Positions 1-64,000 of a stretch of DNA of 64,000 nucleotides are shown piece after piece. Source of the stretch: Naegleria gruberi (Eukaryota); the NCBI GenBank assembly GCA_000004985.1, contig GG738904.1. The stretch is one strand, 5' to 3'. Position numbers and translations under genes: made by a program. The notes under the pieces are model-generated. The model was not told the origin of the DNA. It saw only the letters and a list, made by a program, of their open reading frames with translations, and did not search any database. Each line of letters starts with the position of its first letter. Within the stretch, counting starts at the first letter, position 1.

Positions 1-650
1 ATTTTAACATTTCCTTCTTTGGAAATTCTAACCTTAATCCAAGTACAATTTGGAACATGCCAATCATAACCAGCCTTAAAATCCAAATGATATAATATAG
101 TACCAATAACTCCTGCATGTGTTGAGAATAATACAGTTTCGCCAACATTCTTATGAAATACTTGATTTTGGACGAAATTCATTAATCTTGCATAAACTTC
201 AGTATGACATTCCGCTTTAGGATCACATTTGAATGAGAGAAATTCGTCTTTGGAATTCCAAGTGTGATGAAAATCTTCCTCAATTTCTCTAATTTCCTCA
301 AATGATTTTCCTTCCCAATGAGACATGAATTTCTCTCTCAATAGTTCAGTTTCTAATATCGGAATGTGTTGATGAGGAGTGTCTTTCAAGGCAATTTCAA
401 CTGTTTTTCTGGCACGTAACATGTCTGAACAGTAAACTGCAGAAAAGGGTTTCGTAACCTTTCGGAAAGTTTCGCATAACTCTTGAGCTTGCATTTCACC
501 CAACTCATTGAGTGGAATGTCATTATGACCTTGTAACTTTCTTTCTAAATTCCAATTCGTCTGTCCATGACGAATCAAATACACATCCAACATTTCCATT
601 TTGCTATTATTCGAATCTTGCATTTCACCTCCTTCTTGATGATTTAACAT
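1..650 (-). CDS. Histidine phosphatase superfamily (phosphoglycerate mutase-like) protein, 5' portion; gene runs off the left edge
   Basis: Minus-strand translation from ATG at 650-648 gives MLNHQEGGEMQDSNNSKMEMLDVYLIRHGQTNWN...FSTHAGVIGTILYHL with no stop down to base 1. LIRHGQTNWN is the RHG catalytic motif of the PGAM/histidine-phosphatase family. Not in the ORF track because it has no stop inside the window. Confidence 0.55.
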   Translation of the reverse strand, partial: MLNHQEGGEMQDSNNSKMEMLDVYLIRHGQTNWNLERKLQGHNDIPLNELGEMQAQELCETFRKVTKPFSAVYCSDMLRARKTVEIALKDTPHQHIPILETELLREKFMSHWEGKSFEEIREIEEDFHHTWNSKDEFLSFKCDPKAECHTEVYARLMNFVQNQVFHKNVGETVLFSTHAGVIGTILYHLDFKAGYDWHVPNCTWIKVRISKEGNVK

Positions 651-781
651 TTTTTTTTTGATTTGTTTTTTTTTGAAATAGACTTGGAATGCATTTTGAA
701 CTTGTTTTGAGGTAGGGACCTCTCTCTTAGATAACACTTAGTGTAAATAAAAATAGAATTCTCTTAAGGGGAACAATAGAA

Positions 782-1717
782 ATGAAAATGGCGGGAAGAA
801 TCTACTCAATTTCAAGTAAGACTTTATTGAATAAACTAATTGTAATATTATTAGAAACTATTCTTCTGCAACCCAACGTCCAAGCAGAAATCATAATTCA
901 AACTGCCAAAGAACAAGGAAAGAGTATCGACTCTCTCCAGCACATTATTGAACAACAGGGAAATCTTGAACTGAAAATGAAAGATCTTCTTGGAAAGCAA
1001 GAATTAAATATTGGAAATTTGGAAGAATTCTTTCAATTTTTAACGAATATGTGTGGATTGAATAATACAGGTCAAGATTTAGACGAAACAATTAGTTGTG
1101 ATTCTGATAAAGCTGTGGTACGAACAAGAAAGAGATCGACAGCAACAATTATCAAACCCTCTGATCATGAAAAGGTGAAAATGAATTTAAAGTCAACTCA
1201 AGTTGGAAAACAATTTGCAGAGCAAAAGTTTCAACATGCTTTGGAATTTATTCGAAATCTGGATCGGGATCTCAAACTAAAGACATTAGAGTTACAAAAA
1301 CTTCAGGAAGAAACTGCCTTTAAACAATCACTAGAATATACAGCTAACAAAACAAGGGACGAAACTGAACTTTCCCAAGATTTCTTAAAAATTAGGAGTT
1401 TCGTCTATAGTTTGGGAATTGAGTTTGCCAAGGCAGTTACCAAAAACAAGGATCGAATCAATGAAATTACTCTCGATTACTACAACAAAATTCCTTCAGA
1501 GTTGAGGAATTCCATTGAAAAGTCTGAAAATATTGATGAATTAATAGACGAACCACTATTCGAAACTCGTTACGTTAATTGGTTGATTGCTGAATCTGAG
1601 CCAAACGGAAGAATGAACGTTTACTATTGTACTGTCAGTTTATTGGAACAGAAAGTTTGTAGAACAGCAAGAAGAAACACAAAAGTCAACATCAAGCCAA
1701 CCTGTCAATTAGAATGA
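782..1717 (+). CDS. Hypothetical coiled-coil protein (311 aa)
   Basis: Long ATG-initiated ORF with a heptad-rich, charged, Q/E/K-rich sequence. No recognisable domain. Confidence 0.4.
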   Translation: MKMAGRIYSISSKTLLNKLIVILLETILLQPNVQAEIIIQTAKEQGKSIDSLQHIIEQQGNLELKMKDLLGKQELNIGNLEEFFQFLTNMCGLNNTGQDLDETISCDSDKAVVRTRKRSTATIIKPSDHEKVKMNLKSTQVGKQFAEQKFQHALEFIRNLDRDLKLKTLELQKLQEETAFKQSLEYTANKTRDETELSQDFLKIRSFVYSLGIEFAKAVTKNKDRINEITLDYYNKIPSELRNSIEKSENIDELIDEPLFETRYVNWLIAESEPNGRMNVYYCTVSLLEQKVCRTARRNTKVNIKPTCQLE

Positions 1718-1749
1718 CATTTCATTTGACAATCTGACATGAAATAAAA

Positions 1750-2400
1750 ATGAACGATTTTGGTTCTATACGTGATGCACTAGTGAGTCTTCTCTATGAA
1801 TATGCCTTGTTGAAAGGTAAAACAAACTTGACCATGGTTCAGATTTCAAAATCACTTCGAGAGAATCAATATAATGTAGAGAGAGTAAAACAAATTTTCG
1901 AATTAGATAATGGAAACCTTTCGAAAAATAACGGTCCAAATGAACGAGTTGCCAATTTCCTTCTCAATATTGACAAGACAGAGCAGGAAGAGAATTTGAC
2001 ACTGCATCAAATTCAACTTGAATATCAAGAGAGATTGAAAGATGCAGAAGAGAAGGATAAAGAAATCATCGAACTTCAAACAAGATTAGTCAACGCAAGT
2101 GCTCTCATTGATCAAATGAAACAACAACAAGGCGAAATGCATCAAGTTTCGAATGAGAAACAGAACCTATTAGATCAAGAAACCCAACAAATCCAAAGAA
2201 TTCAACAATTGAGAGAGAAAATGCACGATCTTTCCACTGTGAATGGCATGGATGATTTTGGAATTTGTGAGTGTTCGAATTGGTGTAAATTTCTGGTGTG
2301 TTCTTCCTTCTCGTTGATCATCCTTGCGTGTTGCTTGTTGTTGATTGTGATTTTAGTAATTGTTGGTTTGGCTCTTTATAAACGATTTGAAATGATTTGA
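1750..2400 (+). CDS. Hypothetical coiled-coil protein with C-terminal transmembrane tail (tail-anchored type)
   Basis: ORF starts at ATG only 32 bp after the stop of the previous ORF. The central region is Q/E-rich coiled coil, followed by a C-terminal hydrophobic stretch CSSFSLIILACCLLLIVILVIVGLALY. Confidence 0.4.
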   Translation: MNDFGSIRDALVSLLYEYALLKGKTNLTMVQISKSLRENQYNVERVKQIFELDNGNLSKNNGPNERVANFLLNIDKTEQEENLTLHQIQLEYQERLKDAEEKDKEIIELQTRLVNASALIDQMKQQQGEMHQVSNEKQNLLDQETQQIQRIQQLREKMHDLSTVNGMDDFGICECSNWCKFLVCSSFSLIILACCLLLIVILVIVGLALYKRFEMI

Positions 2401-2450
2401 AATAATTTTAATATAATTATTAGAAATGTTTGGCAAACTATTTATTAAAT

Positions 2451-2756
2451 TCACTTTTTTAAATCAGAAATGAGAATTGTCAAGACAAATAGTAATCCAG
2501 TTAGTAGGAGAGCAAGACAAAAACAGCCAACAATTAGGAGGCATACACTAATGCTAATACAATATTTGTTACAACAGATTCTTTTGACCAACTTTCGAAT
2601 AATCAAACTAAAGAATGCATCATCACTTTGAGAGAGAAATCGAGAAAAGAGGGAATGTGGATGATCATCCACGAGTGGATTTTCCTCCTTTCTAACAAGA
2701 CATGATGGCTCTTCCTCACTATCAGAAGCACAGAACGTGTATTCATCATTCGTCAT
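2451..2756 (-). CDS. Small hypothetical tail-anchored membrane protein (101 aa)
   Basis: ORF with an acidic N-terminus and a single C-terminal hydrophobic segment. Convergent with the previous gene. Weak support. Confidence 0.25.
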   Translation of the reverse strand: MTNDEYTFCASDSEEEPSCLVRKEENPLVDDHPHSLFSRFLSQSDDAFFSLIIRKLVKRICCNKYCISISVCLLIVGCFCLALLLTGLLFVLTILISDLKK

Positions 2757-2773
2757 TTTCTTATTTTTGAATC

Positions 2774-3316
2774 TTGATCAAAAAAATGTCACAAACCAAA
2801 TTCTCATCCTACTTTGCCATCACTCGCAAAGTCATCTGTTACATTGTCTTGAGTATTTACAGTCTAGCTTGTCTTTCCACTTGTGGTTTAAATATTGGAT
2901 GTGCTGTCACTTTTCCAAGAGATTGTGAATTCCAATTCTCTGTCAGATTGGACATTGTCATTTCAGTTTTTGCTTTTATTAACTTTCTCTCAAGTGTTGC
3001 CGTCTTGATTGTTCAGATCATTCACGACTCACAAAAGATGGGTCCCATCACCATTGTCCGACTCAGAATCGTATTATACTTGTGCACAACCTTGATGTTC
3101 ATGTTTACTGGAATGTGTTTATTATTGGATCCAGTGTCAATTTCCTTTGAGGATTTGTATACTGGATCGTGTCAGAGAGGTGAAACTAATGTGGATATTA
3201 ATGCTGCTGCCATTGCTTTGGATTGTCTTGCATTTGTTTCATTGTTTTGTTTTGTTTTTATTTATGGATTTGAGTTTGTGAATGGAGCACAAGAAAAAAC
3301 CAATCTTTCGCAATAG
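2774..3316 (+). CDS. Hypothetical multi-pass membrane protein (180 aa)
   Basis: ATG ORF with four or five hydrophobic segments. No family recognised. Confidence 0.35.
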   Translation: MIKKMSQTKFSSYFAITRKVICYIVLSIYSLACLSTCGLNIGCAVTFPRDCEFQFSVRLDIVISVFAFINFLSSVAVLIVQIIHDSQKMGPITIVRLRIVLYLCTTLMFMFTGMCLLLDPVSISFEDLYTGSCQRGETNVDINAAAIALDCLAFVSLFCFVFIYGFEFVNGAQEKTNLSQ

Positions 3317-3447
3317 ATGGAAGATTTCAGATAGATTGAAATGAAAATAAATCGACGCATGTTTCTTCTGGAATAGATTATTTTATTGGAAACTAAAAAA
3401 TAATTAAAAAAAATGGAAAGCTTTCAATGGGTCAGTAATAATACACA

Positions 3448-5985
3448 ATGTTGAATATTAATTTCTCATCATTGTCACAGTCCGATAAAAATTATATTCT
3501 CGAGCAAATTAAATGGAATGATTGTTCGTGTTTGGAGAAAGTAAACGAAACTTTAAAGAAGGACCGAGAATTCGTTTTGGAAACTATTAAAAAACATGGA
3601 TCAGCACTCGAATATGCCGATGAATCCCTCAAGCAAGATAGAGAATTTATATTGACAGCTGTCAAAACGAATGGAAATTCATTTCGTTACATTGATGAAA
3701 AATTTAAAAAAGATCGAGAAATTGTTTTGGAGGGATTTAAAGAAAATTTATCTGCACTTGAATATGCTGATAAATCATTGAAAAAAGATCGAGATTTCAT
3801 GTTGACAGCTGTCAAACAAAATGGACTAGCTCTTCAACATGCGGATAAATTATTAAAAAAGGATCGGAAAATAGTATTGGAAGCTGTTAAGGAAAAGGCA
3901 TATGCTTTTAAATATGCCAATAAATCATTTACAAAGGATAGAGAATTTATGTTGGAGGCAATTGAATCAAATCCGTATGCATTTGGAAATGCCAATGTTT
4001 CGTTTAAAAAGGATCGACAATTCATGTTGGATGCTGTGAAGAGAAATGGACTAGCTCTTCACTATTATCAAGATGATTTATTTAGGAAAGATAGAGAAAT
4101 TGTATTGGAGGCAGTTAAAACAAATGGGAAAATACTCAAACATCTCAGCGAATCATTTAGGAAGGATCGAGAAGTGGTGTTTCAAGCTTTTCAGAATTGG
4201 AAAAAAGCACTGAAATATGCGAGTGCATCACTCAGGAATGACAAACTCTTTCTCTATTGGATTTCCAAGCATGATTTGAATACAGCTCGAGAATATTCAC
4301 CACACCTCGTTCAAATCATTGAGAATCACAGCAAATTGCAGACTAAACTGTCAACGAATATTATTGACATTTACTCGAAAAGTTTCAGTGATGAAAATGA
4401 ATTGTATTACTGTTTGGAGTTGCCTAAGAATAATCCAAAATCAAAGAGTACACTTTTCAATCTCAATCCAACCTATTCTACTGTATTCATTGAAAAATTA
4501 GTGATATTTCAAATATGGAAACGATTGACTGAATCAACAATTGATATTTTCTATTTGGAATCTCCAAATTACTATTTATTTTGTTTCAGATTGGAGAAAT
4601 TTTTAGAGGAAAATAGTACTCAACCAATTGGTTTGAAGGATTTGAAGAGAGTTGTGGAAACTATTTCATCCAAATTCGAAACATCACATTATAACAAGAA
4701 GGAAACCAGTCAGATACTTTACTTTTTTACAAAATGGACAGAAAGCGAGAAGACATTCAACAATTACAAACAAATATTATCAAAATATAATGAGCTACAT
4801 GGAGACTTGTCTAAAATATTCAGAGCTATGAATCAGTATTACAATTATTTCAGTAATGATTATGATTTTATTTCGATATTGGGACATGGAGGTGAAGGAG
4901 TGGTATTAAAGGTATTCCATAAATCGAGTAGGTCACTTAGAGCTGTTAAATTCAAATATAACACCGAGGAAAGCGAAGAATCTGGGAATGAATTACTGAA
5001 ATTATTGAGACGAAAAGATTTGACTGGAAAGATCAATTACTTTGATTGTGGAATGATACATAATCACCTCTATTCTGTCATGGAATTGGGCGAGGAATCT
5101 CTGGCAGATTACATATCGAGGAATTTTGAAATTTACATGAATCGAACTGCAAAATCTAAAGACAAACTGATAGAAATTCTTCAAATATTTATCAAAGTAT
5201 TGGAATCAGTCAAGTCCATACATGATCACAACATTTTACACAGAGATTTGGATCCACAAAATATTGTCAAAATTCAAGATGAGTACAAGATTATTGATTT
5301 TGAAACTTCAAAGGTTATCAAGACAGGAAACTCAATCACCATTGCTCGTGGAAAATATTCATACATGTCACCTGAAGTGTCACATGACAGTTACACAGAT
5401 GACATGTTAAAAAATGGTGATGAAATGAAACTAGCTCATAATATTGGAAACATTACAATTTCATGCGATTTATTCTCATTGGGATGTATTCTCTTAAAAT
5501 TACTAACCAATGTTCCATTACAATTGGATGAGCAATTTATTCATGATTCGGATATTTCAAAATATAATGATAATTTTACCTATTTTAATGTGTATGGAAA
5601 GTACTTCTTCACTGTCGTGACGACATCTGAAGGAGAAATGAAACTACACTATGCCATTGAAAAATTAATCAATAGCTCAATTATGGAGGAGTATGGAGTG
5701 AATCATTTATTGATTCGATGTATCATTACAATGATTCAAAGAGATTCTTCCAAGAGATTATCTTGTCGTGTGCATAAAACTACACTGGAGAGTGTGGTCA
5801 AGTTTTTGAAAGGAGAAAGCAAAGAATTGAAGGAGATTACTGATTATAAGGAAATTATATCACTGAAAAGCTATTCTCAATTGATTGAGGAAAATAAGAA
5901 ACTAAACGAAAATCAGAAAGCATTGGAGGAGAAGATTAAAATCTTGGAAGAGGAAATAAGGAAATGGAAACTAAATAGTCAATAA
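3448..5985 (+). CDS. DUF4116-like repeat protein fused to a divergent Ser/Thr protein kinase domain (845 aa)
   Basis: N-terminal half has at least seven ~37-aa repeats with consensus KKDREFVLEAVKxNGxALxYA (DUF4116-like). The C-terminal half has kinase subdomains: GHGGEGVV (Gly loop), RAVKF (VAIK lysine), HRDLDPQN (catalytic loop with K->D), DFE in place of DFG, YMSPE (APE). It ends in a coiled coil. Confidence 0.7.
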   Translation: MLNINFSSLSQSDKNYILEQIKWNDCSCLEKVNETLKKDREFVLETIKKHGSALEYADESLKQDREFILTAVKTNGNSFRYIDEKFKKDREIVLEGFKENLSALEYADKSLKKDRDFMLTAVKQNGLALQHADKLLKKDRKIVLEAVKEKAYAFKYANKSFTKDREFMLEAIESNPYAFGNANVSFKKDRQFMLDAVKRNGLALHYYQDDLFRKDREIVLEAVKTNGKILKHLSESFRKDREVVFQAFQNWKKALKYASASLRNDKLFLYWISKHDLNTAREYSPHLVQIIENHSKLQTKLSTNIIDIYSKSFSDENELYYCLELPKNNPKSKSTLFNLNPTYSTVFIEKLVIFQIWKRLTESTIDIFYLESPNYYLFCFRLEKFLEENSTQPIGLKDLKRVVETISSKFETSHYNKKETSQILYFFTKWTESEKTFNNYKQILSKYNELHGDLSKIFRAMNQYYNYFSNDYDFISILGHGGEGVVLKVFHKSSRSLRAVKFKYNTEESEESGNELLKLLRRKDLTGKINYFDCGMIHNHLYSVMELGEESLADYISRNFEIYMNRTAKSKDKLIEILQIFIKVLESVKSIHDHNILHRDLDPQNIVKIQDEYKIIDFETSKVIKTGNSITIARGKYSYMSPEVSHDSYTDDMLKNGDEMKLAHNIGNITISCDLFSLGCILLKLLTNVPLQLDEQFIHDSDISKYNDNFTYFNVYGKYFFTVVTTSEGEMKLHYAIEKLINSSIMEEYGVNHLLIRCIITMIQRDSSKRLSCRVHKTTLESVVKFLKGESKELKEITDYKEIISLKSYSQLIEENKKLNENQKALEEKIKILEEEIRKWKLNSQ

Positions 5986-6277
5986 GATTATAATATTTTC
6001 AAATTCCTTTAAACTTCAAAAAAGAGAAATTCCCTTAAAAATATCATTTTCTTAATCTTGATTCAAACCTTTTAAAACTTTCGAATATTTCACTAACATT
6101 ATCATGTTTAATACTTGGATTCTCATACGTTGTTTGGTAATTCCTCATATTTGAACCTATTTTAAACATAGCCTACTTTAACCAGTTATTTCAATTTGTT
6201 CTCAAATTACAAAAAATAACACAATCATAAACAAGAATTACAACAATTAGTATCAAGTTTGGATTTTGATTTGAAAA

Positions 6278-6880
6278 ATGTTAATAAAATCAGATATTTT
6301 AATAAAAGATGAAGGATATTGGAAACAAGATGAAAAAACCATCGAATCAATTACTGGAAAACGATTCAGAACAATTTACGAAATTCTAAGTGAAGAGGTG
6401 GATTTAAATTTGGATAATTATAATAGTGATCGACATATTTTGAGATCAAGAGTTGAAACCTTATATGAAAAGGCAGAGAATAAGGCAATGCCTTTGTGTT
6501 TCGTATTGGTAAACATTATTCGATACATTAAACAGTTGAATATTCTGGTTTGGGGAGACAAAACAAACCCCATCAAGCAACTAACATTCCTCTCCATGTT
6601 TGGAATCCCATCTGATGTGAGTGGAGTTACTCGAATCGAGGCAATTGATTCTGACAAGTGCAAAGTTTCACAAAATAGTTTCGTCTTGGAGGTACTATCC
6701 ACAAAGGTGATCAACAACTACAACATATACACCAATAGGCTTGTTAATCACCCAATATGTGAGAACTGGTACGATGGAATCAAAGTGAACAATTACACAT
6801 TTGTTGATTTGACATGTGAAGATTTTTATGTGGCATACAAGAAATCAATTCCTAAACTCATTTGCACCGTTCTATGGTGA
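6278..6880 (+). CDS. Hypothetical protein (200 aa); member of a small paralogous family with a second, disrupted copy at 27721-28311
   Basis: Intact ATG ORF. About 90% nucleotide identity to the inverted copy at 27721-28311. No known domain. Confidence 0.45.
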   Translation: MLIKSDILIKDEGYWKQDEKTIESITGKRFRTIYEILSEEVDLNLDNYNSDRHILRSRVETLYEKAENKAMPLCFVLVNIIRYIKQLNILVWGDKTNPIKQLTFLSMFGIPSDVSGVTRIEAIDSDKCKVSQNSFVLEVLSTKVINNYNIYTNRLVNHPICENWYDGIKVNNYTFVDLTCEDFYVAYKKSIPKLICTVLW

Positions 6881-7129
6881 GATAATCAACAACAATCATT
6901 CCTGGATTTCCATGGAATCAGTTTCTTATTTAGAATTCAGTTGCCCATTGATGATTTTAAAATAATTTATTGAACGTGTTGAAAATTGTTGATTATTTTT
7001 AACAAATCTGTTTTAACGTATTTGCTAAAGCCTTAATAATTCATCGCGAACTACTGCTAGTTTAAGAATTAATTTTTTAATTTTTATAAAAATTGATAAA
7101 GAGAATCATCAATTCATCATAATGGAAGA

Positions 7130-8365
7130 TTAATATTGACGTTCCACAGTTTGAATGCTCTTCCACAATGAACCCATCTGATTTCGTGATAATTGAAGGA
7201 AACCAATTCCAACTTGTTTCAGTGGTTTCATTTTACTAATGTAAATTAATCCTTCATCATTAATTCCATTGTAACTGACATCGAGATAGGTCAATTGATT
7301 CATTTTGTTGATGAACGTTAATGCTAGATTGTCAATTGCACTTCCACTGATATTAAGGAAGGTCAACTGGTCCAATTGACTCAATAATTCAACTATTTCA
7401 TTATTAATACCATTATAAGAAATATCTAGAAGTTGTAATTGTTTCAATTTGATAATATTCTTAGCTCCTGAATTACCAATTTTAGTATTGCAAATGTACA
7501 GATGTGTTAATTGAGTCATTTCACAAATATGTTTAACACCAGTTTCTCCAAGTTTAGTATACGAATCGCTCAATTGTTTCAACTGTTTCATTCCACTTAT
7601 AAACTTAGCTCCTTTAGATCCTATCTGATTATTATTAATTACTAAAACAGTCAATTCATCCAAATTACTGATATATTCAGCTGATTTATCACTAATCAAA
7701 TTCGAATAAATATTTAATGTCTTTAACTGCTTGAATGAACTAATTAATTTGACTTGTTCATCAGTAGTTTCATTACCTGTAATACAAAGATACGTCAATT
7801 TACTCAATTGACTCAAATATTCAACTCCCTCATATGTAATATTATTTTTTGAGCCAATTGAAAGTTTGGTCAACTGGCTCAATTTACTTAAATAATATAG
7901 ACTTTCATTTCCAAAATTATTGTAAGAATCAACATGAATATCGGTTAAATTATTCAATCCTGCAAGATATTTAGCTCCTTTCGAATCAATGGTTTCACTA
8001 CTTAAATAAACTTTCGTTAATTTTTTCATAGATTCGAATATTTCACAATCGAATCGATTCGGAAGTCTAAACTTGTCAAAAACTTGCAGATTTTCCACAT
8101 TTTCCAAAAATTGACCTTTCAATTTCGTATCTTTTCTAATTGTTAACGAATGTTTAATTCCATTTCGAATAACATTAAACCATTGTTTAGAAACTAGGGC
8201 GCATTTCATCACTAAAAATTTAAAATCATCATGAAAAGATAAAATTTCAAATAATTCGTCATTACTGAATAAAAATACTTTTTTAAACGGATCTTGTTTG
8301 GAATGAGAAAAGTCAACATTGCTATTAGAAACTGGTGGAAAATTGTTGTTGATCATATCACTCAT
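7130..8365 (-). CDS. F-box / leucine-rich repeat (ribonuclease-inhibitor type) protein
   Basis: N-terminal F-box-like segment LFEILSFHDDFKFLVMKCALVSKQWFNVI, followed by about eleven 24-28 aa LRR_RI repeats (LTxLxIxxNxIGxxGAKxI). Paralogous to 57143-58354. Confidence 0.7.
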   Translation of the reverse strand: MSDMINNNFPPVSNSNVDFSHSKQDPFKKVFLFSNDELFEILSFHDDFKFLVMKCALVSKQWFNVIRNGIKHSLTIRKDTKLKGQFLENVENLQVFDKFRLPNRFDCEIFESMKKLTKVYLSSETIDSKGAKYLAGLNNLTDIHVDSYNNFGNESLYYLSKLSQLTKLSIGSKNNITYEGVEYLSQLSKLTYLCITGNETTDEQVKLISSFKQLKTLNIYSNLISDKSAEYISNLDELTVLVINNNQIGSKGAKFISGMKQLKQLSDSYTKLGETGVKHICEMTQLTHLYICNTKIGNSGAKNIIKLKQLQLLDISYNGINNEIVELLSQLDQLTFLNISGSAIDNLALTFINKMNQLTYLDVSYNGINDEGLIYISKMKPLKQVGIGFLQLSRNQMGSLWKSIQTVERQY

Positions 8366-8440
8366 TTTTTTTACATTAATTTACAATGTCAATTGTTATT
8401 AATAATGGATAAGAATTTATTATCAGAAAACAAGATGAAA

Positions 8441-9604
8441 TCATTCAATGAATTCATCATCTTCAACATCCTCAAAATATTCGTCATCATCTTCAACATT
8501 CTCATCAACTTCATCCTCATCATCATCATCATCCTCATCCTCATACTCATCACCTACAACAATGCCTCTATCCATGAGTCTTAATTGGATTTTCAATCTG
8601 TTGTCTGTTGCTATTTTTAATCCCAACTCTTCAGCTCTTGTGAATAATTCGAGAGCTCTCTCTAGATCTTCATACTCGTCTCTATTGGTATAGAACTTTC
8701 CTAAATCATTCATAGCACCTGGATCACCTTGATTAACTGCCTTCTCAAGCCAAAATCTATTCTTTTCTTTATCTTCATAACCAGGTTCAAAATGGAACAA
8801 GACTGCCAGGTTAATTTGAGCTCGTACATATCCTTGTTGTGCAGATCTGGTTGTCCACTTGAATGCTTTTCTAATATTCTTTTCAGTTCCAACACCATTT
8901 GCATAAAAGCTCCCAATTTTATATTGAGATTTCATAATTCCATGTTTTGCTGATTTTTTGAACCACCTGAATGCTTCTTTGTGCTCTTTCCTCTTTTCAA
9001 ACACCCTTCCAATGGTGTGGTGGGATGGCAAATGTCCCAATTCAGCAGCTTTCAAATGAAAATCAAATCCTTGAGATTTCTGATTGTGTGAATAAAGGGT
9101 AGTACCTGCTTTGTAAAGGAACAGAGGATTGGAGGAAGAGTTTGCAATTTCTACAAATAAATTGACTAGATCCTGATAATTTTCCACAATAATGCGTGGT
9201 AGTGCGAATTCAGTCAAGCTGGAAAGGAATGATGCTTTTCGTAAAACCTCACTGAAAGTGCCAAAATCAATCCGGTTTCCCTTCAATTCCAGTGTAACCA
9301 AGCTATTGAAATATTTACAAGAAAATACACGTTGTAAATCATGTATTGGAAGGTCACAATTATTAAGGTCCAATTGCGAAACTCCTTGCATTGCACTACT
9401 ACTACACATATCCTCAATACTAAAAGAATCAGTTTTTAACACTTCGATCCGTACCCATGGAAATGCATAGAAAACGTGATGAAAAGATTTGGCCACCAAT
9501 TGGAAACTCAAAATTTGAAATTTGTACTGAAAATTCTCAAGGAAAGACCGAATATAAAAAGCAATATCAGGTGGGATGTAGGTTCTTGCATGGTTGGTGA
9601 CCAT
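8441..9604 (-). CDS. Sel1-like repeat (SLR/TPR-like) protein with N-terminal F-box-like/LRR region and poly-acidic C-terminal tail
   Basis: Several Sel1-type repeats (AxxWFKKSAKHGIMKSQYKIGSFYANGVGTEKNIRKAFKWTTRSAQQGY...). The C-terminal tail is D/E-rich, encoded by the (GAT/GAA)n tract at 8448-8570. Confidence 0.6.
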   Translation of the reverse strand: MVTNHARTYIPPDIAFYIRSFLENFQYKFQILSFQLVAKSFHHVFYAFPWVRIEVLKTDSFSIEDMCSSSAMQGVSQLDLNNCDLPIHDLQRVFSCKYFNSLVTLELKGNRIDFGTFSEVLRKASFLSSLTEFALPRIIVENYQDLVNLFVEIANSSSNPLFLYKAGTTLYSHNQKSQGFDFHLKAAELGHLPSHHTIGRVFEKRKEHKEAFRWFKKSAKHGIMKSQYKIGSFYANGVGTEKNIRKAFKWTTRSAQQGYVRAQINLAVLFHFEPGYEDKEKNRFWLEKAVNQGDPGAMNDLGKFYTNRDEYEDLERALELFTRAEELGLKIATDNRLKIQLRLMDRGIVVGDEYEDEDDDDDEDEVDENVEDDDEYFEDVEDDEFIE

Positions 9605-10647
9605 TTTTTTTGTAGTATTTTCTTTTTAACCAACAATATGTGTTTGTTGAAAGGTAAATTTGAAAACGTGATTTGGGTTTACAAAAATTCTAATTAGGTA
9701 ATAGACTTGAAGTCACAAATCAAATCCTCAACGTACTGGGCTCGCAATTAATTTTCCTGCAATAATATTTTCATATAATCCTCATTGATAATTAAACAAC
9801 TCGGTTGAGAATTTTAGGACGTCTCTGATTATTGGCAACTTAAATATTGGCCATAACGAAAGTAGAAACTATAGAAAAATCATGGGATTGGTATTGATTC
9901 AAAACCAATCGGACAATCCTTAACTCTTAAACGTATAAATCTATGATTCAGAAACGAATCTGGTTTTACATATGCCTCAAATTCATAAAAAGTATTGTTG
10001 AAAAATATCTTTCATTTGTAGGAATCTTAATTGCATGATTGCCCACAAATACATCATTGTTGGAAATGAACTGATAGATCTGTAATGGAATATTAGTTGC
10101 CAAGAAATACCCATCATTAGTACGTCATGATTATTATGAATATAATTTTGAAGATAGGCAATAAACATTCCGAGTAGCTAATGTACTGTTTTCCTTTGTA
10201 AAATTTAAATATAAAGATAAATTAATTATTGTTGGTGCAAATTCCAAATCAAAATTCTAATAATATTGATGAATATCTTTGTAATTATTAATATAATTTG
10301 TATTTCTCCTTCTTGCTACTATTATTGCGAATCCAGCAGAGCATTTCACCATCTAGAGAATACCACAACCAACCAAATCAATTAATCCAAAATTTGTTAA
10401 CTTTTTTGCCTTTAAATTCAAACATTTTTTAATCTACAGTTTTCACCACAACCAACAAATTTACCTTTGGTAAGGTTAATAATTATTTAATATTACTATT
10501 CGGAATAGAGTAAAATTCAAAATTGATTAAAAGTATACGGATAACAATCATCAAACAATAATTTTCATTAAATTATTATTATCATTATCATCATCTAATA
10601 AATAACAATAAAAATCAAAGACAATATTGAAGCGATTTTGATAAAAA

Positions 10648-12645
10648 ATGTCTTCTGCAACAACCAGCAAGAAAAAGAAGACCAAACTTTCACTGGAGGA
10701 ATTTTGTAAAATCAATGGAATTGAAACACCTTTAGAACAATCTAAACAACAAGCGGAAGCAGCTGAAGAGGAAGTTGTTTATGTTGTTGATAATTCTTCA
10801 TCATCAAAGAAGAAGAACAAGGCTTTGAAACAAGGCGATAAGAATAGACACACATCGAGGAATACTTCAGTAATTTCATATATTCAAGATGATTTTGAAG
10901 GAGATGTTTTATATGATTATTATGATATCGGAGATGATAGTGATGAAGATGATGACGTTGTTATTGTTCCTTCATCAACCGATTTAGTCCATCGTGATTT
11001 ATTAACTGAAAATCAAAACCTCATAATGTCTTCAGGAAATAGTACTGCTTTGGAGAATGCAGGTTTTTCAAGAGATAATGTTGCTGGATCATCAGCCTCT
11101 TCATCTTCTTTAACTAGTAATAATGTCAATTCTAAACATTCAGGAAGAATTAACCTTTCAACATCCATAAGAACAGATATTTCCAAGGTTGAAAAGAAGG
11201 AACTCAACTCTAGAATTAAATTAGCTGATAAATTGGAAGCAAGAGCAACAGTTGAACAAGTTATTGATACTAGAACAAGAATGATTCTTTTCAAATTGAT
11301 GAATAATGGTTTCTTCTACTCTGTCAATGGTTGTGTTTCAACAGGTAAAGAAGCTAACGTTTATATTGCTTATGGTGACAAGGAGGAAGAAAATTCCGAA
11401 AAGCAATATGCTGTGAAAATTTACAAAACTTCAATTTTGGTTTTTAAGGACAGAGATCGTTATGTTACTGGTGAATATAGATTTAAATCTGGTTATTCTA
11501 AACACAATCCAAGAAAAATGGTTAGAGTTTGGGCTGAAAAGGAAATGAGAAATTTGAGAAGATTAGAAAATGTTGGTATTCCATGTCCATCAGTTCATGT
11601 TCTCAAACAACACGTTCTTGTCATGTCATTTATTGGTAAGAATGGTTGGCCAGCTCCTAGACTGAAAGATGCCAAGTTGACTGAAAGCAAATATAGAGAA
11701 ATTTATTTGGACATTATCAAATCTATGCGTACAATGTATCAAAAGGCCAAACTTGTACACGGTGACTTGAGCGAATATAACATGTTATACTTTAAGGGAA
11801 GAGTTTATATTATTGATGTTTCTCAGAGTGTTGAAAATGACCATCCAAATGCTCTCGAGTTTTTAAGAAAGGATTGTGAAAATATCAAGAACTTTTTCTA
11901 CAAGAATGGTTTGACAAATATTATGACCACTAGAGAATTGTTCGATTTTGTTACTGATATTACCTTGAGAGATGAACAAATTGATTCATACTTGGAAACC
12001 ATGATGGAAAAGATTCAAGACAGAGCTCCAATTACAGCTAAGGAAGAAGTCGATGCTGAAGTTTTCAAACAAGTATATATTCCACGTACATTGGGTGAAA
12101 TTATGGACTATGAGGCCCATCGTGATAAGGTAGAAATGCAGGAAAACACTGACGATATTTTCTACAGAAGTGTTACAGGTATCAATATGAACCTAGATGG
12201 TGCTGCCACTACACCATACGGTCTTACGGAACAAGAAGCTCAACAACTTGAGGGTCAAGAAGAGGCCAATACCTCAACACCATCACAGACAGAAGCCAGC
12301 AGTGCTACTACTGTGGAACCTCCTGTTATTGTTGCATCATCTGAGGAAACACCTCAACCAGAAGAGCAACAAACAACAAGCAGTAGCATTCCAGAGCAAC
12401 CAACAAATGAAACAGCACCTGGTGGTGAAGACAATGATGAAGAAGAATTAATCATTGACGATTCTAGCTCAGAAGAGGAAGATGGAAAGAAAGGTAAAAA
12501 GAAGAAGCCACCTCTTCCAGATCTTTCTGCCATGACTAAGGAAGAACGTAAGAAATGGGTAAAGGAGTACAACAGAGAAAGAAGAAAGACTAAGATTCCA
12601 AAGAAGGTCAAAAAGAAGCTGGAAAAGAAACATAAGAGTAAATAA
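10648..12645 (+). CDS. RIO1: RIO1-family atypical serine kinase (665 aa) with acidic/basic C-terminal extension
   Basis: RIO domain signatures: VSTGKEANVY (nucleotide-binding loop), LVHGDLSEYNML (catalytic loop), YIIDVSQSVE (metal-binding DFG equivalent). The C-terminal tail is lysine-rich. Confidence 0.85.
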   Translation: MSSATTSKKKKTKLSLEEFCKINGIETPLEQSKQQAEAAEEEVVYVVDNSSSSKKKNKALKQGDKNRHTSRNTSVISYIQDDFEGDVLYDYYDIGDDSDEDDDVVIVPSSTDLVHRDLLTENQNLIMSSGNSTALENAGFSRDNVAGSSASSSSLTSNNVNSKHSGRINLSTSIRTDISKVEKKELNSRIKLADKLEARATVEQVIDTRTRMILFKLMNNGFFYSVNGCVSTGKEANVYIAYGDKEEENSEKQYAVKIYKTSILVFKDRDRYVTGEYRFKSGYSKHNPRKMVRVWAEKEMRNLRRLENVGIPCPSVHVLKQHVLVMSFIGKNGWPAPRLKDAKLTESKYREIYLDIIKSMRTMYQKAKLVHGDLSEYNMLYFKGRVYIIDVSQSVENDHPNALEFLRKDCENIKNFFYKNGLTNIMTTRELFDFVTDITLRDEQIDSYLETMMEKIQDRAPITAKEEVDAEVFKQVYIPRTLGEIMDYEAHRDKVEMQENTDDIFYRSVTGINMNLDGAATTPYGLTEQEAQQLEGQEEANTSTPSQTEASSATTVEPPVIVASSEETPQPEEQQTTSSSIPEQPTNETAPGGEDNDEEELIIDDSSSEEEDGKKGKKKKPPLPDLSAMTKEERKKWVKEYNRERRKTKIPKKVKKKLEKKHKSK

Positions 12646-12962
12646 ATTTACCTTGTCCATATTAATGCTGGTCAACATTTAAAGATCTGTGACCTATTTT
12701 GTTCTGTGCTACTGAGCGATTCTCTCAATATCGGAGTTCAAAACTTTTTCACACAATAATCAAAGTGCTACCACAACGACAACAAACAATGCCATCATAT
12801 TTTGCTGAACAACCATCCATACCAATATCAATCTATGGTTTCGCTAATTTAGAGAGTTATCCCACCTCACAAACAGCATTTCAAAAAAAACCTTCACTCA
12901 CACTTATCTTCATCTCTTCACTTATCTTACGAAATTAATTTTCAAAACTCCTTGAAAAAAAA

Positions 12963-14845
12963 ATGATCGGCAACTCCTTCGTAGCGACGACGCAATCAGC
13001 AGGATATTCCACGGTGATGATGAGGACGAATAAAAATCATAAAAGTGGTGGTGGTGATGGTGGTCATCTTCGTCTTTTTGATGGTCCTGTAGGCTATTTA
13101 ATGATGATTGCTGTTGTGATCGTGTTATTGTCAATGATGGTCTCATCTACGGAGGCTTTTAATATTGGAGCAAAGCCTACAGTATTAAATCCCAAGTTGG
13201 TGAAAATTTTGGGTAATAATTGTACAGCAGAGTCTGTGGAAAGAGACTGTGGAGGAATGATGACTTTGGTCTGTATTGAAGGAAGGTGTTCATTGTGTAA
13301 TGAATCAGTTCAATGCAGCTCACAGATTGATTCCGTATACAGTTGTAAATTTATGGGTAATTATGCTAATATGACAAACTATACTTCATCAGGAGGTGTT
13401 TGTGCACACAAGGATTTGGGTGATTTCTTTAGTTTGTTTGATTTATTTTCAGTTTTGACCAATTTCATTGGTTCTGTTTTGAGTAGTGCTGGTGGTACAG
13501 GAGGTGGTGGTGTTTTCGTTCCTCTCTTGCACGTTCTTGGTCGTTTCAATGCTCAGGAAGCTGTTCCATTGTCAAAAGTCATGATTTTCGGTGCTGCTGT
13601 CACTAATGTTTTCACATTATTCTTTAGATCTCACCCAGTAAGTGTTTTTTTTGAAATGTGTGAAAATTAATTTCTGATAATTTTATAGTATGCCGACAGA
13701 CCATTGATTGATTATGATATTGCTTTAATGATGGAACCTGCAACCTTATTGGGTACAATTATTGGCGTATTTTTGAATATCATTTGTCCAGAATGGGTTA
13801 TTGTCCTTTCTGTTATTATTGTCTTGACAATTACAACAATCTTGACATTTAGAAAGTTTTTCCAAAGAGCTAGAGTTGAATTTGCATTTTTATGGAAGAA
13901 AAAGAAAAAGGATGAAGAAACTGAACCATTGAATAAGGAACAAGAACCTATTGTTTCCGAAAATAAGGAAGAGGAACAAGCTCAAGGTTACGGATCTGTT
14001 AATAAGGAAGAAGAATCGCTTGTTAATACTCAACCAATTTTCGTTTCTCAACAAGTAGCTGAAAAGGACTTTGTCAAGCCATCAGCATGGACAATTGTTA
14101 AGAAAACTCCATATTGGAAGATTTTTGTTTTGATTGTTTGTTGGATTATTATTTTCACTTTGAGTTTATTGAGAGGTGGTGAAGGTGCTCCTTCCGTTAT
14201 TCCTGGTTTGGAAATGTGTAGTCCAGTTTATTGGACTTTGGTCGGATTGAGTTTCCCAATTATTGGTGCAATCATGATAATTGTTGCCGCCTACTTGCTT
14301 ATTGATTACAGAAGAAAGGTCAAGAGAGGTCACGTATTTGTTCAAGGAGATGTTAAATGGAATTGGATTAACGTTACTTTCTATCCTGGTGCTTGTTTGA
14401 TTGCTGGTATTTTAGCTGCCATGTTGGGTATTGGAGGTGGTATGATCAAGTCTCCACTCTTGCTCTTGTTGGGATCTGACCCTGCTGTCGGTGCTGCCAC
14501 TGCTGCTTTCAGTAAGTTTTATAATTTCAAATGATGAAGATAACAATTATTTTAGTGATCTTCTTTACTTCTTCAATTTCCTCTGCTCAATTTGCTATTG
14601 TTGGTAGAATTCCATTCGATTACGGAATGCTGTATGGTCTTACTGGATTTGTCAGTGGTTTTGTTGGTTATTTCTTTGTCACTTTTGGTGTTGAAAGATG
14701 GGGTAAGAGATCACTTATCATTTTGTGTGTTGGTCTCGTTTTGCTCTTTGCCACAATGCTTATGGGTGGTGTTGGTATTTATGATGTTGTTATTGATCTC
14801 CAACAAGGTGTATACATGGGCTTCCATGATCCATGCAGAGCTTAA
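12963..14845 (+). CDS. TauE/SafE-family (sulfite-exporter-like) anion permease, 3 exons: 12963..13637, 13689..14511, 14556..14845
   Basis: Two copies of the TauE motif (SSAGGTGGGGVFVPLL and MLGIGGGMIKSPLLLLLG) and multiple TM helices. Introns GTAAGT...TATAG (13638-13688) and GTAAGT...TTTAG (14512-14555) keep the frame and join three track ORFs. Total 1788 nt = 596 codons. Confidence 0.7.
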
Positions 14846-14935
14846 TCAGTTTAATTTATTTTATGTAATCTATTACCATTTTTGAAATTGTAACTAAAAA
14901 ATTCATAATTTTTCTTTATATTTTACTCTAGTTTA

Positions 14936-16084
14936 TTAAGCATTCTCGATTTTGCAAATTTTGTGAATCTTGTTGATTGAGTCAATTGTAAATGTTACTT
15001 TGACCCTATCCACAAGCAGCTCGTGCTCATCCTCAATCTCATTATTCTTTGTCTTTTTGTAATTACTTCTAATGTCTTGGGATAATACTTGAGTTAAAAA
15101 TTCAATAAATTCGTCCAATTCTTTCTTCTTATCAAAGAATTCCAAAGTATGAATACGTTCTTTGAGCTGTGTTGTGGCCAGCTCTGAAAATTCCACTTTA
15201 AATTTCTCAACATTTTCAACTGGATCTTTGATCCATTCAGGAACTTTAACATTTGCAAAGTTATCGTATCCATCAATGTATGGTTTGATATCAAGAACAG
15301 CTGTACCATCTACGAGATCAGTTCCCTTCAAATGAAGTGTTCCATCACTATCAATACGATCAATTTCCACGATACTCAATCCAATAGCATTATATCTATG
15401 AGGAGTTCCTGAATATTGTTAGTTCCATAATTCTAAATTGAAAAACCTACTTGAAGCATAAATACCAATCTTCTTATTTCCCAATCTTGGTGGTCTAATC
15501 TTGGCTTTAATTGCATTTTGGCTATCTGTTTCAGCTCCTTTTGTTAAATTTGTATTCAAGTTGAATTGGAAAATAATATAACAATGAGAGTATTCACCCA
15601 AACCATCCATAGATGAAGAAGGATTACAATGAGGTAAAAGTTTCAAAATTGCTCTTCCCTTATTTACATAATAAGGTTGTCTAGGACATCCATTTCTAGT
15701 CTTGTACACTGATCTCAAATATCCAATAGGTTTAATAGGTAAAAATGGAAATGGTTCAGAACTTGATGATTTTTCAACTTCAGTTGTTACTACTTCTGAA
15801 GAAGGTGTCGAGTTGATTAACAATTTTTGTTCAATTTCTCTGATTTTTTGTTCAGCTCGCACTCTTCCAGTTCTTTCCATTTGTCTATTTGTTGTTTCCT
15901 TCTCCAATTGAATTTTAATTTTCATATATTCTCTATAAATATAAATTATCACTGAAAGTAATATTACAATGACTGATGTGACAATATAAATTAAATGTTC
16001 ATTTAAAAATCCTTCTCCGAATAAATTATTTGATGACAAAATTGTTCCTTCTTCTTGTTGCGACATTTTTTTTTTAAATTTCAC
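14936..16084 (-). CDS. TRMO: TrmO/YaeB-family tRNA (adenine37-N6)-methyltransferase homologue with N-terminal TM/coiled-coil extension, 2 exons: 15451..16084 and 14936..15408
   Basis: Family motifs PIGYLRSVYKTRNGCPRQP, ASRTPHRYNAIGLS (created only after removing the 42-nt GTAGGT...CAG intron at 15409-15450) and GTAVLDIKPY. The N-terminal ~100 aa carry a TM helix. Confidence 0.65.
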
Positions 16085-16120
16085 AATTCAATTAATTGTG
16101 AAACTATTGAATCAAATAAA

Positions 16121-16759
16121 TTAATTTTTATTCCAAAACCTTGAGAGTGGAGAGCTCTTTTCATTATTGTTGTTACTATCAGGGGATTCTTCCTTATCAT
16201 TTTCATCTCGTGACTCTTTTTTAAATCTATCAAAAAAGCTAGTTTCATCATCATCCGATTTGTCCGATTTGTTATTGTTGGTGGTGGATGGTATTTCAGC
16301 AGCTCCAGCCATAACAGAACCTGTTTCCAATGCTGATGATGTCACTCCAGGTGTCACTATTGAAGATAATGTTGTTGTTTGTTGATTTGGGGATGTGAGT
16401 GACACAAATCGTTTGATAGCCGAACGACGTCCATGAAACCGTCCTATTGAGTATCCCAATAATGCAGAACTAGCCATAAACAAGGCAATCATTGACACAT
16501 CCGAGGTCTTTTTCCCAAAATTTGAAATATCAGCATGTAATTGTTGTTCCTGAGAAATTGTCTGATTCAACTCTCGTAATTGTTCCTCCAATTTCTGTTG
16601 ATGTCTCATTCTCTGTACATAACCCAAGTAGGCTGCCATACATGATAAAGCAGTAGCAGTAAACGAGAGAAGATTCTTGTGATTCTCGAAAACTGTCCTA
16701 TACCTCTCATAGGCTGTTTTAACTTTGCTCATTTTCCAATTATTCCGATCCAAAATCAA
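16121..16759 (-). CDS. Hypothetical membrane protein (212 aa)
   Basis: ATG ORF with two hydrophobic segments and a C-terminal acidic/S-rich tail. No family recognised. Confidence 0.4.
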   Translation of the reverse strand: MILDRNNWKMSKVKTAYERYRTVFENHKNLLSFTATALSCMAAYLGYVQRMRHQQKLEEQLRELNQTISQEQQLHADISNFGKKTSDVSMIALFMASSALLGYSIGRFHGRRSAIKRFVSLTSPNQQTTTLSSIVTPGVTSSALETGSVMAGAAEIPSTTNNNKSDKSDDDETSFFDRFKKESRDENDKEESPDSNNNNEKSSPLSRFWNKN

Positions 16760-17117
16760 TTAATTGATTTAATATTTAAATATTCCTTTTTGTTTGTTAA
16801 ATCTTGATGATAAAAACAAAGATGATAAGAAAATTTCAAAGCCTTCTTGGTGGCGCCTTTTTTTTTTTTAAAATTTCTAAAAAAAAAATTAATTTTGATT
16901 GAAACCTTTTCGCCTTTTTGGAATCGCTTTTTTGCCAAGAAGAAATTTTAGCCTTTGAAATTTTAACATCATTAGCCTCCTTCTAATAATATTGAATATT
17001 GATTGTAGATATAAATTTGAAAAGAGAGGTTTCGAGGCCATTTAAAAACGGTTTGATTTGGACAAGGCTTTAATTTATTTGTAGAATAATAATTATTGAG
17101 GAAAAAAGTTTTTCGGA

Positions 17118-18343
17118 ATGATTGATGGTGGTGATTTAGGGTCTAGTAGTAGTGGTGGTGGTAGTTGGAATAATATTATGAATGGAATAATTGTGGATTT
17201 GATGATGATGGAAAAACAACAGGTGTTTAATTTTGTAGATGATAATAATAATACACATGATACTCCACCACCTGTTTGTTTGAGTGATGAAACTTGTAAT
17301 TTAGGAACACGTAAGTGTTTGATTGTATTGGAAATTAATTGAGATTTTTCGGAATTGTAGAAGTTCCAGTTTATGTTTTTCTAGGATTAATGATTGCTGC
17401 ATTTAGTGTGGCTGCATTATTTAATTTTGCACTAACTATTCGAGAAATAATTCACAAATCGATATTCAAATCGAGGCTGATTTTCTATATATTAACTTTA
17501 ATTTATTTAATTGCTAAACTGGTATTCTTTCTAACTCATCTGGGAGCAAAAATTGGAGGATTGTCTCCTAAACAAGTGGATGGAAATAATGATTTCAATC
17601 CTCATATCTACCTTTCTACTCATATCATATGGTTTTGGAGTGGAACATTATTCTCGAGTGCATTCCTGTGTTTGTGTATTAATTATACGGAAATTTATCT
17701 CTATTCACAGGGGATTTCAATAGAGTTTGCAAAGGAACAGACAAAAAAGCTGAAAATGGGTGTTATTTCAGTAATTACCATGATTCACATTGTAGATCTC
17801 ATTCTCTTTGTTTCTATGATTGTTTTCTTCCATTTAGGAGACCCATATATGGTGAAAGCAGTCCTAGTATTTCAATTACTGTTCAATATAGCACTGAGCA
17901 TTCTAGTTGTTAGCTTTTTCATTTTGTGGATTTATGTGAGCAGGAAATTTTTAGAGTGGAAAGGGATGCACTCTCACGAAAGATATATTATTCTGACAAA
18001 GAAACTATTTTTTGTGGCATGCTTTTTTGTCTGCCTTATTATCCTTAAAGCTCTTGCAAATATTTTCCTCACAACCTATGTTTCTCTGTGTGGACCTATT
18101 TGTGTGAATGTGCAGATTATATTGAATAGTTGTACGTGCTCTGTTGGAGATTTGATTCCACTCCTCTCCCTGTATTATACATTCTGGTTCTTTGATAAAC
18201 CAAAAAAGAAAGAAGGAGAAAATAACAACTTGCTTATTCCAGTACCTAAGAACAACACTGAAACTGCTTTGAGAACACTTCATAACACCTCACTGTCTTC
18301 CCTTCCAGTAGATGTTCAATTAATAGACGACTATGAGGAATAA
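17118..18343 (+). CDS. Hypothetical multi-pass (about 7 TM) membrane protein, 2 exons: 17118..17310, 17361..18343
   Basis: The first exon is G/S-rich. Intron GTAAGT...TGTAG (17311-17360) joins in frame to a long ORF with seven hydrophobic helices. Confidence 0.45.
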
Positions 18344-18400
18344 GTTAAATAATTTAATGGGTATGTGTTAATTAAAAATTGAAATATATCTACATGTTGC

Positions 18401-19909
18401 CTAGAGCTTGAGTTTTTTCATGGAAATTCCATTCACAGAAACCTTATCAGTTTCAGTAGGTTGTTGAGTTGTGGCCTTACTCATTGATAAGGTTGGAATG
18501 AATGGTTTTGTACTTGGTTGAGGTTTAGCACCTGCAAGATTAAGAGATAGAGCTGGAATAACTGGTTTTGTGGAAGGTTTAACTTCTTTTGGTGGTTCGT
18601 CTTCAATGTCATCTTCACTTGAATAGTCGCTATCATCTGATGCTGGGTCATCCTTTTCACTGAGATCTTCTTCTGAAAACTGTTTTTCTTCTAATTTCTC
18701 CAAGTTGTTTTGGTCTTGAAGGAGAAATGCTGAAGCAGTAGGTGATAGAGAATATCCACTTCCACTATGTACAATTGAGTCAACCTTGCTTCCAGGAATA
18801 CTCATTTTTGGAACTGCAAGATTATTGGTTGGTAAATTGGTGGTATTTGTAGTATTTGAGGAATTTGTATCTTTGGTAGGAATATTCAATTTAAAGGAAG
18901 GTGGAACAGTTGCATTGTTCGTATTAAGTTTGAGAGAAGGTATTCCAAGTTTTGTTGGTTCTGGTTTTTGTGCTTCTCCTCCATCACTTTCATCACTTGA
19001 ATACTCATCAGAGTCTTCTGTTGGTGAAGTGACAGCTGTTGTGGTAATAGGTGTTGTGATTGGTTTTGGTTGAGTATTTGCAGATCCTATACCTGAAAGT
19101 TTAGGTATTGGGAATGACATAGGTACTGGTTTTACATTATCTTGTTGTGTATTGGTTACTTCATTTGTTGAACTATTTGGTTGATTTGTATTTTCTGGAG
19201 TTCCAACACTATGTAAATTATCCACATTTAAAGCAACAGAAGTTGTCAAATACTTTTGAGGAGAGAATCCCAATGAGCTCATCATGTTTAAAAAACCTGT
19301 TATGAATGCAACAGCAAAATCATGAATAACTTCAGTTGGAACTACTTCATCCAAATCCTCTTCATCACGAGGCATCAATCCTTTTTCTTCTCCGACAGCT
19401 TGCATTAAATCAATAAATTGTTGAGTTGAAATACCATATAATTCCTTGATTGACAATAATTCATAAATTACACTCGCAGTATCAATGCTCACCCAATGAG
19501 TTTTTGGATGTTTTGGTAGTTTTATAATATGTCCAACAGAAAACACACGAACAAACCAATCTCCAAAAACCTTTTTTCCATTTCTTGCTGTATTAATTTG
19601 TTTCCACATATGAAGAGTACATTGGGCTTGTAATTCACTTTTAAAACCATGTTGATCGGTTTTTAAATGCTCCGTCACTGATCCACACCAATCAGTAAAT
19701 TTCATTAAATCATCAAGACTAAATTTTCCATTCTTATCAAAATCTAACATGAACAAAACTGCGAGTTTTTTAAAATCAATAGGATATTCATCGAGTGATT
19801 GTAATTTTTTAGCTTCCTCTATTGTCAAGTATTCCCTCTCCGGTTTTTTCTTTACGAGTTGATATTGTTTTTGTACGTGGGAACGAATTGTTGTATTGAT
19901 TTGTCCCAT
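18401..19909 (-). CDS. Hypothetical N-myristoylation-motif protein with EF-hand-like segment and long S/T/P-rich C-terminal region
   Basis: Starts MGQINTT (MGxxxS/T). DFDKNGKFSLDDL resembles an EF-hand loop. The C-terminal 250 aa are low complexity. Confidence 0.45.
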   Translation of the reverse strand: MGQINTTIRSHVQKQYQLVKKKPEREYLTIEEAKKLQSLDEYPIDFKKLAVLFMLDFDKNGKFSLDDLMKFTDWCGSVTEHLKTDQHGFKSELQAQCTLHMWKQINTARNGKKVFGDWFVRVFSVGHIIKLPKHPKTHWVSIDTASVIYELLSIKELYGISTQQFIDLMQAVGEEKGLMPRDEEDLDEVVPTEVIHDFAVAFITGFLNMMSSLGFSPQKYLTTSVALNVDNLHSVGTPENTNQPNSSTNEVTNTQQDNVKPVPMSFPIPKLSGIGSANTQPKPITTPITTTAVTSPTEDSDEYSSDESDGGEAQKPEPTKLGIPSLKLNTNNATVPPSFKLNIPTKDTNSSNTTNTTNLPTNNLAVPKMSIPGSKVDSIVHSGSGYSLSPTASAFLLQDQNNLEKLEEKQFSEEDLSEKDDPASDDSDYSSEDDIEDEPPKEVKPSTKPVIPALSLNLAGAKPQPSTKPFIPTLSMSKATTQQPTETDKVSVNGISMKKLKL

Positions 19910-20191
19910 TTTTTTTAATTGGTTATATTTGAATTTATCAAGTTGATGCCATCAGAGAGGATGATGAAGTGATGATTACCGAATCCACACATCACAATGA
20001 TGAATTTAATTTATTCGAACGTTGGACAATTTGGATAATGACTCGATGAAAATTAATGTTTTTTGAGAGGTGATGATGGTATCATACCTGGGTGGTTTCA
20101 TGTTGTTTTAGCATTGTTATTCGAAAGCAATAAATAGGAGAGGTTTATTTTACATTAAAAATCGATATTAATTCAAAATTGTGTTAATAAG

Positions 20192-21799
20192 TTATGGTCG
20201 TTTAAATCTGACAACAATGGCACTAATATTGTCGTTACTTCCCTTCTTATTGAAAGCATAATCTCTAAGTTTAGTACTGGCTGTAATTGGATTAGTTTCG
20301 TCTCTAATTTCTCTTACAGCTTCTTCCTCGGAAACAAAATCAAAAACACCATCACAAGCAATAATCATAAATTCATCCTTTTCACACAATCTTATGGCTT
20401 GTGTATGAGGATCAGAAATTACACCTGGATGGAAAGTTTTATCACCAATAGACCTAGAAACAGCAAGGCAAGCACTGATACGATTATTAATTATTGATTT
20501 ACCAGCATCCCTTACACGTCTTCTTTCATCACTATCTGAAGGTCTGTGGTCAACTGTAAGAGTAATTGGTTTACCATCTCGACATAGTACAACTCTGGAA
20601 TCTCCTACATTTCCCACAAAGAGGAATTTAGAATCACGGGTTGGCATGTACACTAAAGTTGCTGTTGAACCATCTACACTATTTTGCTCACAAACAAGTT
20701 CGTCAGCCTCAAGGAATGATTCCCTAATGATTATTTGAATAGCATCAACTGATGACATTCTCAAAATATCAAACTGTTCCACAGCTCTTTCTTCAGAAAG
20801 TTTTTGTTCGGCTTCTTTTTCCATAAAATGTTTCCTCAATAACTTGGTTAATGATTTTGCTTCCTCTCTAATTAAAGCTCTAGAATTATAATCTTCAAAA
20901 TATCTTGTTAATAAATTTTCATATTTTGTCAACTTGTCAAGGAAGACAGAATGTAAAATTTCTGATGCTTGCTTTGAGGCTTTTGAACCACCATGACCAT
21001 CAAATAAACCAATACAAGTTTCGTTTAAAACACCCATGTCACTTGTAAATGATCTAAATGACATGTTACAGTATAAAGCATCTTCCATTGATGGACGAGT
21101 GCCTTGAAATTCACAATAACCAGCTGTCAACCAGTCATTCTCTTCAATTTTACTTGCTTGAGAATCGTGCTGTTTAATGGTTGATTGAATTAAAATTCAA
21201 TAAATACTTACTCTTTGAGCAGTTCTTGGATTTCCTCTCTTTCTATTTCTATTTCTTTCTTGTGCTAATTTAAATAATGCTTCATCATCATTAATAACAT
21301 CAAGAATAGTTGCTGCAGGTTTCGATTCATCACCACTATTTGTTGGATTAGTTTGAACATTATCGACTGATGTTACAATTGTTTCAGCACTGGTAGAAGT
21401 AGAAATAGGTTGTTCTGTAGCAGAGGAGGAGGTTGTTGATGGTTGTTCAATAGTTGTTGATGGAGATGTGTTGGAATTTTCTAAAGTAGTGGTGGTTGAT
21501 AAGAAAGGGGCTGTTCCTCTCAAGATCGTTCCACTTCTACCTCCCCTTCCTCTCGAAGGAGGAGGTCCCTGAGTTGCCGCAGAAGAAGAAGAATTGATCT
21601 TATTCTCACTGTTCATTGTTGAAGTTTGTTCAGCTGTACTCGTTGTTGAAGAGGAGGATGAAGAATTTTCGTTATTATTATTCTCTGATGAAAGTAAAGA
21701 TTCGTTCCTCTGTTGATGTTGTTGTTGTTGATGGAAAGACGTCTCGGCTATTTCTCCCTTGGAGCTTTCCGAGTCAATGTTCGTAATGACTTGACTCAT
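20192..21799 (-). CDS. Protein phosphatase 2C (PPM family), probably 2 exons: 21212..21799 and 20192..21169
   Basis: The PP2C domain (20192-21169) has RPSMEDA, GLFDGHGG, DGSTA, GNVGDSR and ACDGVFD motifs. The upstream S/T-rich ORF is in the same frame, separated only by a 42-nt GTAAGT...AACAG segment that contains the TGA. Fusion model confidence 0.45, PP2C domain 0.8. Confidence 0.7.
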
Positions 21800-22220
21800 T
21801 TTTAATTATTTGATGTTGATGCTCAAAAGGCATAAGCAGATGATTCGTGCTGTTTTGAGGGGGTTTGTTTGAGCGTTCGTTAAATTTTGATTTAAAAAAA
21901 ACCTGAGAAAAATTGTTTTTTTAATTTTATTATAAAGTCTTAAGGTTTTACCGTACACTACAGAGGTTTTCCAATTTAGCAATGGACTAGAAAGTAGCAG
22001 GTAACGTCCTTTTTTTTGAGGTGAGCCCCAAATCAATGTAATCAGTTGAATATTCCATTGACGGTCGCCCTTATTGAAAAATGCTGGATGATGCAGAAGT
22101 GAAAATTACAAAAGACTCTTATTCTCGCTATCTGTATTATATACTCTTAATTATGGCAATTAAGATGAAATTAAATTAATAATCAAATAATAAAAAGTCA
22201 GGAAAAACAAGAAGAAAAAA

Positions 22221-23147
22221 ATGACTTCGGGAAGAGCAAAGCCAACACCAATATTTCCCTTGACTGCTCAAATAAAACCATCCGATTCATTATTCTTGAA
22301 AAAGTCAAGTGGTGGCGGTGCTAGTAGAAGTAAGAAATCAACCTCATCAAATACAACAACACCACAAAGTTCGGAAAAGAAGTCAACAACGACATCTTCA
22401 TCACAGCGAAAAAGACAACAACAAGGATCATCGTCATCACAGAGAAAAGATAATTCCGATAGTAGCAGTGATGATGAAGAAGCTTCTTTGAGTACATCCA
22501 ATAATAATAACAATACAAGTGGAAATAGATCCAATACTCTGAATAGTAGTGCTGGCTCTACAAGAGATGATTCTCTGCCACCCTCTAATTTATTCACTCG
22601 ATCGAGTAGGAGAAAAAGAGCTCCTGTTGTATTGGACAGCAATTTCTCCTATGAACTTTCAACAGAATCAGAAAAAGAGGAAGAGCAGATCAATAGAAGA
22701 AAGAAACAGAAAAAGACAACAACTGTTTCCAAATCTAAAGCTTCTTCTTCTGCTGCATCAGTTATTTCAGTAGTGAGCGATGATACACCTCCCCCACATA
22801 GTGAAAAATCACAGGAAATGTCTCATTCCAATATTAATGGTAACAGTAATAGGATTTCATCTTCATTTGTAGAGCCAAGATTGGATATTTCAAATACAAG
22901 TCGCAATGCAGAGAAGTCATCGAAAAGTAAGACACCAACCAAATCTCAATCTAAATCATCATTGAACTCTACTCCTGTTGCAGCAATTCCTACCGAAACA
23001 CTAGCCAGTGAGGCACCAGAAGAGCCAGAACTTCCACCTATTCCAAGAGGCAGATCCAGAGCTCTCAAACAATTCAAAGAGCACCAAAATTCACTTTACA
23101 AGATTGTTAAAATATCTTTGGAATCCTTCTCCGATTTGAAGAGGTAG
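22221..23147 (+). CDS. Hypothetical serine-rich basic protein (308 aa)
   Basis: ATG ORF of low complexity (S/K/R/T-rich). Possibly a nuclear protein. Confidence 0.4.
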   Translation: MTSGRAKPTPIFPLTAQIKPSDSLFLKKSSGGGASRSKKSTSSNTTTPQSSEKKSTTTSSSQRKRQQQGSSSSQRKDNSDSSSDDEEASLSTSNNNNNTSGNRSNTLNSSAGSTRDDSLPPSNLFTRSSRRKRAPVVLDSNFSYELSTESEKEEEQINRRKKQKKTTTVSKSKASSSAASVISVVSDDTPPPHSEKSQEMSHSNINGNSNRISSSFVEPRLDISNTSRNAEKSSKSKTPTKSQSKSSLNSTPVAAIPTETLASEAPEEPELPPIPRGRSRALKQFKEHQNSLYKIVKISLESFSDLKR

Positions 23148-23249
23148 ATATTACAATAACTATTGTAGAGTTTTATATTCTTCCTAAACATTCCGAACAA
23201 GGAGTGTTGACGTCAATGTAATAGAATCTTCAAGAAAAAGAAGAAAAAA

Positions 23250-24233
23250 ATGAAATCAAACGTAAAGTCTCATCATGTCGGGCTCTGCTTGATGATTGTG
23301 ATCATCATGTTGTTGCAACAGGTTATTCTCATCACGGGACAAGTTAATAACCGTCCAATAATTGGAATTATGGCACAACCAACATATAAGAAAACATATG
23401 GAGAATCCTATTTGGCTGCATCATATGTGAAATGGATTGAATCGGGTGGTGCTCGTGTTGTTCCAATTCCCTACGATCTTCCACAGGAAAAATTAAATTT
23501 ATTATTTAATTCTTTGAATGGAATTGTTTTTCCAGGAGGTGGAACTTCTTTGAGATACTCTGAATATTACTATACATTGAAATTCTTTTTTGATAAAGCA
23601 ATCGAGGCAAATAATAGAGGTGATTATTTTCCAATTTGGGGAACTTGTTTGGGATTTGAAGCATTGAATGTATTGGCTGCTGATAATCCAGATGTTTTAC
23701 ATTTTGGATTTGATTCAGAGAATTTAAGTTTGAATTTACATTTTGTTAATGATTACAAGAATTCTAGAATTTTTGGAAAGGCACCACTTTCAGTTATGCA
23801 AATTTTGGCTGAACAAAACGTAACCATGAATAATCATATGGCAGGTATAACACCTGAAACTTTCATGAAGAATGACAGATTGAATCAATTTTACAAAATG
23901 TTATCTGTTAATGCTGATAGAAAAGGACAAGTGTTTGTATCAACCATTGAAAGTTTGAAATATCCAATTTATGGAACTCAATTCCATCCTGAAAAGATTC
24001 AATTTGAATTCAACTATGAAGACATTAATCACTCATACGATAGCGTATTAGCTAATCAATATTTTGCCAACTTTTTCGTAAATGAAGCCAGAAAGAATCA
24101 ACACAAATTTAGTTCATTTGAAGTGGAACAATCCTATAGCATTTACAATTTCAATGCCAAATTTACATTCCCAGAAATTAGCAAAGATTTTGTTCAAATT
24201 TATTACTTTAATGCTAGTAGAATTAATTTTTGA
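23250..24233 (+). CDS. GGH: Gamma-glutamyl hydrolase (peptidase C26, folate conjugase) with signal peptide
   Basis: Hydrophobic N-terminal signal sequence. PIIGI...YVKWIESGGARVVPIPYD matches the GGH N-region, WGTCLGFE is the catalytic Cys motif, and GTQFHPEK is the catalytic His region. Confidence 0.8.
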   Translation: MKSNVKSHHVGLCLMIVIIMLLQQVILITGQVNNRPIIGIMAQPTYKKTYGESYLAASYVKWIESGGARVVPIPYDLPQEKLNLLFNSLNGIVFPGGGTSLRYSEYYYTLKFFFDKAIEANNRGDYFPIWGTCLGFEALNVLAADNPDVLHFGFDSENLSLNLHFVNDYKNSRIFGKAPLSVMQILAEQNVTMNNHMAGITPETFMKNDRLNQFYKMLSVNADRKGQVFVSTIESLKYPIYGTQFHPEKIQFEFNYEDINHSYDSVLANQYFANFFVNEARKNQHKFSSFEVEQSYSIYNFNAKFTFPEISKDFVQIYYFNASRINF

Positions 24234-24251
24234 AAGAAATAATACAATTTA

Positions 24252-26276
24252 TTAATATCTTCTATTATTGCCAGAATAGCCATTTCTACCATTTCCATAA
24301 TTGTCATAATTTCTATTATTATTACCATGATAATTATCATTGTTTCTATGATTATTGCCACGATAATTATTATTGGATGATGAGGAATGATTATTTCTAT
24401 TAGAATTCTTGTTTGTGTGATATCCTTTCTGTTCACTCTTTTTCACACAATTTCTCAAGTATTGAGCAATGGTAGTGGCTGAGGAAAATTCATTATTAAA
24501 ACCAACATATTCGAAATATTCCTCAAAGGAGCTAACTTTTTGGATTTTGAAAACTTCTCTCTGAAGAACATCTTCAAGAGATTCGTCAGATTTAGTTTTT
24601 GGAGGAGCTCCAAAATTAATATCATACATTCTGCCTAATTCTGAGAGAGGCAAATCTCCATATGCTTCTACAACATTTCTCAAGAAGAAGACATGGAACA
24701 TGATTAATTTACAAGAAACCATATTTTCTTCCCATGATTTCTGACATCTTTCATAATTGTTTTGATCTGAATGAATATTGGAAAGTTTTGGATGTTTCTT
24801 AACCACCCATAATGCATTCCTAGTACCAGTTTCATCAACCACTGCTGATTTGATTGAATCCCATGTGAAACCAGAAGGACCTAAAATGGTCAACTTGGGA
24901 AGAAACTCACCAATATTTGGACATGCATTTTTAGTTCTAAACTTTTCATCATTGATAAAGTTTTGAACTTGCTTTTTGATATTATCAAGAGAATTTGGAA
25001 AGTTTTCCATCAAATAGATCAACCATCTATGGAAATATAAATATCCATACAGTGCCTTAATAGAGGCATGTGTGACACCTTTCATAATTTCAACAACCAT
25101 ATTGTTCATCAATTTACAAAGTAATTCGACATATGGTTCGGCACTATCGAGGTCAATTTGTCCATTTCTGTTTGGAGTGAGAAGTTTAGGATAATATTCC
25201 AAAAGAAAGGAAAGTGAATTTTTGAAAACTGAGAATTTTGCATGAGTTTGATTAATGAACAATGGAATCCAACCATGAATTGGTTGACCCCAAACACTCT
25301 TGTACACCTCCTCATGGAAGAATGATGATTCACTTATGAAATCAAGTGGAGTTTTGATTTCCTTGATAGTTTCGTCATTTTTCAACTCAATCCAAAGTCC
25401 AATTCCAAGTGTTTCTTCCTTGTATGAAGATTTAGAATGGAAACAAATCAATTCTCGTGAGTAGGTAAGATATTTACAATCACAAGCATGTTGGAAAGCT
25501 TTGCAAACTGTTTCTACTCGTTTCAAATCAATAAACGAAAGATAGGAAAAGATGTGGATAAGTATTTCATTTGGAAAATCTTCAAAAGAAATCATTGTTT
25601 TGGTTAAAGAGTTTGTGGAATTTCTAATGCCAACAATTGAACTTTCGTCAAGTTTCTCAATAAGAATCTTCTTGAGAGCTTGTTCGGATTCGTCCTGACT
25701 TTCGAATTTTCTCTTCTTTAAACCAGAATTGAACACCTCCTCAACATTCCAATGAGGAGCCATCGGATAAATCTTTCCTTCTTGTGGCCAATGTCCAGTC
25801 TCTTGGACACGAGTAGCTCTAGAACCTTTAATATCTTTCTCAATGTGAGATTGATGAAGATGCTCCTCTTCCAATAAGAAAGCTTGCAATTGCAATAGAA
25901 TGGACAAACATGAATAACTTGAACTCCATCCCATATATGGTTCTTCAGAGTGATGTGTCTCCAACATGTCCAAACAAATAAATTGTCTATAGACATGGGA
26001 ATGATACAATGGAGTGAGACATTTTACAGTTGGAGGTGAATGAGGATAATCATTTGGAAAGGTAATTTCCAAACTAATGATAATGCCATAATATTTGGAT
26101 GATTGTGGAGCTAATAAAGTTGCATACCAGTGAAATAAATTATTTTCAAAGGGTTCGGCGTAGACTGTATCGAGTGGATTATTCTGAATTTCAATGAAAT
26201 CTTTGGATAAACGTTTTAAAGCTCTGCTGTGTGGAGTTGCTGCTGTTGAATTTGATGAATTTGATGAATTTGACAT
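24252..26276 (-). CDS. Fusion protein: N-terminal ubiquitin-conjugating (UBC/E2) fold + central F-box + C-terminal unknown domain + N/R/Y-rich tail
   Basis: UBC signature RALKRLSKDFIEIQNNP...FHWYATLLAPQSSKYYGIIISLEITFPNDYPHSPPTVKCLTPLYHSHVYRQFICLDML with the active-site Cys retained. F-box LILIHIFSYLSFIDLKRVETVCKAFQ about 120 aa downstream. The track ORF runs through the 50-N gap (MVK+X); I place the start at ATG 26276 (MSNSSNSSNS...). Confidence 0.6.
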   Translation of the reverse strand: MSNSSNSSNSTAATPHSRALKRLSKDFIEIQNNPLDTVYAEPFENNLFHWYATLLAPQSSKYYGIIISLEITFPNDYPHSPPTVKCLTPLYHSHVYRQFICLDMLETHHSEEPYMGWSSSYSCLSILLQLQAFLLEEEHLHQSHIEKDIKGSRATRVQETGHWPQEGKIYPMAPHWNVEEVFNSGLKKRKFESQDESEQALKKILIEKLDESSIVGIRNSTNSLTKTMISFEDFPNEILIHIFSYLSFIDLKRVETVCKAFQHACDCKYLTYSRELICFHSKSSYKEETLGIGLWIELKNDETIKEIKTPLDFISESSFFHEEVYKSVWGQPIHGWIPLFINQTHAKFSVFKNSLSFLLEYYPKLLTPNRNGQIDLDSAEPYVELLCKLMNNMVVEIMKGVTHASIKALYGYLYFHRWLIYLMENFPNSLDNIKKQVQNFINDEKFRTKNACPNIGEFLPKLTILGPSGFTWDSIKSAVVDETGTRNALWVVKKHPKLSNIHSDQNNYERCQKSWEENMVSCKLIMFHVFFLRNVVEAYGDLPLSELGRMYDINFGAPPKTKSDESLEDVLQREVFKIQKVSSFEEYFEYVGFNNEFSSATTIAQYLRNCVKKSEQKGYHTNKNSNRNNHSSSSNNNYRGNNHRNNDNYHGNNNRNYDNYGNGRNGYSGNNRRY

Positions 26277-26304
26277 TTTAATTGAAAGACAATTGATGAA
26301 ATTG

Positions 26305-26354
26305 NNNNNNNNNNNNNNNNNNNNNNNNNNNNNNNNNNNNNNNNNNNNNNNNNN
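26305..26354. other. Assembly gap (50 N)
   Basis: Run of 50 n. A duplicated sequence ends exactly at its left edge. Confidence 0.99.
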
Positions 26355-26992
26355 CTTGACCAAAATGGTTGTTCCTCATCTGATTGAATCCATTCAAATA
26401 ATTTTTCATAGAATATTTTAGGATGTTGTAAAATTCTTTCTTTTTTAACATGAAAAGAGGCGCAACACCATCTAGTAATGCTTGATGGTACTTTACCCAA
26501 TTCATTTTCGAATAGTTTCTTCCAATATTTTTCAACTATACGATAATTAGGATCTGTTTCATTCAAATGTCTGTGAAATTGTGGATTTAATGAAATGTAT
26601 TCATATTTACCCCAATATAAACTCTCCACAACAGGTACAATATCAACATAATGCCACGATTTCCTATGTCCATGAATAAAAATCATATTTTCAGGTAAAT
26701 TTTCATAATAATCAATAATAAATTTCAAATAACTTGAAGCTTCATGTCCCCTATTTTCTTTTACTTTAAATGATGGATTTGGATCCAATCTATCATAAAC
26801 TACGTGTGGAATATGAGGGAAATGTGTTGCTAACCACGATGTGTCCTCATTAAATCTTGAAACTATTATCATGTTTTTAGTATTGGTAAAATTATCATGT
26901 TTTGGAGTATTGTGGTGTATAACTCCGAATTGATATAAAACAATAGTCATGAGTGTGAGGAAAACTAAACTCCACAAAATACGTTCTTTCAT
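26355..26992 (-). CDS. Type II membrane protein resembling the DUF3431 family (putative glycosyltransferase-like), 3' end lost in assembly gap
   Basis: N-terminal signal anchor. RGHEASSYLKFIIDYYENLPENMIFIHGHRKSWH resembles the DUF3431 core. The ORF runs into the 26305-26354 gap; the track's post-gap extension to 26216 is an artefact. Confidence 0.5.
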
Positions 26993-27191
26993 TTTTTTTT
27001 ACAACACTTGACAGGGGAATTTAACAGTTTCGCTAGGTAATGTTTTGGTAAATCCAAAGTTGGTGTAATATTTTCAAAATCAAAAACCACAAGAACCAGT
27101 TCGATGTAGTATGTTGCCTCTTCATCATCACCTCTTTCAGGTACCTCAATTACATTTTATCTGATTAAGGTCTTGATATAAAAAATGTGCT

Positions 27192-27262
27192 CGTCTCGTG
27201 GTGTAATGGTAGCATAGTGGACTTTGAATCCATTGACGGAGGTTCGATTCCTCCCGAGACGG
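27192..27262 (+). tRNA. tRNA-Gln (anticodon TTG)
   Basis: Cloverleaf folded by hand: acceptor CGTCTCG/CGAGACG, D-arm TGGTGTAATGGTAGCA, anticodon stem GTGGA/TCCAT with loop CTTTGAA (TTG), T-arm GGAGG-TTCGATT-CCTCC, discriminator G. Close to canonical eukaryotic tRNA-Gln. Confidence 0.85.
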
Positions 27263-27294
27263 TAAACGTGGCGAGCCATTGAGATTTGCAAACT

Positions 27295-27344
27295 NNNNNN
27301 NNNNNNNNNNNNNNNNNNNNNNNNNNNNNNNNNNNNNNNNNNNN
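27295..27344. other. Assembly gap (50 N)
   Basis: Run of 50 n. A duplicated sequence begins exactly at its right edge. Confidence 0.99.
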
Positions 27345-27460
27345 TCTGAATTTCAATGAAATCTTTGGATAAACGTTTTAAAGCTCTGCTGTGTGGAGTT
27401 GCTGCTGTTGAATAGGAAGAATTTGACATTTTAATTGAAAGACAATTTGATGAAATTTAA
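27345..27460. repeat. Duplicate copy of the 5' end and 5' flank of the UBC-F-box gene (copy of 26184-26304)
   Basis: Near-identical to 26184-26304 (tctgaatttcaatgaaatctttggataaacgttttaaagctctgctgtgtggagttgctgctgttgaa...). The copy lacks the SNSSNS-encoding tandem repeat. It encodes MSNSSYSTAATPHSRALKRLSKDFIEIQ on the minus strand, then hits the gap. Confidence 0.7.
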
Positions 27461-27720
27461 AAGATTTTGATGGAATGTGGAGTCTGAGAAATCCGAATCT
27501 GTGTTTCGATTCAATTTTTTGTGAATGTTGATCGATTTTTGATTAGCTTGCAAATCGATTAAAAACTGATTTTTTTAGAGTTAAAAATAGAAGATCAAAA
27601 TTTTTCAACAGGTTCAATAAATTGTTTTAAAATTCATCAACTGATCAAATCATTTTAGAACCTTATTTTGAATTCTAAATAAGAAACTGATTCGAAATCC
27701 AAGGATTGTTGTTGATTATC

Positions 27721-28311
27721 TCACCATAGAACGGTGCAAATGAGTTTAGGAATTGATTTCTTACATGCCACATAAAAATCTTCACATGTCAAATCAACAA
27801 ATGAATAATTGTTAACTTGGATTCCATCAAAATAGTTATTCCACATTAGATGTTCAACATTCCTGTTGGTGTTATTTGTAAAGTTAAATGCAGATACTTC
27901 CAAGACGAAACTATTTTGTGAAACTTTGCACTTGTCAGAATCAATTGCCTAGATTCGAGTAACTCCACTCACATCAGAGGGGATTCCAAACATGGAGAGG
28001 AATGTTAGTTGCTTGATGGGGTTTGTTTTGTCTCCCCAAACCAGAATATTCAACTGTTTAATGTATCGAATAATGTTTACCAATACGAAACACAAAGGCA
28101 TTGCCTTATTCTCTGCCTTTTCATATAAAATTTCAACCCTTGATATCAAAATATGTCGATCACTATTATAATTATCCAAATTTAAATCCACCTCTTCAGT
28201 GAGAATTTCGTAAATTGTTCTGAATCGTTTTCCAGTAATTGATTCGATGGTTTTTTCATCTTGTTTCCAATATCCTTCATCTTTTATTAAAATATCGGCC
28301 TTGAGCAACAT
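27721..28311 (-). pseudogene. Disrupted paralogue of gene 6278-6880 (in-frame TAG, diverged 3' third)
   Basis: About 90% identical to 6278-6880 over the first 360 nt. GAG->TAG at about 27945 creates a stop (IEAIDSD context), after which the two small track ORFs (27949-28311, 27721-27903) continue the homology. Confidence 0.5.
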
Positions 28312-28656
28312 TTTTCAAATCAAAATCCAAACTTGATAGGTGCAGTTCTTGTTTATGATTGTGTTATTTTTTGTAATTTTTTTGTGATTTTGATTGGGAT
28401 TGAGGTCTTAATAAACAATTTATAATGAATCATCTTATGGATGGAATGAAAAGAAAAGACTGATTGTTGGATAAAGTCAATTTGAAAATTTTTACAACTT
28501 AATGTGAGGTATGAAAAAAATTGCATGCCTGCCGAGGCTTCCAAAAAAAGAAATATAGATAATTTTTGAAAAATAAAAACGCCACTACCTTGATATGGAT
28601 GTCTAGTAGGGATCTATGAAAAATTGGGCAAAAATATTAAGAATTAAAAATTACTA

Positions 28657-28727
28657 CTCGAGTGCCGGGAATTGAACCCGGGTCGCCAGAGTGACAGTCT
28701 GGAATGCTACCACTATACCACACCCGA
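28657..28727 (-). tRNA. tRNA-Asp (anticodon GTC)
   Basis: Reverse complement TCGGGTGTGGTATAGTGGTAGCATTCCAGACTGTCACTCTGGCGACCCGGGTTCAATTCCCGGCACTCGAG. Anticodon stem CCAGA/TCTGG with loop CTGTCAC, T-arm CCGGG-TTCAATT-CCCGG. Matches eukaryotic tRNA-Asp. Confidence 0.85.
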
Positions 28728-28980
28728 TTTCACATTTATTCTGAAACTATCCACTACCCTTATCTGTACAGAACGAATATTTAATTTTTTCTACTGAACT
28801 ACTAAAGTGTTGCACTTTCTTTCAAATAGAAAATAGTTTTATGACTCTATTCTCCTCTCCTTCTCTCAAGAAAGAAAATATTAATTTATTTTGGATACTT
28901 CCTTTTTATTAGCTAGTATCAGTAAAATTTATTCTTTCTTTAATAGTATTGTGAAATAATTTGTTCGAAGCCAAATGATT

Positions 28981-29160
28981 ACAATTTGTGATGCTTGGTG
29001 GTATTTTACCCAATTCATTTTCGAATATATTTTTCAACTATTCGATAATTATCATCTGTTTCATTCAGATGGCTGTGAAATTGTGGATTTAATGAATGTA
29101 TTCATATTTACCCAATATAAACTCTCCACAACAGGTACAATATCAATATAAAGGTATTTT
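28981..29160 (-). pseudogene. Degenerate fragment of the DUF3431-like gene (copy of about 26400-26650)
   Basis: Recognisable nucleotide similarity (...tttacccaattcattttcgaata...ttcaactat.cgataatta...tctgtttcattca.atg.ctgtgaaattgtggatttaatgaa.tgtattcatatttaccc.aatataaactctccacaacaggtacaatatcaa.ataa) with indels and no open frame. Confidence 0.45.
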
Positions 29161-29407
29161 TGTATTGGTCACTCTAGTTGTTGTAATGCCAGGTTTTGAG
29201 GCTTAGAATTTAACGAAAATGGTTTGCCTTCTTGATGTGTTTTGAAGCTATGGGAGTAAACTACAATTTCCTTTTTGCTTAAAATTTAATCTCAAAACGC
29301 GGCATATTTTCAATTAATTATCAAAAACCAAAAGAACCAGTTCAGTCTACATAAATTGTTGCTTCAATTAAATATTATGATTAAGGTGTTGATTTAGTGA
29401 ATGTGCT

Positions 29408-29478
29408 CGTCTCGTGGTGTAATGGTAGCATAGTGGACTTTGAATCCATTGACGGAGGTTCGATTCCTCCCGAGACGG
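29408..29478 (+). tRNA. tRNA-Gln (anticodon TTG), second copy
   Basis: Identical 71-nt mature sequence to 27192-27262. Upstream and downstream flanks are also similar (aaacgtggcgagcc.ttgagattt). Confidence 0.85.
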
Positions 29479-29626
29479 TAAACGTGGCGAGCCCTTGAGA
29501 TTTTTCTTATTGAACTTTTTCTGTTTAACAACATGCAATACGCCTCAACAGAGATAGAACTCACTACTCAGTTCACCTATTGGTTACTGCTGCTATTAAG
29601 CAATTGAAGGAATAAGTTAATAATAA

Positions 29627-30640
29627 TTGCTTGTGTTTGCGTTTACGTTTTACAATTTCCAGAAAAAAATGAAAAGACAGAGCAACGAACATTCTGCTCT
29701 TCCGAAAAGAAAGAAGCAACAATCAGTTGAGGAGCCTCCTTCAAGAGAACAACAACTCCAGCAAACATCTCCTACTATCGGATCAACAACAATAATTAAT
29801 CATGTTGATGATGAAAATAATAACAAAATAATCATGATGATGACGAATATTCCTCTGGATATTATCACTAATGAAGTCTTTACATTCTTTCCATGCCAAT
29901 GGATTTTTCGGGTGGCTTTCTTGGTTTGCAAGGCTTGGTATAATTCTGTGAATAATTTCAATCTATTGATAATTCAAACTAATTTGAATGTTGACACTCA
30001 AAGGAATCAGTCATTCTTATTGTGTTGTAAGGAAGGGAGATTTAATTCTGCCAGAGAATTTTGTGTGAAGGGTTTTGATTTACATCATTACAAACTATCC
30101 ATTCCGATTGTAAACTTTACAGCTCTACAGGTATTGGATCTTTCGTATAGCAAATTGGGAAGTTTAGGTATTAGTATTCTATCTCAGAATAATGCAAACC
30201 AATTGAGAGGATTAAGAAAGTTTACATACAGATACAACGTATTAACGCACAAAGGACTAGAAGTCCTTTGCTCACTTCCGTTAACTAAACTGAAAGAATT
30301 GGATCTTTCTTTTAACAGGATTGGCGATACTGGATGCACTGTTTTAAGGAAAGCACCTTTTTTGAATTCTCTCACTTCATTGGAGCTATACGACAATAGG
30401 ATTGGAAATCAGGGATTCTTGACATTGGTTGATACTAACTTTCAATCTCTTCGTTTCATCAATTTACGGTTCAATGCTGTAGACCATATAGATTGTGAAG
30501 TTTTCAACAGTGAGAAACTGAGTAACAAACTTCCTAACATTCAGTCAATTAATTTACTTTTCAATAAGATTGACATCAGCGAAATTACCCATTTAAACGC
30601 AAATGTTAAAAAGCTAATAGTTGTGAATATGGTAAATTAA
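29627..30640 (+). CDS. F-box / leucine-rich repeat protein (337 aa)
   Basis: F-box-like IITNEVFTFFPCQWIFRVAFLVCKAWYNSV, followed by LRRs (LQVLDLSYSKLGSLGISIL, LKELDLSFNRIGDTGCTVL, LTSLELYDNRIGNQGF...). The real start may be the internal Met of MKRQSNEH. Confidence 0.6.
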   Translation: MLVFAFTFYNFQKKMKRQSNEHSALPKRKKQQSVEEPPSREQQLQQTSPTIGSTTIINHVDDENNNKIIMMMTNIPLDIITNEVFTFFPCQWIFRVAFLVCKAWYNSVNNFNLLIIQTNLNVDTQRNQSFLLCCKEGRFNSAREFCVKGFDLHHYKLSIPIVNFTALQVLDLSYSKLGSLGISILSQNNANQLRGLRKFTYRYNVLTHKGLEVLCSLPLTKLKELDLSFNRIGDTGCTVLRKAPFLNSLTSLELYDNRIGNQGFLTLVDTNFQSLRFINLRFNAVDHIDCEVFNSEKLSNKLPNIQSINLLFNKIDISEITHLNANVKKLIVVNMVN

Positions 30641-31533
30641 TTCACTAAACAGTAGAGTGTATAAAATTTGGCTCACAGGTCCTTACATTACTAATTGGAA
30701 AAACAAGATCAGAGTCACCACTCAATCAAAAATAGATATTGAAAATCCTAATATTGTGTTCGAATTGTATTGTAAAATGGTGTCATGAATATTTGAATAA
30801 TGAACCTGTCTACGCACAAATGGAACCGATCATTTTCTGTGAACAGTTTATGTTACCATTCAAGATATACCAAACTTTAACAGATAACTAATTATTCAAT
30901 TAATGTTGAGAGATGAGAGACCAAATGAACAAATATTTCATCACCTATTCTTCACAGGGTTGGTATTCGTTGCAAATTGATGAATTTGTTGTAAAATGGA
31001 ATTACTTTATCAGCCAATATATTATACAAATTCCTCAAATATTCGACGTTAATTTTTGCGTTACCTTCTACTGCTAGTTCTGGTTCAAGAAAAGTGATAA
31101 GAACGTTTCGATTAATTATGATTATTGCCAATTCTAGTACTAGGTTTAGAATTGTATTGTGAGATCAAATACATTTGTTCTGTACGACTAGTTCTACTTT
31201 TCATATTAAACAAGTCAACCTTCATGTCTCTTCATCCAAAAGACATAGATTCATGTTGTGCGAAGTAACTGTTGGTTACTTATTAAGAAAATGGTTAATG
31301 CGTTTTTAAAACATAGGCAAATCGCCTCAAAAACGTTTAATATTATTTGGAACGGAATCATCTCAACCTACAACAATCCCAACACCTCCTCTTCACAGCA
31401 CAGCTCTCTATTAAAAAGAGGTAACAAATTCTACAAAAACAGATTCAAACAAACAAAAAAAACCAAGTAACTATCCACTCCTAGCTGCCAATATCTATCT
31501 CAAGATACCATCTCAGCGACCTAACCTTTCGAT

Positions 31534-32292
31534 ATGAAGTCATCATCTGCTGCTGCTGCTGGAATAACTTTTGTGCCATTTTCAATGGAGAAGTCGAAAC
31601 CAATAGCTCAAGCTGACAATTCTATACAATTTGTGGATGATTCATCCAAATATCATAGAGAAATACCACCACCACATGCAAACCCAACTCCTATAAGACA
31701 TGTTTCATCTCCTCTAATTCACAATTCATCAACAAAACAATACATTTCGAATAATAACAAAGGCAGTCCTCTCATGATGCATGTGTCCACCAGCATGTCT
31801 AAGCAAAACAGAAGAGCTTCAGTGTGCTCGTTATCTGCCTCTGTGACATCCAACTCTTCAACCAGTGATAAATCAACAGATAGCTCGAACTCATCCAAAT
31901 CTGCCAAACAAACCCTCGAATCCCAAACATTTCAATTCAAAGTGCATGATAAGGAGCAACCAAAGTTGGTATTTTTCAATCTAGTTACCAAGGAACAAAT
32001 CGAGAAAAAGAGAAAGTATGTAAGAAAAAAGCCAGTTTCTGCATCTGTACAAATAATTGAAAAGGAAGAATTTTTATCCCCTTCTCTGTGTGGAAAGAGA
32101 AATTCAGAACATGTAAATTACCAATCCAATCCATCCAATAATACTGAACTTTCACCATCCGCCAATTCCACCTCTACCACTCATTGTAATCTACCTAGAA
32201 TTTCATTTGATTCTCTCAACCTTTCTCCACCTCAATCATTTATTCCCTCAAAGAGAAGAACCTCAATCTCAATAGCCGAGTTATTAAATTAA
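31534..32292 (+). CDS. Hypothetical serine-rich protein (252 aa)
   Basis: ATG ORF of low complexity. No domain recognised. Confidence 0.35.
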   Translation: MKSSSAAAAGITFVPFSMEKSKPIAQADNSIQFVDDSSKYHREIPPPHANPTPIRHVSSPLIHNSSTKQYISNNNKGSPLMMHVSTSMSKQNRRASVCSLSASVTSNSSTSDKSTDSSNSSKSAKQTLESQTFQFKVHDKEQPKLVFFNLVTKEQIEKKRKYVRKKPVSASVQIIEKEEFLSPSLCGKRNSEHVNYQSNPSNNTELSPSANSTSTTHCNLPRISFDSLNLSPPQSFIPSKRRTSISIAELLN

Positions 32293-32423
32293 AATCTATT
32301 TTTTTCATTGTCAATTCTAAAACTCAATCAATATTTGAAAAACCAATCAATTTTCCATCTTTCTTTAAAAAATTTATTTCTAACAAGTTAAGGAAAATTG
32401 AACAAAATTTATAAAAACAAAAA

Positions 32424-33803
32424 ATGGCCGAACAACCAGAGAATGTTAGCTTGTTGGATTTTTCTAAAAAGAACACTGAACAAGTTCAAACATCAATAGA
32501 TAATGCATCGTATCATCGGAAGGAAATTAAACCCTATGAAGGAGAGGATATTAATATTTTGGAGGATGTAATGGAATATATTAATAACAAAACATCACCC
32601 ATTACAAGTGGTACCACAAAATTTAATCATCATCATCAACAAGAACAACAATTAGATGACTCGAGTGGTACTAGTAATATTCGCACGAAAACAAAAATAT
32701 CAACACTAGGAGAATTGTATGAAAAGATGAAACAAAGTGATACTGTGCAATATGGATTGGCAGGTGTTATAAGTGGTATGTTTCTCTTCATCTTCATATG
32801 AAGTCAATTATTTCCGATCCTCAGGACTGTGTACTGCTACAGCTACTCAACCTCTAGATTGTGCCAAGACTAGAATTCAAGTCTTTAAACGATTAAATAT
32901 GGAACTCCCTACAACAAGTTGTACATCACAGGGAGTTTATCAGAAAATTATGAATTCTAAATCAATAGCAATGCTTTCTAGTATTTATAGGAATGAAGGA
33001 TGGAAGGCTCTATATCGGTAAGTCATTTGATGATGGAATTTAAATGGATGACCAGAAATCAAACAGAGGTTTACCACCGTCTCTTCTTTCATCGTGTGTT
33101 TCAATGTCAATTTTCTTCCCTATTTATGAAATTTGTAGAAAGAGATTTTCAGAATCATTCGGAACTGAAACGTGGCATCCTAAAGTAATTGTTCCTGCAG
33201 TTTTATCTGCTTGGGCTTTTTCATCAGTACTAGTTTCTCCAATTTCACTTGTAAAAGTAAGATTACAAACATCATCAACAATTTCTCTTTATTCCGAATC
33301 AAATCCTTCGACAACCTTTTTACAAGTAATTAAAAGCATTTACAAAAACGAAGGATTGTCTGGATTTTATGCTGGTTACAGGTAGGTTTTCCATTTCAAC
33401 AATTTGTGACAATATTCTAAATTACAGAGGAGTTGCAATTTCTGCTACTGTATTTTGTTTATACTTTTCAATTTACGAGCCGTTGAAATTATATTGTGTA
33501 AATACTATGAACTTACCATACCTTGCTGTTGTACCAGTACTTTCACCTCTTACAATGATTGCTGTTTCAACATTGACTTATCCAAATGATTTAATTATTA
33601 GTAATCTTCAATTCCAAGGAAAGAAAAGTGCTGGAGGTGTGCATTACAATGGATGGGTTGATGCTTTCAAATCAATTTACAAATCTGGAGGTGTTAGGGC
33701 TCTTTACAGTGGTCTTAATACATATTTACTGAGATTCTGTTTGGGTACCATTGTTACACAAACAAGTTACGAAACCATTTTAAGGTTAATGGATAAACGA
33801 TAA
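32424..33803 (+). CDS. Mitochondrial carrier family (SLC25) protein with ~115-aa N-terminal extension, 4 exons: 32424..32775, 32825..33017, 33067..33381, 33428..33803
   Basis: Three carrier repeats with PLDCAKTRIQV, PISLVKVRLQ and P-NDLIISNLQ signatures, plus EGWKALYRG/EGLSGFYAGYRG motifs. Three short introns (GTATGT...CCTCAG, GTAAGT...AACAG, GTAGGT...TTACAG) restore one 412-codon frame across four track ORFs. Confidence 0.75.
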
Positions 33804-34012
33804 ACTTTTTGCTCAATAACAAGTGGGCAAATTTTGTAGTCATTTGACATCGTTCAAAAAGTGGAAAATTATAATGATTGAAATTGCTTTCGGGTTTTTG
33901 AATCCGATGTTTCCTCCATTCCAGTATTATTCGTTTGTTTATTATTTAATAATATTGAGCACAGGATATTTCACCCTAATAATAAGTTTTCAAATAAAAA
34001 TAATAAGAAAAA

Positions 34013-35119
34013 ATGCAAAAATCAAAATTATTGATTAGCTTGTTTTGTTTGATGGTGCTTTTTGCACTCTTTGTTCAAGCTGATGGATCGTCGGGTGTTG
34101 TTCTCGAATTAAATACACAAAATTTTGAAACCACCATACAATCAAATCCACAAAAAGTTTTCTTTATTAAATTCTTTGCTCCATGGTGTGGTCATTGTAA
34201 AAGATTGGCTGGCACTTGGTCCGAATTAGCCAAAGAACTTGAGGATTCATCTGTTCCACACTTCCAAAATGTTCAATTAGCAAAGGTTAACTGTGATGAA
34301 CATCCAGATATTCGTAGAAAATATTCTATCAGAGGATATCCAACACTTGTTTTATTTGTTGGTGGAAAGCCTGTTACTGAATATTATGGTTATAGAACAG
34401 TTCCAAAATTCAAATCATTTTTGGATGATGTCTTTTCATCAGCTAAGAGTTCTGGATCTGTTGATCAAGTAACTGAAGTTGAATTGGAATCCAAAATTAA
34501 GAATCAAAACAGAGCTTGGACTGTCATGTTTTACAATTCCGAATCAGCTCAAACTAAACAATTTGACTCAAACTTCCAACAACTTGCTACCAATAATAAG
34601 GATACAAATAATTTCTTTGCCAAGATTGATTGTAATCAAGAAAAGGAGTTATGTACAAAGAGATTAACTATTGATCTTACTAATGGTCCTCAATTCGTCA
34701 TCTTTACTGGATCTGATAAGATGATGTCACAATTCAAGGAACAACCATCTGTAGAATCACTCCAAAAATTCATCACCAGTGGACATGTTAGTAGTAAGGT
34801 TCAAATTCCAGGACCAGTTGATAATACACCAACTATTCTTCACTTTTTGAATGACCATCCATATATTAGTATTGGTGTTGTTACCATGTTCTGTATTGCT
34901 ATTTGTGGTATCTTTTTGGCAATTCTCTGCATGTCTGATGATTCTGAAAAGAAAGGCAAGACTGAACCAGCTGAAAATACTGAAAATACTCAAACCAATC
35001 CAGCCAATAACTTTGATGTTTCCAGTGATGAAGAAGGTGACAAGGTTGTTGAAGCAACATCCAATGAAACTGCTCCATCCAATTTGAAGAAGAGAAATTT
35101 GAGTTCCAACAATGAATAA
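34013..35119 (+). CDS. Thioredoxin-domain membrane protein (PDI/TMX-like): signal peptide, thioredoxin domain, C-terminal TM
   Basis: Signal sequence MQKSKLLISLFCLMVLFALFVQA, active site FAPWCGHCK, C-terminal hydrophobic helix IGVVTMFCIAICGIFLAILCM, then an acidic tail. Confidence 0.75.
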   Translation: MQKSKLLISLFCLMVLFALFVQADGSSGVVLELNTQNFETTIQSNPQKVFFIKFFAPWCGHCKRLAGTWSELAKELEDSSVPHFQNVQLAKVNCDEHPDIRRKYSIRGYPTLVLFVGGKPVTEYYGYRTVPKFKSFLDDVFSSAKSSGSVDQVTEVELESKIKNQNRAWTVMFYNSESAQTKQFDSNFQQLATNNKDTNNFFAKIDCNQEKELCTKRLTIDLTNGPQFVIFTGSDKMMSQFKEQPSVESLQKFITSGHVSSKVQIPGPVDNTPTILHFLNDHPYISIGVVTMFCIAICGIFLAILCMSDDSEKKGKTEPAENTENTQTNPANNFDVSSDEEGDKVVEATSNETAPSNLKKRNLSSNNE

Positions 35120-35399
35120 ACCTAATTAAATTATTTAAAAATTTTAATTAACCAGAAACCTCTTTATCAATACAACCTAATATATTGTATTAAATATGCA
35201 ATTCAATATCCAATCCATGAGTACCACAAATTAATTTATTGAAATAATTTTCAATGTTTATCTGTGGACAACAAACTTTAATAGGTAACGACACCAAAAA
35301 AAAATTCACAACATTTTGAAACGCAAAGGAAATTTTCCCTTTCATTTCGTTTGCTAACAACCCACACATAACAAGAAGAGAGGAATTGAATAATACAAG

Positions 35400-37454
35400 A
35401 TGATTCGCTCGGATTTGTTTTATACAGAGGAACAAACACCATCCTCTTCTATCAATATGGTGGATGATGATGTATTATTTTCATCAGCAGCAACAGACTC
35501 GTCATCTCATCATCAGCCTCCTAATCAGGACCCTAATGCTCCAATCGATATGAATATTTGGATGCTATCCGTTGNNNNNNNNNNNNNNNNNNNNNNNNNN
35601 NNNNNNNNNNNNNNNNNNNNNNNNAATTATTGTTAGGTATTTAGTGTTGGGTAAAAAACATTGATTAATTTATTCGATCCTGAGGAATACTTTTATTTGA
35701 GATTGTTTATCTGGGTTACTTATAATTTATGTTTTATAATGTTTGCACTTGTGTTGACTGCTCTAGTTGCTCCATCTGCTGAAGGATCTGGTTTGGCAGG
35801 TATTAAAGCTATTTTGAATGGTGTCAGAGGTTTAAAGGATGTTCTAAGTATGAAGACAATGATTGTGAAATATTTATCATTACCTGCAGTCCTTACAGCT
35901 GGTTTATATATCGGTAAAATGGGTCCTTCCATTCACATTGTCACTTGTGCTGCTAAGAATTTACTGAAATTTAGATTATTCGAGTCCATAAGAAAAACCA
36001 AAACTCTGAAACAAGAAATGATTGTATGTGGTATTGCTGTCGGTTGTGCAGCTAACGATGGTGCTGTCGTGGGAGGTGTATTGTTTGGAGCAGAGTTAGT
36101 TGGTACCTATTATTCTTTGAGAAACTATTTCAAGAGTTTTTATGCAGCTTTTATTGCCTGCATGACTTCTCGTTTATTGCACAGTGCTGTCAATTTGAAT
36201 ATCAAACCATTCTTGACATGGAATGTTAAGATTGTTCCTCCATCTTTCACTCTTCCAGAATTATTTTTCATGCTTTTTGTTGCCATTGTAATGTCTTTTG
36301 TTGGTATTGCAGTAGTCTTTGTCAATGAACAATTGCTTGTTTTGAGAGATAAATATGGTAAATTGCATCTTGGACCTTTCAAGTTTGCCAAGTATGCCAC
36401 TAACAAATTGGTAATTTTAACAGAAAACAGAATTATTTTCACAATTATTATTACTCTCGTTACTAGTTTCCTTTCATTCCCTCAAATGATTGGTAAATAT
36501 ATGAGTATTGGTGGTGTGCCTATTTTCGAAGAATTATTAATGGCAAAACCTTTAACAACAGTGAATGGCGCTAAGGGAGAATGGATTCAAGGAAATATTT
36601 CAGAAGTATTTATTACAATTTCTATATTTATTACTGTCAGATACATTTTGGCAATTCTTACAACAGTTTTGCCTGTTTCTGGTGGTTCATATTTGCAATT
36701 GTTGATTATTGGAGCTTCATTTGGTAGACTTGTAGGTGAAGGTCTTGCCTTTATTTTACCTGATGGTTTTAGTCCAAACCATCCGATTGTTCCAGCCAGT
36801 TATGGTCTTGTTGCTGCTGCTGCTTTGACTAGTTCACAAACGCAGGCCTTCAGTTCTGTATTTATTCTGCTAGAATTAACAGGTCATGGTGTTCACTTAC
36901 CTGCATTGGGAGCATCCTATATTGGAGTTGTTATTTCCAGATGGTTGTCTTACAGTGCCTATGACTTTGTTATCAAGTTTAGAAAATGGCCAGCTGTCCT
37001 TGAATCAACAACTGACTCTGACGATATTAGAGTTAAATACGTCATGCAATATGTTGATAGTTTGCCAATTTTGGAAGAAAAGGCAAGCTTGAGAAAGATT
37101 GGAGAATTTTTGGAAAAGCCAGATTTGGCCAAGACTATTCCAATTGTTAATAATAAGAGTGATTTACTTCTTGTTGGTTGTGTCAATACTAAGAAATTAC
37201 AAGATTATTACAATACTATGAAACCAACTCTTGAAGGCAATCCTGACTATGATACAGAAATTGAAATTGAAAAGAATACTTGTCCAATTACCATTTCTGA
37301 AGATACACCTCTCGTTTTAGCTCACTTACTCTTCTCCAAATTGAATTTGGATGACGTGTTCGTTGTTTGGAGAGGTCGTTTAATTGGTCAAGTTCAAAAG
37401 TCTAGTATTATTGCTGAGCTTACTGATAGAAATGCTGGTTTTGGTGATGCTTAA
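35400..37454 (+). CDS. CLC-family voltage-gated chloride channel/transporter with C-terminal CBS pair; interrupted by assembly gap 35575-35624
   Basis: CLC motifs GSGLAGIKAILNG (GSGIP-type), GKMGPSIHI (GKEGP-type), GVLFGAE and PVSGGSY, plus C-terminal CBS-like segments. The N-terminal ORF (35400-35574) is separated from the main ORF by the 50-N gap, so the exon structure there is unresolved. Confidence 0.7.
35575..35624. other. Assembly gap (50 N) inside the ClC gene
   Basis: Run of 50 n. Confidence 0.99.
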
Positions 37455-37559
37455 ACAATTTACTTGATTTTTATTAATTTATTAAAATATTAAATTTAAT
37501 CCACCTCACATTTAATATTATTTCATCGTCACACAATAAAAATAATAATATTAAAAAAA

Positions 37560-38282
37560 ATGCTTCCATCATCATCGATAAGAAAATTTGTTCCGATCTG
37601 TTTATTGTTGATCATTAGTATTAATTTATTAATTACATCATTGAATGGACATAAAATCGGAGACGCCATTCCAATGTTAAAAAAGATACAATTTAATGAG
37701 AAGAGAACTGAATGGAGTGAGGTGCCATATGGAGATGCTCCAAGATATGGAATTCCAAAAAAGATCACAATCACTGGTGTTGCTGCTATTTTAGAAGCCT
37801 TCCTTGAAACACCAAAGTCTCCAGCTGGTACCGATAAATATTATGAGGAATTAATTGCTCAATCAAAGGATGATTTAAAGCTTTCATTTGCTTTCCATCA
37901 CCCTAATTTTGAAACTCCTTGGATCACACTCTTTTCAAAGGGTACTCCCGATGAGGTTACTAGCAAGAACAGTTATCACTTTTTGAAGCAAATTGATTTT
38001 ATGTTCCTTTATCATGGAGATACTATTTTGGAAATTAAACACTCTTTGGAATGTATGTATTTGTAGTATTTTCATAATTGATTAATTGATTAATTAGATT
38101 ATGATGAAGAAGATGAAGCCTCTAACCGTCCATCAACAATCAATAACGATATTGTTGTTAATTATTATTGGAAAGAAGTTGTGGAAAAGGATACATCTGC
38201 TGGATTAACATTCCTCTATGTGATTTCATTCATTTTTGGATCTATTATTATGATTACAGGAGTTAGCCACATTGGATTCTAA
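37560..38282 (+). CDS. Hypothetical secreted/type-I membrane protein, probably 2 exons: 37560..38052, 38098..38282
   Basis: N-terminal signal sequence. Removing a GTATGT...TTAATTAG intron (38053-38097) removes the stop and adds 61 codons, ending in a hydrophobic helix and a clean TAA. Confidence 0.35.
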
Positions 38283-38344
38283 TAAATTCGCCACATTCAT
38301 CATTGTATAAATTAGAAATAGTTTTAAGGTTTATTTATCAGTAT

Positions 38345-41167
38345 TTACAAAGTGAGGACAACAGCATCAATTTCCTTACAGAATGTGTGGTAATCAATAT
38401 CGCCTCTTTCATCTTCGTAATGCTTTTGTAACACTCTGAGTTCCTTGTCATTCAAGTGGAACTTTAAGAAATCGAGAATAGAAGCAAATTGAGTTTTGGT
38501 AACACGAAGTTTTCTCAGCTTGTCATAGTCTTGGAAGTAGGCAGTTAAAATTTGTTGCATAACAGCAGCCTTAGTGGCAACCTTTTTAAGGATTGCATTC
38601 AATTCATTACCATCTACTTCGTTTGAGATTTCTGGAATATGAGATTTAAGAGGATAGCTTGGACGAGCTTGGAATGATTCTGCAGTCTTTGTTGGGAATT
38701 TTTCAAGTCTATTTTCAACAAAAGCTCTATCAACTTCTTCACAAAGTGATGTATAACTTATCAAATCTGGGTGAGCATCAACCTTGTAATAATCTTCCAA
38801 CAATTGAATTTCTTGTTCTGAAAGATTCAATTTAGCCATGCTAAGAGCAGTTCTAAACTTTGCCTTTGGAACGACATTGTGTCTCAATTTATCAAAATCA
38901 GCAAAGAATTCTTTCAATCTGGTTCTACTCTTAACAATATCAGACGTGGCCTTATAGATAACATTTGATATCTCTGTAGGAATTTGTTTTGGCACATCAG
39001 GGTTAATAAAGTTTTGAGAAACGGCCAACTCTAATTCCTTTACATAGACAGATTGATGGGTTCTGTCAACACGTTCATTCTTATCGACATCTTGAATAAA
39101 CTTGAAATAGTTTACATAGCCTGAAGTTGGTTCAAAATAGGCATTTTGAAGTAACCTGTAGTCTTCTTGGGTGAGGAAATTAAAAAGCTTATCAAGACAC
39201 TGTATAAACTGTGTTTCGCTTATTTTTCCTCTTCTTAACTTATCAAAATCTTCGAAATTTACTTTCATAGCAATACCTCTTGTCTTCACTGCATATTGAA
39301 GTTTGCCAAGTAACTCATCGAGCTTGTCCTCCATTGGTGTGTATGCTTTTTGTGGACCACGTTTTTGCATGGAATTTAAAGTAAAATCGAGAGGAGAAAC
39401 CAATTCTTTGGTTGGAACCTTTTCTAAATTCTTTTCAGTAATTACACTGTTAATTGTGTCACAAAACTTTCTATAGTTAACAAATCCTTTCTTCGTTGGA
39501 CTCTTAAATTCTGAAATGAGTTGTTCGTTCTCCTTATCTGTCATATCAATACCTCCCATATTTAAAGCACTTCTGAATTGTTTCTCTGTAATTTCATGAC
39601 TTCTAAGAGGGTCAAAATCTCTCATAAACTCTTCCAATCTTATTCTATTAACAAGGGACTTGAACGAAATATCCTCAAGTAATTCATCTAGCTCCTTTTC
39701 TCCCTTTGGACCTCTCTCCTTCTTTGGGAGATTACCAATAAGTTTAACATCATAGTCACGAGTATTAAAGTTACTATTTTGCAAAATTTCATCAACATCC
39801 TCGAGGAACATTTTGTAGTTTACATCTCCCTTACCAAGATCGTCATATTTTTCTTCAAGAATAGTATATTCATCTTGAGTTAAATTGATACCAGACATGT
39901 GAAGGGCTCTCTCGAATCTGGCCCTTGTAACGTGATCGGTGGAGTAGGTACCCTTCTTTGTTTTATCAAAATCTTGGAAGAATGGTTTCATGAAAACTCT
40001 TCTGTTGCTTACAATCTCACTGACCTTGTTAATAACATCGTTACATTTTTCTTCCTTTTCGCTCTCTAAATTCTTTCTATTAAGCTTGACAATATTGTTT
40101 TGTTGATGGAATTTCTTAGTTGGAAATTTTTCCAATCCCTTATCATTGAAAACAGAGTAAACATTATTCAAGAACTCTTGATATGATACTCTGGACTCGG
40201 AGTGATGATCTTCAGTTCTGTACTTTTCAGCCAACATGTCGAGCTGTGTTTGATTGAAAGCCATTTTGTGGAACTTTATGGCACCTAGTGTGGACATGAA
40301 TTGAGCTTTAGTGATAAAGCCAGTTCTTAATCTGTCAAAATCACGGAAAGATTCATCCAATTTAATTCTATATTTGATCAAAGCCTTTTTGATTTCCTTT
40401 TCAATTTCATCGACTTGTTCCTCAATTGAAGGGGTTGCTCTTTCGAATCTATAATCAGGATAGTCATCTATTTTAATTTCATTTTCAATTTCTTCATGGA
40501 ATCGGAGATAATTGATATCCCCTTTTTCATCTACATATCTATCAAGAATCAAGTGCAATTCTTCAGCATTCAGGTTTCTGAAAGGAATACATTGCAAAAA
40601 TTGAGATCTAGTAACAGCTCCATGATTAAGAGGATCAAAGTCCTTGAAGTAATTCTTAATAATATGGCCTTGAGTTTTGGCTTCCCATCTCAATTTTTCG
40701 TATAGAATATTTAATTCTTCAGTGGCTGAGAGTTGTGGTTTCTGTGATTTTAATAATTCTGTAGAGTTGAGAGTTTCCAATTTAGGATCTTTTTCCATTC
40801 CTTTGAGGGTAAATACTATTAAATGGTGTTATTAAAGATGTACATGTTATTGGATCAACATACCTTTATCGATTTCAGTAGCAAATTGAATATAATTCAC
40901 CTTATTGACGCTCGAATCAATAAACCTCGAAACAAGTTTATCAAAATCAGCATCCTTTAATTCCATTCCGAAAGAACTCAAACATCTTCTAAATTGAGGG
41001 ATTGATACAAATCCTGATCTCAATTTATCAAAGTCAATAAAAAACTCATTAATTCTTAGTCTTTTCTGCAAACACAATGTCCTGATAGTGTCCAACAATC
41101 CCTCTACACTAACATTCTTGCCTGATGAGAGTAACATTTTTTTTACTTTACGTAAATTAAAATTCAA
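38345..41167 (-). CDS. Multi-EF-hand protein of the EFCAB6/DJBP-like (flagellar) type, 2 exons: 40864..41167 and 38345..40800
   Basis: About nine tandem ~90-aa units each containing an EF-hand pair (FxDFDxLRxGxItxxQF...). A 63-nt GTATGT...CAAAG intron (40801-40863) joins in frame (...EIDKG|MEKDPK...). About 920 aa total. Confidence 0.6.
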
Positions 41168-41558
41168 AACTTTTGGCGGGAACGAGTAATACAGTTATCG
41201 TTACGTTGATATCAAACCCCATCAACCTAATTTTAGTAATTTAAATTTGTTATTATTGCTTTGGTGAGGTGAGAATGGATGAAATTCGATACATGTAATA
41301 ATAAAAAGCCATTATTCCTAGAACAAATAAGATAATTATCACTGTGGTCTTGTTCCGAAGTCCAATAGTTAATTAGTAATTTTGTTCAACTTGTACCTAC
41401 AGCAATATTCAACCATTTATCATAAGCTTCCGAAGATGATGAATCAGCATCTGCATGTTTTTCTCTGGCTAATGGTGCTGATTTGGAAGAAGAATCTTTC
41501 AATGATGTACTAGTATTTCGTCTATTTAATTCTTGCATTTTTTTACAATATTTTAAAT

Positions 41559-42362
41559 TCAATATCTAGAATCCTGCTCTGATAACAGTGTGTAGAGGAA
41601 TTTAAAGTCCTTTTCATTCTTCAATTTGTTAAAATCAGAAATAATACCATCGCCATTAGGTCCATCATTGGTTGCAACTCTATGTCTTGCCAATTCTTCA
41701 GTATTTCCAGTTCCGATATGTCTCTTGACAACTCTTTCCATTGCCTTAATTCAATATGAGATTTGAGATTGACATTAAATTACCTACCTCTTCCTTAGTT
41801 TGAGTATGGATATAAATCAAAATGTCAAACAATGGTGTGACATTTGGCCAAGTTGCCAAATAATTTCCTTCCACAATTATAATTGATTGATTGGCTTCTA
41901 CATGAATATCATCTTCAATGGGATCTCCAACACCATGATCAAAGGAAGGAGCACTCACTTTCTGATTAGGTGAATGTTTAATATTTTCCAATAAGTTTTT
42001 AAAAGCCAAATCATTAAAAGTAAATGGAGCTCCTCTATTAAATTAAATATTAATTATTAAATTAATAATTAAATAATTAATATTTACCTTCTACTGTGAG
42101 CATGTTTAGGATCTTCCATCATATCCAATTCCCTCCTATAATAATGAAATCCATCCATAGGAACGACCTGACAATTAATCTTCAACTCTTCAGTCAAATA
42201 CTTTTTCATATCCTGACAAACACTTGTCTTCCCTGAACCAGGTGTTCCAAAAATTCCAATTAATAATCGTTGTTTAATTTCCGATGGTTTTTGTTGTGAA
42301 AATTCCACCAATTGATGATCTTTGTTGATTTGATCCAAGAGTCCTTTAACCTTTTGCTCCAT
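41559..42362 (-). CDS. P-loop kinase of the phosphoribulokinase/uridine-kinase family (YFH7-like), 3 exons: 42088..42362, 41788..42034, 41559..41744
   Basis: Walker A GTPGSGKTS, then VPMDGFHY and SFDHGVGDPIEDDIHV...IIIVEGNYL, typical of the PRK/URK fold. Two short introns (GTAAAT...AATAG 53 nt; GTAGGT...TTAAG 43 nt) give 708 nt = 236 codons. Confidence 0.55.
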
Positions 42363-42589
42363 TTTTCTTTATTGACAGCGTATTATTGAAAATTAACAAT
42401 AAGCAAAAACAAAGACAATCCTGATTTTGTCTTGGCGCCAATTTTGTTTTTCGCGCCAAATTGTTACATTTATTTTTCAACTCTAAAAACAAATGCACAA
42501 CATCTAGGATCTTTATCATCAAATTAATATTTTAAAGAATTCAGTGATTGTATTGAGGACAACTAATTAATATTATTCAGAGCATAACA

Positions 42590-45500
42590 ATGTCATCATA
42601 TTGTGCAATCAACAAAGAACGAAAAAAACTCAACCATCCATCACTTATTCGGTGGATAAAGGAAGAAAAGCGAATCTCATCAAAAAAACAAAATCAACAA
42701 CAATTTGTGGAGGAAATTGCTGATGAGGACGGTGTTTGCAGGAAATGCTTTCCTGATGGAATGGTAAATGAATCAGTTCAACAACAACAAGAAGAGGATG
42801 ATGATAATCGTAAAGTTAGATTTACAGAACACAATTCAGAGGATGCCCACAATACTCTTTCGGATTTGACAAACTCTGAAGCAGTAAACGCAAAGACAGA
42901 GCTTCACAAGAAAGTAATTTTCATGCACCATCAACAAAACAGGAGAAATGTTATTGATAAAGCTGAACAAACATCACTAGTGAGTGAAGATGAATTTGGA
43001 AAATTGTCTGATGAAAATTTGTTTGGAAAGGTACACTATCTTCTGTCCTCTATCAAATCTAATAGAGTGGAAACCAATGTGACGCCAACCAAAATTACAA
43101 ACATGACCCTAGACGATGATGAGCCAAGACCTAGTAATTTAAATATTTCCCCTTCTTCCTTATTCTGTGGATATCCTTCCAATGCAGACGATCAGGCACC
43201 ATTACAAAACACTAGCCGAGAGACACCATCTTTTGAAAATGAATTATTTCATAACTATTCACTCCCCAAACAAACAGTATCACCCAATATTTCTAACTTA
43301 ACTTTGGCAGATGCCTCTAGGCAAATTCAATCCATGTACAATCACATTACATCTGTATACGGATCAGAACCATTAAATCAAAGACAAATAATATTCGAGA
43401 AAACACTAAATATTGGAATAACCAGTAACAATGAAAATGATACGGTTCATGACTTGAACTACATTAAGGATAAAGTAAAAAAATTACGAAGCAAAAGACT
43501 TCAAGAAATCAAAAGAAATTTGGAATTTGAAAGGGTAGAATTAATGAAAAATCCAAAAATAGGAGATCTTAAAAAGCGAATTAGTGACCTTAAAAGAAAA
43601 ATAGAAAAAGAATACGAGAAGGATGAACTTTTCAGAAAACAAAGACTGAAGGAAACAAATAGACTAAAACTTGTGAAGAATACTCCAAAAGCTGAAGAGA
43701 AGCTTAAAATGTTTTTAAATGCCCTTAATGCTAATTATTCCAATACTTGCTATCAAGTAACTATTTATGAGGGAGAAATATCGACCTGTCTGGCCAAACT
43801 GTTTTTAATTTATTTAAAAATTGAGAAAGAAATACAAAAATCTAGGGATATATTGCTGACAAAATTGAATGATGAAATGTTGGAAAACTGTGCTAGGAAT
43901 ACTTTTTACGCCTTCAAAAACTTTACTAAAAAGCAACAAGATTTGAGGCAACAACAACAAAGATTTGACAACTACATAACTCATAGAAGAAAAGTAAGCC
44001 TCTTTGCTAAATGGAAAGAAAGTACAAAATCTTCTGTTACAGAGAAGGAAAAGGATGAGGTAGCTATGATTCATTACTACAATAACCTCCAACGTAAGGC
44101 TTTCAATAGTATAGCTTTCGTCTTGAATAGTATGATTCTTAAACGGTGTGCAAAGGAGCTTTCTTTTATGTGGAGGGATAGGCAGATTCTTGGAAAGGGG
44201 TTCTTTGGTTGGAGGCATCAATCTGAAAAAACAAAGTATTTGAAACAAGGTCTCATGAGGTTTGCTGTTTCAGATTCCTTTGATGAGTTGGACAGGTTCA
44301 AATCTGAATATGAGATTGAGTCCTACATGTCTTACAAAATACGTCTCAATTTCAGAACCAAAATAACCAAGCACTTGATTCAACTTTATAGAGAAAAGAA
44401 ATCCCTAGTTTCTAAATTCGAGCACACTCCAAAACTTAGATACATTGAATACTTTACCAAAAAACCAATTGATCTGAGTACTATTTACAAAATTGAAGAA
44501 TACGATCAAAGATTTAAGCACTTTAACTATTTGAAAAAGCACGACAGCAGACCAGTTTGGGATGGTCCACCAGAGGAGCAGTACGAACCACCTCTCTACT
44601 CAAAATCTTCTTTTCAAAAAGCATCAATTCCAAACCTTACTGAACAAGTATATGATATCAGACTCAAAAAGAAAATATTTCAACAGTGGAGTGAAAAAGC
44701 GTGTGATAAGATACTTAAAAACAGAGCGGACCAATTCTATAGTGACGTGACAAAGCGAAAGGTCTTGTACGTACTAAGAGAAAATAGAGATGATATTTAC
44801 GAAAAGAGTCTGCAAATACAGGACAATTCAAATGCTACAATGATTGTTAAATACTTCAACAAGTGGAGAGAAACCACAGAACTAGTCAGCCATGAAAAAG
44901 ATAGTATTGCCTCAGAATACTACAATATAACATTAGCAAGAAAGGCATTCCAAGCTTTGAAAACAACTTGTCTTGTAGATTACAATCCTCATTTGAATGA
45001 TCTATGTAAGCAATGGCTTGTCAAATCAAAGGAGCGTTATTTCAAACGTTGGAAGTTGATGTTGTTCTTGAGAAAAAGTGAAGAAAAGTTTGAACTGGCA
45101 GTTGCAGAACAATATCAAATGACTTTAAAGTTCAAACTGTTAACAGCTTGGAGAGAAAAAGCAAAAAAGAGACAACTGTTAAGAAAAGTTCTCACTGACG
45201 GAGCCAACAGAATGAAGGCCAAAACCACTGTTTTAGAAAATAAGAAATCTTTAGCCAAATATGTTCTTAAACAATTGAAAAAGAATAAGGAAGTCAAGAT
45301 CTCTAGGAAAAATCAATACTTCATGTTTATCAAATCTAAGAAATTTTATGATGATGCTCTCAAGCAAAAATTCTTCCAGTTGTGGAAAATCAAACAAGCC
45401 ATTGGAGAAGAACAAAAGAAATTGGAACAGTCACAGGAGGAGAAAGAAAAGACAGCTATTGCACTCAATCACTATAATCAAGTGATAAAGAAGAAAATAA

Positions 45501-46393
45501 TCAAATCATGGAGAGAGTATACCCTTGAAACAAACTTTGTTGATATATTTATTTTGAGAAAGGCTTTTGAAAATTGGAGAATATTCGCTGCTAAATCAAC
45601 CGAGGAACCAAAGCACAAATTTAAAAAAAACATTTTTCAAAGATGGAAAGCTGCACTCAGAGAAAAGAATGAAATGAGCTCGTTAAATAGTCTTGCTGAA
45701 AGGTTCCACGAAAGAAAACTGGCTCAGAAATCAATGGGGTCCATCAAGGAATACATTGTCCAACAAAGAATAGAACATGTTCAATTGATAAGAGCTAATC
45801 AATATTACAAAGAATCTCTGATGAGGAAAGTTTTAATAGGACTATTAATCAATGTAAATACCATACGAGATAAGAGGCGAAAGAGAGAAAAGGCTGACTT
45901 GTTCTATCACAAGAAATTAGTTCAATCATCACTAGAATCACCACTCTCGCTCGATAGATTCTTGAATGCGAGACCAAACTCACCATTCTTTTTTGCCAAG
46001 ACTGTGAATATTGTTTATTACAAGCTTCTCATTAAGGGAATCGATTCTTGGACATTTTTTGTAAAGAAGGAAAAGGAGAAACGACTTATGCTAGCCAAGG
46101 CAGTCCACGCCAATGCATCAAATCTAGTAGCAAAGTGCTTTAATTTGTGGCGAATCAAATCAAAACTACAATCTCACAAACATCCCAAATTTATAACCAA
46201 ATCCAATATCACTAATTCAAAAATTGTTCAGAGCAATATATCACCAGCCCTTAGTACAAACATTGTTTCTCCAATTCTTCATTCAAGTTTGACACCACAG
46301 GAGAGGAAAATTCTCATTCATCATCACCACTATCTGATTGCCACTGATTCTGATGATGATGATATTGTAGATTATCTAAATATTATTGAATAA
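42590..46393 (+). CDS. Sfi1-like centrin-binding repeat protein (1267 aa)
   Basis: C-terminal 900 aa contain at least 15 repeats of about 33 aa, each with a conserved Trp followed by a basic residue (FFGWRHQ, FQQWSEK, FNKWRET, FKRWKLM, LTAWREK, FQLWKIK, IKSWREY, FENWRIF, FQRWKAA, FNLWRIK...). This is the Sfi1 repeat signature. Confidence 0.6.
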   Translation: MSSYCAINKERKKLNHPSLIRWIKEEKRISSKKQNQQQFVEEIADEDGVCRKCFPDGMVNESVQQQQEEDDDNRKVRFTEHNSEDAHNTLSDLTNSEAVNAKTELHKKVIFMHHQQNRRNVIDKAEQTSLVSEDEFGKLSDENLFGKVHYLLSSIKSNRVETNVTPTKITNMTLDDDEPRPSNLNISPSSLFCGYPSNADDQAPLQNTSRETPSFENELFHNYSLPKQTVSPNISNLTLADASRQIQSMYNHITSVYGSEPLNQRQIIFEKTLNIGITSNNENDTVHDLNYIKDKVKKLRSKRLQEIKRNLEFERVELMKNPKIGDLKKRISDLKRKIEKEYEKDELFRKQRLKETNRLKLVKNTPKAEEKLKMFLNALNANYSNTCYQVTIYEGEISTCLAKLFLIYLKIEKEIQKSRDILLTKLNDEMLENCARNTFYAFKNFTKKQQDLRQQQQRFDNYITHRRKVSLFAKWKESTKSSVTEKEKDEVAMIHYYNNLQRKAFNSIAFVLNSMILKRCAKELSFMWRDRQILGKGFFGWRHQSEKTKYLKQGLMRFAVSDSFDELDRFKSEYEIESYMSYKIRLNFRTKITKHLIQLYREKKSLVSKFEHTPKLRYIEYFTKKPIDLSTIYKIEEYDQRFKHFNYLKKHDSRPVWDGPPEEQYEPPLYSKSSFQKASIPNLTEQVYDIRLKKKIFQQWSEKACDKILKNRADQFYSDVTKRKVLYVLRENRDDIYEKSLQIQDNSNATMIVKYFNKWRETTELVSHEKDSIASEYYNITLARKAFQALKTTCLVDYNPHLNDLCKQWLVKSKERYFKRWKLMLFLRKSEEKFELAVAEQYQMTLKFKLLTAWREKAKKRQLLRKVLTDGANRMKAKTTVLENKKSLAKYVLKQLKKNKEVKISRKNQYFMFIKSKKFYDDALKQKFFQLWKIKQAIGEEQKKLEQSQEEKEKTAIALNHYNQVIKKKIIKSWREYTLETNFVDIFILRKAFENWRIFAAKSTEEPKHKFKKNIFQRWKAALREKNEMSSLNSLAERFHERKLAQKSMGSIKEYIVQQRIEHVQLIRANQYYKESLMRKVLIGLLINVNTIRDKRRKREKADLFYHKKLVQSSLESPLSLDRFLNARPNSPFFFAKTVNIVYYKLLIKGIDSWTFFVKKEKEKRLMLAKAVHANASNLVAKCFNLWRIKSKLQSHKHPKFITKSNITNSKIVQSNISPALSTNIVSPILHSSLTPQERKILIHHHHYLIATDSDDDDIVDYLNIIE

Positions 46394-46471
46394 ATTTTCA
46401 TTCTCACCACTAACTGTTTATTATTTGGCGCCAAATTTAAACTACAATTTTTAAAACAACCTACAAAAAAA

Positions 46472-47416
46472 ATGGAACAAAACGAACTTGCCTTTCATTC
46501 TCAATTTCTCTCATTAAACGGATATTGTTTGAATCTGGAAGAGAAGACTGCCCTTCAAAGCAGTTTGCTTATTCTCCAAGAAAATAACCATTTCCATACT
46601 GTACAATTCTGGGGAAAGATTCAAGGTGTAGAACAAGATTATCATATTGCCGAAGGATATCGTGGATCAATGATGGATGAAAGAATAAGATTTTACTCGA
46701 TCGATGGAGGAATTAGTTGGAATCAAATGACTTTTGACTTGACTGAATATGAGGTTTCCTGCATAGAATCAATCCGAACACTGTTCATGGGTATCCCAAC
46801 TCACACCTATTTATTCCCAAAACCAAAGGAAGAGTCTTCCGAAGAAGTCACTGACAAACAAGAAGTTCCAGTTGAGCCAAAGGAACCTAAGGATGATGAT
46901 GAGGATAATGAAGACAAAAATGATGAAAAAGCTGATGATGAAAAGAAGACAAAACCAAAGGAAGAGTTATTCACTATAACTGAAGAAAAGAGATTAACAT
47001 GGGCTGTAAAAATGATTGACCAAGACGGAAGTGTTGTACCAAGGGGTGCTTTTGTTGTCAAGAAGGATGACGAGCAGGTAATTGTAAAAAATCAAACATT
47101 CTTTGGAATGGATAAGTATCAAGCATCAAAGCTCTATAACTTTGTCCACCTCAGAACACCAATCCACAAAACATGGGAAAATATAGTTGCTCAACAATAT
47201 ATTGACAAGTCTCTTGATTTTGCTGATCCAGTTGATGATGACATACCATACGGTTGTTGGAGCGTCCAATATGAGGAAATTATTAATACTGTAGTTGGAA
47301 GAAGTCTTTTGTGGCCTGGCTACGTCTTTTATCACAAAATTCAAACCCCATTCTATGGAGGTTTCTATATTGGAAATGGTTTGAAGAATGTTGACCTTTG
47401 TTTTATGTTACCTTAG
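46472..47416 (+). CDS. RSPH9: Radial spoke head protein 9 homologue
   Basis: Conserved blocks match metazoan/algal RSPH9: VQFWGKIQGVEQDYHIAEG, IPRGAFVVK, RSLLWPGYVFYH, FYIGNGLKNVDLCFMLP. There is an acidic insertion in the middle. Confidence 0.8.
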   Translation: MEQNELAFHSQFLSLNGYCLNLEEKTALQSSLLILQENNHFHTVQFWGKIQGVEQDYHIAEGYRGSMMDERIRFYSIDGGISWNQMTFDLTEYEVSCIESIRTLFMGIPTHTYLFPKPKEESSEEVTDKQEVPVEPKEPKDDDEDNEDKNDEKADDEKKTKPKEELFTITEEKRLTWAVKMIDQDGSVVPRGAFVVKKDDEQVIVKNQTFFGMDKYQASKLYNFVHLRTPIHKTWENIVAQQYIDKSLDFADPVDDDIPYGCWSVQYEEIINTVVGRSLLWPGYVFYHKIQTPFYGGFYIGNGLKNVDLCFMLP

Positions 47417-47610
47417 TTCTGTAATAAATGTATAATTTGATTAGAAAGAGGAACGATAAAAATTATATTTTAACTACATTGTCACATACTGACTTGGTTA
47501 ATAAATTACCCCCCAAATATTCCATTATTGGAAATATCATGTTTAATTTAAAATAAAAATAACAAAAAATAAATTAATTAATTAATTAAAAAAATGTAAT
47601 AATAAGCAAA

Positions 47611-48747
47611 TTAACAAAACAAAAACTCAACATCCAAATAGAGCACATTACTCATCATGATTCGTTGATATTTACAATTAGCTGATCCAAGAATCAATCC
47701 TGAAACAAAATCCAACTCTTCCAATGTTGAGGGAAGATAGAGTACTCTTCCACTTCTCGTAAATCTGGCACATCGTCCACTTCTCAATCGACTTTTAGTC
47801 TCATCACACACCACATCAAAATGTACAATACAATTACACCAAGGAACATCAATTCCTAACCAATCCTCTTCAGTTCCAATGAGGTGTATTGTTGACCGAG
47901 TGAAGGAGTGAAATCTCTCTTTTAAAACATCATATTGTTGTGGAGCAATTTGGAGAGTTGGATAAATCTCCTTCAGGGAATTGAATGATTGAGCTACTCT
48001 GTTATGTGAATTGCAGAAAAAGATGCAAAAATCGGAGATATTGAAGAGGGACTGTTTCAACAAGTCGAGTTTCTGATTTGGTTTTGGACAATAGACAAAT
48101 GTCTCAATAATTAATTCATTCAATTCCTTTCTACTTTGTTCTATTGTTGCATTTTTCAAATGATTATCATGAATATAACATTCAGGAGGAGGCATTTCAC
48201 ATCCAGTACAGATTATTCTGGTTTTATCTGGTAATTGTTTGAAAATTGATTTGATACACTTCCTACAATCAGATCCAAATTCCAACATTAAATTCATTTC
48301 ATCAACAGCTAAAATATTCAAATTAGAAACATCAATATTATGATGTAGAGCTAATTGTGGAGTGGTCACTAAAATTCTTGTTTGATCTGTTGGACACATG
48401 GAAATTTCAGTGACCTTTCTATTATTTGCACAATATTCAGAAATATAATTCAGAATGTTAAATATATACATTGCTAAATATTCTGTTGGAGCAAGAATTA
48501 ATCCTTGCAGTGAATGTTTAGATTGAAAATCAATTTCCATGACCACTTTAATCACCAAACCAATTGTCTTGCCAGATCCGGAATTCCACTGTTGAATGAT
48601 TGCCTTTTCAAGTTTGGAATGGAGAATGTATTGTTGAGCTGATGACATTTCCTCCAATCCAAAACTATAAATCCCTCTCAACAGTTCTTCCGACACGCCA
48701 ACAACATCATAAAAGTGGGGTGAAGACATTTTTTTTAACAAATTCAA
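47611..48747 (-). CDS. Divergent DEAD-box-like RNA helicase homologue with degenerate motifs
   Basis: Motif I NSGSGKT is present. Motif II is VDEM instead of DEAD. Motif VI-like RLRSGRCARFTRSGR is present, but Q-motif/SAT are not recognisable. It may be a non-catalytic paralogue. Confidence 0.45.
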   Translation of the reverse strand: MNLLKKMSSPHFYDVVGVSEELLRGIYSFGLEEMSSAQQYILHSKLEKAIIQQWNSGSGKTIGLVIKVVMEIDFQSKHSLQGLILAPTEYLAMYIFNILNYISEYCANNRKVTEISMCPTDQTRILVTTPQLALHHNIDVSNLNILAVDEMNLMLEFGSDCRKCIKSIFKQLPDKTRIICTGCEMPPPECYIHDNHLKNATIEQSRKELNELIIETFVYCPKPNQKLDLLKQSLFNISDFCIFFCNSHNRVAQSFNSLKEIYPTLQIAPQQYDVLKERFHSFTRSTIHLIGTEEDWLGIDVPWCNCIVHFDVVCDETKSRLRSGRCARFTRSGRVLYLPSTLEELDFVSGLILGSANCKYQRIMMSNVLYLDVEFLFC

Positions 48748-48846
48748 ATGTCAAACTTTGTAAACACGCAACTTGACACATTAGAGACTGGGAGGTTAGG
48801 TAGATATGATATTGTCTTATCAATTTTTGAAACTAATCTCCATTGA

Positions 48847-50883
48847 TTACAAAAAAGGATTGTCTTGGTTAAGGTAGTAATAAGTATCAAAAATAGTAGA
48901 TTGAAAGTGATCTGAGGGTAAACATGGAGGACCAATTGAGCTCCAACTGTAATAATGTTCATGCTCTCCAGAATCACAATAGAAACTCATTGACTTGGTA
49001 GCTCTCATAAATGTGAGTAGGTCTTGTTTCCTCTCCTCTGTTGCATAATTGAAAGCAGACCTCCTTGTAGAGACAGCAAGGCAAATCATTTGTTCATCAT
49101 TTCTAATTTCCTCTGGTGCATATTGTAACAATGTTCCATCGTACCTTAATGCAAATTTGTAAAATTCTCTATTGTTAAGATAGTAATCATCATTGTCAAC
49201 CTCATTAGTTTGTGTAATTGTGTCAGATATTAGGCCTAAATGGCCAACCTCAGAAAAGCTCTCATCTCCATCATAATCCAAAAACTCTGGCTCGTTTGGA
49301 TAATAACTAGAGCAAGGATCCACTAGTAATCTTCTGATAACTTGGACATATCTGTTAAATAATTGGTTAGGGAATGTAATATCTATAATATCAATGCCAC
49401 CTGCTAAAATATTACAAATATCCTTATCATTTAACAGTTCTAGATTTGCAAATTGGATAGCCCTAATATTCCTTCGTATAGCCACTAATACCACCTCTTT
49501 ATCCTTCTTCAATTCATCAGATGTATATTTCAAACTCATTGGAGATGTTTGTAAAGCTCTCATTACAATTTCCTTGTTGGCCGTAATTTTAGGCGAGCAA
49601 AATCTCAATAAATAACCACATCGACAAACTAGTCGTTCTCTTTCCAATTCATCATCACTACTCTTGTTGAACAAATCAATAAACTCATCTCTATTCCAAA
49701 TATTCTCATATCTTGAAGGTTCTTGTTCAATACTTTGTTTTTTCTGGGTAGTATTAAACTCTCTCAGGGCTGGATGTGATTGCACATGATCTGGTAACCA
49801 TGAGAAAATATCCGCATTATGTTTTAAAACATCTAATATCAGTTTGATATCTCCTCCAAATAGTGTAGTATCATTCAAAATGAAATTACTTAATTTGAAC
49901 ATTGGATGAATAGTAGAATCCCAAACTTTTCCTCCAATCTTCAATTGTTGAATTGTTATATCCCTATCTTGTTCAAACTCAACTGGTATTCTATACTTTT
50001 GAAATACTGATAAACCAACAATGCTTACATTTTGTAAGCACTTTAGGATTAGATCTTTTGTAATAAGATCTTTTTTGAGATGGATCCAATCCAATCCTCT
50101 TTCCACACAACTAATCACAAGATCCTCTTGGGTTATGAACTTTTTAAATGCATACAATGCCTTTGGGAATTTTGAAATGATTCTTTTCATGAACGGTTCA
50201 CTTTCCAAAAGACGATTCGAAACAGAATGAAGCAACACGTAGTAAATATCAGAGGGTTTGTAGATTCTCTCAACCACACTCAAACAAAATGCTTCATCAT
50301 CCAATGCTTCAGGTGATACTTGAGAAGATAAAGAACAATTAGCCATTAGACAATGTGCAATAATTTCAGGATCTTTCCTAAATACAGAACTATTCACCAT
50401 GAAACTAGCAATCGAATCAGCATTAGATTTAACAGCTGCAAGAGCTATTTCTCTATCCACCTTGAACTTTTCAGGTAAAAAAGCAAATTCACTTCCACAA
50501 TTCCTAACACATTCCAATAAAACTTGTCTATCATCATAATCGAAAGGTAAATTCCTAATTATTCCTGGTTTTCCAAATTTAGCCAATTTAAGAAGTACTA
50601 ATCGGAAGGGCACACAAGAATTAATTGTATTCCCGTGAAAACTATTGATAGTTGCCAATTTTTCTTCCTTTAATTTATCCAAAAACCACAACAAAGCCCT
50701 CTCCAACTCAAATTGCCTGTCGTTTGCTTGTAACATTCGCCTTCCGAGCTTTTCCTTTAGTAATTGGGCATGAAAATTATTCTTGCTGAGAACAGTTTCC
50801 TTTGAAAATGGTAACACAACAACGTCTATATCTTGAAGTAATTGAAACATTTTTTTTAAAAACAGGGCAATAAAGTTCATCAT
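48847..50883 (-). CDS. DUF4116-like repeat protein (678 aa), no kinase domain
   Basis: At least three repeats with the same consensus as the 3448 gene (KVDREIALAAVKSNADSIASF, KKDKEVVLVAIRRNIRAIQFA, RNDEQMICLAVSTRRSAFNYA). Confidence 0.5.
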   Translation of the reverse strand: MMNFIALFLKKMFQLLQDIDVVVLPFSKETVLSKNNFHAQLLKEKLGRRMLQANDRQFELERALLWFLDKLKEEKLATINSFHGNTINSCVPFRLVLLKLAKFGKPGIIRNLPFDYDDRQVLLECVRNCGSEFAFLPEKFKVDREIALAAVKSNADSIASFMVNSSVFRKDPEIIAHCLMANCSLSSQVSPEALDDEAFCLSVVERIYKPSDIYYVLLHSVSNRLLESEPFMKRIISKFPKALYAFKKFITQEDLVISCVERGLDWIHLKKDLITKDLILKCLQNVSIVGLSVFQKYRIPVEFEQDRDITIQQLKIGGKVWDSTIHPMFKLSNFILNDTTLFGGDIKLILDVLKHNADIFSWLPDHVQSHPALREFNTTQKKQSIEQEPSRYENIWNRDEFIDLFNKSSDDELERERLVCRCGYLLRFCSPKITANKEIVMRALQTSPMSLKYTSDELKKDKEVVLVAIRRNIRAIQFANLELLNDKDICNILAGGIDIIDITFPNQLFNRYVQVIRRLLVDPCSSYYPNEPEFLDYDGDESFSEVGHLGLISDTITQTNEVDNDDYYLNNREFYKFALRYDGTLLQYAPEEIRNDEQMICLAVSTRRSAFNYATEERKQDLLTFMRATKSMSFYCDSGEHEHYYSWSSIGPPCLPSDHFQSTIFDTYYYLNQDNPFL

Positions 50884-51230
50884 CTAGGAAAATTTCATCC
50901 TTTCCAATAGATTGTTGATTTCATCAATCCTCAATTTAGCAAGGTCACTCAAACCCTAGTAGCTTCACAGACAGGAAATAGGTCTGGTTCTCTATCACCA
51001 ACAATGAGATTGAGCTCTCAAGTTGATAATCCAAGAAAATTGACAAAGAAGCAATAATTTGTGAACTGTACATGAATGGACCTAGATATTCTTCTGGTTG
51101 CCAACTCAATCAAACCAGAAGTACAACACTAACAACATTTTATTATTGATATGTACCACTTCCCAAAGAAGTATTAGTGTTGTTTACCACTAACAACAAG
51201 TTTCATTTGTTTTGCACAATTTTGAATATG

Positions 51231-51310
51231 ATGTAACAAATACACGTAGATGTCACCAAATCAAGCATACCTAAAATGGTGCTACATGGCTGGTGAGTTG
51301 GGAACCCCAG
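51231..51310. repeat. Conserved ~80-bp element, copy A (partner at 52868-52950)
   Basis: atgtaacaaatacacgtagatgt.acc.aatcaagcatacctaaaa..tggtg.tacat.gctggtgagttgggaaccccag shared at about 90% identity with copy B, in the same orientation. Contains an internal inverted repeat (atgtaaca ... tgttacat). Confidence 0.6.
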
Positions 51311-51392
51311 CAGATTTTACCTACACTCCAAACACCAGAAACCAGAAAGTTGTTGAAAAAGTATTAAACAAGTACCAGAGTTCCATTTAAAT

Positions 51393-52793
51393 TCATTTGC
51401 TGTTTTTATTTTTGTGTTCCTTAAATATAGTGAACAACTGAGGTAGTTCTGTATATGCATATTTCATAATTGGACGGTGCCAGGTGAAAAGTGATTCATC
51501 ATTTGTGGATTGACCAAGAATATTTTGCTCAACAAGTTTTGAACAAATTTTCCTATGTTGAGCTGTTGATGGAAAAAATGAATTATTTCCAGCAATGAGA
51601 TCCAAGACGTCAACTATTTCACCTCCTTCGTTATCATAGATTATCCCTATTATGTTTGCTAATTCTATAGCTTCTGTTCGAATCATTCCATCAACAACTT
51701 TCTTAATGTCTTCAGCTGGTACTTGAATGTGACCATTAACAATATCGGAAATAATTTCATTATGAGGTTTTGATTTCAGAGAAGGGTGATGATCTTGCAT
51801 AATGGGGATCAATTCTTTAAGTACACTATAAATCTGGCCAAAGTGGCCTCCTAATTTCTTGATATCATCATTTCTCAGGAATGGATATTGCTCTAATTCA
51901 GTTTGGGTGGTGTAAGAAAACGTGTACTTCTTCAGTCTAGATGTGTGTCCAGATAATTTCCTTAAATCTGTGAAGGTGGAAAAGTTGCTAGAGACATGGA
52001 CACCAGTGGCCAATTGCTCCTCAACGAATTGAAGTAAGTTACCGGCTATTATTTTACAATCGGGGTCGTTGGCTATATAGTCACTTACAACAATAATAGA
52101 AACAGGAGTACCATAGTTAGCTTCCTTCTTTAGTTGTTGCAAAATGTTTTTCAGGGCAACCATTATTCTGGCAATTGGAACGTCAGATTCGTCTGTTCTT
52201 CTTTGGCTGATCCCAAGTGCAAGAAGAATGTTTTGGTATGGCATATTCGCTCTCAATGGAATGTATATTACATTTCTTCTATTTTCCAGTGCTTTCTCAA
52301 CAGACATTGATTTTCCAGAATTAGATGGACCACTGATATATGCCAACTGATTAACGCAGTCGTATGAAAACATTGCACCAAGTACTTCTGATCCTGCTTT
52401 AGGCAACAATTTCATACCATTAATCATTGGTGTAGTTGGTATGAATGGTTGTGCGAGCTTTGATCTAATTTCCTTCTCAAGAGGCAAATACTCGTTGTTT
52501 TGATTATCTTCATGAATACCTGTAAGAATGTTATAAGTTTGATAAGCACTCAAGACGGAAAAGATAATGGCCAGAGAACCTGACCAAGTGATCCATATGT
52601 TTGTGAATTTCTTCCAATTGCTTTCTTTTCCTTCTTCGTTGGACCCTTGGTCAAAGTTTCGCAAGTACCGTGTCATATGAAAATGTTTGCTAGGTGTAGG
52701 TTGTTTAAAGGTGAAAAATTGTGGTGCACAACACTTGCAATTGTTGACGAATGTTACAAGTCTCACTAGTCTTAATCTGCCCAATATTTTCAT
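51393..52793 (-). CDS. Hypothetical P-loop NTPase with N-terminal transmembrane segment (466 aa)
   Basis: Walker A GPSNSGKS, a downstream hhhhD Walker-B-like IIVVSDY, and an N-terminal hydrophobic helix. No closer family assignment from sequence alone. Confidence 0.5.
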   Translation of the reverse strand: MKILGRLRLVRLVTFVNNCKCCAPQFFTFKQPTPSKHFHMTRYLRNFDQGSNEEGKESNWKKFTNIWITWSGSLAIIFSVLSAYQTYNILTGIHEDNQNNEYLPLEKEIRSKLAQPFIPTTPMINGMKLLPKAGSEVLGAMFSYDCVNQLAYISGPSNSGKSMSVEKALENRRNVIYIPLRANMPYQNILLALGISQRRTDESDVPIARIMVALKNILQQLKKEANYGTPVSIIVVSDYIANDPDCKIIAGNLLQFVEEQLATGVHVSSNFSTFTDLRKLSGHTSRLKKYTFSYTTQTELEQYPFLRNDDIKKLGGHFGQIYSVLKELIPIMQDHHPSLKSKPHNEIISDIVNGHIQVPAEDIKKVVDGMIRTEAIELANIIGIIYDNEGGEIVDVLDLIAGNNSFFPSTAQHRKICSKLVEQNILGQSTNDESLFTWHRPIMKYAYTELPQLFTIFKEHKNKNSK

Positions 52794-52867
52794 TTTTTTT
52801 TATTTTTTTCACAAGTGTTAGAGCACAAGATAAAGTACTTTTTGCTGGAAGCTTCTTAAAAACGACT

Positions 52868-52950
52868 ATGTAACAAATACACGTAGATGTAACCTAATCA
52901 AGCATACCTAAAAAAATGGTGTTACATAGCTGGTGAGTTGGGAACCCCAG
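52868..52950. repeat. Conserved ~80-bp element, copy B
   Basis: See copy A. Lies about 75 bp upstream of the P-loop gene start codon. Confidence 0.6.
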
Positions 52951-53286
52951 ATATTCTTTACATTAATGTCCTCTTACAATATTGATTTAGTTATAAGCGC
53001 ATTGTAATCTCAACCATCTAACCAAAGTTTCTCAAATACGAACAAGCTACGTAATTCTTCGAACGCAAATTTTACAATAAATTACAGTTCTTTACAAAGA
53101 CCTAAGGAGGTTCCCAAAATGCATGATTCTCATATGTTCCTTCTCCTGTACTGTCAGAAATTAAATTGACAGTACCCAAACAAACACAGCACAATCCAGA
53201 GTAACGATAACCAATATCCATATTTATCCAATATCTGCCCGTTTCTCCTCAAACAACAACCAGTTCTAAAACACATTTAAGGAAGC

Positions 53287-54123
53287 ATGCAACGAATCTC
53301 TCAAAAACACAACAAAAAAAAATCCCTCAACAACAAATTGAAAGAAATGAATCCATTCGCTGCTTCTCTCCTTGTTGCATGTTTATTCATGCTGGCCATG
53401 ACTGTTCAAGTTTTTGCCATCAAAATTTCCAAACCAAATGCAGGTCAAAGAACATTGATCACAGATTCTCTCTCAATTGATATTGAGGGCAATCAGAATG
53501 TTCCCAAGTTTGGTTATTCGTTTGCTAATGATAGCAGAATTCAAGGATTTAAGGTTCAATTTGCTAGAGCTTCTCAGACCGATTCTGATCACAATGAAAT
53601 TCCTTCAACTAATATTGCATTGGCTAGTTTGAATTATGATTTTAGTGAATTTGTTACCAATTCTGATAATTCTGTTGATTTTAATATTACATCGAGTGGT
53701 GGAAATCCAACTTTCCAATTTCGTATTCATGTCAATTCCACCTCTAAATCATTCAAGTTTGACACTGTCATTTCTGGAGTAACTTGGAATAATAAGGCTG
53801 CTTACTTGTCATTGTGTTATAAGGTGTTAGATAGAGATTCTGGTAATGGAATCAATGCTGCTAATTCAACTTCAACTCGTGCTTCATTTGGAAAGGGATA
53901 TTTCGATATTGAGCCACGTGCTTTGGCAATCAATGGAACAAGTGTCAAGGCAGGTTTGAGAAATTCTGGTAATACCATTTGTGTTGAATATGAAAAGTGG
54001 GATGGCACTTTGGTGCATGATCCAACTCTTGGATACTCAACAAGTGTTTCAGTTTCTTTTGCAAGTGCCAATTCATTTTCCTTGCTTGTAGTTCTTGTTG
54101 CTTTAATTGCATCACTTTGGTAA
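53287..54123 (+). CDS. Hypothetical secreted, probably GPI-anchored, surface protein (278 aa)
   Basis: N-terminal signal (after MNPFAASLLVACLFMLAMTVQVFA), N/S/T-rich body, C-terminal hydrophobic tail SFSLLVVLVALIASLW preceded by small residues (ASANS). The start is probably the internal Met at about 53350. Confidence 0.45.
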   Translation: MQRISQKHNKKKSLNNKLKEMNPFAASLLVACLFMLAMTVQVFAIKISKPNAGQRTLITDSLSIDIEGNQNVPKFGYSFANDSRIQGFKVQFARASQTDSDHNEIPSTNIALASLNYDFSEFVTNSDNSVDFNITSSGGNPTFQFRIHVNSTSKSFKFDTVISGVTWNNKAAYLSLCYKVLDRDSGNGINAANSTSTRASFGKGYFDIEPRALAINGTSVKAGLRNSGNTICVEYEKWDGTLVHDPTLGYSTSVSVSFASANSFSLLVVLVALIASLW

Positions 54124-54215
54124 TTTAAATTCACAAATATATTGCAGTCTTCATTTGTGAACTCAGCTGGAAGACAATCTCAAAATTAAACATTTAGTTT
54201 TTTCAGTTCAAAAAA

Positions 54216-55166
54216 ATGTCTCATCACGAAGCTCCTGGGGTGGTATTATCACTTTTGGATTTTAATTTATTAAATAATCATCAAAATAATCAATTAATGA
54301 AATTACTCAAGGATAAACTTCGGAAACCATCTAACAAACCCTTCTCATGTAAATTTGAATTTTGTGGACCGATATATAAATTTGAGGAATTACATTTTGG
54401 AGGCTTTATGGAAATATCTTATCGATATAAACGTTTGATTGCTGTTTCCGAGTCGCAAGTGTTTATATTTGATCAGAAAAGTAGAGAGCTAATTAATATA
54501 TTTGAATTGAGTGATGCTGTTGCTGCTGTGGTTGATGATGAATGTGATTATATTTATGTTGTTGGAGAAAGAGAGGATGGTTTTTATGTCAAAAAGTTTG
54601 ATTTGGGATTGTTTATTCAAAGTAAAAAACAACCAGAGGTTGCATTAATTTGGGATACTAGTCCAAAATCAATTAAATCACCTTTTGGAATAACTCTTTA
54701 CAATGGAAAATCAAAGAAATATCTCATCATTTTAGATAGTACCTCATCGGATTTGATAATCCTTAATTGTTCAAATGGAGGTGAGCTAAATGATTTTAAA
54801 TTATCCCTAGCAACAACAACTGCAAACTCAATTACAATGAGAACCAAAAATGAGATGGTTGTTGGAGCAAAACAAATTGAAATTTACAACATTGATGAAA
54901 GTTCAGGAATTCCAAGTTTAAGGTTTTTATATTCTGTCCCAAATGTTAAAGGATTTTTCTATTCAGTGACTTTTTGTCCTGCTAGCCAATATATTATCAC
55001 TGATTCAGAAAATGATAGTTTTTCTGTAATCAATAGAGATACATTACAAGTTGTAAAGTACTACAAAGAAACTGAGTTATTGGGCGATTTATTTGGAATG
55101 TGTTATGATAAGATTAATGGTATATTGTATTGTTGCTGTAGGATGGGATTTTATTATTATAAGTGA
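54216..55166 (+). CDS. Hypothetical protein (316 aa), possibly beta-propeller-like
   Basis: ATG ORF with repeated beta-strand-like segments. No confident family. Confidence 0.4.
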   Translation: MSHHEAPGVVLSLLDFNLLNNHQNNQLMKLLKDKLRKPSNKPFSCKFEFCGPIYKFEELHFGGFMEISYRYKRLIAVSESQVFIFDQKSRELINIFELSDAVAAVVDDECDYIYVVGEREDGFYVKKFDLGLFIQSKKQPEVALIWDTSPKSIKSPFGITLYNGKSKKYLIILDSTSSDLIILNCSNGGELNDFKLSLATTTANSITMRTKNEMVVGAKQIEIYNIDESSGIPSLRFLYSVPNVKGFFYSVTFCPASQYIITDSENDSFSVINRDTLQVVKYYKETELLGDLFGMCYDKINGILYCCCRMGFYYYK

Positions 55167-55276
55167 TCCCAGTATAGTGGATGTTACCAATTACAATATC
55201 TGAGAATGTTGATTTTTCAATGCATTTCCAAATTTAATTTTTTAATACCTTACTATTAATCATTTATTTACCAAGT

Positions 55277-56921
55277 TTACAATAAAATTAATTGGAAAAG
55301 TAATACACTCAATAGACATGTCAATCCTAGGACAACTTGTCTACTTGCTAGAGAATTTTTCTCTTCTCCAATTATTGCAGATTTACCTGGTTGAGGAGTA
55401 TTGGTTGAGTTGACTGCAATAATTCCACTAGAGGAAGTACTGGTTTGCGGAGTGGAAGGAGTTTCAACCTTGAAAATAGTACAAGAGGAAGATGATTCCA
55501 GATTCAGAGTTGTTCCACTACCTGCCAAGAGTTGTGAATAACAATACTTGGTTGGCCATGTGAAAACACTGAATTGACCATTATTCAAATAAGGAGTCCC
55601 ACCAGTCTTTGTCTGATTATTACAATCCAAAATGAAAAGTAATCTCACTTGACCTCCACCTGTAGTAACAGCTGTCATATTATACACTTGTCCTGGAATA
55701 GGTTTTGCCCAAGTCACTTGTCTAAAACCATTTTCATTTGCATTGACCATGTAAGTTCTAGTGAAGGTAACATTATTTGGTGGAAAGACAACAGCTTGTC
55801 TATAAGTGTCAAATGCTCCAATATTTCCAGTTCCTGTAAATTTTGTCCATGGCCCACGCATTGAAACAATATTTTGATTTGTTGTAAAAGTCACCGGTTG
55901 ACCATCACCATTTAACCAACCATCAACAGATTCAACCATTCTTAAAGCATCTCGAATGTTATCCAAATCTGTGGCTGCAGTTGAACTCCAACCACCTGGA
56001 TGTAAAGTATAATTGGATCCAATTTCAGCATATAATCTATGTGAAATTGGTTAAACAACAAAATTTGGTCAATTGAGTTATTACTTACGCAAAAGGAGTG
56101 CCATCATTTTGATCAACTACTCTAGCTCCATAAACTTTCAATGTTTCTGCTACTTTCTTCAATTTGGTTGTTAAAATTTTGGAAGTGTCAAATGTTGAAG
56201 GAAGCATGACAAGTGCACCTTCAGGAATTTTACCAGTATTCAACCAAGCAGCACCATAATCTGCATGTGTTGCTGGAAAGACATAACGTGGATCAGGAGA
56301 AAGTCCAGTAAAATCCAAGGACATGGCCAAGACATGTCTAAACATGGTATCACCATCATCTATTTCATGAGTTCTTAAAATTCCACCAGATGGAGGAACA
56401 GCAGCAGCTCTAGCTCCTTGATAAAAGTGAGCTGGATCTCCCCAACCTGTTCCATCAACCTTTGTCCATGCATAGAAAACTGCAACCCATGTCGAATTCA
56501 CTTTTTTCAATTGCCAAAATGAGTGAACAATATTTGCAGTGGTATCATATATATCACAATGTCCATCACCACCAGTAGCTGGAAGTGCCTTCTCTGGCCA
56601 ACGAGGAATTGTAATGCTTTGGACATAGCCACCAACATCATTATCAGCAATACCTGAACTAGTACTTGGATAGACAGTCATTGGTTTATCTGTTGGAGAA
56701 GTTTCAAAGATACCAACTGAAAGAGATCCAGAATCAATGTTTGGATAGTATTTGGATCTTGGAATGGTTACATTGGCAGCGAATTTTGGGTTGACTGGTT
56801 GACTATTCCAAGGAGAGTTTACAGAAAATGGTTTCTTGACAGTTCCCCAACCGCCAGCACTTGATACCATTTCAATAAATAGCATCATTGTTAAAAAACA
56901 AACAACAAGACGACAAAGCAT
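55277..56921 (-). CDS. Hypothetical secreted protein with C-terminal hydrophobic (GPI-like) tail, 2 exons: 56089..56921 and 55277..56036; GC-rich compositional outlier
   Basis: Signal peptide MLCRLVVCFLTMMLFIEMVSSA. A 52-nt GTAAGT...CACATAG intron (56037-56088) joins two track ORFs in frame (...DGTPFA|LYAEIGSNY...), giving 531 codons. G/A/T/P-rich, about 45-50% GC against about 28-30% in flanking genes. No recognisable domain. Confidence 0.5.
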
Positions 56922-57142
56922 TCTATTTGACGTGTTTTTTTTAATGATTGGTGAAAGGTGTTTAGCTCAATTCTGGTCCATTCGAACTAGTCTGTACTAG
57001 AAAGTGCGTTACAAGATCTTGTCAGAACAAACAAAGTTGATGGAACATATTATGCATGCTAGAAATGATTCATTCGAATCTTGTTTACAATAAAAGGCCA
57101 CTTTCACTATAAAGGAAACAATAGGTCAGCTACATTAACATT

Positions 57143-58354
57143 TCATTTTTCTAATGTATTGCATTGTTTCTTCTCAACAACAAGATAACTAAGATGATGA
57201 TTCATTGTTTCACTCAAAAGTTTAGCACCATCTTCCATTTGAATTCCAGTATTGTAAATTGAAAGAGAAACTAATTGATATAGTCCACAGAGGTGTTTAA
57301 TACCTTCATCAGTAATATAATTTCCATTAAGATTAAGATTGGTCAATTGTTTCATTTCACCAATAAATTCAGCTCCTTCCTCACGAATATTATTCGAACG
57401 AATGTCAAGATTTGTTAAATATTTCATTTCACTAATATATTTAGCACCTCGATTACTTAGATAATTTTTACCAATATCAAGCTTAATCAATTGTTTCATT
57501 TCACTAATGTATTTAGCACCATCATCCCCAATTATATTTTTACGAATATTAAGATTGGTCAACTGAGTCATTTCACTCACTAATTTTGCTCCCTCAACTC
57601 GAATATTATTATTACTAATATTGAGATCTACCAATTGATGCATTCTCATTAAATGTTCAATGCCTTGATCACCAATACGATTTCCACCAACATTAAGACT
57701 GGTCAATTGTTTCAACGCACCAATGAATTTAACTCCTCTAACACCGATTTCATTATAATAAATATTGAGATGTGTAAGTTGTCTGATTCCATTACAGATG
57801 AATTTGGATCCATCTTCTCCTATCTTATTATGAGAAATGTCAAGATATGTCAATTGTTTCATTTTGCTAAGATATTTGGCTCCTTCTGAACTAATCCTAT
57901 TATACGAAACATTGAGCTTTGTTAATTTTGTGAGATTGCTAATATAAGAAACGCCTATATCACCAATATTATTCATTTTCATGTCAAGATCTACCAATCG
58001 ATTCTTCATCATTGCAGAAAATATTTTACAATCAAAAATAGTTTCGTTTCGTTTCTCCACTATTAATATTTCAATATTTTGAAGTAATTGACCTTTCAGT
58101 TTGTTATCATTTCTGCAAGTTAAAGAAAATCTTGATCTTTCCGAAATGACATTCAACCACTGTTTAGAAATTAGAGTACAATTTAGAATAAATTTAACAT
58201 CAAGAAATGATAAAATTTCAAAAATTGAATCATCTGAAAAGATGAGCAGAGAGTGTTTCAATTTTCGTTTAACTTTCGAATAGGATGTACTCGATGATTT
58301 GCTTGTTGTCTTTATGCGCATTTTTCTTTTAAATCTTTCTATTCGAAAGTGCAA
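57143..58354 (-). CDS. F-box / leucine-rich repeat (RNI-type) protein, paralogue of 7130-8365
   Basis: F-box-like IFEILSFLDVKFILNCTLISKQWLNVI, then about eleven LRR_RI units (LTxLNIxxNxIGxxGAKxIxEMKQ). Alignable with the 7130-8365 protein over the N-terminal 120 aa. Confidence 0.7.
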   Translation of the reverse strand: MHFRIERFKRKMRIKTTSKSSSTSYSKVKRKLKHSLLIFSDDSIFEILSFLDVKFILNCTLISKQWLNVISERSRFSLTCRNDNKLKGQLLQNIEILIVEKRNETIFDCKIFSAMMKNRLVDLDMKMNNIGDIGVSYISNLTKLTKLNVSYNRISSEGAKYLSKMKQLTYLDISHNKIGEDGSKFICNGIRQLTHLNIYYNEIGVRGVKFIGALKQLTSLNVGGNRIGDQGIEHLMRMHQLVDLNISNNNIRVEGAKLVSEMTQLTNLNIRKNIIGDDGAKYISEMKQLIKLDIGKNYLSNRGAKYISEMKYLTNLDIRSNNIREEGAEFIGEMKQLTNLNLNGNYITDEGIKHLCGLYQLVSLSIYNTGIQMEDGAKLLSETMNHHLSYLVVEKKQCNTLEK

Positions 58355-58605
58355 TTTTGATTTTCCACACTTTTATTTAATACTGTATTGTAAACTATTT
58401 CCCAACAAGCCATTCTTACATGTTGAATCTTTCCATTCTTTGAGTTTTTGAGCTAACGTGATAAATTTCTCTTTTTTTTCACTACTCATTCTAACAAGTT
58501 GGTTCGTGCCTTATCACGTTTGGCGAATTGTGTTTTGGCACAACATGTTTTCTTCTGCATCAAAATCTTTCCTTGTAAACGACATGTTGAATCACGATTT
58601 TCTTA

Positions 58606-60138
58606 ATGTTCCTCCAAAAAAACTATAAAAGAAGAATGGTTAATGTTTCACCAATTCCAAGACAATTCTCAGAGCATGTTGTTGTGATTCTGATAGATTT
58701 GCCTCGTTTATCAAATGATGCTCTAGTAAAGGACGAATTTACTTGCAAGTACCTCATGGAGAAACTCGAACGAAAGCTCTCTACCAAGCAATCTCTCTCA
58801 CGACTCATTGAAAAACAAATTGAAAAGCTTCAACAATTTAACATGTACATGGCACGAGATAGGAAAATGGTCTTTTCGAATATTCATTCTAAATATTTGC
58901 AAATTATCGGCAGCGAAATGTTAAAGAGGAGAAATTCGCAATTGGTAAAGCAAGTTGAAGAATCTGAGAGAAAATGTCTAAACGTGATGGGAATTCCATT
59001 CTTTCAAAAATTGGACAAGTGGTTCCAAACCTTTGATTGGTCCAAGGCTATTCACTTATTAGAAACTCTTTCTCATTACTTTAGTCCATTTGCATTAGAT
59101 CTTTCCAATAACTATCTATTTGCCAAATTGTTATTATCCAGCACTGTGAACAGTTATTTTTTGCAATTCTTACAGATTAGTAAGAGACACATGAGAAATG
59201 ATAAGGTGAATTATTATCGTTTCTCCCTGTATTTCATTCATGAAGAACATGAGAGTGTTCTTGAGGAATGTTTCAATTCGAAACTTGAAAAGGAACATTT
59301 GGCTCGTAGAAATGAATTTCCACTCAAAGTGATTATTTTAATTGGTAAACACACTTTGGAATGGACAGAGAATGGTTTCATCCAAGTTGAAGAGCTGAAT
59401 TACAGTAGTGAATTGGAAACTTGTTGTTTCCGTTCGTCTTTCCTAGTTTGTAGAAAGAGTGAGCAAATTGAGTATTACATGAAAAAGTTGATAGATTTTA
59501 ATTGTAAATGGAATGCCAGCATGTGTTATAATGATGAACAGTGTAACACTGGACACTATGCAAAGAGTTTATTGAGCTATTTGAATATTTCACTTTCGAA
59601 TAGAGATTCCAATACTTTATTAGATTGCATATGTGATAATAGACCTGTTCCATTTGAATTTAATATTCCAGTTGATTTAGTAATGGTTTCACCAATCAAA
59701 AAGGCATTGTCTAATTATTTAAACAGTATTGGATATGAGCCTAAATGGGTTCGTCCCATTTCGAATTGTATTTCACAAGAAACAAGTCACGAAACTTTCT
59801 TCTTAAAGCTAGATAGGACCTGGGACGAAATTGAAACTTTCTATCACTTTTTTCTTCGTTATCTAAGTGTTGATTGTCCATTCTTAGATGTTTCAGAAGA
59901 GTTTAGTTTATTTCTTCTAGCTTTATTAGAAAGTAATCGTGAAATTGTGAGAGGTGAATCCTTTGCGTCACTTGTAAACTTTTCCAAAAAGCAAATTCTT
60001 GAATTATTAAGAAGAAGGAGAAATCAAAGTTATCATTCACAACTTTACAATTTCAGCGATTTCAATTCAATGAAGAAATCAATCATTGAAAAAGATGTTC
60101 ACGTATTGAAAGATATTTCCGCATTCTTAGAAGAATAA
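58606..60138 (+). CDS. Hypothetical protein (510 aa)
   Basis: Long ATG ORF, Cys-rich in the central region. No family recognised. Confidence 0.4.
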   Translation: MFLQKNYKRRMVNVSPIPRQFSEHVVVILIDLPRLSNDALVKDEFTCKYLMEKLERKLSTKQSLSRLIEKQIEKLQQFNMYMARDRKMVFSNIHSKYLQIIGSEMLKRRNSQLVKQVEESERKCLNVMGIPFFQKLDKWFQTFDWSKAIHLLETLSHYFSPFALDLSNNYLFAKLLLSSTVNSYFLQFLQISKRHMRNDKVNYYRFSLYFIHEEHESVLEECFNSKLEKEHLARRNEFPLKVIILIGKHTLEWTENGFIQVEELNYSSELETCCFRSSFLVCRKSEQIEYYMKKLIDFNCKWNASMCYNDEQCNTGHYAKSLLSYLNISLSNRDSNTLLDCICDNRPVPFEFNIPVDLVMVSPIKKALSNYLNSIGYEPKWVRPISNCISQETSHETFFLKLDRTWDEIETFYHFFLRYLSVDCPFLDVSEEFSLFLLALLESNREIVRGESFASLVNFSKKQILELLRRRRNQSYHSQLYNFSDFNSMKKSIIEKDVHVLKDISAFLEE

Positions 60139-60868
60139 TCTATTGTTGTGTGAGTTGCTTGAAGAAAAAACTGTAAAGGAGTTAGTTCTTTGATGCGAAA
60201 TACTATTCGAAAGATTTCTAATAGTCGTGACTCCAACATTAAAAAATCTTTAAAATCTTTACAAGTCCTCTCTTCATTGAATAACAGCGCTCACTTCTTA
60301 TCTCTCAATTACAATCCTAACCTTTCGAATATCCTTGTTATAATCTTTTCGTACAACTTAACTGTAGTATTTTTGGCGGAGTGGAATCAAAAGGATTAAA
60401 CCAATTCGGTGAGATTCGTGCTGTGTCACCTCTGCATTTGTGTTTAACATAAATCCAATGTCGCAACCTACTTGCTAATAGAAAAAAAACAACGAAACTA
60501 AACGAAATGACCAGCTCCATGGATGAATTTGAAAAACTTGTGAAAGCTTCCCCTAATGTTAGTATGTGGTCACACAGCAACGTGTGTGTCTTTTTATCTT
60601 CGTATCCTGACTTGGTTTCAAAGAAGGTTATAAAAAGTAGGTTATTTTCCTTTTCTGTCCAACCTAAACACATGTTCACACTTAAACTTTAACTGAATAG
60701 AAATTAAACAAGAAGGATGGTCTGGAATTGATTTATTGGAAAGAGGTTCTATAGAATACATGACAAAATTCTTAAAATTGTCAACAAGTGATGCCAGTTC
60801 ATTCCTCTTAGCCATTGATAAACTTCAAAAGAGAGCTGAAATGGAAAAACCAACTTGTGATGAATAAT

Positions 60869-61861
60869 TTATTTAAATTCTGGCCGCAGGTTACCAAGCT
60901 CATCCAGATAATTGTAGACATCTTCACCATATACGTATCTGTCCTTTTTCTTGTCAACCACACGGTCAAACATGTTAATTCCCTCAAGATGGTCGAATTC
61001 ATGTTGGAAAACACGAGCAGAAAATCCGTCTAATGTTTTTCTTTGTTTAACTCCGAACATGTTAATGTATTCTACCTCAATTTCCTTACTTCTCATTAAA
61101 AATAAATATTCATTCTTAAAACTCAAACATCCTTCAACTTCTCTTTCCATTTCAACACTTTTATCCACAATCTTTGGATCAATATATAATTCCAAATCAA
61201 CATCATAGGCATAACTTGCATCTGGATCGAAAATTTCACTTGTGGCATTCTTCTTTTCTTCAAAACCTCCAGATTGTTTTGCATTTACAACCTTCAACTT
61301 TGGTGTTGCTTTGAAAATTCTATCAGTACCAATGAAATATCTAATTTTGTGATATAATTGAGGAGCACTAATACCAGTACCATCATCATGATAAACTTTC
61401 AAAGACATGAATAAATCTCTGAAAAACATGATTTGATTTTCTGATAATGTTTCCGATAATTGTTTGTACAAATAGTTAGCATCATCATCTGATAACTTTG
61501 GTATCACTTCTGTGCTCTTATCAGTCCAAACTCTATTAACATCATAATAACTAGTAACATTTTCTTCGGCATCCACCTTTTTTAATCCTCTCATAGATCC
61601 TGGTAATTCTAAAATACTACGAGGTGTAAAATTAGTATTATTTGCTAATAACGACCCAGTACATGGTTGCTTTAAAATAGGTTCCTTCTTTCCAGCAATT
61701 CTCACTTTTCTAAATGGAAGAATTTTATCATTACCCTCCGATTCAATTTCTGCATTTATCATTGCAGTTATCTTTGAAGCCTTGATACCATGTTTTCGGA
61801 GTAGTGGTTCAAATACAGCCTTGTTATGAAAGAAGCCTGCCCTATCAAGAAAAGAAAGCAT
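60869..61861 (-). CDS. PDF: Peptide deformylase (organellar type) with ~150-aa N-terminal extension
   Basis: All three PDF motifs are present: GTGISAPQL (motif 1, G-G-AAPQ), EGCLSF (motif 2, EGCLS), QHEFDHLEGI (motif 3, HEXXH). The N-terminal extension is consistent with organelle targeting. Confidence 0.8.
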   Translation of the reverse strand: MLSFLDRAGFFHNKAVFEPLLRKHGIKASKITAMINAEIESEGNDKILPFRKVRIAGKKEPILKQPCTGSLLANNTNFTPRSILELPGSMRGLKKVDAEENVTSYYDVNRVWTDKSTEVIPKLSDDDANYLYKQLSETLSENQIMFFRDLFMSLKVYHDDGTGISAPQLYHKIRYFIGTDRIFKATPKLKVVNAKQSGGFEEKKNATSEIFDPDASYAYDVDLELYIDPKIVDKSVEMEREVEGCLSFKNEYLFLMRSKEIEVEYINMFGVKQRKTLDGFSARVFQHEFDHLEGINMFDRVVDKKKDRYVYGEDVYNYLDELGNLRPEFK

Positions 61862-61979
61862 TTTTTTTTTGATTGAATTTTTAATAAAAGTAAAATAATT
61901 ATTATTTGATTATTGAACATTTATTTAAAAGACATCAAATTCTAATATGATAATGAATTGATAAAGAGTAACAATGTAA

Positions 61980-62873
61980 ATGTGTTTTTCTATCATTATA
62001 AAAAAAATGAGGAATTTAAGGTCAGCCTCATTCTCGAGTCAATATGAAGCATCCCAACAACAGGCTCAATTATCATCACTCTTATCATCATCGGGTGCTG
62101 GAGCTAATTATCCACAACCTGAATTGAGCGATACAATATCTGTTGTTTCTTCACTATTAACAGATGAGTATAAACCATTTAAACCGACGAATAAGGCTCC
62201 ACTTAATCAATCTGTTGCAACAGCTAGTGCTGATCAAATTGATAGTAGTTTCTCTGAGAATGATCGGAGGGAGATGGAAAATCTGAGAGCCATCATTAAG
62301 GAATATAAGGCAAAGAAACTCGTTTTAGACTATGAAATTAGTCAGAAGGAAAATAATATAAAAACTTTAAAGGAAAATAACACTGAATTAAAATCGGAAG
62401 CTGATGAATCATTTGCTGTGTGGAATGTAACGAGACAAGATACATTGGATTTTATTAGCGAGGATATTACAGCTTCCTATGATTTTGGTGATTTGTCTCT
62501 CTCTGAGGAAGGTGGTAATGAAAGAGACTTACTGTGGAGAAAACTCAAACACTATAGAACTATTTACTGTAAAATAATGCAATATGTTGAAGTCAGAGAA
62601 AGCGAAATCAAACAACTAGAGAATGAAGAAAAGAATGATTTTGATGATATTGTAAAATTAAACAAATCCATTGATGCAGATATTGAACATTTGATAGGAA
62701 AGAGAGCTGAAATGGAATCTAGGATTGAATCCAGTTTCAATACAATAATTGAAAAGAAGAGGGATAATGAGCTTAAGAGACAAAATATTGAGATACTGAA
62801 GGAAAAAGTTTCACAAGCAGAAATCAAAACACAACAAGATGTTCAAATTCTTGCTAAAAAACTATTCAAATAA
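61980..62873 (+). CDS. Hypothetical coiled-coil protein (297 aa)
   Basis: ATG ORF. The C-terminal two-thirds are heptad-rich (E/K/L). Confidence 0.4.
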   Translation: MCFSIIIKKMRNLRSASFSSQYEASQQQAQLSSLLSSSGAGANYPQPELSDTISVVSSLLTDEYKPFKPTNKAPLNQSVATASADQIDSSFSENDRREMENLRAIIKEYKAKKLVLDYEISQKENNIKTLKENNTELKSEADESFAVWNVTRQDTLDFISEDITASYDFGDLSLSEEGGNERDLLWRKLKHYRTIYCKIMQYVEVRESEIKQLENEEKNDFDDIVKLNKSIDADIEHLIGKRAEMESRIESSFNTIIEKKRDNELKRQNIEILKEKVSQAEIKTQQDVQILAKKLFK

Positions 62874-62895
62874 ATTCCAATTATTATTTACACAA

Positions 62896-63210
62896 TTATT
62901 CTTCGTCTTCTGCTTCCTCAACTTCTTCAGTAGCAGGATTTGGAATATTAATACTTTCCCAAACTTGTTGGTCATCATCAAAACAAGTCAAACATAATAT
63001 TGGTCCTAAATGTGCCTTTTCCAATTGTAATTCTTCCAGTGTTGTTGAATTTTGTAATTCTTCATCCTCTTCAAGTCCTCGGAATAATCTTTGATGATCA
63101 ACAGGAATATTTAAAACTTGGTCAATACGTTCCTTCAATTGTAAGATTGTATCAATAGGATCACAATGTAAAAAAACTGTTGTTTTTGCTCTTTTAATCC
63201 TCACATACAT
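62896..63210 (-). CDS. Elongin-B-like ubiquitin-fold protein (104 aa)
   Basis: MYVRIKRAKTTVFLHCDPIDTILQLKERIDQVL...QRLF aligns with the N-terminus of metazoan Elongin B (MDVFLMIRRHKTTIF...ELKRIVEGIL...QRLY). Acidic C-terminus. Confidence 0.55.
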   Translation of the reverse strand: MYVRIKRAKTTVFLHCDPIDTILQLKERIDQVLNIPVDHQRLFRGLEEDEELQNSTTLEELQLEKAHLGPILCLTCFDDDQQVWESINIPNPATEEVEEAEDEE

Positions 63211-63397
63211 CGACTAAATGGTGAGTTAATCCTCTCCATACAAATCCAGCAAACAAAACATACCATTTTTTTAAAATTTATTTCTTGTAAATAATTCCGA
63301 TAAACTATTTAATATTTATTTATTATTGATTATTAATACTGTTTCATGCTTTCAACATATTGAACTACTACAACATTAAAAAAAACAGCTCAACATC

Positions 63398-63694
63398 ATG
63401 AAGAGATTCATTTTCATTGGTCTATTATTGACATTGTCACTTGTTTTCTTGATGTTTTTTCAAACAGTTGTTGAAGGAGCCGTAAAGAAAAATGGAGGGA
63501 AATCATCAAACGTTAGAAATGCTTCGACTAATTCCAATTCCCTAAGAAATGATTTAATATTTCACTTGAAAACTGTTATGAATATTGAGAATAATTCAAA
63601 TACCAGAAATTCCAATCATTTGAACTCCAATTCACAAGGAAAGTCGAATCGTGGCCACACCAAAAAGGTCAAATCCAACAATCTAAGAGGCTGA
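63398..63694 (+). CDS. Small hypothetical secreted N/S-rich protein (98 aa)
   Basis: Signal-like N-terminus MKRFIFIGLLLTLSLVFLMFF, then a low-complexity body. Weak support. Confidence 0.25.
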   Translation: MKRFIFIGLLLTLSLVFLMFFQTVVEGAVKKNGGKSSNVRNASTNSNSLRNDLIFHLKTVMNIENNSNTRNSNHLNSNSQGKSNRGHTKKVKSNNLRG

Positions 63695-64000
63695 TCACTC
63701 AATAAAACCTTCATACAACAATCATTTTTGGACAATAACTCACAATTCTAAAAAATCTATTGTAAACTCAATACCTGATTATAATATTAATATTAATACA
63801 TCACGTATCAATCCACCCGAATATGAACCTTAACGACAAAGCTTGCTGTTGGCCTGTTTGCAAAATGTTCAAATTCCAAACAGACGCAAAAATCAGATAA
63901 ATTTAGGCTTGCAAAAAATATCTGCCTCCGCTCCTTGGTCTCACCTCAACTCTGAAGAACACAAACTTCTCTCTTTGTTATTTTGAAACCCTTTCTATTG

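Follow-up and report, generated by a model that had tools for sequence, protein, structure and literature searches.

A proposed local duplication around tRNA genes in Naegleria gruberi, laid out only in part by the Sanger draft

When the same sequences recur on both sides of two neighboring assembly gaps, does the scaffold record a duplication in the genome or a fault in its own assembly? The window, a 64,000-nucleotide stretch of a Sanger draft scaffold of Naegleria gruberi NEG-M, raises this question around a tRNA-Gln gene that it carries twice. The original prediction weighed a real duplication against a mis-scaffolded contig, which is the right pair to weigh, but it left a third option unstated, in which the contig between the gaps is the other haplotype of positions 28739-29503. 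In our best explanation, N. gruberi has a real local duplication that the draft has laid out only partly, and the locus combines an ordinary duplication with a draft-assembly problem. The accompanying warning that gene models and tRNA counts here are untrustworthy is correct. The window contains three runs of N, each of exactly 50 (26305-26354, 27295-27344 and 35575-35624), which divide the sequence as follows.

Up to 26304: contig A, left of gap 1
26305-26354: gap 1, a 50-N placeholder that hides at least the 3' end of the DUF3431 gene, and about 1.65 kb under a tandem model
26355-27294: contig B, the inter-gap contig, 940 bp
27295-27344: gap 2, a 50-N placeholder that a tandem model would fill with about 673 nt from another copy of the UBC 5' end
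27345-35574: contig C, right of gap 2

The first repeat lies at the outer edges of these two gaps and involves a gene whose protein is 100% identical to P0007 and carries the Pfam domains UQ_con (amino acids 22-138) and F-box (amino acids 232-270).

24252-26276, minus strand: UBC(E2)-F-box gene NAEGRDRAFT_59412, 674 amino acids in a single open frame
26183-26304, minus strand: right end of contig A, first copy of the overlap with C, holding UBC-F-box codons 1-31 and 28 nt upstream
27345-27457, minus strand: left end of contig C, second copy of the UBC 5' end, holding 28 codons (27345-27429) and 28 nt upstream

The predicted repetition of this 5' end at the gap edges (26184-26304 and 27345-27460) is real. 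The alignment pairs 26183-26303 with 27345-27457, with 111 of 122 columns identical and 10 gap columns (BLAST E 2e-41); it ends no more than 1 nt from the right end of A and begins at the first base of C. The two copies differ in one 9-bp repeat unit, in a 1-nt indel within a T-run, in the final base and in 2-3 substitutions that lie close together; by substitutions alone, the overlap shows 2 in 113 nt. The frame stays open in the second copy (MSNSSYSTAATPHSRALKRLSKDFIEIQ), and NEG-M thus carries the UBC 5' end in two versions, one on A and one on C. It is very improbable that these are one sequence read twice, with base-calling errors in low-quality read ends supplying the differences. The T-run indel and the final-base mismatch do fall within 11 nt of the end of A, but the chief difference removes one 9-bp unit cleanly and in frame, along with changes yielding the codons TCT, TCC and TAT (SNSSNSSNS against SNSSYS), and it sits 45-55 nt from the end of A and 65-80 nt from the start of C with perfect identity around it, a pattern unlike base-calling noise.

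The second repeat joins contig B to the far part of contig C, and here the two versions differ in what they have kept.

26355-26992, minus strand: DUF3431 gene, codons 1-212 of 264, frame intact, cut by gap 1
26993-27190: spacer between the divergent DUF3431 and tRNA-Gln genes, of which 27068-27190 is homologous to 29304-29406
27191-27263, plus strand: tRNA-Gln(UUG), copy 1 (ARAGORN; Rfam RF00005, 68.8 bits)
27264-27294, plus strand: trailer of tRNA-Gln copy 1, in which 27264-27287 matches copy 2 at 23 of 24 positions
28739-29406, minus strand: decayed inter-tRNA segment, 668 nt, made up of an unalignable spacer, a remnant of the DUF3431 3' end (28912-28992), a fragment from the interior of the gene (28988-29151), unrelated filler of 152 nt (29152-29303) and a remnant of the upstream spacer (29304-29406)
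29407-29479, plus strand: tRNA-Gln(UUG), copy 2 (Rfam RF00005, 68.8 bits), with a 24-nt trailer to 29503 and a T5 terminator at its end

The DUF3431 gene on B scores 118.9 bits against PF11913 (threshold 25) over profile positions 2-184 of 219, the gap truncating the profile at 184, and shares 53% identity with N. lovaniensis C9374_011407. Positions 26475-26651 match 28988-29151 (87.6%, E 3e-57), 27146-27287 match 29364-29503 (93%, E 6e-54), and a weaker match joins 27068-27102 to 29304-29343; altogether B aligns to C over 177 + 142 + 35 of its 940 nt (about 38%) at roughly 80-93% identity, and the homology stops at 27287 and 29503. The block between the gaps thus has a second, decayed copy with an identical tRNA-Gln (27191-27263 and 29407-29479), as had been claimed, but B does not carry the 3' part of the DUF3431 gene: it holds the 5' 212 codons, and the 3' end is missing. 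The decayed copy, placed earlier at 28981-29510, exists but extends over about 28912-29503, since the outermost 3' end of the gene survives on C as well. Three pieces of that DUF3431 copy are left, with 193 nt deleted and 416 nt replaced, and tblastn finds the pieces in different frames. With its frame lost and large coding parts gone, it is a pseudogene. All the repeats named in the original prediction are real and far beyond chance.

Two further features had been described as sitting between the copies, a tRNA-Asp and a disrupted paralogue of the gene at 6278-6880, and both are present on contig C.

6204-7003, plus strand: third member of a 200-amino-acid family, with coding sequence 6278-6880, flanked by 74 nt on the 5' side and 123 nt on the 3' side
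27580-28379, minus strand: copy of the 6204-7003 block, 87.5% identical, with coding sequence 27721-28311
28657-28727, minus strand: tRNA-Asp(GUC) (ARAGORN; Rfam RF00005, 57.1 bits)

This tRNA gene and both tRNA-Gln copies exceed the Rfam RF00005 threshold of 29, and ARAGORN predicts all three, two as Gln(UUG) and one as Asp(GUC). The 87.5% DNA identity holds between 6204-7003 and the reverse complement of 27580-28379, making the two blocks an inverted duplicate. Within it, 27721-28311 encodes an 87% amino acid paralogue of 6278-6880 in one frame, with an in-frame TAG at 27949-27951 (GAG to TAG) and a 12-bp deletion. The suggestion that the locus is generating pseudogenes holds for the DUF3431 remnant but less well for this orphan gene, in which the case comes down to one base: both the 6278 gene and the orthologue from ENA (P0054, intact, 196 amino acids) carry GAG at the TAG site, and the change could also be an error, while the intact orthologue has the 12-bp deletion and a divergent patch too.

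What lies beyond the left edge of contig B can be read from a metagenome contig in ENA (L007) that derives from a relative 98-99% identical to NEG-M, another strain. Its positions 1-163 match 26517-26355 of the window at 163 of 163 positions, and past the left end of B it continues with the DUF3431 3' end, then tRNA-Asp, then the intact 196-amino-acid gene. Because L007 extends 1393 nt beyond this edge and includes the DUF3431 3' end, gap 1 is a placeholder and not 50 bp of sequence. With the scaffold order correct, it conceals at least 157 bp of the DUF3431 3' end, and the hidden length is probably about 1.65 kb. The composite of B and L007 encodes a DUF3431 protein of 264 amino acids that aligns to the 263-amino-acid N. 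lovaniensis orthologue through SRVLE.TWG.IF...LCDIT.C. The missing 3' end is absent elsewhere in the window, and the flanks of the third gap are unrelated.

The same composite is collinear with 27717-29503 of contig C in three blocks. In the part from tRNA-Asp to the orphan gene, C and the relative differ by 26 events in 1065 nt; in other regions, differences between the strains come to 16 in 2290 and to 2.2%. Since L007 physically links the tRNA-Asp and the orphan gene to an intact DUF3431, these two do not merely lie between the copies but are members of the unit. As judged from this comparison, the repeated unit is larger than first thought, comprising 200-aa-family gene, tRNA-Asp, DUF3431 and tRNA-Gln, with its decayed copy on contig C at 27717-29503. 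Similarity between C and the ENA contig drops from about 98% to poor approximately 11 nt 5' of tRNA-Asp (near 28739). Inside the inter-tRNA segment, the 351 nt that can be aligned between B and C contain 28 substitutions (8%), and large indels add to the difference, while outside the tRNA genes the two versions are about 98% alike.

How the two versions are arranged is a separate question. We consider the chances roughly even that they stand as a direct tandem repeat, in scaffold order. Such a unit would run from the 5' 259 codons of UBC-F-box through its upstream region, the 196-200-amino-acid orphan gene, tRNA-Asp, DUF3431 and tRNA-Gln to the 24-nt trailer. The left unit (about 3.39 kb) would hold an intact DUF3431, probably accompanied by a second tRNA-Asp and by an orphan gene that is likewise intact, with 25503-26304 and contig B as its only visible parts; the right unit (about 2.84 kb, 27288-29503, its first 0.67 kb or so hidden) would hold the truncated UBC copy, the orphan gene with its TAG and DUF3431 as three remnants. 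About 1.65 kb and 0.67 kb would then be concealed in the two gaps, and we infer that the hidden sequence is the same as the relative's. The end of A, the L007 and B composite, and C 27345-29503 are collinear and on the same strand, as two direct copies, and the mate-pair order A-B-C is the order that a tandem needs, in which both versions would lie in cis. The unit lengths also agree (3387 nt less the DUF3431 deletions comes to approximately 2839 nt), and decay is confined to one unit, in its truncated UBC, TAG and DUF3431 remnants. A redundant copy usually decays.

A tandem would also leave a junction at the right end of contig B, and that end leads back into the UBC-F-box gene.

25500-25509, plus strand: TTTGCAAACT, in the UBC-F-box gene, codons V257 C258 K259, with the proposed left unit boundary at 25503 and TTT as microhomology

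The last 10 nt of B equal UBC 25500-25509 in the UBC frame (VCK), or 7 nt without the shared TTT: 27288-27294 (GCAAACT) diverges from the trailer of tRNA-Gln copy 2 (1 of 7 positions) and equals 25503-25509. The trailer of copy 1 has a T3 run, with no T4 or longer terminator visible. The chance of a 10-mer match in a 1.9-kb target is about 2%, and that of the 7-mer alone 17-25%. This match of 7-10 nt at a contig end is a candidate, unremarked in the original prediction, that fits what a tandem junction predicts; the junction would fall in the run of T that terminates tRNA-Gln, with 3-nt microhomology (GAGA-TTT-GCAAACT) and would appear in reads as ...GGCGAGCCATTGAGATTTGCAAACTGTTTCTACTCG....

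Against a tandem stands the uneven divergence, 8% and large indels in the inter-tRNA segment as opposed to 2 in 113 in the A/C overlap, a pattern that a single duplication event without gene conversion does not predict. The near-identical outer parts may have been homogenized by gene conversion, or the tandem may have arisen by unequal exchange between two diverged haplotypes. Also against it, the suffix of A and prefix of C have exactly the geometry expected if overlapping contigs of a single locus had been left unmerged. Synteny in N. lovaniensis lends the tandem arrangement no support, and L007, from a different strain, may be a chimera at tRNA-Asp.

That geometry leads to the main alternative, which we regard as possible though less probable: B could be the other haplotype of 28739-29503, placed in the nearest gap, with A and C forming one locus. 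NEG-M would be heterozygous from tRNA-Asp to tRNA-Gln, for an intact DUF3431 (alike in B and the relative) and the decayed 28739-29406 of C; the assembler would have been unable to merge B into C, the scaffolder would have moved B to a break 1.4 kb away, and A and C would differ by an allelic change of the 9-bp repeat unit. In the true haploid content, tRNA-Gln, tRNA-Asp and the UBC 5' end would then each be present once. NEG-M has been reported as heterozygous (cited in PMC9928731), and the relative's intact DUF3431 occupies the place of the decayed C version relative to tRNA-Asp and the orphan gene, with flanks at orthologue-level identity (the 26 events in 1065 nt). Identity is high outside both tRNA genes, as in allelic flanks, the A/C alignment extends to both contig ends, and B is short, lacking the last 328 nt of its unique segment, which fits half coverage. 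However, the last 7 nt of B mismatch C and match the UBC gene, the 8% substitutions and three large structural differences amount to several times the neighboring inter-strain divergence, and an independent assembly break within 1.4 kb is required.

Kelley and Salzberg described false segmental duplications produced by haplotype mis-assembly in 2010, as duplicated overlapping or contained contigs (PMC2864568). Their layout, overlapping contig ends around a single small duplicated contig, is found here: a heterozygous diploid assembled from Sanger whole-genome data, a suffix of A that reappears as the prefix of C, two contigs on, one small contig between them that resembles nearby sequence, and placeholder gap sizes. 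Unlike in those artefacts, the end of B leaves C and matches the UBC gene. Overlapping contigs were there defined by an end-to-end overlap less than 300 nt from both ends, with a length above 300 bp and an identity above 95%, and contained contigs by a small contig that aligns to one nearby over more than 93% of its length, again with an identity above 95%. The A/C pair overlaps end to end in this sense, over 122 columns at 91%, and B aligns in its three stretches at 82-93%. The published thresholds are reached neither by the A/C overlap nor by the match of B to C, which covers about 38% of B at 80-88%, and this argues against the haplotype reading.

It is improbable that the intact module (tRNA-Asp, DUF3431 and tRNA-Gln, with contig B) is a dispersed duplicate from another locus on the scaffold or in the genome, again with A and C as one locus. 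Very small contigs are those most often misplaced, the A/C end overlap suits one locus, the DUF3431 orthologue of N. lovaniensis has other neighbors and no tRNA genes close by, and L007 could be a chimera at the 71-nt tRNA-Asp. Yet L007 links B-type sequence to the tRNA-Asp, spacer and orphan gene of C at about 98%, and mate pairs placed B here, where at 80-93% identity its reads are distinguishable from those of C. The match of B's end to the adjoining UBC gene and the absence of the DUF3431 3' end from the rest of the window, gap 3 flank included, also speak against displacement.

Returning to the tandem arrangement, the locus resembles a tandem segmental duplication followed by decay and gene conversion in its two collinear direct copies, in having all disabled genes in one unit, in its candidate end-to-start junction with 3-nt microhomology, and in the contrast between long unbroken homology at about 98% and a diverged segment broken by indels. 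It differs from a clear case in that the junction spans 7-10 nt, the conserved part of one copy lies mostly in gaps, and the cis arrangement is a proposal.

tRNA genes can act as breakpoints of rearrangement and duplication, and in yeast they are replication-fork pause sites and fragile sites. The association with tRNA genes is seen here at one locus and could be coincidence. As a difference from such sites, no retroelement or LTR was noticed beside the tRNA genes on reading through the region. The likeness lies in the position of the boundaries: on its right the unit would end within the T-run that terminates tRNA-Gln, and the switch in identity falls 11 nt 5' of tRNA-Asp.

The scaffold that holds the window is 297,120 bp long (N. 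gruberi NEG-M), and three window ORFs match EFC38836-38838 exactly. G+C is 33%. Three runs of N break the sequence, so that the region consists of contig A (to 26304), the 940-bp contig B (26355-27294) and contig C (27345-35574). Since every run is exactly 50 N, that length looks like a placeholder. As a control, the flanks of the third gap show neither mutual overlap nor any other match within the window, so a 50-N gap does not always mean overlap.

Gaps, the UBC-F-box gene and the contig B/contig C matches
24252-26276, minus strand: UBC-F-box ORF (NAEGRDRAFT_59412, 674 aa)
26305-26354: gap 1, exactly 50 N
27295-27344: gap 2, exactly 50 N
35575-35624: third gap, exactly 50 N
26475-26651 and 28988-29151: B/C match 1, 87.6% identity
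27068-27102 and 29304-29343: B/C match 2
27146-27287 and 29364-29503: B/C match 3, 93% identity

The original prediction was of a tRNA-Gln-centred duplication at 26184-29520, bounded by assembly gaps, and the repeats it listed are present. The last 121 nt of A (26183-26303) align with the first 113 nt of C (27345-27457) at 111 of 122 columns (E 2e-41). They differ by one 9-bp coding-repeat unit (as protein, SNSSNSSNS in A and SNSSYS in C), two or three adjacent substitutions, a 1-nt indel in a T-run upstream of the ATG, and the final base of A. B and C share three collinear matches, the two tRNA-Gln(UUG) genes are identical, and a tRNA-Asp(GUC) lies at 28657-28727 on the minus strand. The disrupted paralogue of ORF 6278-6880 is likewise found at 27721-28311 on the minus strand (87%), where it carries a single in-frame TAG and has lost 12 bp, and at the DNA level 6204-7003 duplicates the reverse complement of 27580-28379. 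One claim has to be reversed: B was said to carry the 3' part of a DUF3431 gene, but it holds codons 1-212 on the minus strand, that is, the 5' part (PF11913, 118.9 bits, profile positions 2-184 of 219), and it is the 3' end that the gap removes. The missing C-terminus is absent from the rest of the window, and the gene is unannotated in the reference because the gap cuts it. No Rfam family besides tRNA was found in the region or the window, and the tRNA genes here are ordinary.

Among 5.8 billion proteins, the sole homologue of the 6278-6880 protein is one of 196 aa (P0054), encoded on a 1556-bp contig, L007, of metagenome assembly ERZ929261 (ENA, PRJEB11402). Two other contigs of this assembly are 99.3% identical to window 22205-24497 (L001, 16 differences in 2290) and 97.8% identical to 29739-32598 (L008), so the assembly holds a very close relative of NEG-M and offers a second, independent strain against which the reference can be checked. 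Together, the short contigs L001, L007 and L008 are 97.6-99.3% identical to NEG-M. A literature search gave no paper mentioning PRJEB11402. L008 begins at 29739 and misses the informative tRNA-Gln flank by 236 nt, a search of metagenomes with the DUF3431 protein gave relatives at 34% identity only, and exact look-up of the UBC-F-box and LRR proteins returned no contig.

Positions 1-163 of L007 equal the left end of B (window 26517..26355) at 163 of 163 nt, and beyond B's edge L007 carries the absent DUF3431 C-terminus. The composite protein of 264 aa aligns with its orthologue from N. lovaniensis (263 aa) across the conserved stretch SRVLE.TWG.IF...LCDIT.C. In the relative, B's DUF3431 gene is followed by a tRNA-Asp and the orphan gene and not by the UBC upstream sequence that forms the terminal 28 nt of A, so the true size of gap 1 cannot be 50 bp. 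The repeated unit takes in the tRNA-Asp and the orphan gene as well.

Features of L007 and the two versions of the segment between the tRNA genes
L007 503-573: tRNA-Asp
L007 962-1552: intact 196-aa orphan gene
V_L, 1164 nt: version with intact DUF3431
V_C, 668 nt: version at window 28739-29406
V_C parts, in order: unalignable spacer; last ~27 codons of DUF3431 (28912-28992); internal fragment (28988-29151); 152 nt of unrelated filler; residual upstream spacer

Compared segment by segment, L007 492-1556 and C 28738..27717, which extend from the tRNA-Asp to the end of the orphan gene, show 26 differences in 1065 nt, similar in magnitude to how far L001 (16 in 2290) and L008 (2.2%) depart from the window. 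Similarity drops to 50-77% at a point ~11 nt 5' of the tRNA-Asp. A reading of L007 as a clear paralogue uniformly diverged from C (87%) was dropped, as identity is ~98% on one side of the tRNA-Asp and poor on the other. From L007, B and C we defined V_L and V_C as two forms of the stretch that extends from the 5' end of the tRNA-Asp to that of the tRNA-Gln; in their alignable parts only, they differ at 28 of 351 sites (8%). The 24 nt 3' of the tRNA-Gln are identical between copies at 23 positions, and the inter-tRNA versions are ~4 times more different than the DNA just outside the tRNA genes. A RIP-like mutation bias was rejected as the cause of fast decay (11 transitions and 17 transversions; GC>AT 9 and AT>GC 9).

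The right end of B offers a further clue. B/C homology ends at 27287/29503, within the terminator T-run of tRNA-Gln copy 2, past which B reads GCAAACT and C reads TTCTTAT. The last 10 nt of B (TTTGCAAACT, including the shared TTT) recur within the UBC-F-box gene at 25500-25509 and are in frame with it (V257 C258 K259). This match was sought deliberately, as a prediction of a tandem junction; a chance match in that 1.9-kb target occurs for ~2% of comparable window 10-mers, and for 17-25% of 7-mers. The match is suggestive of a tandem junction but not proof. In its visible trailer (27264-27294), tRNA-Gln copy 1 has a T3 only, and T5 runs follow copy 2 (29480-29530) and the tRNA-Asp; if the junction is real, copy 1 has been left without its Pol III terminator.

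A direct tandem repeat, [R - V_L - Q][R - V_C - Q], is in our view the best explanation, at about even odds. Here R would be 25503-26304 plus 27458-28739 (~2.08 kb), comprising the UBC 5' part with the region upstream of it, the orphan gene and the tRNA-Asp, and Q would be the tRNA-Gln plus 24 nt.

Expectations of the proposed tandem arrangement
Length of the left unit: 3387 nt
Length of the right unit: 2839 nt
Sequence hidden in gap 1: ~1652 nt
Sequence hidden in gap 2: ~673 nt
Open frame newly formed across the junction: 295 codons
Junction sequence: GGCGAGCCATTGAGATTTGCAAACTGTTTCTACTCG

Such an arrangement accounts for the order of the contigs in the scaffold, for the presence of two forms of the UBC 5' end, for what adjoins B on its left in the relative, for the start of UBC-like sequence where B/C homology stops, and for the confinement of all disabled genes to one unit. 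Its weak point is uneven divergence, with R ~98% identical and V carrying 8% substitutions plus indels. Gene conversion over long unbroken homology, halting at the replaced spacer, could produce this pattern, as could unequal exchange between two haplotypes that had already diverged.

Haplotypes also figure in the main rival, under which V_L and V_C lie in trans, as two haplotypes of one locus in a heterozygous NEG-M clone (heterozygosity as cited in PMC9928731). B would then be a half-coverage contig forced into the nearest break, and A and C the unmerged overlapping ends of one locus. The layout is the one described by Kelley and Salzberg (PMC2864568), B is short, the place that V_L takes in the relative is the one that V_C takes in C, and the flanks beyond the tRNA genes are highly identical on either side. 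However, the terminal 7 nt of B match C at only 1 of 7, the divergence in V is several times that between the strains in neighbouring DNA, an independent break 1.4 kb away is needed, and both the A/C overlap (122 nt, 91%) and the B/C match (~38% of B, 80-93%) fall below the thresholds of PMC2864568. We regard this arrangement as possible but doubtful. That a dispersed copy was placed here by mistake is improbable, being opposed by the L007 flanks, the scaffolding and the end of B, and pure sequencing error at the A/C overlap is very improbable indeed.

If the tandem repeat is real, the duplication junction would lie within a Pol III terminator, and the 295-codon frame would join the E2 domain and a truncated F-box to 36 codons running antisense through the tRNA-Gln, with its own copy of the UBC promoter region. 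We think it a long shot that this is a cassette bounded by two tRNA genes, with Naegleria tRNA genes serving as breakpoints and marking where gene-conversion or recombination tracts stop, and with a newly created frame at the junction. The coincidence of breakpoints and identity switches with two tRNA genes is the sole mildly unusual feature, and at a single locus it may be chance. All of this is of known kinds: a local segmental duplication with a decaying redundant copy, viewed through a draft assembly. It is one more young duplication of this sort, mildly interesting only if tRNA genes prove to be breakpoints.

For users of the reference, the sequence missing behind the two "50-bp" gaps amounts to at least 157 bp and probably ~2.3 kb, and gene models, tRNA counts and gap sizes at 25.5-29.5 kb are not to be trusted. 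Local copy numbers are uncertain (tRNA-Gln one or two, tRNA-Asp one or two, 200-aa-family genes two or three), and the N-terminus of NAEGRDRAFT_59412 is present in two versions. NEG-M Nanopore reads (R9 and R10) are held in BioStudies S-BSST1363 (PMC12344493).

At the N. lovaniensis DUF3431 locus (PYSW02000004.1, 439189-459980) and two UBC-F-box loci, similarity to the window is confined to the query genes, and no tRNA gene lies within 10 kb; synteny with this species is uninformative on the arrangement. The DUF3431 orthologue sits there in an unrelated neighbourhood without nearby tRNA genes, so the association of DUF3431 with tRNA genes is specific to the N. gruberi lineage. E2-F-box fusion proteins like that at 24252-26276 are kept across Heterolobosea (N. 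gruberi paralogues, N. lovaniensis, N. fowleri, Willaertia magna and Acrasis kona), and many also occur on metagenome contigs.

The orphan 196-200-aa family (6278-6880, 27721-28311 and L007 962-1552) has no Pfam match, and ORF 6278-6880 appears unannotated, being absent from the protein collection. The 27.7-kb copy is a mosaic relative to 6278: its first ~400 nt and its last ~130 nt are ~97-98% identical, and the stretch between them holds a strongly divergent patch and the 12-bp deletion, both also present in the intact ENA orthologue. An informal look disfavoured a mobile element, given the single homologue of the 6278 family among 5.8 billion proteins and a flank alignment with no terminal repeats.

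Elsewhere in the window, an 83-nt non-coding sequence occurs twice (51231-51310 and 52868-52950, 91.6% identity), adjoining minus-strand ORFs 48847-50883 and 51393-52793. It has no Rfam match, and the folds predicted for it do not clearly outdo those of shuffled sequence (z -0.9 to -2.4); a shared 5' region or a regulatory element is a possible reading. Self-comparison also reveals diverged internal tandem repeats (66-71% identity) at 3548-4181, within ORF 3448-5985, with offsets of ~75-225 nt, and at 57293-57886, with offsets of ~72-360 nt.

Follow-up and report, generated by a model that had tools for sequence, protein, structure and literature searches.

The locus described here holds a single-exon gene bracketed by two closely similar sequences of about 80 bp. 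It lies in a 64-kb window, by which we mean the whole stretch of DNA analyzed, and this window is Naegleria gruberi nuclear DNA. The main features are the following:

51231..51310, no strand assigned: copy A, 80 nt, GC 43.8%, 82 nt past the ATPase stop codon, 348 nt upstream of the DUF4116 ORF
52868..52950, no strand assigned: copy B, 83 nt, GC 38.6%, 74 nt upstream of the ATPase ATG
51393..52793, minus strand: NAEGRDRAFT_73390 (XP_002671643.1), the ATPase gene, 466 aa, single exon, bracketed by A and B
51311..52867, no strand assigned: segment between the copies, 1557 bp, made up of the ATPase ORF and its flanks, 82 nt on the 3′ side and 74 nt on the 5′ side
48850..50883, minus strand: DUF4116 gene, single exon, downstream of copy A and on the same strand as the ATPase gene

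The two copies lie where a preliminary description of this DNA placed them and, as it stated, share one orientation; their start-to-start spacing is 1637 nt. That description also gave the distances to the flanking genes correctly, among them about 350 bp from copy A to the DUF4116 gene (348 nt to the first ATG of the ORF, 381 nt to the annotated start at 50850). Copy B occupies the divergent spacer common to the ATPase gene and gene 53287 on the plus strand. An upstream DUF4116 exon reaching the repeat is ruled out: the annotated model, P0019, starts at 50850 and has a single exon. A giant-virus origin of the region (low GC, DUF4116, F-box/LRR genes, tRNAs) was also considered and rejected, since the ATPase ORF is an N. 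gruberi protein at 100%. The neighboring genes are of host type, for example those for a radial-spoke head protein and a peptide deformylase.

The label of P-loop ATPase, given to the bracketed gene from its sequence, was confirmed by a family alignment that preserves the Walker A (GPSxxGKS) and Walker B motifs, and both GPSxxGKS and hhhh[SDE]D persist across 17 relatives. Pfam returned AAA_22 alone, below threshold (E = 0.029). The AlphaFold model (pLDDT 77.6) has ORC/Cdc6, MalT, and Apaf-1/CED-4 as its top Foldseek matches, with E values of 1e-7 to 1e-5, and the protein has the Walker A/B motifs and ASCE ATPase fold of AAA+/STAND-like P-loop NTPases. NAEGRDRAFT_73390 is thus an ORC/Cdc6-/STAND-like P-loop NTPase, and it is lineage-restricted. 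The protein carries a hydrophobic N-terminal helix. Its relatives number 18 among 1.84 billion representatives, a tiny and patchy family of ORC/STAND-like NTPases that are apparently anchored in the membrane.

Comparing the window with itself by BLAST aligned the two copies at 91.6% identity over 83 columns (E = 3e-26), in agreement with the roughly 90% first reported. They differ by four substitutions (alignment columns 24, 28, 55, and 61) and one 3-nt indel in an A run; with the indel set aside, identity is 76/80, or 95%. Both edges of the repeat are sharp, similarity ends abruptly, and the flanks have no common homology. The terminal 23 and 22 nt are invariant, and these end blocks are each found twice where shuffles predict 0. 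All five differences lie within the central 38 of the 83 columns, a clustering whose probability, calculated post hoc, is (38/83)^5 = 0.02. Together, the central clustering and the perfect ends hint at constraint on the ends of the element. The 22-nt block is as follows:

51289..51310, plus strand: conserved end block GCTGGTGAGTTGGGAACCCCAG, with the same sequence at 52929-52950

This block could form a short hairpin (CTGG...CCAG) that closes flush with the end of the element. Both copies are richer in GC than 89-97% of 80-nt non-ORF windows; tRNA genes make up half of the GC-rich non-ORF islands in the window. We ruled out an assembly artifact: both copies lie in contiguous sequence, the nearest N-gap is distant (35575-35624), and the copies are not identical to each other. 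A coding exon is also ruled out, each reading frame being blocked in at least one copy.

The element has an internal order, which is clearest in copy B:

52868..52874, plus strand: first direct copy of the heptamer ATGTAAC in B, also the 5′ arm of an 8-bp inverted repeat (counterpart in A, 51231-51237)
52887..52893, plus strand: second direct copy of ATGTAAC in B (counterpart in A, 51250-51256, the degenerate ATGTCAC)
52920..52927, plus strand: TGTTACAT, the inverted heptamer and 3′ stem arm in B (counterpart in A, 51280-51287, TGCTACAT, with one mismatch)

Across the window ATGTAAC occurs 10 times against 9.3 expected, and three of these occurrences lie within 60 nt of copy B. A heptamer that is not enriched overall but is gathered three times in 60 nt points to an order that is real and repeat-like, and the grouping resembles clusters of putative binding sites. 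The element also has an ACGT core (TACACGTAG) and a GGGAACCCC block. The inverted repeat ATGTAACA/TGTTACAT noticed earlier does exist, but its loop, put at about 55 nt, measures 41 nt in A and 44 nt in B. Nor does each copy have the stem in full, as had been proposed: it is perfect in B, where flanking bases extend it to 10 bp, but imperfect in A, where one position pairs as A.C (plus strand) or G.U (minus strand).

A stem with conserved ends could belong to a structured RNA, one of the explanations offered at the outset. The two copies would then be paralogous genes encoding a small RNA, undescribed so far and about 80 nt long, more likely transcribed from the minus strand, with the conserved edges as the RNA ends. 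Such an RNA would fold into a hairpin at its 5′ end (CUGGGGUU...ACCAG), and the 8-bp stem AUGUARCA/UGUUACAU would close the domain after it. Several observations are consistent with it. The conserved block starts and stops flush with both possible minus-strand helices, and the substitution in the closing stem reads G.U versus A-U on the minus strand and A.C on the plus. The ends are invariant, with the differences central, and the element is GC-rich for noncoding DNA, like the three tRNAs of the window. Paralogous small-RNA genes are often clustered.

Known signatures of RNA genes are, however, absent from both copies. A Rfam scan of the whole window at the gathering threshold found three tRNAs only, all away from the elements; a scan of 51100-53100 at E ≤ 10 gave no match covering either element, and the one weak match, to snR48, scores 26 bits where the gathering score is 60 and stops 10 nt inside copy B. 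ARAGORN called no tRNA at either element. The minimum free energies of the exact elements do not differ from those of shuffles (z = −0.26, +0.36, −1.47, and +0.47). RNAalifold finds no compensatory pair inside the element, where two copies give little power; the one change of pairing is the G.U/A-U in the closing stem. Neither copy preserves the best internal stem of the other: CACCA/UGGUG, the upper stem of A, is short of two pairs in B with nothing compensatory, and B's AUGUAAC/GUUACAU stem has a mismatch in A. An internal T4/T7 run on the minus strand would stop Pol III, the flanks share no promoter, and the window's tRNA-Gln duplicates show 100% identity over the RNA, unlike copies A and B.

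Searches for particular RNA classes gave the same answer. For box C/D snoRNAs, UGAUGA and CUGA are absent from both strands of both copies. (An ATGATGT string occurs in the nonconserved flank of copy A only.) For box H/ACA RNAs, the single-hairpin type of Euglenozoa among them, the ACA on the minus strand is buried in the 8-bp stem, and an H box is missing. No A box (TRGCNNAGTGG) of a tRNA or tRNA-derived SINE was found, and the B box (GGTTCGANNCC) is best approximated by GGTTCCCAACT, which lacks R57 and A58. A hammerhead or other self-cleaving ribozyme was rejected; CUGGUGAG resembles CUGAUGAG, but there is no GAAA, helix III, or Rfam match. The small guide and spliceosomal RNAs of Discoba (single-hairpin H/ACA-like and spliced-leader) are comparable to the element in their length of about 80 nt, in an ACA or AGA near the end, and in a GUAUG/Sm-like motif, here seen in one copy. 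The element differs from them in that its boxes are not single-stranded as required, and in having no conserved structure, covariation, or covariance-model match. With no Rfam or tRNA match, folding at shuffle level, no compensatory change, and stems broken between the copies, the structured-RNA candidate is weakened, and we consider a pair of small-RNA genes unlikely. Its specific form, a Naegleria-specific minus-strand RNA of about 80 nt with the 5′ hairpin and the 8-bp-stem domain, appears a little more doubtful still.

The most exciting version of the small-RNA reading, if it were true, would be a spliced-leader-like RNA in a heterolobosean. The gene would lie on the minus strand, with a 5′ exon of about 40 nt (CUGGGG...CCAUUUUAG), a GUAUGC donor, and the Sm-like GAUUUGG. 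The donor-like AG|GUAUGC is found in both copies, and copy A has the motifs in the order exon, AG|GUAUG donor, and U-rich, G-flanked site. Naegleria is related to Euglenozoa, which use spliced leaders (PMC11613528). In copy B, however, the Sm-like site is broken (GAUUAGG), and two substitutions and a 3-nt indel separate the putative exons of the copies; a leader exon is normally invariant. The window holds two copies and no tandem array, and neither matches a Rfam spliced-leader family. To our knowledge, trans-splicing is unreported in Naegleria despite EST and RNA-seq data. We regard this version as extremely improbable.

The preliminary description had seen no other copy in the window, and blastn-short, nhmmer --max, and a covariance model found none either. 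An inverted partial third copy at 51096-51145 (nhmmer E = 4.9, 13-nt inverted match) was rejected as chance-level: 10% of shuffles attain its local alignment score of 21, and other places in the window beat it. An exact-word scan of IMG/VR with the end blocks produced no match. For JGI metagenomes a 21-mer gave no match and a 19-mer two; for GTDB genomes a 21-mer gave none and an 18-mer 19. In both collections similarity ended at the seed, and the 19-mer and 18-mer counts equal chance expectation. A pseudo-protein built from all stop-free frames of the element overlapped none of 5.8 billion proteins, N. gruberi's included. The sequence strings of the element were matched in none of 8 million papers, nor were the gene identifiers matched in a literature search.

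These searches bear on the idea that the copies are two members of a genome-wide family of short nonautonomous mobile elements in N. gruberi, brought close together by chance, for example by local hopping. Sharp, identical ends with a more variable interior fit such a family, and the heptamers, direct and inverted, inside the element recall the subterminal binding sites of DNA transposons. Unclassified repeats are numerous in N. gruberi (PMC12344493). Against this, no third copy exists in the 64 kb, the translated copy overlaps no predicted protein, the viral, metagenome, and prokaryote collections gave no match or seed-only matches, and two independent insertions 1.6 kb apart would be improbable if the family were sparse. 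Transposon signatures are also absent. Terminal inverted repeats are missing: ATGTAACAAATAC at the 5′ end is unlike the reverse complement of the 3′ end, CTGGGGTTCCCAAC. The element's inverted repeat is an internal one, at positions 1-8 and 53-60 of 83, unlike that of a MITE or DNA transposon. The check for target-site duplications proposed earlier was negative: none flanks either copy (AATATG/CAGATT around A, ACGACT/ATATTC around B). Neither copy has a poly-A or simple-repeat tail or A/B boxes. MITEs and miniature LTR elements (TRIM, retrozymes) are likewise small, with conserved ends, an internal inverted repeat, or direct repeats around an interior. The features that define them (terminal inverted repeats, target-site duplication, primer-binding site, polypurine tract, and a ribozyme matching Rfam) are lacking here, and the interior is an ordinary host-type gene. 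We judge membership in a mobile family to be quite improbable. A whole-genome family with conserved ends, if one were to emerge, would add a new short mobile element or a new class of RNA to a poorly annotated protist lineage.

The bracketing itself raises another possibility, put forward in the preliminary description: the copies may be direct repeats around an inserted gene. In this scenario the 1557-bp ATPase segment (51311-52867) entered a 763-bp divergent spacer, once single, that ran from the DUF4116 gene to gene 53287. Staggered-break repair or a replication template switch would have doubled 80 bp of the target, leaving the DUF4116 gene and gene 53287 with one promoter-side element each. 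The copies share orientation and bracket exactly one intact single-exon gene with UTR-sized flanks (74 and 82 nt). The spacer before insertion can be rebuilt as 336+80+347 bp, a plausible size for the N. gruberi genome. The small and patchy distribution of the ATPase family is also in line with insertion, as is the position of the gene, which is not syntenic with its homologues (homologue L001 adjoins a rhodanese gene). However, a surviving local copy must fall in an adjacent spacer, so the bracketing of one gene is unsurprising. The ATPase gene is compositionally ordinary (GC3 of 0.323 versus 0.274 ± 0.042), and related organisms have homologues of about 50% identity whose loci contain neither the element nor flanking repeats; the gene is therefore not obviously foreign. 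The unit has no paralogous copies, a word-index search with the ATPase matching, apart from the N. gruberi protein itself, a single homologue from a metagenome. We know of no mobile element that produces 80-bp target duplications.

Particular forms of insertion do not fit the locus either. For an LTR element, TRIM, or retrozyme, TG..CA can be read one base inside each element end, but the target duplication is unmatched (TATGA versus GATAT), no TGG of a primer-binding site follows either candidate 5′ copy, no hammerhead is present, and the interior holds a host-type NTPase gene, unlike that of an LTR element. A retrogene with a long target duplication is ruled out, no poly-A following the 3′ flank. 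Tandem duplication of element plus gene with later loss of one gene was also rejected: tblastn found no second ATPase copy or remnant elsewhere in the window, and the sequences downstream of the copies are not similar. Insertion is a possible history of the locus, although on balance an unlikely one. An empty site in a strain comparison would make it a clean case of gene insertion with a long target duplication.

Simple local duplication, the fallback explanation of the preliminary description, fits the available evidence best. We tentatively favor it, with somewhat less than even confidence: the pair may be the relic of a DNA-level duplication of an intergenic, promoter-side segment. A piece of about 80 bp would have been copied once to a site 1.6 kb off, probably by templated synthesis during break repair, which copies one defined patch and would leave no flanking homology, target-site duplication, or inverted terminal repeats. 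The window contains other local duplicates of similar age, at 87-93% identity, which makes small duplications a common background here. Templated filler or patch insertions, made by synthesis-dependent strand annealing or polymerase-theta end joining, are likewise short stretches copied from a nearby template, with sharp edges, two copies, a noncoding landing site, and no inverted terminal repeats or target-site duplication. They differ in their typical size, a few to a few tens of bases versus 80 here, and in the junction microhomology expected of them, which is not seen; the junctions of copy A show ATG|ATG and CAG|CAG doublets. Templated repair patches are usually shorter than 80 nt, which counts against this route. 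The invariant ends, their coincidence with the ends of two possible minus-strand helices, and the high GC of the element also weigh against a simple duplication. The polarity of the heptamers suggests that B lies nearer the ancestral sequence, with decay at two of them in A. The sequence itself demonstrates that the segment is duplicated with defined edges and ordered heptamers and that RNA and transposon signatures are lacking; we infer the repair mechanism, the direction of copying, and any regulatory role. As found, the duplication matters little, small spacer duplications being a common by-product of genome repair.

Under local duplication, the element would yield no structured RNA, and any action would be as double-stranded DNA. 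The best reading is that it is either neutral or a protein-binding module. Three heptamers, the ACGT core, and the GGGAACCCC block, placed 5′ of two tandem same-strand genes, resemble a cis-regulatory module, and the element could be a promoter module shared by the ATPase and DUF4116 genes, another of the explanations first proposed. Homotypic clusters of transcription factor sites offer a parallel, with direct and inverted heptamers and the core packed into 60 bp on the 5′ side of genes and oriented alike toward both; they differ in that the distances to the start codons are unequal here, 74 versus 348 nt.

Whatever its origin, a pair of direct repeats around one gene could have a passive consequence. 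Same-orientation intergenic repeats bracketing a gene could recombine and delete or circularize it, as in Leishmania, another discoban protist with such repeats around genes. The Leishmania repeats are SIDER-derived, that is, of retroposon origin, about 500 bp long, and present in thousands, whereas the Naegleria element measures 80 bp, has two known copies, and shows no feature of a retroposon. In Leishmania the repeats drive gene amplification or deletion by recombination. If the copies do recombine, removing or amplifying the NTPase gene, the locus would parallel this repeat-driven change in copy number. A side result of the analysis is the description of the bracketed gene itself, NAEGRDRAFT_73390.

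Two near-identical segments of about 80 bp lie in the same orientation on either side of a single minus-strand gene, as the preliminary description had reported. Comparing the window with itself, we recovered this pair at 91.6% identity with gap columns counted (E=3e-26), or 95% over aligned bases. The two copies and the gene between them are as follows.

51231-51310: copy A, 80 nt, same orientation as copy B
51393-52793, minus strand: NAEGRDRAFT_73390 (EFC38899.1, XP_002671643.1), 466 aa, on a 297-kb scaffold
52868-52950: copy B, 83 nt, same orientation as copy A

The reported spacings were also correct: copy A lies 82 nt past the ATPase stop and 348 nt upstream of the DUF4116 ORF, and copy B 74 nt before the ATPase ATG. 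The interval from A to B holds one gene and nothing else. Four substitutions (alignment columns 24, 28, 55, and 61) separate the copies, along with an A-run that differs in length by 3 nt; the initial 23 nt and the terminal 22 nt are identical. The window has exactly two occurrences of each end block, and shuffles have none. Past the element boundaries, similarity between the two loci drops to the level of random sequence. A third copy was not found in the 64 kb by blastn-short, nhmmer --max, or a covariance model of the consensus structure on the minus strand, which upholds the earlier claim of no other copy in the window. A weak match at 51096-51145, considered as an inverted partial third copy, was not significant. 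The junctions of copy A (51228-51236 and 51305-51313) carry trinucleotide doublets, ATG/ATG on the left and CAG/CAG on the right, that are missing at copy B and may be due to chance.

With a GC content of about 33%, and with neighboring ORFs (a DUF4116 protein, DEAD-box helicase, radial-spoke-head-like, F-box/LRR, and UBC-F-box proteins, and peptide deformylase) consistent with a compact nuclear genome, the window is nuclear eukaryotic sequence, and we therefore applied eukaryotic rules to all interpretation. The translation of 51393-52793 is identical over its full length to database protein P0001, "predicted protein [Naegleria gruberi]." A giant-virus origin of the window was considered and is rejected in view of this match and the neighboring genes. 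Pfam gave no family above threshold. Seventeen relatives share the Walker A (GPSxxGKS), Walker B, and SGHxxRL motifs, and an AlphaFold model from the 17-sequence alignment (pLDDT 77.6) matched ORC/Cdc6, MalT, and Apaf-1/CED-4 in Foldseek (E 1e-7 to 1e-5). The conserved Walker motifs and fold matches bear out the P-loop NTPase label given earlier, and because of these matches, the protein is predicted to have an AAA+/STAND-like fold after a hydrophobic N-terminal helix. A search of 1.84 billion representatives returned 18 matches, most of them metagenome fragments, which makes the family very small.

One proposed explanation was that the repeats are the ends of an inserted unit. We considered this in the form of an 80-bp target duplication made when a 1,557-bp gene segment was inserted, and regard it as unlikely. 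The gene looks native; its composition is ordinary (GC3 0.323 versus 0.274 ± 0.042), and no remnant of a second NTPase gene copy was found in the window. To our knowledge, target duplications of 80 bp are not produced by any known mobile element, and a local copy that survived would in any case have had to end up in a neighboring spacer. Homologues of about 50% identity on three metagenome/NCBI contigs (L001, L002, and L024) lack both the element and flanking repeats. On two of these, the NTPase is split into two ORFs of 102 and 258 aa about 50 nt apart, suggesting a short intron or a frameshift.

L001, 416-724 and 775-1551: split NTPase ORFs
L002, 475-783 and 834-1610: split NTPase ORFs

A rhodanese gene follows this metagenomic NTPase, and the N. 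gruberi locus is therefore not syntenic with it.

The element itself also lacks transposon hallmarks. Its ends are not inverted repeats of one another, and the suggested check for target-site duplications found none around A, B, or the pair. A poly-A or simple-repeat tail is missing, as are a polypurine tract and a TGG primer-binding site after either candidate 5' copy, and Rfam shows no ribozyme at the element. Exact-word scans with three element blocks had no match in IMG/VR and yielded only chance seeds in JGI metagenomes and GTDB genomes. A composite of all open frames of the element matched nothing among 5.8 billion predicted proteins, N. gruberi included, and a literature search with the element sequence and gene identifiers found no mention. 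Judged from this window and these viral, metagenome, and prokaryote collections, membership in an interspersed repeat family seems improbable.

A small RNA gene present twice had also been suggested. Its sole favorable point is an orderly minus-strand fold in RNAalifold, a 5' hairpin followed by a domain closed by an 8-bp stem, in which the ends of the two helices coincide with the edges of the conserved block and one closing-stem substitution gives G.U versus A-U (A.C at the same plus-strand position). However, no substitutions between A and B are compensatory. The best internal stem of A (CACCA/UGGUG) loses two pairs in B, and that of B (AUGUAAC/GUUACAU) has one mismatch and one wobble in A. 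The inverted repeat noted earlier, ATGTAACA/TGTTACAT, is indeed present but is perfect only in B, and its loop measures 41 nt in A and 44 nt in B instead of about 55. Folding energies of the exact elements are at the level of dinucleotide shuffles (plus strand, z -0.26 and +0.36; minus strand, z -1.47 and +0.47), with a best z of -2.1 when short flanks are added. Rfam had no match at either element at gathering thresholds or at E<=10, and ARAGORN called only three tRNAs, all elsewhere in the window. C/D boxes are absent, the ACA triplet falls within a stem, the minus strand holds an internal T4/T7 run, which would stop Pol III, and the flanks of A and B share no common promoter. By contrast, duplicated tRNA-Gln genes in the window are identical over the whole RNA. 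Small RNA genes are thus a doubtful reading of the pair. A spliced-leader-like RNA from the minus strand (40-nt exon, AG/GUAUGC, GAUUUGG) is highly improbable; in copy B the Sm-like site reads GAUUAGG and the "exon" differs.

Two copies close together, sharply bounded and free of RNA or transposon hallmarks, fit a DNA-level local duplication of an 80-bp intergenic segment. We tentatively favor, at somewhat less than even odds, a local duplication in which the segment would have been copied as a patch into a neighboring spacer, whether or not it has a regulatory role. We prefer this to insertion because of the native-looking gene, the lack of 80-bp target duplications by known mobile elements, and the expected landing in an adjacent spacer. 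The probability left over after this and the readings above goes to explanations outside those considered. We regard the pair as real but ordinary, unless genome-wide copy number, transcripts, or strain comparison indicate more.

The anatomy of the element bears on a possible regulatory role, raised earlier as a shared promoter module. The heptamer ATGTAAC is not overrepresented in the window (10 observed, 9.3 expected), yet the first 60 nt of copy B hold three copies, direct at 1-7 and 20-26 plus one inverted. In copy A, the second (ATGTCAC) and third (GCTACAT; minus strand, ATGTAGC) are each one base off, accounting for two of the four substitutions, so copy B seems closer to the ancestral sequence. 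TACACGTAG, containing an ACGT core, sits between the direct heptamers, and the final 22 nt, GCTGGTGAGTTGGGAACCCCAG, could form a small hairpin. The probability that all five differences avoid the perfectly conserved ends is (38/83)^5 = 0.02, calculated post hoc. Judged from sequence, the heptamer cluster, ACGT core, conserved ends, and like orientation on the 5' side of two tandem genes leave some scope for a DNA-level function and would be in keeping with a small protein-binding module.

The element is GC-rich for local noncoding DNA: copy A (43.8%) ranks in the top 2.6% and copy B (38.6%) in the top 11% of non-ORF 80-nt windows (mean, 30.9%). Two other GC-rich (>=45%) non-ORF islands, both without an Rfam match, are 50938-51022, which shares the spacer with copy A upstream of the DUF4116 gene, and 35482-35566, which adjoins an assembly gap and is probably part of the following ORF. 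The copy A spacer has many small repeats. A perfect 10-bp inverted repeat, ACAACACTAA/TTAGTGTTGT (51123-51132/51174-51183, 41-nt loop), is found 50-100 nt away from copy A, and by direct reading CACTAACAACA occurs twice close to it.

The window contains further small duplicates at 87-93% identity, some near assembly gaps and tRNA genes.

26305-26354: 50-N assembly gap
27295-27344: 50-N assembly gap
35575-35624: 50-N assembly gap
27191-27263: tRNA-Gln(TTG)
28657-28727, minus strand: tRNA-Asp(GTC), between the two tRNA-Gln genes
29407-29479: tRNA-Gln(TTG)

In the tRNA-Gln pair, identity covers the tRNA and extends about 25 nt into the 3' flank; the 5' flanks are decaying. Colinear patches (26475-26651/28988-29151, 87.6%; 27146-27287/29364-29503, 93%) suggest a degraded tandem duplication of about 1-2 kb. 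Segment 26183-26303, just before the first gap, is repeated at 91% identity in 27345-27457, directly after the second; given this match across the gaps, part of the apparent 26-29.5 kb duplication may be a scaffolding or haplotype artifact. An 825-bp inverted repeat (87.5% identity; 27580-28379 versus 6204-7003, 20 kb apart) overlaps ORFs 6278-6880(+) and 27949-28311(-), both without a Pfam match, and may represent either a repeated gene or an unclassified element. Two DUF4116 proteins are encoded, at 3448-5985(+) and 48847-50883(-), one fused to a protein kinase domain, and F-box/LRR paralogues at 7130-8365(-) and 57143-58354(-) are about 70% identical in DNA sequence along short stretches.
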